Positions 1 through 41,704 of a stretch of DNA of 41,704 nucleotides are shown piece after piece (the first letter of the stretch is position 1; every line of letters begins with the position of its first letter). Under the pieces are notes generated by a model. The model worked only from the letters and a program-made list of their open reading frames with translations, was not told the DNA's origin and made no database searches. This stretch comes from a bacterium (lineage in GTDB: Bacteria; Ratteibacteria; UBA8468; B48-G9; JAFGKM01), in NCBI GenBank assembly GCA_029548585.1, contig JAKPNC010000143.1, forward strand, positions 1 through 41,704, in the 5' to 3' direction. The translations under genes were made by a program, and so were the position numbers.

Positions 1-1
1 T

Positions 2-496
2 ACCACCGCCGCCATCGTGGAAGATACGCTCTCTTCCTCCCACAAGAAACCTGATTACGAGATCCTTGTTCCCCTTCAGCTTCTCAAGCAGGCCGAGCAT
101 ACTACCAGGATCTTCAACATAGTCCTCGGGGCCATTGCCGCGATATCCCTTATCGTGGGAGGCATAGGCATCATGAACATAATGCTTGCAACCGTGACCG
201 AAAGGACCAGGGAGATAGGCATAAGAAGGGCCCTTGGCGCAAAGAGGAAGGATATCATAAACCAGTTCCTCGTTGAAGCCATAATCCTGTCTGCAATAGG
301 AGGGGTGATAGGGGTTTTTCTCGGCGTAAGCATACCGGCTATAGTCACGAAATTCGCAGACATGGTCACGATTGTGACATACTGGTCTATCATAATAGCT
401 TTCGGCATATCCGTTGCCATAGGCATTACCTTCGGCATATATCCCGCGAGAAAGGCGGCGTGGCTCGATCCCATAGAAGCGCTGCGCCACGAGTGA
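2..496 (+). CDS. ABC transporter permease, MacB/FtsX family, C-terminal part (5' end lies outside the window)
   Basis: The reading frame is open to the window edge. The translation [45 protein letters not shown], followed by two more TM helices, is the conserved FtsX-domain end of MacB/LolCE-type permeases. Confidence 0.8.
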
Positions 497-741
497 TAAC
501 ACAATTTATTTCATAGGATATTTTCCCGTTCGGCAGAAAGCTTTGTCATGATAAGTGAGCATTCTTCCCTGCTTTTTTCCCATCTGCCGTGTATATGGCG
601 AACTCAATTTGTTATTGCTATAATTTCAGTTGAGAATCGGTTCGTAAGTGAAGGATGTTTCTCATAAAGGATTGCGGGATTTGAGGCTGCCCTTGGGCTG
701 GATAGGATATGGCGGCACCGTTAGGTTTTGGCTTCAAAGCT

Positions 742-1608
742 CTAATACTTTTGGGGGGAATCCCAGAACCACGGATCGAGGGCCTTATTGTCCACGGGGC
801 ATGTACCCTTTGGAGATACCAATGTACGGTTTGGCCACCTTCCGCAGTCAAACCTCGTCTTTTCATCCCTTGCCATATCAACCGGGCATTTGCCGTAAAG
901 CTTGTGTAATCCTTCATATGTCTGGCACCCGTCTGAAGTTCTGTGGCATTCCTCACAGACAACCTTGGGCACGAAGGCCGCTCCGATCCTCGGGAAGTAT
1001 CCTTCGAACCTCACATTACCGCCGCACTCGATGCACGTGTAACCCCGAAACGATGTAAATCCGGTGTTCAAAAACTGTATTTCCTTCTTCGAGTAATCGA
1101 ATTCGTCGGGGTAAGTTGTGGGCAGGAATATCATCTTTGGAGCCTTAATGCCCGCTCTCTCAAGCTTCTCGTAAACAGGAGGCATCAACCTTACGATTCT
1201 CATGGCAATCTTGCTCCTGTGGACTTCGAGGGCGGAATTGTAAGATGCGCTCATGATGAAGAAAAGCATGGCGCTGAATATAATACCTTCAACCGTCCCA
1301 GGGATAATCCCGGCTATCTTGTCTGCCACATGTTTCAGGTCAACCCGCTTTTTGAGGGATTCGATAAGAATGACAAGAAGCAGGATGAAAAAGAGGGCGC
1401 ATATTATAAAAAGGAAGATTTCCGCGGCAGTCCCGGTTATATCGAACTGCTTGAAAAGCTTTACAGGGGCCCTGTAGACGAGGGATGCAAGAATGAATCC
1501 CCCGGTTATTCCCGCTATATCTCCGATGCTTGACACAAAGCCTCTGTAATAGCCCATAAGGAGGCTGCTCAGCATGATGATAATGGCAATGAGGTCAAAT
1601 CCTGTCAT
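742..1608 (-). CDS. CvpA-family membrane protein with a Cys-rich (zinc-ribbon-like) C-terminal extension
   Basis: 288 aa. The N-terminal ~165 aa have four hydrophobic helices and a start (MTGFDLIAIIIMLSSLLMGYYRGFV...IPGTVEGIIFSAMLF) typical of the colicin V production (CvpA) family. The C-terminal ~120 aa contain CIEC...CEEC plus four more Cys. Confidence 0.65.
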   Translation of the reverse strand: MTGFDLIAIIIMLSSLLMGYYRGFVSSIGDIAGITGGFILASLVYRAPVKLFKQFDITGTAAEIFLFIICALFFILLLVILIESLKKRVDLKHVADKIAGIIPGTVEGIIFSAMLFFIMSASYNSALEVHRSKIAMRIVRLMPPVYEKLERAGIKAPKMIFLPTTYPDEFDYSKKEIQFLNTGFTSFRGYTCIECGGNVRFEGYFPRIGAAFVPKVVCEECHRTSDGCQTYEGLHKLYGKCPVDMARDEKTRFDCGRWPNRTLVSPKGTCPVDNKALDPWFWDSPQKY

Positions 1609-1639
1609 CCCGATATATTAACATATAACCGTGAAAAAT

Positions 1640-1670
1640 AAAAGAGGGGAACACGTTCCCCTCTTTTATT
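1640..1670. terminator. Bidirectional rho-independent terminator hairpin
   Basis: AAAAGAGGGGAA-CACG-TTCCCCTCTTTT is a perfect 12-bp stem flanked by an A-run and a T-run. It lies directly downstream of the minus-strand gene 1692-2075. Confidence 0.6.
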
Positions 1671-1691
1671 TGTTACAAGCTGCAGGCACTC

Positions 1692-2075
1692 TTACTCAAA
1701 CTTCCTGCGCCGTTCACCCGGTTTTTCCATTCCGGGAGGCGCGTTTTTCTTTCCTTCAAACCTCCGGTTCTTCCACTCCTTTTTCATTTCCTCGTTCTTT
1801 CTTTTAAGTTCCATGTACTCAGGATTGTCGGATAGCTTTGAATTGAGCTTTTCCCTCATCTTCATGTTCAGAGATTTCATCTCCTCTGAAAGGGCCTTCA
1901 GTTCAGGATCGTTTTTAATGGCATTCCTTTCTATTTCTCTCATACTCTGGCCAATCTTGAGAGCCTCTTTAAGCTGTTCTCTTAACTCCTGGTTGGCCGG
2001 TACTTCCTCTGCCGGTAATACGAACGCGCAACAGAGAAACAGAAGGGCTGAAATAAGTATCATCTTACTTTTCAT
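1692..2075 (-). CDS. Small secreted K/E-rich helical protein (possibly Spy/CpxP-like periplasmic protein)
   Basis: I chose the internal start (MKSKMILISALLFLCCAFVLPAEE signal peptide) because GGAGGTG lies 6 nt upstream. The mature part is a highly charged, predicted coiled coil. No diagnostic motif was recognised. Confidence 0.5.
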   Translation of the reverse strand: MKSKMILISALLFLCCAFVLPAEEVPANQELREQLKEALKIGQSMREIERNAIKNDPELKALSEEMKSLNMKMREKLNSKLSDNPEYMELKRKNEEMKKEWKNRRFEGKKNAPPGMEKPGERRRKFE

Positions 2076-2193
2076 CTGCCTCACCTCCTCTTCTTTGAGT
2101 TCCTTCTTAAAAATCAGGATTCCCGCGCTTCTTTTACGCAATACGGTCTGCAGCGAACGGCTCTTTTTTCTGCCATCCCTTAATCTTAGACGA

Positions 2194-2228
2194 TTGACAT
2201 TGGCTGAGGTTTAGTGTAAAGTTATATT
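2194..2228 (+). promoter_or_regulatory. Promoter-like elements immediately upstream of the HAD gene
   Basis: Two registers fit: TTGACA (2194-2199)-N17-TAAAGT (2217-2222), or TTGGCT (2200-2205)-N17-TATATT (2223-2228). The ATG is at 2233 with no SD, so the leader would be 0-4 nt. Confidence 0.3.
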
Positions 2229-2232
2229 CCAA

Positions 2233-2886
2233 ATGAAAGAAAAGAAAAAGGCAGCCATATTCGATCTTGACGGGACGCTGGTGGATGCTTACCGGGCCAT
2301 AACCTGCACTTTTAACGATGCGCTGGAAACCATGGGATATCCCCCGGTTCCCATTGAAAAGGTGAGAAGGTCCGTAGGCGGGGGAAGCGCCGGTCTCGCC
2401 TCAAGGTTTGTCAGGAAAGAGGATGTCCCGAAACTGATGGATCTGTACGGTAAAAACTACGCGAAATTTCTCGCTGGAAGGGTCGGCCTCCTTGAAGGAT
2501 GCGAAGGACTTCTTGAATTCCTCTCCGGAAAGGGGATTAAGCTATGCGTGGCAACCAACAGGTCCCGGTATACCGTTCCGGGATTGCTCGACGAATTGAA
2601 GATCGGGAGATATTTTGATATAATATGTACGGCTGATGACGTGGTAAACCCCAAGCCCGATCCTGGAATGATCATCAGCATAATGGATGCATGCGGGGCA
2701 AATCCCGGAGAGGTTTTTTATACCGGCGACATGGATATAGATTTTTTCACCGGCCGCAATGCCGGGGTTGATACCTACATAGTTTCAACCGGATCGACTC
2801 CGCGGGAGGATCTTGAGAAGATTGGAGGGATAAACCTCTTCGATAACCTTGTTTCCCTGAAATCTTTCCTGGAAGGAAGCATGTGA
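2233..2886 (+). CDS. HAD-superfamily hydrolase (phosphoglycolate phosphatase-like)
   Basis: 217 aa. Motif I is AAIFDLDGTLVD, motif II is VATNRS, and motif IV region is YTGDMDIDFFTGRNAG. Confidence 0.8.
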   Translation: MKEKKKAAIFDLDGTLVDAYRAITCTFNDALETMGYPPVPIEKVRRSVGGGSAGLASRFVRKEDVPKLMDLYGKNYAKFLAGRVGLLEGCEGLLEFLSGKGIKLCVATNRSRYTVPGLLDELKIGRYFDIICTADDVVNPKPDPGMIISIMDACGANPGEVFYTGDMDIDFFTGRNAGVDTYIVSTGSTPREDLEKIGGINLFDNLVSLKSFLEGSM

Positions 2887-2924
2887 ATATTAAAAAATCA
2901 GCCAGGCCATGTTCGACTGTCTGA

Positions 2925-4208
<1,284 letters not shown>

Positions 4209-4216
4209 GGGGGCAC

Positions 4217-4486
4217 ATGAAAAGGCGGAGCAAGACAAGGCTGCGCATATTGCTACTCTGTCTGTTCTTTTCGCTTATAAGCCTGCCACGGCTTGTGAAT
4301 ATGGTCAGGCAGGAGAGACTCTTCCAGCATTATGCGAGCGAGGTGAAAAGGCTCGAGCAGGAGAACACGTCTCTCCTGGAAAGGATAGAAGCCCTCAATT
4401 CCGACCCTTATTATACCGAGAAAATCCTGCGCGACAATTTCGGATACATAAGGGACGGCGAGTATGTTTACAGGATAAAGGATTGA
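4217..4486 (+). CDS. ftsB: Septum formation initiator FtsB/DivIC family protein
   Basis: 89 aa with an N-terminal TM helix, a coiled coil, and the C-terminal YYTEKILRDNFGYIRDGEYVYRI. It sits 9 nt after eno, the classic eno-ftsB synteny. Confidence 0.75.
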   Translation: MKRRSKTRLRILLLCLFFSLISLPRLVNMVRQERLFQHYASEVKRLEQENTSLLERIEALNSDPYYTEKILRDNFGYIRDGEYVYRIKD

Positions 4487-4671
4487 ACCATCTTACCGCC
4501 GGCGGGTTTACTGGTGCGAATACATATCGTATTCTCCCGCGCATTGGCGGGAAGGCGTTGATACCTGAAATCCCCACCGGAGGGGTATTGGATATTGTCG
4601 CAACTATGACGGCGCATGAAGTTGCGGTATCCTGCTGCCGGGCGCGGCTTTCGGGATGCGCATATCAATAA

Positions 4672-5955
<1,284 letters not shown>

Positions 5956-6017
5956 TTGATGCCGGAAGCCCCAGGCGGGAGGAGAGACTTCCGGGCCAAA
6001 AAAAAGGAGATGATCCA

Positions 6018-6881
6018 ATGAAAATATCCCTTTGCACAATCAGCCTTATAAACCATGCAGGTTCACTGGAAGAAGTCTTCCAGGTGATGAACAAGACGGG
6101 AATAAAGTATGCCGATGCGAGGGCATCGGATCCGAAGTCCCATGTGCTCAGGTCCATGGACAGGGAAGAGCGCAGGGGCGTTCTGGCCCTGGCGAAAAAG
6201 TACGGCATAAGCATATGCTCTCTTGCCGGTTCGATAGGAGGCAAGCTCTCTTCCGAAAATGAAGAGATCAGGGACACGGAACTTGCCGAAATGAAGAAGG
6301 AGATAGATCTTGCCGCCGAACTCGGGGCAGGAGTGATAAGGGTGGGGACAGGCGTGCCTTACAATCCGGATCCCTGCCTTGTTTACGACAAGTCTATCCT
6401 GGAGAGGGTTCTTCCATACCAGAAGGAAGCCGCTTCATATGCTGAGAAGAAAGGGGTCAGGATGGGAGTCGAAAACCACGGACTCAATTTCAGCGCATAC
6501 ACCGACAAGCTCGCAGATTTCTGTTCGAGGGTCGGATCCAGAAGTTTCGGGGTGATATACGAGCCGGGCAATTTATTCGGGAATTCAAAGGATTACCGGA
6601 AAGGTTTTCATGACCAGAAAGATTACATCGTCCACGTTCACCTCAAGGACGGGTACCCGTTCAGGTTTCCGGGAAGCATAGAGGCGAGCTTGTACTGCAC
6701 GGTTTACGGCCAAGGGAAACTGGATATACCCTGGGTGATAAAGAACCTCAAGGATATAGATTACAAGGGATTTGTTTCAATAGAGTACGAGGCATGGCAT
6801 CCCGAGTACAACCTTCCGGCGCCCGAAACAGGCATTGCGGAATGCCGGAAATACCTGGAAAGGGTAATCGGCCTTGTTTGA
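6018..6881 (+). CDS. Sugar phosphate isomerase/epimerase (xylose isomerase-like TIM barrel family)
   Basis: 287 aa. The pattern of GVENHG, VHVHLKD and SIEYE metal-ligand-style motifs is typical of the AP_endonuc_2/IolE-like TIM barrel family. Confidence 0.7.
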   Translation: MKISLCTISLINHAGSLEEVFQVMNKTGIKYADARASDPKSHVLRSMDREERRGVLALAKKYGISICSLAGSIGGKLSSENEEIRDTELAEMKKEIDLAAELGAGVIRVGTGVPYNPDPCLVYDKSILERVLPYQKEAASYAEKKGVRMGVENHGLNFSAYTDKLADFCSRVGSRSFGVIYEPGNLFGNSKDYRKGFHDQKDYIVHVHLKDGYPFRFPGSIEASLYCTVYGQGKLDIPWVIKNLKDIDYKGFVSIEYEAWHPEYNLPAPETGIAECRKYLERVIGLV

Positions 6882-6956
6882 ATACCGTATTGAAGTTAAT
6901 ATCACGACCGTATCCGGACGCTTTGTTTGTGCGTCCCCTGCGGCAAAGGAGGCATA

Positions 6957-7976
6957 ATGGAAAGGCTGAAGATGGGAGTAATAGGAGCTGGCTTTATAGG
7001 GACCTATCATGCCCGAATATACGCCGAGTCTTTCGGCGCTGAGCTGAAGGCCATTGCAGACGTGGACAAGAAGAGGGGCCCGGGACTGAAGAAGGATTTC
7101 GGGTGTTCTTTCTACACCGATTACCGCGAGATGCTTGAGAAGGAGGATCTGGATGCTGTCGACATCTGCCTTCCCGACGACAATCACGTTGAACCGGCTG
7201 TAGCCGCTGCAAACGCCGGCAAGCACATACTTCTTGAAAAGCCCATGGCAAGAACGGTAAAGGAATGCAAAAAGATCCGGGAGGCATGCGAGAAAAACGG
7301 GGTCAGGCTGATGATAGGCCATGTTGTCAGGTTTGACCCGGGATACAACAGGGTGCACGATGCCGTCAGGAAAGGCGAGATCGGCAACGTTATACATATT
7401 TCGGCCGGCCGGAGAAACAGCAAGCTTCTTGCCCAGAGGATTAAGGATTCCACTTCCATGCTTTACTACGTGGGCATACATGATATAGATGCCGTACAGT
7501 GGTGCGCGCGTAAAAGGATTACCCGCGTTTTTGCCCAGCGGGTTGTCAAGGAAAATAAGAAATGGAAAAGTGAGGACTGCATTTTCGTTCTCGCAAACCT
7601 CGGTCCGGATACGGTTGCCAGCCTTGAATTCAGCTGGGTTCTCCCTGCCAACAGTCCCTGCGGCCTGAAGTCAAATCTCGAGATCTACGGTTCAAAGGCA
7701 ACCGCCATGCTTCACAAGTTCAACCAGGGAGTCGAGATATTCAAGGAGAAGGACACGGATCTTCCCTACGAGCTTTACGATATTTCCCACTGGCCCGAAT
7801 GCAACAACCGGATTGATGGCGCGCTCAAGGCTGAACTCGACCATTTTGTAGATGCCATCCTGCATAAAAGGAAGTTTGTCATGGATCTCGATGACATGAT
7901 TAGCGCTGTCAATGTTATCGAGGCTATAATGGAGTCATACAGGAAGGATGTCCCGGTTGACGTCAAGCCTCTTTGA
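6957..7976 (+). CDS. Gfo/Idh/MocA family NAD(P)-dependent oxidoreductase
   Basis: I chose the start at MERLKMGVIGAGFIGTYHA because AAGGAGG lies upstream. It has the Rossmann GxGxxG at the N-terminus and the family motif LLEKPMA. Confidence 0.8.
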   Translation: MERLKMGVIGAGFIGTYHARIYAESFGAELKAIADVDKKRGPGLKKDFGCSFYTDYREMLEKEDLDAVDICLPDDNHVEPAVAAANAGKHILLEKPMARTVKECKKIREACEKNGVRLMIGHVVRFDPGYNRVHDAVRKGEIGNVIHISAGRRNSKLLAQRIKDSTSMLYYVGIHDIDAVQWCARKRITRVFAQRVVKENKKWKSEDCIFVLANLGPDTVASLEFSWVLPANSPCGLKSNLEIYGSKATAMLHKFNQGVEIFKEKDTDLPYELYDISHWPECNNRIDGALKAELDHFVDAILHKRKFVMDLDDMISAVNVIEAIMESYRKDVPVDVKPL

Positions 7977-7989
7977 AAAAAGTTTAGAA

Positions 7990-8029
7990 AGAAGCAGTAA
8001 GATGGAAACTCCTTGCTGCTTCTTTTTTA
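7990..8029 (+). terminator. Rho-independent terminator after the oxidoreductase gene
   Basis: AGAAGCAGTAAG-(10-nt loop)-CTTGCTGCTTCT forms a 12-bp stem with one G-U pair, followed by TTTTT. Confidence 0.7.
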
Positions 8030-8093
8030 TCCCGGCCTCCAAAGGACCGGTTTTCCATGCCATGTCTTACCTCAGGGATAGAAGGAGGTGTTT

Positions 8094-9500
8094 ATGATTT
8101 CAGAAAAATCAACATTCGCTCTTTTTTTCGGCAACAGGGGGTTCTTTCCCGGGTCACTGATTTCATCTGCAAGGGAAGAAATGTCAGGGGTTCTAAAGAG
8201 AATGGGACATAAAGTCATCATGCTCGACGAGAAATTAACCCGTTTCGGAGCCGTGGAAACCCCTGCGGAAGGTATGAAATACGCCGAATTCCTCTCCTGC
8301 AACAGGGGCAGGTTTGACGGGATCATTCTTTCCCTGCCCAATTTCGGGGACGAGAACGGGACGATAGCCGCACTGAGGGACTGCGGCGTTCCCATACTTA
8401 TACAGGCCTATCCCGACGAGCTCGACAAGATGGGTCCCCAGTTCAGGAGGGATGCTTTCTGCGGCAAATTCTCCATAATGAATCTCTTCTGCCAGCACGG
8501 TCTTCCCTTTACCGTCATTTCACCCCACACCGTGCGTCCGAAAGACGAAAGGTTTTGCGGCCACGTGGATTATTTTGACAGGCTGTGCAGAGTTGTTAAG
8601 GCCATGAGGCGCATGAGGGTGGGCGCCGTAGGCGCAAGGACGACGCCTTTCAAAACGGTACGCATAGACGAATCCGCGCTTGAAGAACACGGAATAACGA
8701 CCGAGACTTTCGACCTTTCATACGTCTTTTCGAAAATCGAAGGAGTAAAGATTTCAGACAAGCCGTTCAAAAAGAAATCCGCCTCGCTCAAGGATTATTC
8801 CAACTGGCAGGGCGTTCCACGTTCCAGTTTTGAAAAACTTGTCCGTTTGGCGGTTGTCTTCGATTCGATGATTGAAGAGAACGGCCTTGATGCGATCGCC
8901 GTGAGGTGCTGGGACGAAATGCAGAGGTTCGTCGGCATTTCTCCATGCGTGGTGCTGAGCGAAATAAATAACAGGGGCATTCCCGCAGCCTGCGAGGTGG
9001 ACGTTGGCAATGCCGTTACCATGTTTGCACTGGGAAAGGCGGCAGGGAGCCCTGTCACGTGCCTTGACTGGAACAATAATTACGGAGAGGACGATGATAA
9101 GTGTATCCTCTTTCACTGCGGCCCGGTGCCCAGGAAGATGATGAAAACCGAGGGAAGGATAGTTGATCATGCCATCCTTGCAAACTCCCTCGGGCAGGGA
9201 TGTTCCTTCGGGTGCAACCAGGGTCGTATCACCGAAGGTCCATTTACCTACGGGAGCATGCTTACCCGCAAGGGAAACCTTGAATTCTACCTCGGGCAGG
9301 GTGTTTTCACCGACGATCCCATACCGGATGATTTCTTCGGTTGTGCCGGGGTTGCAAGGATTGAAGGGCTGCAGGAAGTGGTCAGGACAATCGGATGCCT
9401 GGGCCACAGGCACCATGCGAGCGTCGTTCCCGGACACGTGATGGCTCCGGTGAGGGAAGCATTCGAGAAATATCTCGGATTTTCCCTGGTGACATTCTGA
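8094..9500 (+). CDS. L-fucose/L-arabinose isomerase family protein
   Basis: 468 aa from the ATG that lies 5 nt after GGAGGTG. The N-terminal FALFFGNRGFFPG...RRDAFCGKFSIMN pattern resembles the FucI-like family (COG2407). This call is by recall only. Confidence 0.55.
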   Translation: MISEKSTFALFFGNRGFFPGSLISSAREEMSGVLKRMGHKVIMLDEKLTRFGAVETPAEGMKYAEFLSCNRGRFDGIILSLPNFGDENGTIAALRDCGVPILIQAYPDELDKMGPQFRRDAFCGKFSIMNLFCQHGLPFTVISPHTVRPKDERFCGHVDYFDRLCRVVKAMRRMRVGAVGARTTPFKTVRIDESALEEHGITTETFDLSYVFSKIEGVKISDKPFKKKSASLKDYSNWQGVPRSSFEKLVRLAVVFDSMIEENGLDAIAVRCWDEMQRFVGISPCVVLSEINNRGIPAACEVDVGNAVTMFALGKAAGSPVTCLDWNNNYGEDDDKCILFHCGPVPRKMMKTEGRIVDHAILANSLGQGCSFGCNQGRITEGPFTYGSMLTRKGNLEFYLGQGVFTDDPIPDDFFGCAGVARIEGLQEVVRTIGCLGHRHHASVVPGHVMAPVREAFEKYLGFSLVTF

Positions 9501-9522
9501 TACCTTTAAGGCCAGTAAAATA

Positions 9523-11433
9523 ATGGATATCCGTTTCACTTTTCCTGGAGTGGTTTTCGCAGTGATGCTTTTACTCTGCAGCCCTTCTTTTTCTTCCGGC
9601 AGGGCCGTCTATTACACAGCCGACAGCATGAACGTTGAATTTGATACCTTTGGAGAAGCTGAAAAACTGGTGCTTTCGGGAAATGTCAGGATTTCTCTTG
9701 AGGAGGTTAACCTGGCCTGCGGGAAAGCGGTTTTCAACAAGGTGTCCGGCGAGATTGAGGCCAGTGAAGGCATAGAAGCCGAGACTCTCGAGGGGAAATT
9801 TACAGCCGAAAGACTTTCTTACAATGTTTACGAAGGCAGGGGAGTTCTTTTCAACGCTTCTTTTTCCGCCCCTCCCCTGTACGGCAGGGCGGAAAAAATC
9901 GAGAGGGAAAAGGAAACCCTTATTCTTCACAACGGGTATGTCACGACCTGCGACAGGCCTGAGCCCCACTACCGTTTTTCCGTCGACAGGCTCACATATG
10001 TTTACGGGGAATACCTGAGGGCGGAAAGGATGAGGTTCTTTTTGGGGAAAAATGTCTCAATCTTCTATTTCCCCAGGATTACCATTGACCAGAAGACGGG
10101 AGAGCCCCCTTTAGCGGTTTCTTCCAGCAGCAGCGCCAGGCTCGGGGAAACCTTCGACATGTCCTTCCAGCACCGTGTCTCCCGGGATGGGAGCCTGATA
10201 CTAAAGGAGAGGCTCAGCCTTGGCAACGAGGCTTTCGGTGTCGGCGCCGGGATCAGGTCTGTGAAGAATAACCTGGATGTTTCGGCTTTTCTTGCACACA
10301 GGTGGGACGGAAGCGATTGGCAAGGCGGCGGATGGGCCGGGCTGATAAGTCCAATCCCCTTTTTCGGCTCCCAGGGCAGACTGGTTGTTGACTGGCGGTG
10401 GATGGATGACAACGAGTTTTTCTACGATTTCTTCAGGGATCTTTATTCCGAAAAATTCAGGTCTTACAACCATTTTTCAGTTACATCCCTGCTGGGAGAA
10501 AACATTTTCAATATCGGGATAAGGGAGAACGCGGGAGACCCTTTTCTCGGAATTGAAAAAATGCCGGAGATAAGGTTTTTCACGCCTGAGCACAGGGTTC
10601 CCCGGCTTCCGGTATTTTTTGAAAACGACCTGAGGATAACCAATTTCCGGAAGGAAGGCGAATACTGGCAGAGGAGCATGGATACGGCCAGGATCTCGGC
10701 GAGGAAGAAAGCCGGCCGCTTTCTCCTGTCGCCATACCTTTCACTTACAGGGGCCGATTACAGGAATTCTGGAGACTCTATTTTCAATTTCAGAGGGGAA
10801 TCAGGCGCTTCAGCGTCCATGCTTCTGCGCAGGAATGAAGGCGATTTCACCGGGTATATAAGGCCTTCATTATCCATTTTCCGCAGGGACTCGAAGTACG
10901 ATCCCGGCGAACTTGAACCCTTTGACAGGGAAGAAACCCTGGATGACGGAACTTTTACGGCACTTGGCATGAGCTGGTCATCCTGGGAAAAAGATTCCTG
11001 CCTGGGAAGCGTTTCCATGGATAGCGTTTACAGCCTTGATGACGGCAGGTTCAGGGAAACCATTCTGAGGTACAGCCTCCGTATCGGGGAGAGGATAACG
11101 GTTTCCGGCGACAATGAATGGGACTTTGGCTCCGAAGGATCTTCTTTTGGAGTCAACGATATTATCTATGAATCGGGAAGGTACCGTTTCAACCTTGGCA
11201 CCAGGTATGATGACCAGGGAGACGTGTTCGGCCTTGCTGCCGGATTCCGGCATGATGTTAACAGCATGTGGCGTTACTCAATGAAGCTTTTCTACGATGT
11301 GGAGGAAAATTCATTCAACAGGCAGTCCCTTGACATCCGGAGAAAGCTCCACTGCTGGGAACTCAACCTGAGAATAGACAGGGATGACGACGGTTTTTCT
11401 TTTTACATCTTTGCATACCCTGTTTTCATATGA
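9523..11433 (+). CDS. lptD: LPS-assembly outer-membrane protein LptD (OstA) -like
   Basis: 636 aa with a signal peptide. The N-terminal OstA/LptA-like jellyroll (LVLSGNVRISLEEVNLACGKAVFNKVSGEIEASEG) is followed by a long beta-rich C-terminal region ending in an aromatic residue (YPVFI). Confidence 0.65.
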   Translation: MDIRFTFPGVVFAVMLLLCSPSFSSGRAVYYTADSMNVEFDTFGEAEKLVLSGNVRISLEEVNLACGKAVFNKVSGEIEASEGIEAETLEGKFTAERLSYNVYEGRGVLFNASFSAPPLYGRAEKIEREKETLILHNGYVTTCDRPEPHYRFSVDRLTYVYGEYLRAERMRFFLGKNVSIFYFPRITIDQKTGEPPLAVSSSSSARLGETFDMSFQHRVSRDGSLILKERLSLGNEAFGVGAGIRSVKNNLDVSAFLAHRWDGSDWQGGGWAGLISPIPFFGSQGRLVVDWRWMDDNEFFYDFFRDLYSEKFRSYNHFSVTSLLGENIFNIGIRENAGDPFLGIEKMPEIRFFTPEHRVPRLPVFFENDLRITNFRKEGEYWQRSMDTARISARKKAGRFLLSPYLSLTGADYRNSGDSIFNFRGESGASASMLLRRNEGDFTGYIRPSLSIFRRDSKYDPGELEPFDREETLDDGTFTALGMSWSSWEKDSCLGSVSMDSVYSLDDGRFRETILRYSLRIGERITVSGDNEWDFGSEGSSFGVNDIIYESGRYRFNLGTRYDDQGDVFGLAAGFRHDVNSMWRYSMKLFYDVEENSFNRQSLDIRRKLHCWELNLRIDRDDDGFSFYIFAYPVFI

Positions 11434-11485
11434 AGCTCCCATGCCGGAAAAGGTCCGGGGATACAAAAAAAGGAAAAAGGGCGGG

Positions 11486-12232
11486 ATGAAAATGGAGATG
11501 AAAAGAAAGGGAAACAGGAGCAAAACGGGCATCAGGGAGATCCGCATGACAAAGGGATTTCTCAAATATGCCCTGGGTTCGTGCCTGATCGAGATAGGGG
11601 ATACGAGGGTTCTCTGCGCCGTCAGCCAGGAAGAGAGGGTGCCTTTTTTTCTGAGGGATACGGAAAGCGGCTGGCTTACGGCTGAGTATGCCCTGCTTCC
11701 TGCCTCCACGAGCGAAAGAAGCCAGAGAAATTCAAACCTTACCGGGCGCAGCCAGGAGATACAGAGGATGATAGGCCGTTCCCTGAGGGGGGTTCTCGAC
11801 CTGAAAAAAATAGGCGAAAGGACCATTTACGTTGACTGCGATGTCCTGCAGGCAGACGGGGGAACCCGGACCGCTGCAGTGACAGGCGCCTTCGTTGCCC
11901 TTGTAGAAGGTCTCTCCAAGCTCAAGAAGGCAGGCATGTTAAGGCTTCCGCTCCTGAGGGATTACCTTGCGGCCGTCAGTGTCGGCATAGTTTACGGAAA
12001 CAGGTTCGTCGACCTTGATTACCAGGAAGATTCTTCCGCCTCGGTTGATTTAAACGTTGTAATGACAGGAAATGGCGAATTCGTGGAAATCCAGGGTACG
12101 GCTGAAGGCGTTCCTTTCAGCAGGAAGGAACTTGATTCACTCCTTGAGATTGCAGGGGAGGGCATCAGAGAGATAATTGAGATGGAAAAAGGGGTGCTCA
12201 GGGATGAGATTCAATTTTTACTTGGCAACTAA
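11486..12232 (+). CDS. rph: Ribonuclease PH
   Basis: GSCLIEIGDTRVLCAVS, GRSQEIQRMIGRSLR and DCDVLQADGGTRTAAVTGAFVAL are diagnostic. The start is ambiguous among ATGs at 11441, 11486, 11492 and 11498. Confidence 0.9.
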   Translation: MKMEMKRKGNRSKTGIREIRMTKGFLKYALGSCLIEIGDTRVLCAVSQEERVPFFLRDTESGWLTAEYALLPASTSERSQRNSNLTGRSQEIQRMIGRSLRGVLDLKKIGERTIYVDCDVLQADGGTRTAAVTGAFVALVEGLSKLKKAGMLRLPLLRDYLAAVSVGIVYGNRFVDLDYQEDSSASVDLNVVMTGNGEFVEIQGTAEGVPFSRKELDSLLEIAGEGIREIIEMEKGVLRDEIQFLLGN

Positions 12233-12806
12233 GAATGTCAACAAGGTGAACGAAGTCCGCAGGATAATGTCCGGCAATAACATTGATGTCCTTCCATGCC
12301 CGGAAGGGATAGATTTTCCCGATGAAAACGGCGTGACATTCGAAGAAAACGCCCTTCTGAAGGCCGCCCATCTGAGGAGCCTGCTTCCGGGGGCTTTCGT
12401 TGCGGGGGAAGATTCCGGGCTCGAGGTTGAAATGCTCGGCGGCCAGCCCGGGGTCAACTCTGCAAGGTTTGCCGGCATTCACGGGGATGACCGGGCCAAC
12501 ATAAAAAAGCTCCTGGAATCCCTTTCATCCTTCCGCAGGATGGAAGACCGCAAGGCAAGGTTTGTAACATCGGTGGCCTTCATAGGTTCCGGGTCGCCAG
12601 TATTCTTCAGGGGGGAAATAGAGGGTTTCATATCCCTTTTCCCCAGGGGCAGCGGAGGTTTCGGGTACGACCCTGTTTTCATTCTGCCATCTTCGGGCAA
12701 AACCTTCGCCGAGATGACCCCTGAAGAGAAGAACCTGGTAAGCCACAGGGCCTCGGCATTCAGAAAACTTTCTTTATATTTGCAGAAAGGCGGAGAAAAA
12801 AGGTAA
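12204..12806 (+). CDS. rdgB: Non-canonical purine NTP pyrophosphatase RdgB/HAM1
   Basis: It has MRFNFYLATKNVNKVNEV, FGYDPVF and SHRASAF. It overlaps the end of rph by 29 nt, the classic rph-rdgB pair. Confidence 0.85.
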   Translation: MRFNFYLATKNVNKVNEVRRIMSGNNIDVLPCPEGIDFPDENGVTFEENALLKAAHLRSLLPGAFVAGEDSGLEVEMLGGQPGVNSARFAGIHGDDRANIKKLLESLSSFRRMEDRKARFVTSVAFIGSGSPVFFRGEIEGFISLFPRGSGGFGYDPVFILPSSGKTFAEMTPEEKNLVSHRASAFRKLSLYLQKGGEKR

Positions 12807-12825
12807 AATAATAGGGTTCTTTAAT

Positions 12826-12897
12826 GGCGGGGTAGCTCAGTGGCAGAGCAGTCGGCTCATACCCGGCGCGTCTGGGGTTCGAATCCCCATCCCGCTA
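12826..12897 (+). tRNA. tRNA-Met (anticodon CAT at 12858-12860), elongator type, or possibly tRNA-Ile2
   Basis: Manual cloverleaf: GGCGGGG / TA / GCTC-AGTGGCA-GAGC / A / GTCGG-CTCATAC-CCGGC / GCGTC / TGGGG-TTCGAAT-CCCCA / TCCCGCT / A. It lacks the three G:C anticodon-stem pairs and the 1:72 mismatch of an initiator tRNA. No CCA is encoded. Confidence 0.85.
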
Positions 12898-12937
12898 CTC
12901 CATCCTTTGATCCGATCCAAGAGCCCGGGAGTAAAAA

Positions 12938-14221
12938 GTGTTTGTCAAATTGAACGGAATGCCCTATCAAAACGGCAGGAAGATGGGGTTGCATTCAAAG
13001 AACGTCCTTAAAAAAAGAATATTGCAGGTAGAATCGATAAGAAAAGCCGGCAAGGTTTCTTCCCGGATCCTCTCTTCGCGCGTAAAAGAATTTACATCTC
13101 TTCTCCTGAAGGTCTCCCCTCACTGGCTGGATGAAATAAAGGGCCAGTCGGAAACCTCCGGGCTGGATGTGAGCAGCCTGGTCGGATTGAACTGCCTGCC
13201 CGACGGCTTCTTTTCAAACATGTCTCCCGGTCCTGTAATTGATACAAGCCAGAACTGCTCCTCATTCTTCCTGTCGGAGCCGTCAAGGAATATCCTGTTC
13301 AAGATAAGGGACGAGAAGAACTTCCCTCAATCTTTTCTCGTGCTGCATAGCCGGGGTTTTTACTCGTCTCAAGCCGGGCGGGACATAGGGAATGCCGGAT
13401 TTGCACATTTCTTCAACGAGAAGGCCCTGGCCGGGGCAAATAACACCGGGTCCTATACCACCCATCCCACTGAAAGACCTCTCTTCAACGATTGCCACGT
13501 TATGAGATACGTATCAGAGAGGGCGGGATCTGTCCGGGAGATTCCAGGCCTCATAGAGAACCTTATAGAAAAAAAAGCAATGGGCGGCGCAAACGGGGAA
13601 AGGGGAGCCATCTTCCTCTTTGCCGATCCCGTCGAGGGACTTCTTGTCGAGTGCGATTCACGGGATTACACGGCAAGGTTCATCTCAAAGGGAAAATATG
13701 CCGTGACCAACCATTATACCACGGCGAAAGCCAGAAAATGGGAATCCCTGCCTCCCGGAAATAATACGCTGACCAGGAGGAAGAGGCTCAGGGATCTTCT
13801 CTCGAAAAGCGGCGGAATTCTTTCGCCTGAGCGGGTATGCGAGATTTCGAGGGATACCAAGAACCATCCGGACAGCCTCTGCAAGAGGGCAGGCTCAACT
13901 TTCTTCACTACCGTATCTGCCCAGTGCCAGTTTATTGACAGGAAAAATATCTCCGGATCGATTAACCTTGTATCCTGCGGGAATCCTCTCACTTCCGTTT
14001 TTTTGCCGTTTGCCCTGCCTTTCGAACGGACCTTCGTGCCCGCCCTTTCGGGGGATTACTACATGGCATCGGAGGCAGCAGGATTTACCGGAGATGAGGC
14101 CGGGACATCCCGCGTCAGGCATCCCGGGTGGGAGATCTCTGCATTTGACAGGACGGGAGAGGCCGGGGCGCTCTGGGAGGAAGCTTACTTAATGCTCAAA
14201 AGGAGAAATGATATTTCATGA
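12938..14221 (+). CDS. Peptidase C45 / acyl-CoA:6-APA acyltransferase-like Ntn hydrolase
   Basis: 427 aa with a GTG start 8 nt after GGGAG. The N-terminal GMPYQNGRKMG resembles the family GxPYExG motif. SQN-CSSFFL near residue 107 fits the autoproteolytic site that exposes the nucleophile Cys. Confidence 0.5.
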   Translation: MFVKLNGMPYQNGRKMGLHSKNVLKKRILQVESIRKAGKVSSRILSSRVKEFTSLLLKVSPHWLDEIKGQSETSGLDVSSLVGLNCLPDGFFSNMSPGPVIDTSQNCSSFFLSEPSRNILFKIRDEKNFPQSFLVLHSRGFYSSQAGRDIGNAGFAHFFNEKALAGANNTGSYTTHPTERPLFNDCHVMRYVSERAGSVREIPGLIENLIEKKAMGGANGERGAIFLFADPVEGLLVECDSRDYTARFISKGKYAVTNHYTTAKARKWESLPPGNNTLTRRKRLRDLLSKSGGILSPERVCEISRDTKNHPDSLCKRAGSTFFTTVSAQCQFIDRKNISGSINLVSCGNPLTSVFLPFALPFERTFVPALSGDYYMASEAAGFTGDEAGTSRVRHPGWEISAFDRTGEAGALWEEAYLMLKRRNDIS

Positions 14222-15156
14222 CATACAAAACCGTATCGGAAAAGATCCTTCTTAAAACGCTTGACAGCCTCATACTGAAAAGCGTCACTGCCATTCCCGG
14301 GGACGTTAAGCTCTGCCTCGAAAAGATAATGGAAGCAGAAAAGCCGGGAAGCATGGCCGCCGAGAGTATCAGGGTGACAATGGAAAACCTCAGGATGTGC
14401 GAAAAGGAATCCCTTCTTGCGTGTCCCGACACGGGCTATCCCCTCTTCTATTTCAGGGTAGGTAGCGGGATCCTTCCGGAAAACGGCATGGAGTCACTTT
14501 ATGAAGCATCAATCCGCTGCGTTGAAAGGGCCACCGGCAAAAACCGCCTGCGCAAGACCATGGTCCATCCACTTACAAGGTTCAATCCCGGAACCAATGT
14601 CATCCAGTTCCTTCCAAAGGTGGAGGTTAAATTTTCCGGGGATATAGATTACCTGGAAGCCACCTTTGTTCCAAAGGGAGGGGGATCGGAGATATTCGGG
14701 ACTTTCTACAGAATGATGACGCCGGTTGACGGGATCAGGGGGGTAAAGAAATTTATCCTGGATTCCGCACAAAGGGCAATGGAAGCCGGCAAGAGCTGTC
14801 CCCCGAACCTTGTCGGAATCGGCATAGGAGGCACTGCCGATCTCTGCATGAAGCTTGCAAAGGAATCCGCATTGCTCAGGCCTGTCGGAAGCCGTCATCC
14901 CGAGAAGATAATCTCCGACATGGAAAGATCTCTGATGGATGACATAAATTCTCTGGGTATCGGTTCAATGGGGACAGGGGGCAAAATCTCCCTGCTTGAC
15001 CTCCATATAGAATACGCCGCCTCGCACACCGCGGCCCTCCCGGTGGCGTTCAACTGCCAGTGTTCGGTATGCAGGAGGGCGACTGCAAGGATATACCCTT
15101 CAGGAAAGGTTGAAATGCTTGATTACCCCGACTGGTTCGGAAGAGGTGAAAAATGA
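14218..15156 (+). CDS. Class I (Fe-S) fumarate hydratase / tartrate dehydratase, alpha subunit
   Basis: 312 aa. CPDTGYPLFYFRVG and GIGIGGTADLC are motifs of the Fe-S hydro-lyase alpha-type catalytic domain. An ATGA overlap joins it to the upstream gene. Confidence 0.8.
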   Translation: MTYKTVSEKILLKTLDSLILKSVTAIPGDVKLCLEKIMEAEKPGSMAAESIRVTMENLRMCEKESLLACPDTGYPLFYFRVGSGILPENGMESLYEASIRCVERATGKNRLRKTMVHPLTRFNPGTNVIQFLPKVEVKFSGDIDYLEATFVPKGGGSEIFGTFYRMMTPVDGIRGVKKFILDSAQRAMEAGKSCPPNLVGIGIGGTADLCMKLAKESALLRPVGSRHPEKIISDMERSLMDDINSLGIGSMGTGGKISLLDLHIEYAASHTAALPVAFNCQCSVCRRATARIYPSGKVEMLDYPDWFGRGEK

Positions 15157-15773
15157 TAAAAGAGATTACCCTGCCGCTTGAAATGAAGACACTTCGCAGC
15201 CTTGTAGCCGGAGATCTCGTCACCCTTACGGGCAGGATATTTACCGGAAGGGAATCCTTTTACATCAGGGCGGTGGAAGAAAAGATCTTGCCGGACCTTG
15301 ACTACGAAGCCATAAACGTCATGATGCACGTCGGACCCGTCATGGAGAAGACGCAGGGAGAGTGGAAGGTCCTCAGTCTTACCCCTACGACAAGCATAAG
15401 GATGGAGAAGTATGCAGGCCCAATGATTAAAAGGCTCAGGACCAGGGCCCTTATAGGAAAGGGAACCATGGGCAGGAAGAGCATGGAGGCCATGAAGAAA
15501 GAGGGGGCCGTCCACCTGTCTCCCACGGGCATATATCCTTCGCTTCTTGCAGGTCAGGTCAGGAAGGTGGAGAAGGTCTTTTTTCTCGAAGAAACAGGGC
15601 CCACTGAAGCAACCTGGATCTTCGATGTGGCATCCTTCGGCCCTTTCCTGGTTGACATGGACTGCCATGGAGGTAATTATTTTGAAGGCATCATATCCCG
15701 TTCCATGGAGCAGATGAAGAAGGTTTATGCAAAACACGGCATACCCCAGGGTTACAAGTACACTCCTATTTGA
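15153..15773 (+). CDS. Class I fumarate hydratase / tartrate dehydratase, beta subunit
   Basis: 206 aa. GDLVTLTGRIFTGRESFYIRAVE and LIGKGTMG are typical of the beta-type domain. An ATGA overlap joins it to the alpha subunit. Confidence 0.8.
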   Translation: MIKEITLPLEMKTLRSLVAGDLVTLTGRIFTGRESFYIRAVEEKILPDLDYEAINVMMHVGPVMEKTQGEWKVLSLTPTTSIRMEKYAGPMIKRLRTRALIGKGTMGRKSMEAMKKEGAVHLSPTGIYPSLLAGQVRKVEKVFFLEETGPTEATWIFDVASFGPFLVDMDCHGGNYFEGIISRSMEQMKKVYAKHGIPQGYKYTPI

Positions 15774-15819
15774 GCCTGGGATTTGACTTTCATTTTCACA
15801 AAGACGGAGAGGAGATTAC

Positions 15820-17145
15820 ATGATAAGCAGGGAAAAAGCCAAAAAGAATATATGCAGGATTATAGACGAAGAGAGCAGTCGTATCATTAAAATCGGGGAG
15901 GATATACTCAGGATGCCTGAGAAGGGGTTCCAGGAATTCAAAACTTCCGCCTACGTGCAGGAATGCTTCGGGAAAGAGGGTATCCCTTTCAGGTCGGGGC
16001 TCGCCGTAACAGGCGTGCGTGCGGACCTCGGGGGTGGCAGTAAGGGGCCCCGGATAGCCCTCATGGGAGAGCTCGACGCCCTTTCCGTCCCGGAACATCC
16101 TTTTGCGGATGTTGAAACCGGCGCCGCCCATGCCTGCGGCCATAACGCACAGCTGAGCGGCATGCTCGGGGCTGCCATTGGCTTGAAGAGAAGCGGGGTG
16201 CTGGAACATCTTGCGGGTTCAATCTCCTTCATGGCCGTTCCGGCAGAAGAGCTTAACGATATGAATTACAGGCTTGACCTGAGAAAAAAAAGAAAAATAT
16301 CCTTCATGTCAGGCAAGCAGGAGTTCATAAAAATAGGATGCTTTGACGATATAGACATGGCTATCATGATACACGGATCCGAGGGCCGCGGGGCGGGAGT
16401 TAGTGAATCCTACAACGGCTTCCTGTTCAAGGTTTCACGCTTTACGGGCAGGGCGGCCCATTCCGCGGCGTCTCCGCATCTTGGCGTAAATGCTCTACAG
16501 GCGGCTTCTCTCGCTCTTTCCGCCCTGAACGCACAGAACGAGACATACCTCGACGAGGAGCGTGCAAGGATACATTCCATATTCGAAATTCCATCTGCGG
16601 CAGTCAACGTAGTTCCGGCCGGCGTGGTAATGGAAACCCAGGTCAGGGCATCTAACGTGGAATCTATCCTGGGCGCTTCCAAAAAGGCCGACAGGGCGCT
16701 CAAGGCAGGGGCTCTCGCTCTCGGGGCAAAGGTTGCAATACAGACCATACCGGGCTATATGCCTACCATTCAGAACAAGGGGCTGATAGAGATTTACAGG
16801 CAGAACGTCATTCCCTTCATTCCCGGCCAGAAGTTTTACTTCAATCCTCCAAAGGCGTCTTCAACGGACATGGGAGACGTTTCTCAGATCATGCCTGCCA
16901 TACATCCTTACATGGGAGGCTGGAAGGGATCTCCGCACGGGCGGAATTTTGAAGTGACAGACAAGAACCTTGCCTACGTCGTACCGGCAAAGGTCCTTGC
17001 CCTGTGCGCCATAGACCTTCTTTGGGACAAAGCCGGGCAGGCCATGTCTATACTCCGGGAAACCAAGCCGGCCCTGACGAAGAAAAGGTATCTGGAGATA
17101 CAGGAGAAGAACTTCAACAGGTCTCTCTACGATTATTCCAGGTAG
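15820..17145 (+). CDS. M20-family amidohydrolase (AbgB / N-acyl-amino-acid amidohydrolase-like)
   Basis: 441 aa with the AHACGHNAQ metal-binding motif and a dimerisation-domain insert. GGAGAGGAG lies upstream. Confidence 0.8.
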   Translation: MISREKAKKNICRIIDEESSRIIKIGEDILRMPEKGFQEFKTSAYVQECFGKEGIPFRSGLAVTGVRADLGGGSKGPRIALMGELDALSVPEHPFADVETGAAHACGHNAQLSGMLGAAIGLKRSGVLEHLAGSISFMAVPAEELNDMNYRLDLRKKRKISFMSGKQEFIKIGCFDDIDMAIMIHGSEGRGAGVSESYNGFLFKVSRFTGRAAHSAASPHLGVNALQAASLALSALNAQNETYLDEERARIHSIFEIPSAAVNVVPAGVVMETQVRASNVESILGASKKADRALKAGALALGAKVAIQTIPGYMPTIQNKGLIEIYRQNVIPFIPGQKFYFNPPKASSTDMGDVSQIMPAIHPYMGGWKGSPHGRNFEVTDKNLAYVVPAKVLALCAIDLLWDKAGQAMSILRETKPALTKKRYLEIQEKNFNRSLYDYSR

Positions 17146-17191
17146 ACGGCCTCATTCAGCCTTATGCCCGGCGCTCCGGGCGGCGGGGGCG

Positions 17192-18304
17192 TCAGCTTAC
17201 GATCCCGCCTTCTTCGCTCAGGAAGATGCCTTTCAGTTTCATCTCGACGCTCTGGGGATTCTCGGCGTGGCTTAAAGCCGTTTCCTTGTCGATATACCCG
17301 TTGTTAACCAGGTTCACAATGGAATTCTCGAAATCTACCATCCCGTCTTCCTTGCCCGCCTTTATTGCCTTTACGATTTTCTCGTCCTTTTCTTCCACTA
17401 TCAACCGGGCAATAAGTGGATTGATGAACATGATCTCGCAAGCCGGGATCCTCTGGATGTCGGGTTTGATGGAAGAAAGAAGCTGCTGGGAAACTACAGC
17501 CCTCAAGTGGAGGCTTATATCTTTCCTGACCTGCGGCTGCCGGTTCTGGGGAAAGAAATTGAGGATCCTGCCTATGGTCAGTGTTGCATTTGAACTGTGG
17601 AGCGTGCCGAAGACGAGGTGGCCGGTCTCTGCGGCGTGGAGAGCGAATTCAACGGTCTCTGTGTCCCTCATTTCCCCCACCAGGATGATGTCGGGATCTT
17701 CCCTTACTGCAAATTTGAGGGCGATTTTGAAGGATTCCACGTCTATCCCGATCTCCCTCTGCGTGATGATTGCTTTCTTGTTGGTATATAAAAACTCTAT
17801 GGGGTCTTCTATACACAGGATATGGCATGCCTTCTTTCCGTTGATATCGTTTACCAGGGCGGCCAGGGTTGAGGATTTGCCGCATCCGGTCGGCCCCGTT
17901 ACCAGTACAAGCCCGTTAACATAATGAGATATGTTTGCCAGTGTTTCCGGAAGGTTGAGGGACTTGAATGTCGGAATCTCGTCGGATATCCTTCTTGCCA
18001 CGATGGAAGTCGAGCCTCTCTGCCTGAATATGTTGACCCTGAACCTTCCGATCCCCTGCATCGCGAGGGCGATGTCTATGCCGCCGTTTTCCTCCAGGGC
18101 ATTCCTGTCCCTCTCCTTGACCAGGGTGTCCTTTATCAGTTCAAGCATCTCGTCTGACGAAAGCATGGGAAGGTTGTCCAGCCTTACCAGTTCTCCTTTT
18201 ATGCGCAGTATCGGAGGAGAACCTACGTGAAGATGTATGTCGGATGCGTTCATCTCTTTCGATTGTTTCATGAGGAATTTCAAGATATTATTTTCGTTGG
18301 ACAT
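17192..18304 (-). CDS. pilT: Type IV pilus retraction ATPase PilT
   Basis: 370 aa. Walker A is GPTGCGKSST, with the Asp box / Walker B ILVGEMRD and His box LVFGTLHS. AIALAMQGIGRFRVNIFRQRG is typical of PilT. Confidence 0.85.
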   Translation of the reverse strand: MSNENNILKFLMKQSKEMNASDIHLHVGSPPILRIKGELVRLDNLPMLSSDEMLELIKDTLVKERDRNALEENGGIDIALAMQGIGRFRVNIFRQRGSTSIVARRISDEIPTFKSLNLPETLANISHYVNGLVLVTGPTGCGKSSTLAALVNDINGKKACHILCIEDPIEFLYTNKKAIITQREIGIDVESFKIALKFAVREDPDIILVGEMRDTETVEFALHAAETGHLVFGTLHSSNATLTIGRILNFFPQNRQPQVRKDISLHLRAVVSQQLLSSIKPDIQRIPACEIMFINPLIARLIVEEKDEKIVKAIKAGKEDGMVDFENSIVNLVNNGYIDKETALSHAENPQSVEMKLKGIFLSEEGGIVS

Positions 18305-18325
18305 GGCGGTACTCCCGTGTTAAAA

Positions 18326-18354
18326 TTGAAATTTTACCACATGTATATTAACAT
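18326..18354 (+). promoter_or_regulatory. Weak promoter-like element placed for a leaderless flavodoxin-like mRNA
   Basis: TTGAAA-N17-TAACAT ends 6 nt before the ATG at 18361. No SD lies upstream of that ATG. Confidence 0.3.
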
Positions 18355-18360
18355 ATATGC

Positions 18361-18867
18361 ATGAAAATTGCCATTGTATATTTTTCCCTTTCGGGACGGA
18401 CCGAACTTCTCAGCGGACTGGCCGCCTCTGCTGCCAGGGAAGAGAAGGCCGGGGTTGCCGTTTTCAGGCTTGAAACCGGGGATACGGGATCTTTTATCAA
18501 GAACTGCATGGATGCTTTCGGCAAAAAAACGGCCATGCTTAAGGAAGTCCCTGATACGAAAGGGTTTGACATGCTTTTCCTTTGCACCCCCGTCTGGGCA
18601 TTTGACATAACCCCCGCAATGCGCTCTTTCATAGGGCTTTCAGACATGAGGGGAAAAGGAGTCTTCCTCATGACGACTTACGGCAGCGGGAAGGGAAAGG
18701 AGAGGGCCATGAAGAGCTTTGAATCCCTCGTCCGGGAGGCCGGCGGCGAGGTGTTAGGAAAGTCCGAACTTAAAGGAAGGAAGGTCATTGAAGAATTCGA
18801 TTCCACAAAAGGAGGGATAAAGAAATGCTTAGAACAATTTCGACAGACAAAGCCCCCTGGGCGATAG
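18361..18867 (+). CDS. Flavodoxin-like fold protein
   Basis: 168 aa. The N-terminal MKIAIVYFSLSGRTE is a flavodoxin FMN-phosphate loop style motif. The 3' end overlaps ridA by 43 nt. Confidence 0.6.
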   Translation: MKIAIVYFSLSGRTELLSGLAASAAREEKAGVAVFRLETGDTGSFIKNCMDAFGKKTAMLKEVPDTKGFDMLFLCTPVWAFDITPAMRSFIGLSDMRGKGVFLMTTYGSGKGKERAMKSFESLVREAGGEVLGKSELKGRKVIEEFDSTKGGIKKCLEQFRQTKPPGR

Positions 18868-19205
18868 GTCCTTATTCCCAGGCGATTGTTGCCGGCAACC
18901 TTGTTTTCCTCTCGGGGCAGATACCCATAGAACCTTCTTCCAACGAGATGGTGAAAGGCGATATCTCTGTCCAGACTCAGCAGGTCATACAGAATATCAT
19001 CGTCATACTGAAGGAAGCGGGATGTGGCATAGAAAACGTTGTAAAGACAACGGTCTTTCTGCAGGACATGAAGGATTTCGAGAAGATGAACCTGGTATAT
19101 GCAGGGTATTTCAAGCATAAGCCGGCAAGGAGCACGGTCCAGGTTGCATGCCTTCCAAAAAAGGCTCTTGTTGAGATAGAGTGCGTTGCCGTCATGGGAG
19201 GGTGA
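18825..19205 (+). CDS. ridA: RidA/YjgF family reactive-intermediate deaminase
   Basis: 126 aa. MLRTISTDKAPWAIGPYSQAIVAGNLVFLSGQIP and RSTVQVACLPKKALVEIECVA are typical. Confidence 0.85.
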   Translation: MLRTISTDKAPWAIGPYSQAIVAGNLVFLSGQIPIEPSSNEMVKGDISVQTQQVIQNIIVILKEAGCGIENVVKTTVFLQDMKDFEKMNLVYAGYFKHKPARSTVQVACLPKKALVEIECVAVMGG

Positions 19206-19207
19206 GT

Positions 19208-19624
19208 CTATTCGCCTATTATCTTTACCAGGACGCGCTTCTTTCTTCTTCCGTCGAATTCCCCGTAAAAGACTTGTTCCCACGGGCCGAAATCAAGCCT
19301 GCCTCCTGTTATGGCTATGACCGCTTCCCTTCCCATGATCTGCCTCTTCAGGTGGGCGTCTCCGTTATCTTCCCCCGTGTTGTGCTCGTACCTTGAAACG
19401 GGTTCGTGGGGGGCAATCCCTTCAAGCCATTTTTCAAAATCCCTGTGAAGGCCGGGCTCATCGTCGTTCACGAATACGCTTGCGGTTATGTGCATCGCGT
19501 TCACAAGGCATAATCCTTCCCTGATCCCGCTTTCATCGACCGCTGCCTGTACCTGGCTTGTTATGTTGACGAATCCGAACCTGCCCGGGATATTGAAAAA
19601 AAGTTCTTTCCTCCAGCTTTTCAC
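19208..19624 (-). CDS. YjbQ/UPF0047 family protein (secondary thiamine-phosphate synthase-like)
   Basis: [37 protein letters not shown] and [13 protein letters not shown] are family motifs. I chose the GTG start at 19624 because AGGAGA lies 7-8 nt upstream. The alternative ATG at 19681 would overlap the upstream gene. Confidence 0.75.
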
Positions 19625-19670
19625 GGCTTTTTCTCCTTTCCGGTTCAGCGGGCGGGATGCATCAATACAT

Positions 19671-20699
19671 TCACGGGACAAGGACGGCCTTGATTACCGG
19701 TTTGGACCCGTCAATTATCGAAGACATGACATCCCCTGCCTGCCCGAACCCGAACCGGTGGGTTATCAGGTCCTCTGCGGGAAGGAGTCCCTCCCTGAGA
19801 ATGTTTATTGCCACCGGGAAGTTGATCGCAGGTTCTGCGAATGTCGGCCTGAGGGTTATCTTGCGGAATATCATGTCGTTTATATCCACGCTGATCTTAT
19901 TCTTTCCCCCGAAGTGGAGCCCGTAAAACGTAATGATGCCTCCGAAACGTATGATCCTGAAAGCGTCGTAGATGCTTTCGGGAGGGGAGGAAACTATAAT
20001 CCTGTCAACCCCGTCAGGAAATTTTTTCCTGATAGCGCCTTCTATGTCGTCTTTACCCTGTTCGAGCACGAGGTCGCACCCCCACTTTTTTGCGAGTTCA
20101 AGCCTTGCCTTCTCTCTCGGGTTAGCGGCCTGCATGCCCGTGATTGCAACGAAACCCGCCCCTCTCAGCCTTGCTATCCTGGCAGACATAAGCCCGAGAG
20201 GACCAGGGCCGAGAACGAGGACGCTTCCCCCGAGGGGGATATCTGCGTTAAGAACGGAGGTCAGAGATACCGCGAGCGGTTCGGTCAGGGACGCCGGGAC
20301 GTAATCGAGCCCTTCGAACCTGTTCAGACAGTTGAAATTGACTGAAAGATATTCCCCCATCCCTGGCTGGTTCTCCATGTTGTACATGTTCCTGCAGAAT
20401 TCCGGGTGGCCGCTCTTGCAGTCCCTGCAGACACCGCACATGGTGCAGTCTTCGACTATGACCCTGTCCCCGGCTTTAACGTTCCTGACATTCTTCCCCG
20501 TTTCGACGACCTCTGCCGCAACCTCGTGGCCAAGCGGCATGTATCCTTCTTCCCAGTCTTTCACGAAGTTGATATCCGTTCCGCATACCCCGCAGGCCCT
20601 TACCCTGACTATCACGTGGTTTTCGTCGGGGGGAGGGATCTCCCTTTTCTCCGTTTTGATATCCAGATATTTTTTTCCGTACAGTCCCTTGCTTTCCAT
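19671..20699 (-). CDS. Zn-dependent medium-chain alcohol/polyol dehydrogenase (threonine/sorbitol dehydrogenase-like)
   Basis: 342 aa. The catalytic Zn motif is [11 protein letters not shown]...[10 protein letters not shown], the structural Zn motif is [18 protein letters not shown], and the Rossmann motif is VLGPGPLG. Confidence 0.85.
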
Positions 20700-20759
20700 T
20701 GGTTCTCCTTTGTCCAGGCGTCCCGGAACACGGTTGCGGCCATTTGAAGATCCGGCGCC

Positions 20760-22091
20760 CTATGCCGCGCCGTAAAGCTTCCCGTCGGCACCCGGGAAGA
20801 TATTGTCGTCCACGTGTTCCATGACCGTTGAAATATCCCCGAAGACTTTTTCAAAAGCGGACGCGATTTTCTCCATGAGATCTTTTCCGTTGGGGGTATG
20901 TACGCCGTGGACTATGGTGTAATTGTCGCAAAGGTCCCTTGCAACCGGATAATTGTCCACGTTGTAATCGTACCTGATGCCCCTGCTTTCGTTTACCGAC
21001 CACGGATAGCTGGAACCGCCGTAACCGAGCTTGCTCTGGAAAATATCCTGGGCGGGTACGGGCATCGTCTGCCACTGTCCAACGAGTACTCCTTCCATGT
21101 AAAGCGCTTTCTCAACGGCTGTCCTGAATTCCCGCGGAGTGCACTTGACGCCCGCCTCTTCGGGGTTGAACCTGACGTTGTACATGAAGTAGACATGCTT
21201 GCAGTCGTCCGGCCTGTACGGAGGCACGACACCCGGTATCTTCCCGATCCTTTCTGTGAGGTACCCGGCATTACTGATCCTCGTGTCGTTGTATTCGTCA
21301 AGGTGTTTCAGCTGCCCCCTTGTAAAAGCTGCGGGAAGCTCCTGGTTCCTGTACATGTAACCCAGGATGGATGCGTTATATTTCCTCCTGTGGCTGACTT
21401 CGTCCACCTCGTCTCCGAAACACCTGATAAGGCTGCCTTTCCTGAGAAGCGTTTCGTCGTTGGTAACAAAGAATCCTCCTTCTCCGCCGGAAAGGTTCTT
21501 AAAGTTGTTAAGGCTGAAGGCGGCAATATGTCCGATCGTACCTACTTTCCTGCCTTTATATGTCGCTCCATGTGCCTGGCAGGCATCTTCTATTACAAAC
21601 AAATTGTGTTTTTTCGCTATTTCAAGGATGGGATCCATGTCGGCCGGAAGTCCCTGTATGTGGACGGGAATGATGGCTTTCGTTCTTTCCGTTATGGCAG
21701 CCTCGAGTTTTGCGGGGTCCATGTTATACGTCCTTTTGTCTATATCCACGAAAACAGGTATGGCGTTCTGGTGTATTGCGCATGATGCCGAGGCAAGGAA
21801 TGTAAAAGCTGATGTTATTATTTCATCGCCCGGCCCGGCGCCTATCGCTGATAAGGCCATGTGAAGGGCTGCGGTACCGCTGCAGGTCGTAAGGCAATGC
21901 TTTACCCCGAGGTATTCCGCCCATTCTTTTTCGAGAGATGTAACCTGCGGAGCCGTTCCTCCCGCGAAGATGCCGCTCTCCATTGTTTCATTGACAAAAA
22001 AACGGGTTTCCTCGTTGACCACGGGCCAGTTCTTGTAGTCGTTTCTCTTCAATACGGGCGTCCCGCCTTCAATAGCCAGTTTTTCTTTCAT
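20760..22091 (-). CDS. DegT/DnrJ/EryC1/StrS family PLP-dependent aminotransferase
   Basis: The start at MKEKLAIEGGTPV follows GGAGGAAAT. The PLP-Lys region is FSLNNFKNLSGGEGG. At 443 aa it resembles the long keto-sugar / inosose aminotransferase members. Confidence 0.85.
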   Translation of the reverse strand: MKEKLAIEGGTPVLKRNDYKNWPVVNEETRFFVNETMESGIFAGGTAPQVTSLEKEWAEYLGVKHCLTTCSGTAALHMALSAIGAGPGDEIITSAFTFLASASCAIHQNAIPVFVDIDKRTYNMDPAKLEAAITERTKAIIPVHIQGLPADMDPILEIAKKHNLFVIEDACQAHGATYKGRKVGTIGHIAAFSLNNFKNLSGGEGGFFVTNDETLLRKGSLIRCFGDEVDEVSHRRKYNASILGYMYRNQELPAAFTRGQLKHLDEYNDTRISNAGYLTERIGKIPGVVPPYRPDDCKHVYFMYNVRFNPEEAGVKCTPREFRTAVEKALYMEGVLVGQWQTMPVPAQDIFQSKLGYGGSSYPWSVNESRGIRYDYNVDNYPVARDLCDNYTIVHGVHTPNGKDLMEKIASAFEKVFGDISTVMEHVDDNIFPGADGKLYGAA

Positions 22092-22229
22092 ATTTCCTCC
22101 GCTGTTGTTTGACCTGCCGTCGTGATGTAAGTCTTCCTCTCCCCGTTGGGCATATTTTGGCTGACAATTCAGTTTCAACGATGCCATTGCAGGCATTGCC
22201 ATATTTGCTTTTCCTGCCGGGGCAAGAAT

Positions 22230-22258
22230 AGTCTAACCAATTTAAGCCCGGGTGTCAA
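22230..22258 (-). promoter_or_regulatory. Promoter-like element for the DegT/ADH/YjbQ unit
   Basis: The minus strand reads TTGACA-N17-TAGACT. The leader to the DegT start would be about 130-140 nt. Confidence 0.4.
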
Positions 22259-22311
22259 GGGGGGAGTCAAAGGGGGTAACGGCAGGGCAGCCTCTTTATC
22301 ATGACTTCATT

Positions 22312-23370
22312 TCATCCGTCCTTTTCCGGCAATCCTTTTTCATCCAGGATCCATCTCGGCCGCCTGATGAAGGGGCCGTTTTCAAAGACCTGTTCTATCC
22401 CCGTACATTTTTCCAGGTAATCAAAACAGCTTCTCATGCATCCCCTGGAACCCTCTATGCCGAGAGCTCCTTCTCCCCATTTCTGTATGTAAGCGTGTCC
22501 CGGAATAATGTATCCCGAAGGATGCTCTGAAGATTTTCTCCATTCTCCTGTTGACATCGGCCAGCAGAACTTGTAGGCCGTTTCCTCGGTTACCCGCTGC
22601 TTATTTGCATCGAAGCTGTAACCCGGCAAGGCTTTGGAAATGAACGGCGACACCCTGGGATCTCCGCCGTGATAGGCGAGGGTGCATCTTCCCATGTCAA
22701 CGTCAGCCCATCTGTAAGTTTTATCCTCTATTTTTATTTCAACGAATTTCTTCTCCCTTATATGCGGGATTGCCCCCGGACATCCTCTTACGCATGCCAT
22801 ATCCAGTTTGCATATGCTGTTGGGTTCCACGAGGGGATCCGGTTCCAGTTTCAGATCGGTCAGGATGGCTGCAAGCCTCTGTCTCGGACCGAACCTCCTG
22901 GTGAGGAATATCTTTGACCATCCAATCTCCCCTATGCCGGCGGCCACCCCCGCGATTCTTATCGCAAGGTTGACTTCCGGTGCAATGCCGCCCTTTCTTA
23001 GGGGCCCGGTTTCCGGGGGGCCTTCAACGGTTATTCCCGAATAAAGGGGAACGGCTTCGTAACCAGAGTCTTCTATGAAGCAGGCGGTTTCGTAGAGAGG
23101 CATCTGCAGGAAAAAGGTGTTCAGGAGGCCGGAATAATCAAAGTAGGAGTAATTTGGCCAGTATGTTCCTTCCTCTATGCCCCGCCATCCCCCCCTGACG
23201 ATCCGGCGCCCGACGACTATTACCGATCTTGCCCCTGGGAATATGCTTTCAGGATGCATCCTCTCAGGGGCGCCTCTGAATCTCTCCATGCTTGCCACCC
23301 CGAAAAGGTCGAGCCCTCGGGATAACGCGAACTCCCTGATCTCCTCTTTTCCCGGTTCCCGGAAAGACAT
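22312..23370 (-). CDS. QueG/RdhA-superfamily Fe-S protein (epoxyqueuosine reductase-like), paralogue 1
   Basis: 352 aa. The N-terminus EIREFALSRGLDLFGVASMERF...SIFPGARSVIVVGRRI has the DUF1730/QueG-like pattern. It also has GPRQRLAAILTDLKLEPDPL and the Cys motifs CX5CX3CP and CX3CX6C. Confidence 0.55.
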   Translation of the reverse strand: MSFREPGKEEIREFALSRGLDLFGVASMERFRGAPERMHPESIFPGARSVIVVGRRIVRGGWRGIEEGTYWPNYSYFDYSGLLNTFFLQMPLYETACFIEDSGYEAVPLYSGITVEGPPETGPLRKGGIAPEVNLAIRIAGVAAGIGEIGWSKIFLTRRFGPRQRLAAILTDLKLEPDPLVEPNSICKLDMACVRGCPGAIPHIREKKFVEIKIEDKTYRWADVDMGRCTLAYHGGDPRVSPFISKALPGYSFDANKQRVTEETAYKFCWPMSTGEWRKSSEHPSGYIIPGHAYIQKWGEGALGIEGSRGCMRSCFDYLEKCTGIEQVFENGPFIRRPRWILDEKGLPEKDG

Positions 23371-23383
23371 CTTTTTCTCCTCC

Positions 23384-24229
23384 TTACATTCTGTAAAGGT
23401 CTTTTTCTTCCCTTACTGTCCAGGTCTCTCTCTGTCTGAAAGGCAGCCTGAAACGGCTTTTTATCCTTCCGCTCCTTTCGAGATAATCCATGCAGGTTCT
23501 TATGCACACGGAGGCTATCCTGTCAGGCCTGCCTGCCGGGTGGTGAGGGTTCTTCACCGCGCCGTTTTTGCATGAGGCGCATTTACCGTAATCAATTTCG
23601 GCCACCCGCATCTTCCTTCCCGAGATTTCAAGCTCCCTGTCTCCGTTGAAAGCCCCGAGGGGGCAAAATCCCCCGCACTCCCCGTTGCGCGGGCATATCT
23701 CTTCCGCGGGAAGAGGGTCGGGCTCAAGTACTGCGTCGGTGAGGATCATCTGGAATCTCTGCCTGGGGCCGAATTCAGGCGTAAGGAATATGCCGCAGTA
23801 GCCTATTTCACCAAGTCCCGCCCTGACCGCTGCATCGTCGAAATCGAGCATCACGTTTGGTTCCGGAACGCCTTTTCTTACCGCGACGCCCATGGGAGGA
23901 ACCTCCGGAGGGAGGTTTGGCAGGGGCACTGCTTCCCATCCGTTGTCTTCGAGGAATTCCGAGACCCTGAATGTTGTCATTGCAATGAAACGGTTCTCGA
24001 GCCAGTTATATCCGTGAAACATGTAATTCTGGAAATTGGTTCCTTCCTCCACTCCCCTGAGGGTTCCCCTTGTTATTCTCCTGCCGATCATTATCACGGA
24101 TCTTGCCTCCGGGAATATGGACCTTGGATCCTTTCTCCGGGTAAGGCCGTCGAACCTGTCTATCCCGGATATGCCCGCCAGGTCCGCTCCCGCCGAGAAT
24201 GCGTATTCCTTAAGTTGTCTGCTCTCCAT
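23384..24229 (-). CDS. QueG/RdhA-superfamily Fe-S protein, paralogue 2
   Basis: The start at MESRQLKEYAF follows GGAGAAAAAAA. It is clearly homologous to the downstream gene (SIFPEARSVIMIGRRI, GPRQRFQMILTDAVLEPDPL, CX5CX3CP, CX2C, CX3C). Confidence 0.55.
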   Translation of the reverse strand: MESRQLKEYAFSAGADLAGISGIDRFDGLTRRKDPRSIFPEARSVIMIGRRITRGTLRGVEEGTNFQNYMFHGYNWLENRFIAMTTFRVSEFLEDNGWEAVPLPNLPPEVPPMGVAVRKGVPEPNVMLDFDDAAVRAGLGEIGYCGIFLTPEFGPRQRFQMILTDAVLEPDPLPAEEICPRNGECGGFCPLGAFNGDRELEISGRKMRVAEIDYGKCASCKNGAVKNPHHPAGRPDRIASVCIRTCMDYLERSGRIKSRFRLPFRQRETWTVREEKDLYRM

Positions 24230-24324
24230 TTTTTTCTCCGTTTTGGGACTTTCACGTGAAGCGTCCAACCATGTATGTTATCACATAAATCCTTCCCGAT
24301 ACAGAGAGGGGACTGAATGGAAAA

Positions 24325-24353
24325 TTGACTCCGGCCTCTGGAAAACTTATAAT
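24325..24353 (+). promoter_or_regulatory. Near-consensus sigma70-type promoter of the tol-pal cluster
   Basis: TTGACT-N17-TATAAT matches 11 of 12 consensus positions. The -10 element ends 7 nt before the tolQ ATG at 24361. Confidence 0.6.
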
Positions 24354-24360
24354 AATCACC

Positions 24361-24963
24361 ATGGGAAATGTATGGATTTCTTCGTGGAATCATTGCGATG
24401 CAGCCGGCAAGGCAATCATGGTAGGGCTTCTTTTCCTGTCCGTATATTCATGGTATATCCTTGTGGAAAAATTCCTCGTCCTGAAAGACGTGGAAAAAAA
24501 GAACAGGCTTTTCGTTAAATCCTTCAAAAAGGGAGAAATCCCCCGGCGGATCAAGTGTCCCCTTAACTCGATTCTCGAATACGGCGAGGAACTGAAGGTC
24601 AGGTCGGGGGCGGAATATGCAGAGAAGCATCTTGAAAAGGCATTTCTCAGGGAGCAGGGGCTCCTCGAGAAGAAGATGACATCCCTTGCGACCATCGCCA
24701 CAATTGCGCCTTTTCTCGGGCTGCTGGGCACCGTCTGGGGTCTGCTACTTTCATTCATGGGGATAGTCGCGGCAGGTTCTTCTTCTGTCAAGGTGGTGGC
24801 CGCGGGTGTTTCTGAAGCCCTGGTCACAACGGTTGCCGGATTATTGGTAGCCATACCTGCGGCAACAGGTTACAACTACTACAGGGACCGTATATTCAAC
24901 ATTCTTGAAGGAATGGAGTACCTTTTTCCGAATATCATTGATTACCTGAAGAGGAAGGATTGA
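24361..24963 (+). CDS. tolQ: Tol-Pal system protein TolQ (MotA/TolQ/ExbB proton channel)
   Basis: It has three TM helices and LATIATIAPFLGLLGTVWGLL...EALVTTVAGLLVAIPA. It is followed by tolR, tolA-like, tolB and pal. Confidence 0.85.
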   Translation: MGNVWISSWNHCDAAGKAIMVGLLFLSVYSWYILVEKFLVLKDVEKKNRLFVKSFKKGEIPRRIKCPLNSILEYGEELKVRSGAEYAEKHLEKAFLREQGLLEKKMTSLATIATIAPFLGLLGTVWGLLLSFMGIVAAGSSSVKVVAAGVSEALVTTVAGLLVAIPAATGYNYYRDRIFNILEGMEYLFPNIIDYLKRKD

Positions 24964-24996
24964 AGAGAGAGACATTGTCTCGCCGGGGAGGAAAAA

Positions 24997-25401
24997 ATGG
25001 AGGGCATGACAAGGAGGAAAAGCAATCACACGCTTCCCCAGCTCAATATTACCAACCTCGTTGACGTTGCGTTGACTCTTGTTGTCATACTGCTTATCAT
25101 CTCCCCTTTCATAGAGCAGGGAATAGATGTGAAACTTCCTTCGTCTTCCCCTTCCGAAATCAGGGTCGAAAAGAGCCTGGTTATAACAGTTGCGCCAAAC
25201 GGGGTTTATTACGTTGAAAGCAGGAACGTGACCCTTGGAGAAATGTCCGGGATCCTCAGGGAGAAGAAGGCGCAGCAGGAGGGTCTCTCCGTAATAATCA
25301 AGGGAGACGGGAACGTTCCTTACAAGGATATCGTCAAGGCGCTTGACACGGCGAAAAAATGCGGAATAGAGAAAATTGGACTTGCCACCCAGGCAGAATA
25401 A
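24997..25401 (+). CDS. tolR: Tol-Pal system protein TolR (ExbD/TolR family)
   Basis: 134 aa. NITNLVDVALTLVVILLI contains the conserved Asp in the TM helix, followed by a periplasmic domain with VIIKGDGNVPYKDIVKALD. Confidence 0.85.
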   Translation: MEGMTRRKSNHTLPQLNITNLVDVALTLVVILLIISPFIEQGIDVKLPSSSPSEIRVEKSLVITVAPNGVYYVESRNVTLGEMSGILREKKAQQEGLSVIIKGDGNVPYKDIVKALDTAKKCGIEKIGLATQAE

Positions 25402-26108
25402 GGAAGCAGAGCCTTGGAATAACTTTGTTTTTACACTGCGCGGGGCTTCTGGCGCTTACAGTAAACCCGTGGAAAAAAGCGAATCCCTCCCTGATGCAGG
25501 TTTTCGACATCCAGCTTGTCAGCATTCCCCTTTCCATCCCCTCCGTTCCGGAAGCTGCGGGGAAGCCCGAGGAGATACCCTCAAAAAGAGAAACCCCGGG
25601 CAGGCAGGGGAACCAATCTTCCGCAGGGCCGGCGCGCAGGGCAGAACCCTCCCCGGGAAAGGCCGGGGAAACGGACTCTTTTGCAAGCGCCTCTTTCAGG
25701 GAAAGGCTTGCTTCCAGGATCCGCACCTCCGGACAGCCCGCAAGCCGGAAGGATCCCGTTGAGAGAGAACCGGTTGGCATCAAAAGGATAGAAAGGCCCA
25801 TTCCGGAATTAAATCTTCCCGACACGGGCGGAGGCATACCCGAATGGTATCTTTCTCTCGTCCAGTCCAGGATAAGGGAAAACTGGATCCTGCCGGCCAT
25901 GCCGGGAAGAAGGTCGGCCACGGTCTCCTTCAGGATTTACTCCACAGGACGGATTGCCAACGTCTCTCTTGAACTTGCGTCCGGGAACGCCGGTTTTGAC
26001 AGGTCTGTGATGGATGCTCTCAAGTCCGCGGGAGGGCTCCCTGTGTTTCCTGCCGGGATAAGACAACCTCATCTTGACATAATCATGGAGTTTAACACGG
26101 AGGGATGA
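25359..26108 (+). CDS. TolA/TonB-like energy-transducer protein
   Basis: It has an N-terminal TM helix (LGITLFLHCAGLLALTV), a Pro/Glu/Ser/Arg-rich linker, and a TonB_C-like end (YLSLVQSRIRENW...VSFRIYSTGRIANVSLELASGNAGFDRSVMDALK). The only canonical start overlaps tolR by 43 nt. Confidence 0.65.
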   Translation: MRNRENWTCHPGRIRKQSLGITLFLHCAGLLALTVNPWKKANPSLMQVFDIQLVSIPLSIPSVPEAAGKPEEIPSKRETPGRQGNQSSAGPARRAEPSPGKAGETDSFASASFRERLASRIRTSGQPASRKDPVEREPVGIKRIERPIPELNLPDTGGGIPEWYLSLVQSRIRENWILPAMPGRRSATVSFRIYSTGRIANVSLELASGNAGFDRSVMDALKSAGGLPVFPAGIRQPHLDIIMEFNTEG

Positions 26109-26109
26109 A

Positions 26110-27342
26110 ATGAAAAGAATCTCTGTTATAACTGCTTTATTTTCTTTCTTTATCGCCAGCCTCCATGCCTCTGATCCCATATTTCTAAGGATAACCAGGG
26201 ATCTCAGGGAAAAGGTGGAGATATCGGTTCTTCTTTCGGCCCCGAAGGATGCTTACTGGGAAGATTTCCTCAAGACGGTCTCGGGAGACCTCGATTATTC
26301 CGGATACTTTTCCGTGACCGGTTCGGTTTTTACAGACAACTTTTCAACCGCAAGACAGGAATACAAAGGCCGCCTGGCCATGATTGCAGAAAAGACAGGA
26401 GAAGGACTGGGCATAAGGGTTGAGGGAGATCCCGGCGGAAAGGCCCTCTTTGAAAAAAAATACCCGTATCCCGGGCCGTCCGGACCCCGGGGGCTTGCAC
26501 ACGCTGTCTGCAATGACCTGGTCTTTAACCTGACAGGAAAGCCAGGGATAGCGGGAAGCCGTATACTTTTTGTCTCTGACCGGACGGGGAATTACCAGCT
26601 TTACCAGGTAGAATACGATGGAGAAAATCTCAAGAGGCTCACCGATGCGAAATATATGGTACACTATCCCAGGTGGCTCTATCCCGGCAAAGAACTTCTT
26701 TTCGTTTCATACAAAGGCGGATGGCCTAAACTTGCCCGGAAGAAGATCCCTTCCGGAGAGGAGCGGGTGATACTTTCACATCCGGGATTAAACGCGTGCG
26801 CTTCTCCATGCCTCAAGACGGGAGAACTGGCCGTTGTCTTAAGCCACGAGGGAGGGCCCGAGATATACATTACCGACTTTGACGGCAGGATCCTGAAAAG
26901 GGTGACACGCAACCGTGCCACGGATGCCTCTCCTTCTTTTTCCCCGTGCGGGAAAATGATCTCCTTCGTATCTGACATGCACGGAAGCGCACAGGTTTAT
27001 ATCATGACAAGGGAAGGCACGAGGATCCGGAGAATAAGCTACCTTTCCGGGTATTCCACGTCTCCGGCGTGGTCTCCTGACGGAAATTTGATCGCATACG
27101 TTTTTTTGAGAGGAGGAAGCTACGGCATTGCAGTCTACGAGGTTTCCACGGGGGAGACAAGGGTCGTGGCCGGGGCGGCGGGAAGCGAAGACGTTTCATG
27201 GGCGCCGGACAGCAGGCACCTTGTCTATTCGGACATCAGCCGAAAGCCGGGGTCTGTGACAGTGCTCGACGCGGTAACGGGTGAAAAGAGGAAACTTACC
27301 GGCGGCAGCGGCAACTCTTTCAGCCCGGGCTGGGGCGGCTGA
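26110..27342 (+). CDS. tolB: Tol-Pal system beta-propeller protein TolB
   Basis: 410 aa with a signal peptide. Repeated propeller blades carry SPxxSPDGxxIAYV-type motifs (SPSFSPCGKMISFVS, SPAWSPDGNLIAYV, DVSWAPDSRHLVYS). Confidence 0.85.
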   Translation: MKRISVITALFSFFIASLHASDPIFLRITRDLREKVEISVLLSAPKDAYWEDFLKTVSGDLDYSGYFSVTGSVFTDNFSTARQEYKGRLAMIAEKTGEGLGIRVEGDPGGKALFEKKYPYPGPSGPRGLAHAVCNDLVFNLTGKPGIAGSRILFVSDRTGNYQLYQVEYDGENLKRLTDAKYMVHYPRWLYPGKELLFVSYKGGWPKLARKKIPSGEERVILSHPGLNACASPCLKTGELAVVLSHEGGPEIYITDFDGRILKRVTRNRATDASPSFSPCGKMISFVSDMHGSAQVYIMTREGTRIRRISYLSGYSTSPAWSPDGNLIAYVFLRGGSYGIAVYEVSTGETRVVAGAAGSEDVSWAPDSRHLVYSDISRKPGSVTVLDAVTGEKRKLTGGSGNSFSPGWGG

Positions 27343-27370
27343 TTGACAAAAATGGCCGGTGATGTATAAT
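27343..27370 (+). promoter_or_regulatory. Consensus internal promoter upstream of pal
   Basis: TTGACA-N16-TATAAT has both hexamers perfect and begins 1 nt after the tolB stop. The leader to pal is about 36 nt and contains a GGAGGG SD. Confidence 0.6.
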
Positions 27371-27412
27371 TGAAAAAGGCGTTCGTACATTAAAACACGA
27401 CAGGAGGGTAAT

Positions 27413-28081
27413 ATGAGAAATTATATGCTTTTAACACTCTGCGCCATGCTTGTTGTCTTTGCGGGTTGCCAGTCAACGCGCAAAGATAACGGCAAGTTCC
27501 TGAAGAACGGGAAGGATGCAACCGGAGAAGGCGGATCCTCTGCCCTTTCCATATTCTCCCAGGATCTGCAGCCTTTGAACCAGGGAGGTTCAGCGGACGC
27601 TTCCCAGCCTTCTGCCGTAAGCCCTGATGCCGGAAAGGCAACTCCTTACGAGGCGCTCCAGGCAACGGAAGGAAAGGAGATCCCTCTCCATCCGATCCCG
27701 GAGGGCAAGGTCTTCAAATCCCCTTCCGAGATAAGCCCGGAACTGGCGGCCATATTTTCGAATATCCATTTTGAATATGACAGTTACGAAGTAAGAAGCG
27801 CAGACGTGCCTTTTATCAGCGCCATGGGTAAGCACCTGCTGGAAAATCCATCCATGGAGGTTCGCATAGAAGGCCACTGCGATGAAAGGGGGACCAGGGA
27901 ATATAACCTTGTTCTCGGAGAACAGAGGTCCCTCAGCGCCAGGAGGTTTCTCGTTGGCCTGGGAGTTTCCCCCAGCAGGCTGCACACTGTCAGCTACGGC
28001 AAGGATAAGCCTGCAGATACGCGCAGCAACGAGGAGGCCTGGTTTAAAAACAGGAGAGCTGAATTCAAGATAGCGGAGTAA
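27413..28081 (+). CDS. pal: Peptidoglycan-associated lipoprotein Pal (OmpA-family C-terminal domain)
   Basis: The lipobox is VVFAGC. The OmpA-like domain reads IHFEYDSYEVRS...IEGHCDERGTREYNLVLGEQRSLSARRFL...NRRAEFKI. Confidence 0.9.
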   Translation: MRNYMLLTLCAMLVVFAGCQSTRKDNGKFLKNGKDATGEGGSSALSIFSQDLQPLNQGGSADASQPSAVSPDAGKATPYEALQATEGKEIPLHPIPEGKVFKSPSEISPELAAIFSNIHFEYDSYEVRSADVPFISAMGKHLLENPSMEVRIEGHCDERGTREYNLVLGEQRSLSARRFLVGLGVSPSRLHTVSYGKDKPADTRSNEEAWFKNRRAEFKIAE

Positions 28082-28083
28082 AC

Positions 28084-28992
28084 ATGGAACGCAAATTACT
28101 GGTTCTCTTCTCTTTTGGCTGCATGCTCGCCCTTTTTTCAGGCTGTGAAACCATAGCAACCCAGGGCGATCTTGGAGAGATGGATAAAAAGGTTTCCGGG
28201 CTGCAGGATGATTTCTACGCGACTTCAAAGGCCATATCGGAACGTTTCAAGGCGCTGGAATCAAACACGGATTCGAAGTTCGCCTCCGTTGAATCCGGCA
28301 GGAATGCCCTTTCCGAGAGGACGGACAGGTTGTCGGCGAATGTAGAAAACCTCGTGAAGGAAAAGACCGTTCTTGAGTCCCGGATATCGTCCATAGACGA
28401 GGAGATAAGGAAAATTCATGGAAAGGTCGACGAGCTTGATTACAAGTTTTCCGAGGAGATGAAAAAGGAGAAGACATCCGCCCAGCAGGAAGGTTTTGAG
28501 ATTCGCCGGGACATGGAAGGCATCAGGAAGACTTACAATGACATAATATCATCCATAGCTTCCCTCGGCAAGAACCTCTCCGCCATCCAGAACGATCTTC
28601 TCGCCGTCAACCAGTCCCAGGTAAAGCTCGGCGAGTCCGTCAACAGGATCTCATCGGAGATGGAAAGGAATTCTGCGAGGGTCGATTCCCTGGAGGAGTC
28701 CCATTCGAGGAATATACAGGTATTGATAGACGAGATTACCAGGCAGGAGAGCGAGATCTTCAGGCTTAAGAATGAATTCAAAAACAGGGCCGTGGAAACG
28801 CAGCCTGCAGGGAGCGTGAAAGCCGTGGAAACCCCTGCGGCCTCCCGGGAAAAAAAATATTATACTGTCAGGAAAGGAGATTCCCTCGGTTCTGTCGCAG
28901 GAAGGTTTAATACAACGGTCAGGGCTGTCAGGGAAGCCAATAAGCTCAGGAATGACAACCTCTCCATCGGGCAGAAGCTTCTCATCCCATAA
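28084..28992 (+). CDS. Coiled-coil lipoprotein with C-terminal LysM domain (occupies the cpoB/ybgF position)
   Basis: The lipobox is ALFSGC. About 230 aa of heptad-like charged helix follow. The C-terminal YYTVRKGDSLGSVAGRFNTTVRAVREANKLRNDNLSIGQKLLIP is a canonical LysM domain. Confidence 0.7.
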   Translation: MERKLLVLFSFGCMLALFSGCETIATQGDLGEMDKKVSGLQDDFYATSKAISERFKALESNTDSKFASVESGRNALSERTDRLSANVENLVKEKTVLESRISSIDEEIRKIHGKVDELDYKFSEEMKKEKTSAQQEGFEIRRDMEGIRKTYNDIISSIASLGKNLSAIQNDLLAVNQSQVKLGESVNRISSEMERNSARVDSLEESHSRNIQVLIDEITRQESEIFRLKNEFKNRAVETQPAGSVKAVETPAASREKKYYTVRKGDSLGSVAGRFNTTVRAVREANKLRNDNLSIGQKLLIP

Positions 28993-29021
28993 TAATTCCC
29001 TGGAAGAATTTGTCCTGCAGG

Positions 29022-29042
29022 TCATTGCCATGTGGGCAATGA
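29022..29042. terminator. Hairpin between convergent genes (possible terminator, no U-tract)
   Basis: TCATTGCC-ATGTG-GGCAATGA is a perfect 8-bp stem. It has no flanking T-run, so its function is uncertain. Confidence 0.2.
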
Positions 29043-29111
29043 GATACGGCAAACTGCGGAATTCCTCATGCCCTAAATATGAAGAAGCCCGGTTCAGCAA
29101 AGGATGACTTC

Positions 29112-30146
29112 TCAGGGTCTAAGAACAACCCCGAGGGCTTTTTCAGGATGACCTATGAGAAGTTCACACGCCTCCGGCCCCCTGTCGAGGGGGAATTCGT
29201 GGGTTATCACGGGTTTCATCTTTATCCTTCCCGACTCCATTGCCCTGTAGAATTCGGAGATGTTGCGTCTCGTTGTCCACGGAACGAAAGTCTTCGGGTA
29301 ATCCCCGCCCTGTTCGTAAGAATCGTCGTGGTATCCCGGGCCGGTGCGGGCCGAGCTTCTTATGTCAAGGTTTCCTATCGCTGCCCCGAACCTCGTGGTT
29401 ACCTCGCACCCTCCGGGTATCACCACCCTTCCCATTATATGCCTGTCGGGAGAAACCTTCATCAGCCTTGATACATTCTCGAAGGCGGGGGTCGCATTCC
29501 CGCCGAAACATATGAAGGCGCAGTCGAAGCCGAACGGGGAAGCGAATGCGCCGCAGGTCTCCGTCCACTTTTCGTCCGATGTGTCAAAAGTTATCTCAAA
29601 ACCTGTTTTCTCGGCTTTTTTTCTTCTCAGCGGAAAAAAATCGGCCCCTGCGACGTGGGCCCCGCAGGCTCCGGCCAGCTGGCCTATCATGTTTCCAAGG
29701 ATGCCCAGTCCCATTACGAGCACATTTTCTCCAAACTCTATCCCGGCCCTTCTTACTGCCTGTACTGCCGTTCCGGCAAGGTTTGTGAATGCGGCTTCAG
29801 GGAAAGAAACGCTCTCCGGCAGGGGTATGCAGAGATTTCCCGGAACCGCGGCAATGCTGCCGTGCCTGGCTCCCGAACCCATGCATGCAACCCGCATGCC
29901 TTTTTCAATATCCTTCACGCCCGGCCCTTTATCTATAACCACACCCGAATTCTGGTATCCGAAAGGCCTCCATTCAAAGGCGGCAGGATTGGCCCTCATG
30001 TGTTTTATCCCTCCAAGCTCCGTTCCGGGGCTTATTCCCGAGGCCTTAACCTGTACCAGGACTTCGTAGTCTTTAAGCGATTCCATATCCTGCTTTTTTA
30101 CCGAGAATTTGCCTGAACCTTCTAACATCAGAACTTTTCTTTTCAT
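29112..30146 (-). CDS. Medium-chain dehydrogenase/reductase (zinc-binding alcohol dehydrogenase family)
   Basis: 344 aa. It has a GroES-like N-domain (EVLVQVKASGISPGTE) and a Rossmann motif (VLVMGLGILG). Classical catalytic Zn ligands are not obvious. Confidence 0.7.
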   Translation of the reverse strand: MKRKVLMLEGSGKFSVKKQDMESLKDYEVLVQVKASGISPGTELGGIKHMRANPAAFEWRPFGYQNSGVVIDKGPGVKDIEKGMRVACMGSGARHGSIAAVPGNLCIPLPESVSFPEAAFTNLAGTAVQAVRRAGIEFGENVLVMGLGILGNMIGQLAGACGAHVAGADFFPLRRKKAEKTGFEITFDTSDEKWTETCGAFASPFGFDCAFICFGGNATPAFENVSRLMKVSPDRHIMGRVVIPGGCEVTTRFGAAIGNLDIRSSARTGPGYHDDSYEQGGDYPKTFVPWTTRRNISEFYRAMESGRIKMKPVITHEFPLDRGPEACELLIGHPEKALGVVLRP

Positions 30147-30240
30147 CTTGCCTCCAGGGTTGGAAAGACGGGATAAAAGTCAAAAAGATTGAAATTTCGG
30201 GCAAAAAACGCAGGTTTGCATTAAAAAAAGAATGTTGAAG

Positions 30241-30312
30241 CGCCCCCAAGGGGATTCGAACCCCTCCTGCCACCTTGAAAGAGTGGTGACCTAACCAATA
30301 GTCGATGGGGGC
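30241..30312 (-). tRNA. tRNA-Glu (anticodon TTC)
   Basis: The minus strand reads GCCCCCA/TC/GACT.../CCACT-CTTTCAA-GGTGG/.../AGGGG-TTCGAAT-CCCCT/TGGGGGC/G. The anticodon loop is CTTTCAA, giving UUC. The discriminator is G and no CCA is encoded. Confidence 0.9.
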
Positions 30313-30353
30313 GGGAATATCGTTATTTGTGAATGATGATCACACAAGTAAAG

Positions 30354-30382
30354 ATTATACAATTTCCCCGGGTTATTGTCAA
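30354..30382 (-). promoter_or_regulatory. Perfect consensus sigma70 promoter driving tRNA-Glu
   Basis: The minus strand reads TTGACA-ATAACCCGGGGAAATTG (17 nt)-TATAAT. The predicted transcription start is about 35 nt upstream of the mature tRNA 5' end. Confidence 0.75.
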
Positions 30383-30732
30383 TCAATAGTCATGAGATTG
30401 GAAATTCTCCCATAAGAAAGGCATTCCGCCCGTATACCCGTCCTTCCCTGCCCTGAAGTTACAGCAGGCAAATTTTGCGGGTGGCCGGGGGGCTCTCTTA
30501 TTTGTCATCCCGGGAAGTCTCTGCCCATGGTTTATCGTGTTGAGATTCTGAACAGAAACATTTCAGAATGACATCTTTGAAGGCGTTCTTCAATGAGCGA
30601 TTATATCATCCGGAAGAAAAACCGCCTTTCTGCAAGACTCCGGTTTGCATGCAACGGGGAGGGAAGTAAGGGGAGGTGATGCGAAGCGGTATTCCCTTCA
30701 TCCCATTAATCTTTCCACATAAAGAGCCCTTA

Positions 30733-30760
30733 TGGACAAAAAACTTATAAATGATACAAT
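30733..30760 (+). promoter_or_regulatory. Promoter-like element (extended -10) for the 30.8-41.7 kb operon
   Basis: TGGACA-N16-TACAAT with TG one nt upstream of the -10 (TGaTACAAT). A GGAGGA SD lies 5 nt before the ATG at 30793. Confidence 0.4.
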
Positions 30761-30792
30761 ATTGGAAGCAGTTACAAACTGCGGAGGATCTC

Positions 30793-31797
30793 ATGAAAAG
30801 GTCTCTGAGTCTTGTTGCCGTCCTCTTTTTTGTGTCTGCTTTCAGCGCGCATCCCCATCTCTGCGATAACGTTTTCAGACAGGCCGACTCGCTTATAGTG
30901 AAACCTGAAACCTATACGCTGGTGGTAAAGGAAAGTACGACTTTCAAAGTATTTCTTCAAAACAACATGGACAGGGGAATCGCTGAAATCAGCCTCATCC
31001 CCGAAAGTTCTTCCTTCGATTTTTCAGTTACTCCCCAGAAAATGTCCATTCCAAAAGGCCGGCAGGTTTATTTCCAGGTTACCCTTTCTCCAAGGCCGGG
31101 GATCAGATCCGGAAATTACGAGATAAAGTTCCGGCTGGTTGGCGGCGGCAGGGAATTCAAGGCATTCACCCTTGACAGCCTTGCCCAGGAAGCCGGGGCA
31201 AAAAAGGAATCCATTCCTGATACTTCAAAGCTTTCGCAGGTTCGGCGCTCCAATGGCGCGCCGGCTATAGACGGCAATCTTAACGATCCGGTATGGAAAA
31301 ACGCCGCAGTTCTGTCAAGGTTTATTTCCTCAACCGGAGCCGAACCTTCTTATCCTACCTGGGCTCTCATGTCGTTTGACAGGGATAACCTGTACCTGGG
31401 AGTTTTCTGCAGGGATGAGGATACGGGAAAATTGTCTCCGCGGGACAGAATAGACATTATCCTTTCTTCGGAGAGCGGCGGGATGTCAGGTTTTCTCCTC
31501 TCCTTTCCGTATGCGGGCGCCGCAAAATGCCAGAAGTATGGCAGGGAGAATAAGGCTGCAGCGTGGAACCTTCCCGGAATGAAGTATTCTATCATGAAAA
31601 AGGATAAGAACTGGTCGCTGGAAATATCCGTTCCTTTTTCTGATTTGAATACTTTGGCGCCGATGCTAAAGTCTGTCTGGAATGTCAGAATTAACCGGTA
31701 CAAAGAAAGCGGTTTGAAGGAAAAAAGTTTCTGGGCGATGGATTCGTCAGGCTACCACAACGAGAAAAAACTCGGCATGGTCGTCATGTATCCTTAA
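30793..31797 (+). CDS. Exported protein: N-terminal Ig-like domain plus CBM9/DOMON-like C-terminal domain
   Basis: I chose the internal start MKRSLSLVAVLFFVSAFSA (signal peptide) because it has an SD. The C-terminal half has APAIDGNLNDPVWKNAAVLSRF and WSLEISVPFSDL...WNVRINRY, as in carbohydrate-binding family 9-like domains. Confidence 0.5.
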   Translation: MKRSLSLVAVLFFVSAFSAHPHLCDNVFRQADSLIVKPETYTLVVKESTTFKVFLQNNMDRGIAEISLIPESSSFDFSVTPQKMSIPKGRQVYFQVTLSPRPGIRSGNYEIKFRLVGGGREFKAFTLDSLAQEAGAKKESIPDTSKLSQVRRSNGAPAIDGNLNDPVWKNAAVLSRFISSTGAEPSYPTWALMSFDRDNLYLGVFCRDEDTGKLSPRDRIDIILSSESGGMSGFLLSFPYAGAAKCQKYGRENKAAAWNLPGMKYSIMKKDKNWSLEISVPFSDLNTLAPMLKSVWNVRINRYKESGLKEKSFWAMDSSGYHNEKKLGMVVMYP

Positions 31798-31815
31798 AAT
31801 AAACAGCAACTCACA

Positions 31816-32355
31816 ATGAAGAATATAATATTCACAATACTTGTTTCTCTATTTCTTCTTTGTGCGAACGCAGAAGAAAACCGTTTTGTGATTGAATTCG
31901 AGTATCCTCAATTTAAGGGCGATTTCTATGTTTCAGGACGGGTTTCCTTCCCTCCCGGAGCCGTGCTCTCCGATAAAAACTTTTCCGTGCACGATTCCCT
32001 GACGCAGGAAGAAATCCCTGTCATGGTGGAGATCAGCGAAAAATGGCCCGACGGTTCCATTCTCGATGCTTCTGTCCATTTTGCGGCTAACTCCTCAAGG
32101 AGAAAGGATTACGTTCTTTCTTACGGCGAGGGCGTGAACAGAAGCAGGTCTTTCACTCAGGTTTCCACCCTGCCCATAGTAACGGCTTCCATAGGGAATT
32201 CTCCGAGAACGGAAGAGTCTCTTGACATGGAAGTCGGCCAGCTTATCGTCAAAGTTGACAGGAGTGTCGATTTTCGATACTACTGGTATCTTCTTCCCAT
32301 GTTTGGACTGCTTTTTCTTGCGGTATGCCGTGCAAGGAGAAATTCAAAATCATGA
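31816..32355 (+). CDS. Hypothetical exported protein with C-terminal TM anchor and basic tail
   Basis: 179 aa. The signal peptide is MKNIIFTILVSLFLLCANA. The C-terminus is YYWYLLPMFGLLFLAVC-RARRNSKS. There is no recognisable SD, and its stop overlaps the next start (ATGA). Confidence 0.45.
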   Translation: MKNIIFTILVSLFLLCANAEENRFVIEFEYPQFKGDFYVSGRVSFPPGAVLSDKNFSVHDSLTQEEIPVMVEISEKWPDGSILDASVHFAANSSRRKDYVLSYGEGVNRSRSFTQVSTLPIVTASIGNSPRTEESLDMEVGQLIVKVDRSVDFRYYWYLLPMFGLLFLAVCRARRNSKS

Positions 32356-33380
32356 ATAAGAGGAGAATCACGTTTTTAAGAAGAACGGTTCAGATTCTTT
32401 GTCTTGTCATGCTTGTATACGGCGGATATATCTTCAAGGTAAAACATCATACCACCCAGCAGGCCAATCTCTTTCCGGCATTAAAAGCGCCCGAAGGCTA
32501 TATCTCCACGACGAAATTTGACCGGGGCTCCATACTATGGCCTTCCGGGGATAATCCGGTTCTGGAAAACTATCCCCCCGGGCTTGTCTGCCGTTTCAAT
32601 CCGAGAGGGGGGCTTTTCAAAGCCTGCATAGTCCATTTCATTTCAGAAAACCTCACCTGGCGGACTTCTTTCAAATATCTCCTTCCACATCTCACTCTTT
32701 TTATGCTCTTATGCTTTCTCTTTGGAAGGCTATGGTGCAGATGGGCGTGCCCAATAGGCACGGTGGGAGATTTTCTGACGATGCTCAGGAAAAAAATGAA
32801 TATTCCCTCAAGGAAATTTCCAGCCGGTTTCAGAAACGGCCTAAGGTCCGGCTCATACTGTATTCTCGGCACAAGTTTTTTTATTTCCGCCCTGATAGGC
32901 GTGCCTCATCTTGCAAGGTTCCAGTGCTACTGGTTCCTTCCTTACTGCCAGATCTGCCCCGCAAGGCTTATCTGCCCGATTTTCGGATTAATAAAGCCGG
33001 GATGGAAAGATTTTGAAACAGCCATTACAACCATGTTTACAATACTTGCCTGGCTTGTTCTGGGTATTTTTGTGGCGGCTTTCTACTGGGGAAGAAGAAT
33101 ATGGTGCCATCTTTGTCCTGTCGGACTCATGAATTCGTGGTTTAACAGGGGAGCGGGAGTCGAACTGAAAAAGATTTCCGTGAAGTGCAATAAATGCGGA
33201 TTGTGCACGGAGGCCTGTCCCATGGGTCTTACAGAGATGTTTGAGAAGAAGACCGACGGAGTTTTCAACCAGAGCGGATGTATCATGTGCCTCAGGTGCG
33301 TCGAAATATGCCCGAGAGACGGATGCCTTTCAGCGAACTTTTTCGGAAGGAAAATAGTTGAATCGAGGCTGAAAAAATGA
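32352..33380 (+). CDS. NapH/MauN-type integral-membrane polyferredoxin (4Fe-4S binding protein)
   Basis: It has several TM helices, two membrane-proximal CX3CP motifs (CRWACPIGT, WCHLCPVG) and two C-terminal ferredoxin motifs (CNKCGLCTEACP, CIMCLRCVEICP). Confidence 0.75.
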   Translation: MNKRRITFLRRTVQILCLVMLVYGGYIFKVKHHTTQQANLFPALKAPEGYISTTKFDRGSILWPSGDNPVLENYPPGLVCRFNPRGGLFKACIVHFISENLTWRTSFKYLLPHLTLFMLLCFLFGRLWCRWACPIGTVGDFLTMLRKKMNIPSRKFPAGFRNGLRSGSYCILGTSFFISALIGVPHLARFQCYWFLPYCQICPARLICPIFGLIKPGWKDFETAITTMFTILAWLVLGIFVAAFYWGRRIWCHLCPVGLMNSWFNRGAGVELKKISVKCNKCGLCTEACPMGLTEMFEKKTDGVFNQSGCIMCLRCVEICPRDGCLSANFFGRKIVESRLKK

Positions 33381-34621
33381 AAAACAAGGAATATCTCAGA
33401 GAAGATTACGCAAAGACTTTGAAATTCTTTTCAAAGGGGAAAGACTCTCCTGAAATTCCCGGAAATTCAGAAGCCATTGAAAAGTACAGAAAACTATCCG
33501 GGCTCAAAGAAACGGATTTTTTTTACGATGCTTTCCTGAAAGCAAAGAGTACTATTCCTGAAAAGGAAAAGAAACCCGTGGCGGGGTATTTCTGCAATAC
33601 CGTTCCGGAAGAACTCCTTCTTGCATGCGGGGTGCATCCTGTACGCCTTTGCAGCGCTGACAGCCATTGCGCAGAATGCGGTGAAGAAGCTATTCCCGGA
33701 GATATCTGTCCCATGGTCAAAGCGGCCTGCGGTGATTTCTTCCATGATTTTAACCGGATGATGGACCTTTTGATTATTCCTGCAACGTGCGACGGACGCG
33801 TAAAGCTTGCCGAAATACTGAGCCCCGTTGCAAAAGATATATATTTTATCGATATCCCGAGAAACACCGATTATCTTGAAAACGTCAATATATGGGAGAA
33901 AGAATATACGAAGTTTTTCGATTACCTGAAGTCAAAGTTCAAAGTGAAACCTGCAAGGAGAGAGATTCTCGACGCCTGCGTCCAAACCAATGAAAGAACT
34001 CGAATGTACAGGAAGATATATGAAGCAAGGGCGAAAAAACCTGGGATCATGAACGCCTTTGATTATTTCATAATGGCCAATTCTTCTTTCTTCCTTTCTC
34101 CGGCGGAATGGACCGAAAAAGCCTCTCTTCTGTACAGAGAAATCAGCGGAAGAGAGCAGGAGCCAGGAAGAAAAAAAATCCTCCTTGCGGGTTCGCCGGT
34201 AGTTTTTCCCAACTTCAAGATTCTCGATATCCTCGGGGATGCCGGATGCTGCGTTTCCGCCGACGTAGTATGTTCCGCATACGGAAGGCTTTACGATCCC
34301 GTCGAGATAGACGAGGAAACGGAGTCGGGAATCATCAGGGCTCTCTCTCTGAAATATGTAGCTCCCAGTATATGCCCATGCTTTGTGGGTATTGACAAGC
34401 TTATCAACACGGTGCTTGATTCCGTTGAAAGGTATGGACTTGATGGCGTTATATATTACAATATAAGGTTGTGCCAGGTGTTTGAAATGGCATCAGGCGT
34501 TTTGAGAAGCGTTCTCAAGGATAGGGACATCCCTTTCCTTTTCCTGAAAACCGATTTCAGCAAAGAGGATACGGGACAGCTTAAAACAAGGGTAGAAGCT
34601 TTCATGGAAATGCTGGGGTAA
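33377..34621 (+). CDS. 2-hydroxyacyl-CoA dehydratase (HGD-D) family Fe-S protein, single-subunit, double-cubane-cluster-protein-like
   Basis: 414 aa. YFCNTVPEELLLACGVHPVRL is the family N-terminal signature. At least 14 Cys are present. No second homologous subunit lies adjacent. An ATGA overlap joins it to the NapH-like gene. Confidence 0.7.
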   Translation: MKNKEYLREDYAKTLKFFSKGKDSPEIPGNSEAIEKYRKLSGLKETDFFYDAFLKAKSTIPEKEKKPVAGYFCNTVPEELLLACGVHPVRLCSADSHCAECGEEAIPGDICPMVKAACGDFFHDFNRMMDLLIIPATCDGRVKLAEILSPVAKDIYFIDIPRNTDYLENVNIWEKEYTKFFDYLKSKFKVKPARREILDACVQTNERTRMYRKIYEARAKKPGIMNAFDYFIMANSSFFLSPAEWTEKASLLYREISGREQEPGRKKILLAGSPVVFPNFKILDILGDAGCCVSADVVCSAYGRLYDPVEIDEETESGIIRALSLKYVAPSICPCFVGIDKLINTVLDSVERYGLDGVIYYNIRLCQVFEMASGVLRSVLKDRDIPFLFLKTDFSKEDTGQLKTRVEAFMEMLG

Positions 34622-34623
34622 AT

Positions 34624-35391
34624 ATGGAAATATACGCGGGAATAGACATCGGTTCCGTAACGACAAAATGCGTTATACTGCAGGGGAAAAGCATTATTGG
34701 CAAGGCCCTCGTCAAAACCGGCATTGATACCGAAAAATGCGCAAACGACGTTCTGGACATGGCTGCGGGGGATGCCGGCATTAAGGTTGAAGAAATACAA
34801 AGGATGGTTTCCACAGGTTACGGCAGAAGGATTTTCAGGAGGGCGGACAGGATAATAACCGAGATATCCGCAGCTGCCGCGGGCGGTTATATATTGTGCG
34901 GGGAGAAAGCAACCCTTATTATCGATGTGGGAGGCCAGGATACAAAAGTCATTGAGGTTAACGGCAAAGGGGAAGTGCTTGACTTTCTCATGAATGACAA
35001 ATGCGCCGCCGGAACGGGCAGGTTCCTCGAGATCATGTCTCATGTTTTCGAAACCGATATCCAGGGTTTTTCTCAACTGGCCATTGGTTCCGAATCTCCC
35101 GTGGCAATAAATTCCACGTGCAGCGTTTTCGCGGAAAGCGAGGTCGTTTCTCTCATAGCTTCTTCCGCAAGAAAAGAGGATATAGCCGCCGGACTTTTCA
35201 GGTCAATTGCATCGAGAGTCGCGGGCATGGTCAGGCAGTTCCGGCGTTATGAACTGACAGTATTTTGCGGAGGCGGCGCAAAGAGCCAGGCATTAAAAGG
35301 TTTTATAGAAAAGGCGATCGAGAGACCCCTGATTGTTCTGCAGGAACCCCAGTTTGTAGTGGCATATGGTGCGGCATGCCTTGCCCGGTAA
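34624..35391 (+). CDS. BcrAD/BadFG (HgdC-like) ATPase, activator of HGD-D family enzymes
   Basis: 255 aa. It has the ASKHA phosphate-1 motif GIDIGSVTTKCV and the two cluster-bridging Cys contexts NDKCAAGTGRFLE and NSTCSVFAESE. Confidence 0.85.
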   Translation: MEIYAGIDIGSVTTKCVILQGKSIIGKALVKTGIDTEKCANDVLDMAAGDAGIKVEEIQRMVSTGYGRRIFRRADRIITEISAAAAGGYILCGEKATLIIDVGGQDTKVIEVNGKGEVLDFLMNDKCAAGTGRFLEIMSHVFETDIQGFSQLAIGSESPVAINSTCSVFAESEVVSLIASSARKEDIAAGLFRSIASRVAGMVRQFRRYELTVFCGGGAKSQALKGFIEKAIERPLIVLQEPQFVVAYGAACLAR

Positions 35392-35445
35392 GAACTTCTT
35401 GCGCAATTTGGCAGCAGAAATTTACCCAACTTTCAAGGAGAAAAA

Positions 35446-37044
35446 ATGGAAAAGTTCAGCGTCAACGGGTGCATGGGAGAGGGCGCTTACGGTTCTCCGG
35501 ATTTTCCGGAGCCGTCCCATCTTGTCAGTCACATGGATTATCTCGGCGTGGACCGCTGCCTGGTATGGTACAGGCAGGCGCTGGATTTCAACCCTGTTTA
35601 CGGCAACAGGAAACTTCTTAATATAATCTCATCAAAAGATGAATATTCAAAGAGACTTATCCCAGCCTTCGTTATCACTCCTTCCAATTTCTATGAATAC
35701 GGCGCTATTTCATTTTTGATGAAATCCTTTGAAAAAGGAGTATTGCGCGCGCTCAGGATATTTCCCTGTACCTCGAGGTTTGAAATGAGGACCCTGGAAA
35801 GGATTCTTGCGGCAGTAAGCGATTACGGTCCTGTTGTTTTGTGGAGTACCAGGGATACAAACGGTCCGGCTGATTACCAGGGGTTCATCGAACTGGCAGT
35901 AAAATTCCCAGGGATTAAATTCATCCTTACCGAAGCCATGTGGGGCAACTTTAACAGTTGCGTGGATGCAATGTGGCGCGCGGAGAACATTTCCATAGAG
36001 ACTTCATGGCTTCACATGAGGGATACGATAGAATTGCTGAGGGATGAGTTCGGGCTTGAAAGGGTGCTTTTCGGCATGGGATTCAAGTCTCATTACGGGG
36101 CTTCCATCTCTGCCATTGAACATGCAAATATAACGGAAAGCGAGAGGAGCCTCATATACCACGGGAATATAGAGAAGATGCTGGGCCTGGAGCCCGTTGA
36201 GGAAAAGCTTTCCAAAGAGCCTCCCATTCTTGCAGAAAAACCCCTGTGGAAGGATTTAAGCAGGGGCCTGCCGCTCAAAGATATCGAGGTTATAGATGCC
36301 CATGCCCACACGGGGCCGACAACCAGGGGTTGGATACGGAGAGACATTGATATGAAGGAGAATGTGTCCAACATGGTTAAGAAGATGGATGAATGCGGGG
36401 TTTCCATGTCAATCGTGGCTCCGGAAATCAGCCTCTTTTCAGAGCCTGTGTCGGCCAATTCCGAGATAGAGGAAATAATGTTCAAACATCCCGGACGCTT
36501 CAGGGGATACCTTGTTTTCAACCCTCTTTATAAAGACAGGCTTATTCCTCTTCTGGACGATTATTTTCAAAGAGGCTTCTTTATAGGATTCAAGATACTT
36601 GCGGCTTACTGGAAAATCCCCATGGATGACAAGAGATACATCCCTGTCTGGGAATATGCGGACAAAAAGAAGATACCCATACTGATTCATACATGGGGAG
36701 GCGGCGATATTCGAATTATTGAAAACATATCTTCATTTTACAAAAGGGCGGTCTTTCTTCTCGGTCATTCCGGAGGCGGAGGAGGAAGGAAAGAAGCGGT
36801 TGAACTGGCGGTTAAGAACGAAAACGTCTTTCTTGAATTCTGCGGGAGTTTTACAACCCAGGACGATTGGCTCGATGCCATCAGAATGGCGGGAATAGGA
36901 AAGGTGGTATTCGGAAGCGACGCGGAAGGACACGACCTGGCGTGGGAACTTGGAAGGTTTCTTTCCATCCCCCTGCCTGACAGGGAACTTGCGCCCGCGC
37001 TTGCGGATAATTTCAAAAAAATAATGAAGGGAATAAAAATATAG
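35446..37044 (+). CDS. Tandem amidohydrolase-2 (metal-dependent TIM-barrel hydrolase) protein
   Basis: 532 aa in two similar halves. The second half has the metal-ligand pattern VIDAHAHTG ... LIHTWG ... LLGHSG ... FGSDAEGHD. The first half lacks the HxH motif. Confidence 0.55.
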   Translation: MEKFSVNGCMGEGAYGSPDFPEPSHLVSHMDYLGVDRCLVWYRQALDFNPVYGNRKLLNIISSKDEYSKRLIPAFVITPSNFYEYGAISFLMKSFEKGVLRALRIFPCTSRFEMRTLERILAAVSDYGPVVLWSTRDTNGPADYQGFIELAVKFPGIKFILTEAMWGNFNSCVDAMWRAENISIETSWLHMRDTIELLRDEFGLERVLFGMGFKSHYGASISAIEHANITESERSLIYHGNIEKMLGLEPVEEKLSKEPPILAEKPLWKDLSRGLPLKDIEVIDAHAHTGPTTRGWIRRDIDMKENVSNMVKKMDECGVSMSIVAPEISLFSEPVSANSEIEEIMFKHPGRFRGYLVFNPLYKDRLIPLLDDYFQRGFFIGFKILAAYWKIPMDDKRYIPVWEYADKKKIPILIHTWGGGDIRIIENISSFYKRAVFLLGHSGGGGGRKEAVELAVKNENVFLEFCGSFTTQDDWLDAIRMAGIGKVVFGSDAEGHDLAWELGRFLSIPLPDRELAPALADNFKKIMKGIKI

Positions 37045-37072
37045 TCTTTACAGGGAGACTGGAGAAAAAGAT

Positions 37073-39685
37073 ATGAAAGTCAAAATAAAAATTTTATGGG
37101 AAAAAGCTCCTGGCAAAGGGGTTGTGGAAGTTATACGCGGGAAACTTGATTTTCTTATTATTGCCGGAGGCAAAGGTTCGTGCAGGCAAGGTTCCTTTAA
37201 TTTTGAATCCGGGACGGGAATCCTGGAAGCGGTTATATCGGAAGCAAATATTGAAGCAGGGGCTTTTCCCACTATAGTGAGGGTAAGGACAAAAACCGAT
37301 TCTTTTTCATTCTTCCTCAGGGATGCCCTGGATTCTGAAAATCCTGTCTGGATACCGGAATACGGCGTTGCCCTTCTTCCGCAGGCAGACAATCGTTCCT
37401 ACCAGGAGGTCTCACGGGACATCGAAAACAGGAAAATCATGTCGGATTATTCAAGGTTTGAGAATGAGCCTGAAGAAACTTTTGAAAAGGCCGCTTCAGG
37501 GAACAGGCAGCAGTATGCGCCCACCTGGCTGGGAATATCGAGGGACATGAGGATATTTCGTTTCGGTTACCAGGAAAAAGTTGGGTTATTCGGGAAAGTA
37601 TCTTCCTGCTATCTTGCCCATAAAACCAAACTGTGGCCCCAGGACCTCCTTTTTGCGATCGGGCAGGGGGCTTCCTGCCGATACGATATAACCAGGCGTC
37701 TTGATGAAGGATGTCTTCCCATACTTAAAGCCGTGCAGAAGGAAAAATTCATGCAATACCACGTAACCGCTTTTGCTTCCCTTGAAAAGGGCATTCTAAA
37801 GAAAGACAGGGTAAGTGGAACGGACTGGCTCGCTTCCTATGCCAATTCCGGAGGGCAGATGCTCGGAGAAGCCGGCAGGGAAAAAATAAAGGAGTTTCTT
37901 GAGAAGGAGATGTACGGGAGGGAAGAAGAGGTTGTCTTGTGTTGCAGGGTGGATGCAGTCAATACAGGAAAAACACCATGTTATGCATGGTTTAAGAACC
38001 CATATTTCCGGATAGAAAAAGATATAGAGGGAATTTCTTTTGACGCTGAGAGCGGGTTCACTTTCTTTGAAAACAAAATACTCTCTCTGACACTTTTTAA
38101 CGGCAAACCACTGCCCCAGCAAGAAATGGCGATTCTTTTGCCTCCCGGAGAAAAGGCGGTTTTTGACATGTTTATACCTCATTCGCCTTTGCCCAAAAAA
38201 AGGGGAGGCAACTTATCGAAACTTGATTTTGACGCCCATTTAAAGGGAGCCCGCGATTACTGGAAAGGGAAACTTGAAAGCTCGGCGTCTTTCAGCATCC
38301 CCGAGAAAAAGATAGATGAGGCGGTAAAAGCGGGGCTTCTTCACTGCGACATCGTTGCCCTCGGAAAAGAGCCGGATGAACCGGTTGCGCCCCATATCGG
38401 ATGGTACAGTCCCATAGGCACCGAGAGCGCTCCCATCATCCAGTATTTTGATTCCGTTGGATGGCACAAGCTCGCGGAGCGTTCAATCCAGTTCTTTTTT
38501 GAAAGGCAGCAGGAAAGCGGTTTCATGCAGAACTTCGGACGTTACGAAAGCGAAACCGGTCCCGTGCTATGGACCATAGGGGAGCACTTCAGGCACACGG
38601 GCGACGAGAAGTGGCTTAAAAGGTCGTTCCCGAAGATAAAAAAGGCGGTTGACTACATACTGAAGTGGAGGGAAAAAAACAAGAAGGAGGAATACAGGAA
38701 GAAAGGCTTTTACGGCATGGTTGACGGCAAGGTTGCCGATCCCAATGATTATTATCACTCCTTTTTCCTTAATGCCGGCAGTTACATCGGGCTGAAAAGG
38801 ATAGCGGAGATAACTGAAAAGATTGAGCCTGCATACTCTTCCCTGTTGAAGGCCGAAGTTGAAAAATATCTTCAGGATATCAGGAGCGGTTTCTACTATG
38901 CCATGTCAAACGCGCCCGTTGTGCCCGTGGGAGACGGTTCATGGGCTCCTTTTACGCCTCCATGGGTGGAACAGAACGGCAACATCATACTTTATGCAGA
39001 CGGAGGCAACTGGTTTTCTCACGGCGCCTTTGCTGTCAGGGGAGTGACTACCGGGCCCCTGTGGCTTATAATAAGCGAGGTTCTTTCTCCCGAAGAGATC
39101 GGTTCCCGTTTTATCCTCAAGGTTAACCAGTTTCCCGTAACCCTCGAAAATGCGGCATTAAGCCAGCCTTATTACTCGAGGCACGATTTTGCCCACATCA
39201 AAAGGGGCGAAGTCAAAGCATTTCTCAAATGCTATTACAACCAGATGACCGCCCTCATGGACAGGGAGACATACACCTTCTGGGAACATTATTTCGAGGC
39301 AGGACAGCACAAGACGCATGAAGAAGCCTGGTTTCTCATGCAGACGAGATGGATGCTTTATCTTGAAGATGGAAACAGCCTTAACCTTTTTTCCGCCATA
39401 CCCGGAAGATGGCTTGAGAATGGAAAAGAGATAAAAGTTCAAAATGCTTCAAGTTACTTTGGCAGAATATCTTTTGGAGCCCTTTCGGAACTTGAAGAGA
39501 AAAGCGCAATAACGGCTTATTTTGAATGCAGGGGCAGGAAGAAACCCGAAAAAGTCGTGATAAGAATTCCTCATCCTGAAGGCAGAAAACCGGTAAAGGT
39601 GGAAGGCGGTTTATACCGTGAGGAGACAGAAACTGTTGAAGTGAAAAATTTCAAAGGCAGGTGTTGCGTGAAACTTTTCTACTGA
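37073..39685 (+). CDS. Large cytoplasmic protein with (alpha/alpha)6-barrel glycosidase-like region
   Basis: 870 aa with no signal peptide. The region WHKLAERSIQFFFERQQESGFMQNFGRYESETGPVLWTIGEHFRHTGDEKWLKRSFPKIKKAVDYI resembles six-hairpin glycoside hydrolases. The family was not identified. Confidence 0.4.
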   Translation: MKVKIKILWEKAPGKGVVEVIRGKLDFLIIAGGKGSCRQGSFNFESGTGILEAVISEANIEAGAFPTIVRVRTKTDSFSFFLRDALDSENPVWIPEYGVALLPQADNRSYQEVSRDIENRKIMSDYSRFENEPEETFEKAASGNRQQYAPTWLGISRDMRIFRFGYQEKVGLFGKVSSCYLAHKTKLWPQDLLFAIGQGASCRYDITRRLDEGCLPILKAVQKEKFMQYHVTAFASLEKGILKKDRVSGTDWLASYANSGGQMLGEAGREKIKEFLEKEMYGREEEVVLCCRVDAVNTGKTPCYAWFKNPYFRIEKDIEGISFDAESGFTFFENKILSLTLFNGKPLPQQEMAILLPPGEKAVFDMFIPHSPLPKKRGGNLSKLDFDAHLKGARDYWKGKLESSASFSIPEKKIDEAVKAGLLHCDIVALGKEPDEPVAPHIGWYSPIGTESAPIIQYFDSVGWHKLAERSIQFFFERQQESGFMQNFGRYESETGPVLWTIGEHFRHTGDEKWLKRSFPKIKKAVDYILKWREKNKKEEYRKKGFYGMVDGKVADPNDYYHSFFLNAGSYIGLKRIAEITEKIEPAYSSLLKAEVEKYLQDIRSGFYYAMSNAPVVPVGDGSWAPFTPPWVEQNGNIILYADGGNWFSHGAFAVRGVTTGPLWLIISEVLSPEEIGSRFILKVNQFPVTLENAALSQPYYSRHDFAHIKRGEVKAFLKCYYNQMTALMDRETYTFWEHYFEAGQHKTHEEAWFLMQTRWMLYLEDGNSLNLFSAIPGRWLENGKEIKVQNASSYFGRISFGALSELEEKSAITAYFECRGRKKPEKVVIRIPHPEGRKPVKVEGGLYREETETVEVKNFKGRCCVKLFY

Positions 39686-39698
39686 CAGGAGAGAAGAG

Positions 39699-41704
39699 AT
39701 GAAAATATTAAGATACATTATGATTTTGTTAATGACGATTGCTTTCAGCGTATCGGCAGAGAGTCCCGGCTACCAGGAATGGCGGAAGAGAAGGGAATCC
39801 CTCATCAATGATAAAAATGTTGAAAGGTATTACACCTTTGAAGATGTTGAAGGCAGTAAAAGCATCGTCAGGGATTTGAGCGGCAAAGGGGGCGACCTTA
39901 AATTCGTTCCATATACGGACAGGCAGACGAAAGAAGTTTTTGACGATTTGAAAATAATAGAAGGAAGATGGCCTGAAAAGAAGGCGGTAAGGCTTGACCG
40001 CGGTTTTTACCAGGGGCCTACTTACAACATTGAAAACAAGCAGTTTACCGTCGAAGCATGGTTCCGCAGGCAGGGACCCGGGAGCATCCTGGCCGCGAGC
40101 AGGAACAGGGACGGACACATAATGTCGGTTTCGGGATACAGGGAGGGCTGGCGCATCTATACGTCATACGACCCCGTTTCGGGTATCGTTCTTGGCATAG
40201 GCAAACAGGGAGGCTGCAACATAAGAACGGAAGCCGCAATGCCTGACAACGCGTGGCACCATATTTCTTTCACATGGGACGGAAGGATTATAAATCTTTA
40301 CCTGAACGGCAAACTTATATCTTCCAACGTGTTTGAAGAAGAATATATACCCGTGAAACATGCCAACTTTTTCAAGATAGGATTTTCGGAGCTTGGGGTT
40401 GGTTCCATTGTAATGGATATAGACGAGGTTGTCATATATAACAGGGTATTGAGCGGAAAAGAGATAGAGAAACTCAGCCGGGGCCCTTTGAACGAGTCTG
40501 AAAAAGACATTTTTGCCGCTGCCGACGCTTTCATCAAAGACGGCAATTACGGGGCAGCCCGCGCCCAATATGAGAAGCTTAAAAGCCTGCCCGTATACGG
40601 TCTGCCGCTGGCGCTTTTCAACACTGCCGAAAGTTACCGGCTGGAAAAGGATTATGAAGGCGCTCACAGGATATACGGTCAGATAATGAAGATGGAGAAT
40701 CTTACCGCCTATTACCGTATATATGGGCTATTCAGGCAGGCTGAGTTATGCCTTGAGCAGAAAAATCATGAAGGCGCGCGCCGTCTTTACAATCAGGTGA
40801 TAAAAACTGAAGGCGCGCTCAAACACCATATTTTCAATGCCCGCCTTTTCACCGCAGATACATATAAGGCCGGGCTCATCTACAGCAGGGCAAGACCTTT
40901 ATACGAGGAACTTCTGAGGGAAGAAGAATCAGCTTCCTTTCCCAACGACGGGTACCGTCTTGATGTGCGCGACAGGCTGGAAGCCATAGAAGGCCTTGCC
41001 GACGGAACCGTCATTAAAAGCTCAAGTCAGAAAAGGCTTGAGCGGGTGAACGGTCCGGGATATGCCGTTTATGTTTCAACCCTGGGCAGCGATTCCGATC
41101 CAGGCACGAAAGAAAAACCTTTTGCAACATTCAAAAGGGCGCAGGAAGAGGTAAGGAGAGTAAAGTCGAAAGGTATGCCTGAAGGCGGAATAGTTGTATA
41201 TCTGAGGGGCGGAAACTATTTTCTAACTGACGGGATTGTTTTCGGAAAAGATGATTCCGGAACGGAAAAAGGCCCGGTTGTCTACCGGAATTATCCGGGT
41301 GAAGAGGCAAGGCTTATAGGTGGAAGACAGGTAAGCAATTTCAAACTGCTTGATGACCCCGGCATCCTGAAAAGATTGGCCGGAGAAGCAAAAGGGAAAG
41401 TTTGGGTTGCCGACCTGAAAGAAGCCGGCATAACCGAATACGGCCGGCTTTTGCCCCGGGGACGGCATGTCAGGAAGTCGCGTCCCGGCGCTCTTGAGCT
41501 CATATGCGACGGGAAAATCATGAGGCTTGCGAGATGGCCCAACGAAGGATGGGAAAGGGTGGCCGGATTGACCGTTGTTGAAGGGGTCTCAAGAAAGACC
41601 GAGTACCAGAGAGGCAAATTTGTTTACTCTGGCGACAGGCCTGAGAGATGGAAGGAAGAGAAAGATATGTGGGTGAAGGGTTATCTCGGGGTGAATCAGC
41701 CTTA
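39699..41704 (+). CDS. Exported LamG - TPR - right-handed beta-helix protein (3' end outside the window)
   Basis: This ORF is absent from the supplied track because no stop occurs before the window edge. I translated it by hand and found it open for 668 codons. It has a signal peptide (MKILRYIMILLMTIAFSVSA), a LamG-like core (WHHISFTWDGRIINLYLNGKL...IDEVVIYNRVLS) and TPR-like helices. A beta-helix N-cap motif follows (YVSTLGSDSDPGTKEKPFATFKRAQ...VYLRGGNYFL). Confidence 0.65.
   Translation, partial: MKILRYIMILLMTIAFSVSAESPGYQEWRKRRESLINDKNVERYYTFEDVEGSKSIVRDLSGKGGDLKFVPYTDRQTKEVFDDLKIIEGRWPEKKAVRLDRGFYQGPTYNIENKQFTVEAWFRRQGPGSILAASRNRDGHIMSVSGYREGWRIYTSYDPVSGIVLGIGKQGGCNIRTEAAMPDNAWHHISFTWDGRIINLYLNGKLISSNVFEEEYIPVKHANFFKIGFSELGVGSIVMDIDEVVIYNRVLSGKEIEKLSRGPLNESEKDIFAAADAFIKDGNYGAARAQYEKLKSLPVYGLPLALFNTAESYRLEKDYEGAHRIYGQIMKMENLTAYYRIYGLFRQAELCLEQKNHEGARRLYNQVIKTEGALKHHIFNARLFTADTYKAGLIYSRARPLYEELLREEESASFPNDGYRLDVRDRLEAIEGLADGTVIKSSSQKRLERVNGPGYAVYVSTLGSDSDPGTKEKPFATFKRAQEEVRRVKSKGMPEGGIVVYLRGGNYFLTDGIVFGKDDSGTEKGPVVYRNYPGEEARLIGGRQVSNFKLLDDPGILKRLAGEAKGKVWVADLKEAGITEYGRLLPRGRHVRKSRPGALELICDGKIMRLARWPNEGWERVAGLTVVEGVSRKTEYQRGKFVYSGDRPERWKEEKDMWVKGYLGVNQP

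Follow-up and report, generated by a model that had tools for sequence, protein, structure and literature searches.

ATP-driven delivery of an electron onto an [8Fe-9S] cluster is known biochemistry for the double-cubane cluster protein (DCCP) and DCCP-R. In the characterised DCCP, catalysis on small molecules takes place at this cluster (PMC7317905). A different use of the cofactor is found in the class I benzoyl-CoA reductase BzdNOPQ, where an ATP-hydrolysing archerase passes electrons to the double cubane and from there to a second Fe-S site (PMC11971306). NapH-like proteins form another group, which provides modular links between cytoplasmic or membrane electrons and extracytoplasmic redox partners (PMC8238504). 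We found no paper in the searchable literature that links NapH-like proteins with double-cubane proteins.

Here, we describe a bacterial locus in which the two are encoded together. Its genes O1-O5 constitute, as judged from their sequences, a conserved cassette in which a predicted ATP-driven Fe-S reductase is joined by a membrane electron-transfer protein and a pair of exported proteins; this cassette has apparently gone undescribed so far. A preliminary description of the locus had already called the link to the NapH-like protein new, and within the searchable literature that part stands.

Two independent units in one run of genes

The window (the whole stretch of 41,704 nucleotides that was analysed) ends in eight plus-strand ORFs, the last of them open at the window end. 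The short gaps and two ATGA overlaps reported earlier are borne out by direct reading of the junctions: the intergenic gaps measure 18, 2, 54, 27 and 13 nt, and the overlaps lie at 32352-32355 (O2/O3) and 33377-33380 (O3/O4). A gap scan found no terminator-like hairpin in any gap between O1 and O8. The features are as follows.

30240..30312, minus strand: tRNA-Glu(UUC) (ARAGORN and Rfam), marking the left edge of the variable spot with the cassette
30733..30760, plus strand: sigma-70-like promoter candidate upstream of O1, TGGACA-16-TACAAT with extended TG, 10/12 matches
30793..31797 (longest ORF from 30751), plus strand: O1, exported two-domain protein with signal peptide, HLCDNVFRQ, Ig-like beta-sandwich and predicted C-terminal CBM9/DOMON fold
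31816..32355, plus strand: O2, novel family with signal peptide, small beta-sandwich and C-terminal TM anchor
32352..33380, plus strand: O3, NapH-like membrane polyferredoxin with four TM helices, two Fer4_5 and a dicluster ferredoxin domain
33377..34621, plus strand: O4, DCCP homologue with HGD-D (257 bits, Pfam) and 7-Cys motif
34624..35391, plus strand: O5, archerase-type ATPase activator (HgdC / HadI / DCCP-R family), BcrAD_BadFG, TIGR00241
35446..37044, plus strand: O6, tandem Amidohydro_2 protein (two Pfam stretches)
37073..39685, plus strand: O7, 870-aa cytoplasmic protein of a large uncharacterised family; six-hairpin fold not established
39699..41704, plus strand: O8, exported LamG-TPR-beta-helix protein (Pfam), cut by the window end

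The promoter-like element noted earlier does exist, but such sites are common here (22 in the region versus 12.8 +/- 3.4 in shuffles), so that, taken alone, it carries little weight as evidence. The most likely start of O1 is the ATG at 30793 and not the longest-ORF start, because this ATG is preceded by a GGAGG (30783-30787) and homologues have an equivalent MKRSL at their N-terminus; the promoter-like site is therefore upstream of O1 rather than over its start codon.

Do the eight genes act as one unit? The preliminary description proposed a single trans-envelope system in which O1 and O8 capture a glycan, O6 and O7 hydrolyse or deacylate it, and O4 and O5 carry out an ATP-dependent reductive or radical step. 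The eight genes share one strand, and the gaps are short and free of terminators, so that one transcript could cover them here; O5 and O6 in particular could be co-transcribed across their terminator-free gap of 54 nt. The CBM9 fold predicted for O1 and the LamG and beta-helix domains of O8 are also on the side of this proposal. Against it, O6-O8 were found in 0/18 loci carrying the close O4 subfamily, and O3, O4 or O5 genes in 0/80 loci around O7 homologues. The closest relatives (L089 and L091) have the same flanks at 75-85% identity with O1-O5 missing, and the homology breakpoints are sharp: DNA homology ends exactly at 30313, at the tRNA-Glu gene, and restarts at 35435, about 10 nt before O6. 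The same tRNA-Glu borders the variable spot in both of these relatives and in L008. The region is two independent units, a cassette whose genes O1-O5 occupy 30793-35391 within a 5.1 kb segment (about 30314-35434), and a module O6-O8. The gene order that the preliminary description had proposed to check is kept in relatives for the first five genes and not for the last three. Considering also that distant O1-like proteins are missing the CBM9 domain and that the O7 glycosidase call is not established, the eight-gene system appears largely refuted by synteny, and we regard it as hardly credible.

O6-O8 are a separate module, unrelated to O1-O5 and probably for carbohydrate-type processing; in this genome they happen to be downstream of the cassette and may receive read-through from it. 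O6 is paired with O7 homologues in several loci where the cassette is absent (L089, L094, L109, L115 and L168), and an O8 homologue comes after O7 in L089 and L091. The full-length O8 homologue in L089 has 1399 aa, with LamG, TPR, Beta_helix and GH141_M. Pfam confirms the earlier domain calls for O6 (tandem amidohydrolase-2) and O8. The six-hairpin glycosidase call for O7 fared differently: the GH65, GH63, GH95 and GtaA hints are all sub-threshold (E 0.002-0.5). An E cutoff of 0.001 gives 1643 representatives of the O7 family.

Composition and spread of the cassette

O4 had been described as a lone HGD-D family Fe-S subunit. The lone gene and the family stand; a dehydratase subunit was rejected, O4 being DCCP-type by its PDB matches and complete 7-Cys motif. 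The best of those matches are the DCCP structures 7YYL and 6ENO (E 1e-46, and 1e-67 with a profile), and all seven motif cysteines (C73, C92, C111, C138, C299, C333 and C366) are invariant. Two more cysteines are invariant as well: C201 is subfamily-specific and aligns with a non-Cys residue in DCCP, while C335 is common to DCCP and aligns with the second Cys of its CxC pair. The score against NF040772 is 247 bits, below the cutoff of 350. Electrons energised by ATP are predicted to be accepted by an [8Fe-9S] cluster in O4. The BcrAD/BadFG activator assignment of O5 is secure, at 232.8 bits against a TIGR00241 cutoff of 125.4; its PDB matches are HadI (4eht, 1.7e-53) and DCCP-R (7yyl_E, 8e-48), with both cluster Cys motifs aligned.

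O3 is a NapH-type polyferredoxin, as first proposed. Pfam matches Fer4_5 twice together with Fer4_7/Fer4_10, and the NapH models of NCBIfam give 66.8-76.6 bits, under their cutoffs. Hydropathy places helices at 12-30, 107-125, 170-188 and 224-242. Both termini are inside, and the 2x[4Fe-4S] ferredoxin domain is therefore cytoplasmic; the two CX2-3CP (Fer4_5) motifs are also on the inner side. The outer face carries a 75-residue loop with a Cys pair, plus a CQxCP motif, and these outer cysteines are conserved. They are lacking in the commonest (~326-aa) Bathyarchaeia NapH-like proteins, so that outer-face chemistry is not uniform across the family.

In an alignment of 41 homologues, the HLCDNVFRQ motif (His-x-Cys) of O1 is invariant at the predicted mature N-terminus, with a small residue preceding the His in 37/40 sequences. 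O1 has the signal peptide ascribed to it, and its CBM9/DOMON-like description holds by structure prediction and stays sub-threshold in Pfam, where CBM9 scores 17 bits against a threshold of 23.4. The AF2 model (pLDDT 88) has Foldseek matches to CBM9 1i82 (E 5.5e-8), the EBDH gamma subunit 2ivf_C and NxrC 7b04_C, which confirm the predicted CBM9 fold. Distant O1 relatives keep the His-x-Cys beta-sandwich without the CBM9 domain, and glycan binding is therefore not core to the cassette. O2 has the signal peptide and C-terminal anchor claimed for it, the latter a helix at 154-178 (AF2 model pLDDT 72). It gave zero matches in Pfam and NCBIfam, and its fold had no PDB match with E below 0.4. O2 lies between O1 and O3 in every close-subfamily locus and probably serves O1 as an adaptor or as its tether to the membrane.

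Omnitrophota-type MAG contigs show the O1-O2-O3-O4-O5 order again, between entirely different flanks. Rearranged cassettes keep the association (O4-O1-O2-O3 in L006, O1-O2-O3-gyrB-gyrA-O4 in L007), although no activator gene adjoins in these two loci, which counts against the proposed unit. Of 80 genome loci with the nearest DCCP relatives, 58 have a NapH-like gene within 3 kb; no such gene is present in the Firmicutes DCCP loci examined. The O3-O4-O5 core occurs in Bathyarchaeia, DPANN (Pacearchaeota, Nanoarchaeia), Patescibacteria, Endomicrobia and Fibrobacterota. The core always has a partner nearby that is exported or anchored, its identity varying by group: O1 and O2 in the close subfamily; a membrane-anchored His-x-Cys sandwich (one transmembrane anchor) in Endomicrobia, UBA2593 and Patescibacteria; and, in Bathyarchaeia, a CARDB protein together with a DsbD_2 membrane protein. 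Many genomes conserve the linkage, noted earlier, of a lone HGD-D gene and activator to a NapH-like protein and exported proteins. In archaeal clusters the activators are followed by a gene for a small 2x[4Fe-4S] ferredoxin dedicated to the cluster. No gene for a separate ferredoxin is present in the bacterial cassette.

A proposed route for electrons

What might such a cassette do? A trans-envelope redox system, one part of the preliminary reading, is a reasonable description of O1-O5; the accompanying story of glycan capture, hydrolysis and reduction is not supported, the CBM9 domain being absent from distant versions of O1 and O4 being a DCCP. Our preferred reading, which we think has about an even chance of being right, is that O1-O5 form a self-contained membrane-coupled double-cubane-cluster reductase sending electrons outward via O3. 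An O5 homodimer would accept an electron from a ferredoxin-type donor and spend ATP to drive it onto the O4 [8Fe-9S] at very low potential. O4 would dock at the cytoplasmic 2x[4Fe-4S] domain of O3, its double cubane serving as an electron relay or store as in BzdN and not as the final catalytic site. O3 would then move the electron across the membrane to a thiol- or metal-based acceptor site, built from its own loop-1 Cys pair and CQxCP, the O1 His-x-Cys and the anchored O2, and this outer site would reduce an extracytoplasmic substrate or cofactor.

The relay role is favoured by BzdN, in which [8Fe-9S] is a cofactor of electron transfer and storage (PMC11971306), and the transmembrane step by the view of NapH-like proteins as a modular transmembrane electron-transfer device (PMC8238504); the catalytic role of the cluster in the characterised DCCP counts against a relay. 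The ferredoxin beside the archaeal activators gives these a donor and so leaves the NapH-like protein as acceptor. Several points count against the outer site: the commonest Bathyarchaeia NapH-like proteins lack the outer cysteines, the O1 N-terminal motif region has pLDDT < 50 in the model, and no metal-binding or thiol-oxidoreductase family in Pfam or NCBIfam matched O1 or O2. Moreover, reduction of disulfides or common metals needs no ATP-boosted potential, so that the proposal does not account for the archerase requirement.

Alternatively, O4 could be the terminal reductase of a small cytoplasmic or membrane-permeant molecule, with O3 as donor to O5/O4 or as a mere membrane anchor, and with electrons flowing inward, drawn either from a pool in the membrane or from a donor that O1/O2 capture outside the cytoplasm. 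In vitro, the DCCP cluster reduces acetylene, hydrazine and azide (PMC7317905, PMC11971306), NapH-like systems can operate 'to reductases or from oxidases' (PMC8238504), and, with no ferredoxin of its own in the bacterial cassette, the O3 ferredoxin domain could feed O5. However, the archaeal ferredoxin would make a NapH-type donor redundant, inward electron transfer opposes the membrane potential on general reasoning, and the module is found in Patescibacteria and DPANN. These groups are generally without quinones, which counts against a quinol-dehydrogenase role of O3. We regard O4 as the terminal reductase as possible but unlikely.

By analogy with PlsA (anaerobic plasmalogen synthase) and Ger (glycerol ester reductase), O4/O5 might instead modify a membrane lipid or polyprenyl substrate, with O3 as the membrane interface. 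HGD-D plus BcrAD-type enzymes turn ester into ether bonds in membrane lipids (PMC13159169), and the O4 gene always adjoins one for an integral membrane protein. However, O4 has the DCCP 7-Cys motif in place of the DUF2229 and fused multi-domain architecture of PlsA and Ger, and the module is often found in archaea, whose membrane lipids are ether lipids in any case. Lipid modification would also leave the exported partners and the outer-face cysteines, both conserved, without explanation, and we consider it distinctly improbable.

Comparison with known systems

The CcoG/FixG cupric reductase joins a NapH-like polyferredoxin core to an outer Ig-like beta-sandwich and has a role in metal ion reduction. 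It differs from the cassette in having core and sandwich fused and in lacking an ATPase or DCCP partner; the CcoG model is absent from the best 25 NCBIfam matches of O3, and FixG_C has no match in O1 or O2.

O3 resembles NapH, NosH, NosR and PceC in its four TM helices, two Fer4_5 Cys-Pro motifs and cytoplasmic dicluster ferredoxin domain. It falls far below the NapH equivalog cutoffs, however, and differs in having an outer loop of 75 residues that contains a Cys pair, and in the outer CQxCP. The cassette has no NapG/NapAB, NosZ or RdhA partner, FMN-binding domain or ApbE gene, and the cytoplasmic partner of O3 would be an ATP-driven low-potential reductase, not quinol.

PlsA and Ger share with O4/O5 the HGD-D and BcrAD activator domains working at the membrane under anoxic conditions (PMC13159169), but are fused multi-domain proteins with DUF2229 and no NapH-like partner, whereas the O4 Cys motif is DCCP-type. 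The relay role suggested for O4 has its precedent in BzdNOPQ; this enzyme is a soluble heterotetramer whose catalytic BzdO binds benzoyl-CoA, while the cassette has one HGD-D gene and no CoA-ester-related genes. The closest system to O4 is DCCP/DCCP-R of Carboxydothermus hydrogenoformans (CHY_0487/0488; 6ENO, 7YYL), in which one HGD-D gene, encoding all of the 7-Cys motif, is likewise followed directly by a one-gene archerase activator. DCCP is a soluble two-gene system, whereas genes of the O4 clade are invariably accompanied by those for a NapH-like membrane protein and for exported partners.

Packing and synteny of the eight genes

Eight ORFs (O1 to O8) lie on the + strand between 30751 and the end of the window, and a base-by-base reading of their junctions recovered everything that the preliminary description had reported of their packing, namely a common strand, short gaps and both ATGA overlaps.

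Junctions between ORFs O1 to O8
O1/O2, + strand: gap of 18 nt
O2/O3, + strand: ATGA overlap at 32352-32355
O3/O4, + strand: ATGA overlap at 33377-33380
O4/O5, + strand: gap of 2 nt
O5/O6, + strand: gap of 54 nt
O6/O7, + strand: gap of 27 nt
O7/O8, + strand: gap of 13 nt

No terminator-like hairpin was found in any of the intergenic gaps from O1 to O8. The start of O1 is most likely the ATG at 30793, since a GGAGG stands upstream of it at 30783-30787 and the O1 homologues all start at the equivalent of MKRSL; this start would place the promoter-like site at 30733-30760 upstream of O1. The site is indeed present (10/12 matches, with an extended TG), but it carries little weight as evidence because such sites are frequent in the region (22 found versus 12.8 +/- 3.4 in shuffles). 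Rfam searches found no riboswitch in the 480-nt leader, their sole matches being two tRNAs.

Do the eight genes then form one operon, as had been proposed? The contexts of O4 relatives were collected and all loci were scored with O1-O8. Within the close O4 subfamily (at least 45% identity, from Omnitrophota, 'Ratteibacteria' and unclassified MAGs), the exported proteins O1 and O2 and the NapH-like protein O3 adjoin O4 at every locus where the contig permits, and the ATPase activator O5 follows in nearly all of them; the genes flanking this cassette vary between all of the loci. The association of O1 to O4 survives rearrangement, the order being O4-O1-O2-O3 at one locus (L006) and O1-O2-O3-gyrB-gyrA-O4 at another (L007). 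The tandem amidohydrolase O6, the 870-aa protein O7 and O8 are absent from all close-subfamily O4 loci, and O3, O4 and O5 occur in none of the 80 metagenome loci around O7 homologues. The adjacent O6-O7 pair recurs in five O7-homologue loci on unrelated metagenome contigs (L089, L094, L109, L115 and L168), and O8 follows O7 in two of the 80.

The closest relatives by O7, L089 (85% identical) and L091 (75%), share with the window both the upstream genes (TolB, Pal, LysM protein, minus-strand ADH and tRNA-Glu) and the downstream series (O6)-O7-O8, and both are missing O1-O5. Nucleotide homology between the window and L089 stops at 30313, the end of the tRNA-Glu gene, and restarts at 35435, about 10 nt before O6. 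At the cassette's spot L089 has an epimerase gene and L091 has nothing; L008 has the cassette there, but with minus-strand rhamnose-biosynthesis genes between it and the tRNA.

Features at the variable site
30240-30312, - strand: tRNA-Glu(UUC), bordering the variable site
30382-30354, - strand: perfect sigma-70 consensus, TTGACA-17-TATAAT, preceding the tRNA-Glu(UUC)
30314-35434: cassette O1-O5

Because L089 and L091 share the flanks without O1-O5, and homology breaks at 30313 and 35435, the segment 30314-35434 can be delimited as a 5.1-kb cassette of its own, which occupies a variable site beside a tRNA gene. A search for a mobile-element signature found no meaningful direct or inverted repeats flanking it. 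We regard the synteny of the closest relatives as decisive: O1-O5 and O6-O8 are two unrelated modules, and the claim of a single eight-gene system falls, although the part of its gene order that runs from O1 to O5 is kept in relatives. Tight same-strand packing had mimicked one operon, which comparative synteny split. Read-through from O5 into O6 is possible in this genome and would be incidental.

At two archaeal loci (L065, 8099-8620; L066, 8178-10847, - strand), both in Thermoproteota MAGs of one lineage, an O7 homologue (831 bits) stands right after a NapH-DCCP-activator module (DCCP, double-cubane cluster protein). This neighbourhood was judged coincidental, considering its restriction to a single lineage, the opposite strand and the lack of any counterpart among the 80 O7 loci.

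In the second module, O6 carries two Amidohydro_2 stretches, and O8 has LamG, TPR and beta-helix domains and a full-length homologue of 1399 aa. O7 belongs to a family of 1643 representatives (E up to 0.001) with no Pfam model. A 22-homologue profile run against PDB sequences, together with Pfam scans of every member, gave no significant family match for O7. The hints of a six-hairpin fold, all of them at residues ~490-550, were sub-threshold (GH65, E 0.21-0.41; YgjK, 0.53; GH95_cat in 2/22 members, 0.0016; GtaA_6_Hairpin in 1/22, 0.0017). The families first assigned to O3, O4, O5, O6 and O8 were all matched, O3 scoring below the NapH cutoffs, but the six-hairpin call for O7 goes no further than these sub-threshold hints.

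Other genes of the window
6018-9500, + strand: xylose-isomerase-like TIM barrel, GFO/IDH/MocA oxidoreductase and L-fucose-isomerase-C-domain protein, a sugar-metabolism-like group
9523-11433: ORF of 636 aa with no Pfam hit
19671-22202: DegT-type aminotransferase and zinc ADH, adjoining the next two ORFs
22312-24268, - strand: adjacent ORFs of 352 and 294 aa with no Pfam match

The double-cubane pair and its membrane partner

O4 matches the HGD-D family PF06050 with 257 bits, and its best PDB matches are the DCCP structures 7YYL and 6ENO (E 1e-46), as against E 1e-16 or weaker for HadC, BzdN and MbdN. DCCPs carry a seven-cysteine motif, CX19CX18-19CX29CX166-170CX32-34CX32C, six cysteines of which ligate the [8Fe-9S] cluster. 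Seven cysteines that are invariant among the 32 members of the O4 subfamily (C73, C92, C111, C138, C299, C333 and C366) align to those of DCCP, with spacings that depart from the published motif by 1-9 residues; on the strength of this alignment, O4 is classed as a DCCP-type protein with a predicted [8Fe-9S] cluster and not as a dehydratase subunit. Its score against the DCCP model NF040772, 247 bits with a cutoff of 350, marks it as a divergent clade. Two further cysteines are invariant in this NapH-linked subfamily: C335, which aligns to the second Cys of DCCP's CxC pair and so is common to both, and C201 (window 33977-33979), which is additional to the seven-cysteine motif and aligns to a non-Cys residue of the solved DCCP.

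O5 begins 2 nt past the O4 stop codon and scores 232.8 bits against TIGR00241 (cutoff 125.4), with PDB matches to HadI (1.7e-53) and to the DCCP reductase DCCP-R (7yyl_E, 8e-48). Both cluster-binding Cys motifs are present, and by these matches O5 is assigned as a canonical archerase activator. 2-Hydroxyacyl-CoA dehydratases and benzoyl-CoA reductases have two HGD-D subunits, whereas the cassette has a single HGD-D gene; no second paralogous subunit (alpha/beta, BcrB/C or BzdN/O) was found in the cassette, the whole window or related loci. The lone HGD-D gene with its activator, as originally described, is borne out, the HGD-D protein being of the DCCP type. A link to the DCCPs through the SAO selenoprotein locus was set aside as a different, Firmicutes-type context.

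Perhaps the O4/O5 system modifies lipids, as PlsA and Ger do (PMC13159169). Those systems, however, are built as fused BcrAD-BcrAD-DUF2229(-HGD-D) proteins, while O4 and O5 are encoded separately, each with a single domain, and neither has DUF2229, which argues against a lipid role of that kind.

In O3, Fer4_5 was matched twice and a dicluster ferredoxin domain once. The protein follows the NapH plan: four transmembrane helices (12-30, 107-125, 170-188 and 224-242, by hydropathy), a 2x[4Fe-4S] domain at the C-terminus, and two Cys-Pro motifs, the second of which is CX2CP (WCHLCP), not CX3CP. Its scores against the NapH models TIGR02163 and NF007013 are 66.8 and 76.6 bits, with cutoffs of 213 and 234, and the window holds no nap, mau or nos genes. 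We therefore class O3 as 'NapH-like' only. By the distribution of positive charges, its N-terminus and second loop are cytoplasmic, which puts the Cys-Pro motifs and the ferredoxin domain on the cytoplasmic side, with O4 and O5. The outer face carries a Cys pair (CRFNPxGGxFKAC) in a loop of 75 residues and a CQxCP motif ahead of helix 4. These outer cysteine features are kept in the versions from bacteria, Patescibacteria and DPANN and in some of the archaeal ones, the commonest Bathyarchaeia form being without outer cysteines. The thiol-disulfide relays of DsbB and VKOR use a loop Cys pair together with a CxxC near a helix end, a layout that the outer cysteines of O3 appear to resemble.

The exported proteins

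O1 was modelled with AF2 from a 41-sequence alignment (pLDDT 88) as an N-terminal Ig-like sandwich followed by a C-terminal CBM9-fold domain. In Foldseek searches the latter matched CBM9 (1i82, E 5.5e-8, target TM 0.63; 7nwo, 1.5e-7) and, after these, the haem b subunits of ethylbenzene dehydrogenase (2ivf_C) and Nxr (7b04_C). The original CBM9/DOMON-like assignment is upheld at the level of fold, but at the level of sequence the score against Pfam CBM9 (PF06452) is sub-threshold, at 17 bits versus 23.4. Haem binding was considered and rejected, because no Met, Lys or His that could correspond to the axial ligands of DOMON/EB_dh gamma proteins (Met/Lys or Met/His) is invariant or nearly so in the C-domain. 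CBM9 modules bind sugar by stacked aromatic residues; in the O1 alignment several tryptophans (W182, W288, W328) are invariant.

The most conserved parts of O1 are a HLCDNVFRQ motif directly past the signal peptide and a QNNMDR loop. Of 40 homologues, 37 have A, G, S or C just before the motif His, with a small or aliphatic residue at -3; on this pattern, the His is predicted to be residue 1 of mature O1. What the CBM9-fold domain is fused to is this Ig-like His-x-Cys domain, not an enzyme. More distant O1-like proteins, found beside the DCCP module in Omnitrophica UBA2593 and in one MAG each of Endomicrobia and Patescibacteria, retain the sandwich and the motif (AHLCHDPFRP, SHVCDDVLRQ), end in a transmembrane anchor and are without the CBM9 domain. 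Any glycan binding would therefore be an add-on confined to a single lineage and lie outside the core function, which counts against reading the eight genes as a glycan-processing system.

O2 consists of a small beta-sandwich and, at its C-terminus, a transmembrane helix (AF2, pLDDT 72). Searches with its fold gave only generic immunoglobulin-like matches (E above 0.4), lenient Pfam scans only noise-level PcRGLX_1st and B12-binding_2, and no relatives with known function were detected. Considering that O2 is found only where O1 lacks its own anchor, we infer that it is a tether or adaptor for O1.

Envelope genes upstream of the variable site
24325-28992, + strand: Tol-Pal-like cluster of MotA/TolQ-type, TonB_2/TolA-like, TolB (PD40), Pal (OmpA) and coiled-coil LysM proteins, syntenic in L008, L089 and L091

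The presence of this cluster indicates a diderm envelope, in which O1, O2 and O8 would reside in the periplasm or at the cell surface.

The wider family and a possible transmembrane reductase

The nearest DCCP relatives were compared at 80 genome loci, and at 58 of these a NapH-like gene lies no more than 3 kb away. Of the 19 loci that clearly lack one, seven are from Firmicutes, the group where soluble DCCPs were studied. The archaeal version of the module was found in about 35 loci (range L024-L086), and its standard Bathyarchaeia arrangement comprises a ~740-aa CARDB surface protein, a DsbD_2 membrane protein, a NapH-like protein, a DCCP, two activators and a 98-aa 2x[4Fe-4S] ferredoxin. 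Homology of the archaeal extracellular partner (f4) to O1 or O2 was rejected, with hhalign probabilities below 3%. Because this surface partner is not homologous, the constant core is the NapH-like protein, the DCCP and the activator, always with some extracytoplasmic partner. In two bacteria, radical SAM proteins with hydrophobic or lipoprotein-like N-terminal leaders flank the DCCP module, one of them (L020) also having three extra activator-like genes upstream.

Arrangements around related DCCP modules
L041, 5803-13145: example of the six-component Bathyarchaeia arrangement, CARDB surface protein to ferredoxin
L020 (Omnitrophica UBA2593), 6047-7063, 10779-11861 and 14700-15773: three radical SAM paralogues
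L019 (Endomicrobia MAG), 269-583: radical SAM protein

The DCCP clade, large and phylogenetically broad, covers Omnitrophota, Endomicrobia, Patescibacteria, DPANN and Bathyarchaeia. Gene neighbourhoods show it to be linked genetically with a membrane polyferredoxin and exported proteins, which directs the search for its function to the membrane or the outside of the cell. What was first observed is largely correct, in that the DCCP/activator pair with its NapH-like and exported partners is real and conserved; the eight-gene, glycan-processing interpretation is what finds no support.

How might such a module work? At the expense of ATP, the activator reduces the double cubane to a very low potential (PMC7317905, PMC9351452); in BzdN the [8Fe-9S] cluster serves to transfer and store electrons (PMC11971306); and NapH-like proteins act as modular devices that carry electrons across the membrane (PMC8238504). 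Electrons could run in either direction between O3 and O4. O4 may be a terminal reductase that is fed or anchored by O3; the archaeal clusters, however, have a dedicated ferredoxin to supply the activators, which favours the NapH-like protein as electron acceptor. With O3 as acceptor, O4 would dock on its cytoplasmic domain, and ATP-energised electrons would pass outward via O3 to a site, based on thiols or a metal, to which O2, the outer loops of O3 and the His-x-Cys end of O1 would all contribute. Two points weigh against this scheme: the commonest Bathyarchaeia form lacks the outer cysteines, and the scheme gives no reason for so low a potential outside the cell.

We suggest, tentatively and as a reading that is rather less probable than otherwise, that this widespread DCCP clade is the cytoplasmic engine of an ATP-boosted transmembrane reductase, which exports electrons, energised well below the normal ferredoxin potential, through the NapH-like protein to an extracytoplasmic thiol or metal site. 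Coupled to that suggestion, and just as doubtful, is the proposal that the outer site of bacteria centres on a protein whose mature form begins with His-x-Cys. If this were true, it would provide the first physiological context for DCCPs and would define a new type of low-potential redox chemistry outside the cytosol, in organisms largely without respiratory chains. The occurrence of the module in Patescibacteria, DPANN and Omnitrophota suggests an indispensable function in reduced genomes, and the window supplies a compact five-gene cassette that is expressible and testable.

The natural function of DCCPs has been stated to be unknown, and they have been treated as soluble two-component systems (PMC11971306, PMC7317905). 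Full-text literature searches found no paper linking a NapH-like protein to a double-cubane, HGD-D or archerase protein. The parts are of known kinds, and it is their combination that appears to be undescribed: the known partners of NapH-like modules are quinols and flavins, and an ATP-driven archerase would be a new kind of input to them.

Follow-up and report, generated by a model that had tools for sequence, protein, structure and literature searches.

A predicted membrane-associated double-cubane-cluster reductase system encoded by five genes

Described systems and the layout of the locus

The double-cubane cluster protein (DCCP) class comprises ATP-driven Fe-S reductases without a known natural job. 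The DCCP of Carboxydothermus hydrogenoformans, which is accompanied by DCCP-R (CHY_0487/0488; PDB 6ENO, 7YYL), has catalytic activity of its own, reducing small molecules; archerase ATPases usually receive their electrons from ferredoxin or flavodoxin (PMC7317905). In the class I benzoyl-CoA reductase BzdNOPQ, which belongs to the same superfamily, the [8Fe-9S] cluster of BzdN relays and stores ATP-energised electrons and is not the catalytic site (PMC11971306). Ger and PlsA (glycerol ester reductase and plasmalogen synthase), HAD/BCR-family enzymes with BcrAD_BadFG and HGD-D domains, act on a membrane-resident substrate under anoxic conditions (PMC13159169).

On the membrane side, NapH-like proteins are modular transmembrane electron conduits, and NapH itself is taken to be a subunit that interacts with quinol (PMC8238504). 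In the NosR/NosH and PceC/RdhC modules, a membrane Fe-S protein stands beside lineage-specific extracytoplasmic partners, and transmembrane electron transfer has been proposed; no dehydratase or activase is mentioned in that study (Meheust et al. 2021, PMC8238504). These systems, which have flavinylated FMN-binding domains, work for respiratory reductases or oxidases of the periplasm. The polyferredoxin CcoG acts as a cupric reductase in the assembly of cbb3 oxidase; it reduces the metal ion with two [4Fe-4S] clusters, and its physiological donor is not known (PMC7558416).

The window analysed here is a stretch of 41,704 nucleotides from a bacterium of the Ratteibacteria (contig JAKPNC010000143.1). 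Its plus strand at 30793..35391 is predicted to form one operon of five genes, which encodes a double-cubane-cluster reductase system associated with the membrane and in which the genes for two exported proteins, U348 and U179, precede those for a NapH-like protein, a DCCP-type HGD-D protein and an HgdC-type ATPase:

30733..30760, +, promoter-like site, TGGACA-16-TACAAT plus extended TG, 10/12 matches in a consensus scan (weak, a consensus match only)
30793..31797, +, U348, exported two-domain beta-sandwich protein (signal segment, co-location, AF2/Foldseek)
31816..32355, +, U179, exported beta-rich protein (signal peptide, C-terminal membrane anchor, co-conservation)
32352..33380, +, NapH/YccM-superfamily membrane polyferredoxin (Pfam Fer4_5, dicluster ferredoxin domains, TM segments)
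33377..34621, +, DCCP-type HGD-D protein, 414 aa (Pfam HGD-D, NF040772, PDB matches, Cys motif, tree)
34624..35391, +, HgdC/DCCP-R-type ATPase ('archerase'), 255 aa (TIGR00241, Pfam BcrAD_BadFG, PDB matches)

A first-pass annotation had confined the unit to 32352..35391. All features that it described there are present, and the Pfam and TIGR scores mark them as homology, not chance motifs. The tight coupling of these three genes was borne out: the stop of the NapH-like gene overlaps the HGD-D start in an ATGA (33377-33380), and the ATPase starts 2 nt downstream of the HGD-D stop. The two upstream genes had been omitted, and a second ATGA (32352-32355), where the U179 stop overlaps the NapH-like start, had been missed. 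An alternative ATG for the NapH-like ORF lies upstream at 32325. The promoter-like site is located in an intergenic gap of about 600 nt after a divergent ADH-like gene, which favours the ATG at 30793 as the first start of the operon. The window operon contains neither a separate small ferredoxin gene nor, according to Pfam and the ORF list, a canonical permease for a substrate.

The HGD-D protein and its ATPase

The 414-aa ORF contains YFCNTVPEELLLACGVHPVRL and 15 Cys residues, in line with the at least 14 annotated before. It matches Pfam HGD-D with 257 bits (E 5e-76) and the NCBI curated model NF040772 (double_cubane) with 247 bits, compared with 80 for HadC, 54 for BzdN and 37 for BcrC; the NF040772 cutoff is 350 bits, which makes it a divergent member. 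Its best solved relative is the DCCP of 6ENO/7YYL (163 bits, E 1e-46, residues 63-413 aligned), followed by HadC (64 bits, E 1e-16), BzdN (55 bits, 21% identity) and MbdN (46 bits). Identity to the C. hydrogenoformans DCCP is about 29% over trimmed alignment columns, and the two share an N-terminal extension and similar lengths (414 and 421 aa). Cys73, 92, 111, 138, 299, 333/335 and 366 match the 7-Cys motif of DCCP and do not vary within the subfamily; the alignment retains all six [8Fe-9S] ligands together with the seventh Cys close to them. Compared with the published motif, the spacers are shorter (X26 and X160 versus X29 and X166-170), and the window subfamily has an extra invariant Cys201. 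By homology, the 414-aa protein is a DCCP-type partner, predicted to be cytoplasmic, with all ligands for an [8Fe-9S] cluster.

The 255-aa ATPase scores 233 bits against TIGR00241 (cutoff 125) and 150 bits against Pfam BcrAD_BadFG, and its PDB matches are HadI (4EHT, E 2e-53), HgdC (1HUX, 5e-48) and DCCP-R (7YYL_E, 8e-48). It carries NDKCAAGTG (Cys127) and NSTCSVFAESE (Cys166), and the NDKCAAGTGRF and STCSVFAESEV blocks are kept in the alignment with the PDB relatives. Cys127 and Cys166 are predicted to be the two residues bridging a [4Fe-4S] cluster in the homodimer, and homology marks the protein as a cytoplasmic electron-injecting ATPase of the HgdC/DCCP-R type. A single HGD-D gene followed by an HgdC-type ATPase with two cluster Cys is also the arrangement in C. 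hydrogenoformans.

Pfam gives only the generic HGD-D family, the score lies under the curated DCCP cutoff and BzdN also holds an [8Fe-9S] cluster (PMC11971306), all of which would suit membership in a heterodimer, as one subunit of a 2-hydroxyacyl-CoA dehydratase or class I benzoyl-CoA reductase, with the partner encoded elsewhere and an unrelated NapH-like neighbour. Several observations make this very improbable. The match to DCCP exceeds those to HadC, BzdN and MbdN by about 100 bits, and these three proteins are separated from all DCCP-type sequences in 99/100 bootstraps; the window protein falls on the DCCP side, where basal and nested placements are both possible. A profile search of the entire window (41.7 kb) detected no HGD-D ORF besides this one, nor was there a second match at E<=1e-5 in the close-relative loci. 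BzdN, which forms with BzdO a soluble heterodimer that has a CoA-ester active site, lacks the seventh Cys, and the adjacency of the NapH-like gene is specific and recurrent (see below). The first-pass assignment to the double-cubane class, with one HGD-D gene and a dedicated ATPase, is thus upheld, and the cluster-ligand Cys are conserved. Ger and PlsA are set apart by their description, each being one fused multidomain protein (BBDH... with DUF2229) that has no NapH-like partner and for which no DCCP Cys motif is reported.

The membrane polyferredoxin, its exported partners and their recurrence

The NapH-like ORF contains CRWACPIGT, WCHLCPVG, CNKCGLCTEACP and CIMCLRCVEICP, and matches Pfam Fer4_5 (53 bits) and dicluster ferredoxin domains. 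The protein has a basic N-terminus and four TM helices, with the CX3CP and CX2CP motifs and the C-terminal 2x[4Fe-4S] domain on the predicted cytoplasmic side. C129/C133/P134, C252/C255 and the eight ferredoxin Cys are invariant. E. coli NapH likewise has four TM helices, Fer4_5, a Cys-x-x-x-Cys-Pro motif following TM2, a related one following TM4 and a cytoplasmic C-terminal 2x[4Fe-4S] domain. In contrast to NapH, the second motif of the window protein is CX2CP, and the long predicted outer loops of its subfamily hold four conserved Cys (C80, C92 and C199xxC202, including a CxxCP) that are missing in E. coli NapH; the operon lacks nap genes, and the partners are the DCCP and the ATPase. These outer-loop Cys are missing in many archaeal partners, and their correlation with DsbD_2 presence is weak, with loci counted without weighting for kinship. 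The AF2 model has a pLDDT of 82 and a pTM of 0.81, and comparison with PDB sequences and structures gave no solved relative for the membrane part.

True NapH identity can be ruled out. The protein reaches 80 bits against NCBIfam NapH, for which the equivalog cutoff is 234, and shares 23% identity with E. coli NapH across 204 residues; E. coli YccM is equally distant, its score of 85 bits with the subfamily profile being the same as that of NapH. One relative carries the UniRef label YccM. CcoG and YccM belong to the same superfamily and have the same layout, and the window protein is no closer to YccM than to NapH. Among the best 25 of the 32 matched families there is no NCBIfam CcoG model. 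In place of a fused periplasmic Ig domain there are separate exported proteins, and metal reduction is only putative here. Unlike in the NosR/NosH and PceC/RdhC systems, no FMN_bind or ApbE gene was seen at the window module, and the cytoplasmic partner, which is not known or is quinol in those systems, is an ATP-driven DCCP.

U348, a 334-aa protein in the gene call on a near-identical contig, begins with a hydrophobic signal segment and consists of an Ig-like N-domain and a CBM9/DOMON-fold C-domain. Its AF2 model (pLDDT 85.7) matched CBM9 1i82 (E 3e-8), EbdC 2ivf_C (3e-5) and NxrC 7b04 in Foldseek. The mature N-terminus is invariantly His-Leu-Cys-Asp-Asn-Val-Phe-Arg-Gln (His1-x-Cys3), and this motif starts at a canonical signal-peptidase site in 38/41 homologs. 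Only 67 homolog clusters were found; the longest contigs of many of them match in size those of the DCCP-like and NapH-like matches. U179, to which no Pfam family corresponds, has a signal segment (residues 1-19) and a hydrophobic C-terminal tail followed by basic residues. In loci L001-L007, L081-L083 and L086 its gene immediately precedes the NapH-like one, and U348 is co-located with the module in L002-L007, L081-L083 and L086 and stands farther off in L009-L012. No ATPase gene was seen in the flanks of L081 and L083. The exported partners contain no recognisable redox-cofactor motif.

The NapH-like gene adjoins the module in 10/10 informative Omnitrophota-type loci, which are close relatives, and in five of six informative other bacterial and DPANN loci. 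Each of the 12 gene-called contexts sampled has a Fer4_5 gene next to the HGD-D gene or close by, and the NapH-like stop overlaps the DCCP start in 7/11 such contexts. NapH-like and/or CcdA-like DsbD_2 genes occur in 50 of the 52 Bathyarchaeia/Thermoproteota loci, and the module is also present in Pacearchaeota, Nanoarchaeia (DPANN) and Patescibacteria loci. A relative passing the NF040772 cutoff (386 versus 350 bits) has the same NapH-like partner. In clear contrast, NapH-like, DsbD_2 and exported partner genes are absent from all 14 loci of the C. hydrogenoformans/Firmicutes branch, whereas the window branch always has such partners. As a control, 77/80 generic NapH-family loci had no HGD-D neighbour. 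The co-conservation that the first-pass annotation required thus extends far beyond close relatives, and neither placement in a heterodimeric clade, nor loss of the cluster Cys, nor a failure of the NapH-like gene to accompany the pair in relatives was found. We found no paper describing the DCCP/NapH-like pairing. Its recurrence across many bacteria and archaea points to a role of the class at or across the cell membrane, which is now testable.

Exported partners of other kinds occur in other lineages: 31 loci encode CARDB proteins, and three of the sampled loci (L167, L172 and L173) encode beta-propellers. CcdA-like DsbD_2 proteins with CxxxCLP/CPPL Cys occur in 38 archaeal loci, and the TM1 and TM4 Cys are kept in 36/37 sequences. 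In Proteobacteria, the module stands beside TonB-dependent receptors and ExbBD-TonB: L168 reads TonB-dependent receptor, DUF4198-like protein, NapH-like protein, DCCP, ATPase, DsbD, ExbB, ExbD, ExbD and TonB, and L169 begins much like it. The class hint for these receptors (siderophore/haem/B12) is below every specific cutoff and concerns distant relatives, not the window. In 41 archaeal loci as well as in L082 and L171, the ATPase genes are followed by genes for small dedicated ferredoxins, candidates for the soluble donor to the ATPase that would free the NapH-like protein for another role.

Direction of electron flow and candidate substrates

All readings considered here rest on sequence and gene context. 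Functional coupling of the DCCP-type system to the membrane polyferredoxin and the exported partners is very probable. In the reading that we prefer, the DCCP and ATPase would be the cytoplasmic power module of an envelope-spanning system: reduced ferredoxin would load the ATPase, ATP hydrolysis would push a very-low-potential electron onto the double-cubane cluster, and the polyferredoxin would couple this cluster electrically to the membrane's outer face, where the exported binding proteins would present a hard-to-reduce substrate for reductive processing or uptake. The NapH-like protein would then serve as the wire for exit or coupling and would not be an entry fed by quinol. The BzdN cluster, as a relay and store, provides a precedent for a double-cubane cluster as a wire instead of a catalytic site; the modular NapH-like conduits and the cupric reductase CcoG are further precedents. 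The outer-loop Cys of the NapH-like protein and the invariant His1-x-Cys3 of U348 also speak for a link to the outside, whereas the lack of redox-cofactor motifs in the exported partners and of outer-loop Cys in many archaeal NapH-like proteins speaks against this reading. Outward flow to an extracytoplasmic acceptor is possible, with somewhat less than an even chance; spending ATP on each electron exported would be costly, and the catalytic activity of the C. hydrogenoformans DCCP suggests that the cytoplasmic enzyme may be the end point, fed by the membrane protein. The substrate would most plausibly be a metal-containing or metal-chelate species, an identification that we regard as rather doubtful. 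Taken as a whole, direction included, this reading appears to us about evenly balanced between right and wrong, and it is the best explanation that we have.

The first-pass annotation had instead proposed electron entry from quinol or a membrane pool, a part that the data do not support. Here, quinol or some other donor in the membrane or periplasm would feed the NapH-like protein, whose cytoplasmic [4Fe-4S] domain would hand the electrons on to the ATPase; this would energise them for reduction of a cytoplasmic substrate at the double-cubane cluster. The cytoplasmic face of the ferredoxin domain, the usual ferredoxin or flavodoxin donors of archerases, the quinol role ascribed to NapH, the missing small ferredoxin gene, the tight translational coupling and the catalytic C. 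hydrogenoformans DCCP all fit such a route. However, the protein cannot be classed as NapH, and the small ferredoxins of many loci could be the donor. Menaquinol lies at about -70 mV, so that transfer from quinol to a ferredoxin-type cluster would have to run steeply uphill, with no ion-pumping element present. The module also occurs in Pacearchaeota, Nanoarchaeia and Patescibacteria, lineages that to our knowledge generally lack quinones. Finally, the route leaves the exported proteins, CcdA-like genes and TonB-dependent receptors unexplained; the exported proteins, the frequent CcdA-like thiol-reductant exporter and the TonB systems suggest an enzyme tied to an extracytoplasmic process and not to the quinol pool. 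We consider quinol-type entry unlikely.

Similarly improbable is a relay in which a thiophilic metal(loid), an organometallic or a lipophilic membrane-resident molecule would be caught outside, passed along the Cys-lined NapH-like outer loops and DsbD_2, and reduced by DCCP in the cytoplasm or at the membrane face, with the polyferredoxin mainly as a tether. The Cys of the outer loops, of U348 His1-x-Cys3 and of DsbD_2 recall a MerP/MerT-type relay, the TonB-dependent receptor and ExbBD-TonB contexts imply import, and the seventh Cys beside the cluster is retained. Comparative genomics by Haft links the DCCPs of Firmicutes with a locus for organometallic/selenium uptake (bioRxiv 10.1101/2022.07.06.499078), and Ger and PlsA can act on membrane lipids (PMC13159169). 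Nevertheless, the latter two have a different fused architecture without a NapH-like partner, the window operon has no canonical substrate permease, and many archaeal versions lack the outer-loop Cys. In addition, the invariance of the eight ferredoxin Cys and both CXnCP motifs argues for a working redox protein and not a mere anchor.

Operon structure and the type of the HGD-D protein

Three ORFs at 32352-35391, which the first-pass annotation had assigned to a NapH-like protein, an HGD-D family protein and its activator, were borne out at these positions, and every peptide motif quoted for them was found. This three-gene block is real, but the unit is larger, in that two upstream genes, U348 and U179, belong to it too. 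The operon (30793..35391) has the following layout.

Genes of the operon
30793..31797 (+), U348: signal peptide, Ig-like domain, CBM9/DOMON-fold domain
31816..32355 (+), U179: signal peptide, beta-rich domain, C-terminal membrane anchor
32352..33380 (+), NapH-like gene: ORF reading, with an alternative ATG at 32325
33377..34621 (+), HGD-D gene of the double-cubane cluster protein (DCCP) type: 414 aa, 15 Cys
34624..35391 (+), ATPase gene: 255 aa

The stop codon of U179 overlaps the start of the NapH-like gene, and the NapH-like and HGD-D genes meet in an ATGA overlap. In a promoter and terminator scan, no clear operon end was found after the ATPase gene. Independent gene calls on a near-identical contig (L084) agree with the starts used for U348 (334 aa) and the NapH-like protein (342 aa). 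Pfam searches returned HGD-D (257 bits), BcrAD_BadFG (150 bits), and Fer4_5 and dicluster ferredoxin domains. Judged by their scores, the Pfam and NCBIfam matches of the HGD-D, ATPase and NapH-like proteins represent strong homology and are no chance motifs.

The HGD-D gene had been described as unpaired, and a search with the profile of its subfamily (the window protein and its close, mainly Omnitrophota relatives) indeed detected one HGD-D ORF in the 41.7-kb window. Close-relative loci likewise have one HGD-D match each at E<=1e-5. A single HGD-D gene with the ATPase gene 2 nt downstream is a DCCP-like arrangement, and a homodimer is predicted. The protein scored highest against DCCP in both the NCBIfam and PDB searches.

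Scores of the window HGD-D protein (family; NCBIfam; phmmer search of PDB)
DCCP (double_cubane, NF040772); 247 bits; 163 bits, E 1e-46 (6ENO, 7YYL)
HadC; 80 bits; 64 bits
BzdN; 54 bits; 55 bits
BcrC; 37 bits; no match at E<=0.001
MbdN; no match at E<=0.01; 46 bits

The score of 247 bits misses the curated whole-protein cutoff of NF040772 (350 bits), whereas a distant relative from a Hyphomicrobiales MAG (L168), set in the same gene context, passes it with 386 bits. We therefore filed the window protein, on its sequence, as a member of a divergent DCCP-type subfamily and not as an NF040772 equivalog. The 7-Cys motif of DCCPs consists of the six ligands of the [8Fe-9S] cluster and a seventh residue adjacent to the cluster, Cys94 (PMC7317905). 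Using the ligand numbering of this 2020 review, we found by HMMER alignment that Cys73, 111, 138, 299, 333/335, and 366 pair with the cluster ligands, and that Cys92 is equivalent to Cys94 of DCCP_Ch, the Carboxydothermus hydrogenoformans protein. All Cys of the motif are invariant in 23 subfamily members, so that the six ligands and the seventh Cys are kept, as the assignment to the double-cubane class had presupposed.

The ligands were compared by alignment and not by literal spacing. A regular expression for the published spacing, CX19CX18-19CX29CX166-170CX32-34CX32C (PMC7317905), did not match the window protein even in a tolerant form. Its spacing is X18, X18, X26, X160, X33 (or X35), and X32 (or X30), and the literal pattern fails because two spacers are shorter than published (X26 and X160). 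Small deletions between conserved Cys account for the differences, and DCCP_Ch itself reads X18, X18, X29 in the printed alignment. An extra Cys201 (33977..33979) is invariant in the subfamily, whereas every other DCCP-type sequence or reference examined has Ile, Val or Leu at this position. Archaeal DCCPs (L015-L070, L092, L167, and L171-L173) have Asn, Ser or Gly in place of the seventh, non-ligand Cys.

A neighbour-joining tree was built from 85 sequences and 349 columns, with references transcribed from printed PDB alignments. HadC, BzdN, and MbdN split from all DCCP-type sequences in 99/100 bootstraps, which places the window protein on the DCCP side. Its subfamily is monophyletic in 100/100 bootstraps and adjoins the outgroups in 35/100 replicates. 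The subfamily comprises approximately 56 clusters at 42-65% identity; those named by taxon are mostly Candidatus Omnitrophota, and Ratteibacteria and Eremiobacterota are also present. A heterodimeric dehydratase or reductase with its partner subunit encoded at a distance appears very improbable: the scores and the tree contradict it, as do the seventh Cys and the lack of a second HGD-D gene in the window.

The ATPase passes the curated cutoff of TIGR00241 (232.8 vs 125.4 bits), and its nearest solved relatives are HadI (4EHT, E 2e-53), MbdQ, HgdC (1HUX, 5e-48), and DCCP-R, the reductase of DCCP_Ch (8e-48). In the dimer of such ATPases, two Cys per monomer bridge a [4Fe-4S] cluster, the equivalents in DCCP-R being C115 and C152 (PMC9351452). 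The blocks surrounding Cys127 (NDKCAAGTG) and Cys166 (STCSVFAESE) are identical or conservatively substituted compared with HadI and MbdQ. As a DCCP-type protein, the window protein would be predicted to bind an [8Fe-9S] cluster and to carry out ATP-dependent reduction.

The NapH-like protein and its linkage to DCCP-type genes

The NapH-like protein has four hydrophobic segments and a basic N-terminus. C129xxxC133P follows TM2 and C252xxC255P (CX2CP) follows TM4, both on the predicted cytoplasmic side, and the predicted layout is that of NapH, with the N-terminus inside and a C-terminal cytoplasmic 2x[4Fe-4S] domain. The eight ferredoxin Cys and both CXnCP motifs are invariant in the subfamily alignment. 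In the AF2 model (pLDDT 82, pTM 0.81), the helices and the ferredoxin domain are confident and loop 1 is not. As the membrane part has no solved relative, hydropathy and the positive-inside rule were used to assign the topology; a fold search with the model matched the ferredoxin domain alone (E>0.5).

The protein is not a genuine NapH. It scores 80.4 and 66.6 bits against the NapH models NF007013 and TIGR02163 (cutoffs 234 and 213), and is 23% identical to E. coli NapH (40.8 bits). E. coli YccM and NapH each score approximately 85 bits against the NapH-like subfamily profile, and the protein is therefore equally distant from each. In contrast to E. coli napFDAGHBC, its gene has no napG, napA or napB neighbours but lies with U348, U179, and the DCCP and ATPase genes. 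The long predicted outer loops carry conserved Cys80 (32589..32591), Cys92 (32625..32627), and Cys199-x-x-Cys202-Pro (32946..32957). Omnitrophota-type, DPANN, Endomicrobia, and some archaeal partners share these outer-loop Cys, which E. coli NapH, YccM, and a short-loop Bathyarchaeia form lack.

Retention of this gene beside the HGD-D/ATPase pair was examined in relatives. A scan with the subfamily alignment, using one genome per species, gave 80 loci; the window proteins and profiles made from the hits then served as queries against these.

Membrane partner genes at DCCP-type loci
Omnitrophota-type: NapH-like gene in 10/10 informative loci
Other bacteria and DPANN (Endomicrobia, UBA2593, Pacearchaeota, Nanoarchaeia, Patescibacteria): NapH-like gene in 5/6 informative loci
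Bathyarchaeia/Thermoproteota: NapH-like and/or DsbD_2 gene in 50/52 loci (NapH-like 40, DsbD_2 38, both 28)
Firmicutes-type (branch with DCCP_Ch): membrane partner gene in 0/14 loci

In 12 of 12 independent, precomputed gene-call contexts (Eremiobacterota, Ratteibacteria, a Planctomycetes-like contig, Thermoplasmatota, Hyphomicrobiales, Desulfobacteraceae, and other archaea), a Fer4_5 gene lies beside or near the HGD-D gene, and its stop overlaps the HGD-D start in 7 of 11. A metagenome scan seeded with the NapH-like alignment returned mostly generic NapH-family genes and was therefore used as a negative control; an HGD-D neighbour was present in 3 of 80 of these loci (two close subfamily members and one archaeal-type). 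The NapH-like partners are better conserved than the DCCP-type proteins (61-78% vs 45-65% identity). The co-conservation on which the first-pass annotation depended is strong and specific. We consider a functional coupling of the DCCP-type system to the membrane module highly probable.

Except in the Firmicutes/C. hydrogenoformans branch, a DCCP-type gene is nearly always tied to a membrane polyferredoxin and exported partners, sometimes within a TonB-dependent uptake cluster. The module occurs in Omnitrophota, Ratteibacteria, Eremiobacterota, Endomicrobia, Patescibacteria, Planctomycetes-like bacteria, Alphaproteobacteria, Desulfobacterota, DPANN, Bathyarchaeia, and Thermoplasmatota, and this cross-domain spread suggests an old, ecologically widespread system of anoxic habitats.

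Exported partners and the proposed direction of electron transfer

U348 and U179 accompany the module again in L001-L007, L081-L083, and L086. U348 has only 67 homolog clusters, and the longest contigs of many of them have the same size as those of DCCP-like and NapH-like matches. Foldseek matched the C-domain of its AF2 model (pLDDT 85.7) to CBM9 (E 3e-8) and also to the haem-b subunits EbdC and NxrC. The modelled domain has a CBM9/DOMON fold, which is ambiguous between the sugar-binding CBM9 type and the haem-b-binding EbdC/NxrC type. Inspection of U348 by eye showed no flavinylation-type motif. Residues 22-30, His-Leu-Cys-Asp-Asn-Val-Phe-Arg-Gln (30856..30882), are nearly invariant in proteins that are otherwise 33-58% identical. 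This motif begins at a canonical signal-peptidase site in 38 of 41 homologs, and mature U348 would therefore start His1-x-Cys3; the window protein has a non-canonical Pro at -1. The motif, for which AF2 confidence is low, might bind a metal or act as a docking peptide.

CARDB proteins of approximately 750 aa are the exported partners in 31 Bathyarchaeia loci, and three or four beta-propeller proteins are those of Thermoplasmatota. In the Hyphomicrobiales MAG (L168, 775-10910) and a Desulfobacteraceae contig (L169, 822-6278), a TonB-dependent receptor and an anchored DUF4198-like protein precede the NapH-like and DCCP genes, which in L168 are followed by genes for ATPase, DsbD, ExbB, ExbD, ExbD, and TonB. 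The best-scoring models for these receptors are those of siderophore, haem, and B12 receptors, but no score passes a specific cutoff.

DsbD_2 proteins of related loci (Pfam DsbD_2 77 bits, DsbD_TM 40 bits) conserve CxxxCLP in TM1 and CPPL in TM4 in 36 of 37 sequences, as expected of CcdA-type reductant exporters. In many archaeal loci (among L015-L070; L030 6091-6795, L038 7073-7882, L053 2774-3463) their genes immediately precede the NapH-like gene, and where the latter is missing they lie directly upstream of the DCCP gene. In addition to the 38 of 52 archaeal loci, they occur in L012, L083, L166, L168, L170, and L171; the window has none. Compensation by DsbD_2 for lost outer-loop Cys was rejected, as the archaeal outer-Cys form always has DsbD_2 (9/9 vs 17/28; p=0.036, ignoring phylogeny). 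A small ferredoxin is encoded after the ATPase genes in 41 archaeal loci, L082, and L171. The archaeal ferredoxin, usual in L015-L070, L092, L167, and L171-L173, has approximately 100 aa and Cys motifs for two [4Fe-4S] clusters.

As read from its genes, the operon encodes a DCCP-type protein and an archerase ATPase, with predicted translational coupling to a redox-competent membrane polyferredoxin, and exported proteins. It is best restated as a putative five-gene, envelope-linked, ATP-driven double-cubane reductase system, one of a cross-domain family. FtrD is the NapH-like polyferredoxin of the FtrABCD iron uptake system. Ferredoxin or flavodoxin supplies archerase ATPases with an electron, which they pass on to the cluster of the partner protein, at very low potential, as ATP is hydrolysed (PMC7317905, PMC9351452); the double-cubane cluster of BzdN is an electron relay and store (PMC11971306). 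NapH-like proteins are regarded as modular transmembrane conduits (PMC8238504), and CcoG is a polyferredoxin metal reductase whose donor is unknown (PMC7558416).

We propose that the polyferredoxin would couple the ATP-energised double-cubane cluster to the outer face of the cytoplasmic membrane, where the exported proteins would present a hard-to-reduce substrate. Such outward electron flow is a tentative reading, to which we give slightly less than an even chance. A metal-containing substrate is hinted at by the siderophore/haem/B12 class of the receptors and ExbBD-TonB in the proteobacterial versions and by the thiol-rich outer features, but it is rather doubtful. The most specific form of the proposal, which we hold to be unlikely, is that DCCP and its ATPase may be the cytoplasmic donor of some NapH/YccM/CcoG polyferredoxins, injecting electrons outward at potentials well below the ferredoxin range, while lineage-specific exported binding proteins, joined in diderm Proteobacteria by a TonB-dependent receptor, present a metal chelate or species that could not otherwise be reduced, for its reductive release and uptake.

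The first-pass annotation had proposed a quinol- or membrane-linked entry route, in which such a pool would feed electrons via the NapH-like protein into the ATPase and DCCP. The cytoplasmic ferredoxin domain fits this direction, but the claim was not supported: the protein is no true NapH, quinol entry would be thermodynamically uphill, and the exported proteins, CcdA-like genes, and TonB partners are left unexplained. It also fits poorly with the DPANN and Patescibacteria carriers, which to our knowledge generally lack quinones, and we consider it improbable. Alternatively, the module might serve as a substrate relay or anchor that hands a thiophilic metal(loid), an organometallic or a lipid to DCCP. 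Parallels are found in Haft's SAO locus (bioRxiv 10.1101/2022.07.06.499078) and Ger/PlsA (PMC13159169), but the invariant ferredoxin Cys argue for true electron transfer via the membrane protein, and this role has a low probability.

Although DCCP structures date from 2018-2022, the physiological function is still called unknown (PMC9351452, PMC7317905, PMC11971306), and the same literature treats the system as soluble and two-component. A survey of flavinylation that covers NapH-like modules mentions neither a dehydratase nor an activase (PMC8238504). We found no link between the NapH family and DCCP/HGD-D proteins in open-access papers or bioRxiv preprints, and a mention elsewhere is possible. 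The component families are all known; the combination, its breadth, and the exported partners are new. DCCP function is now to be sought in a process linked to the membrane or envelope and no longer in the small-molecule chemistry of the cytoplasm, with concrete partner proteins now named, and DCCP with its ATPase becomes a candidate donor for NapH/CcoG-type polyferredoxins. This is a testable lead that draws wholly on sequence and gene context. If the module were an ATP-driven outward injector, it would provide the first physiological role for the orphan double-cubane class and a new kind of ATP-powered reductive acquisition system common to bacteria and archaea.

Variant loci and flanking genes

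Two tandem ATPase genes are present in 49 of 52 archaeal loci, which by analogy with BcrA/BcrD suggests a heterodimeric ATPase. L081 (8001-11901; Eremiobacterota) has the order DCCP, U348, U179, NapH-like, and L083 (6834-9898) the order NapH-like, DCCP, DsbD_2; neither has an ATPase gene within its flanks.

Two genes downstream of the operon, AMH (35446..37044) and U870 (37073..39685), were rejected as parts of the module, not being co-conserved in close relatives. AMH (532 aa, two Amidohydro_2-like stretches) has the same orientation as the ATPase gene and follows it after a gap of 54 nt, which holds no convincing terminator. L171 also has an Amidohydro_2 gene in the vicinity of the module, but an unrelated one. 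U870 (870 aa) gave no informative Pfam or PDB match. Over its full length it shares 44% identity with an ORF at L053 8178-10847 (-), which neighbours the DCCP module in a Thermoproteota MAG from a hot spring; this exceeds the 30-33% identity of the module proteins themselves, and U870 is absent from the flanks of close relatives. The likeness could reflect coincidence, gene transfer or a loose functional link.

L084 (Logan ERR1981055, 57 kb) carries the same five genes and the two downstream genes, followed by a gene for a 1386-aa Laminin_G_3/beta-helix protein; its NapH-like protein (P0121) is 99% identical to that encoded in the window. Upstream of the operon lies a Tol-Pal-type cluster (approximately 24300..28992). 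Its order on L084 is ExbB/TolQ-like, ExbD/TolR-like, TonB_2/TolA-like, TolB-like beta-propeller (26110..27342), OmpA/Pal-like (27413..28081), and coiled-coil LysM (28084..28992). The cluster indicates a diderm host and is probably unrelated to the operon.
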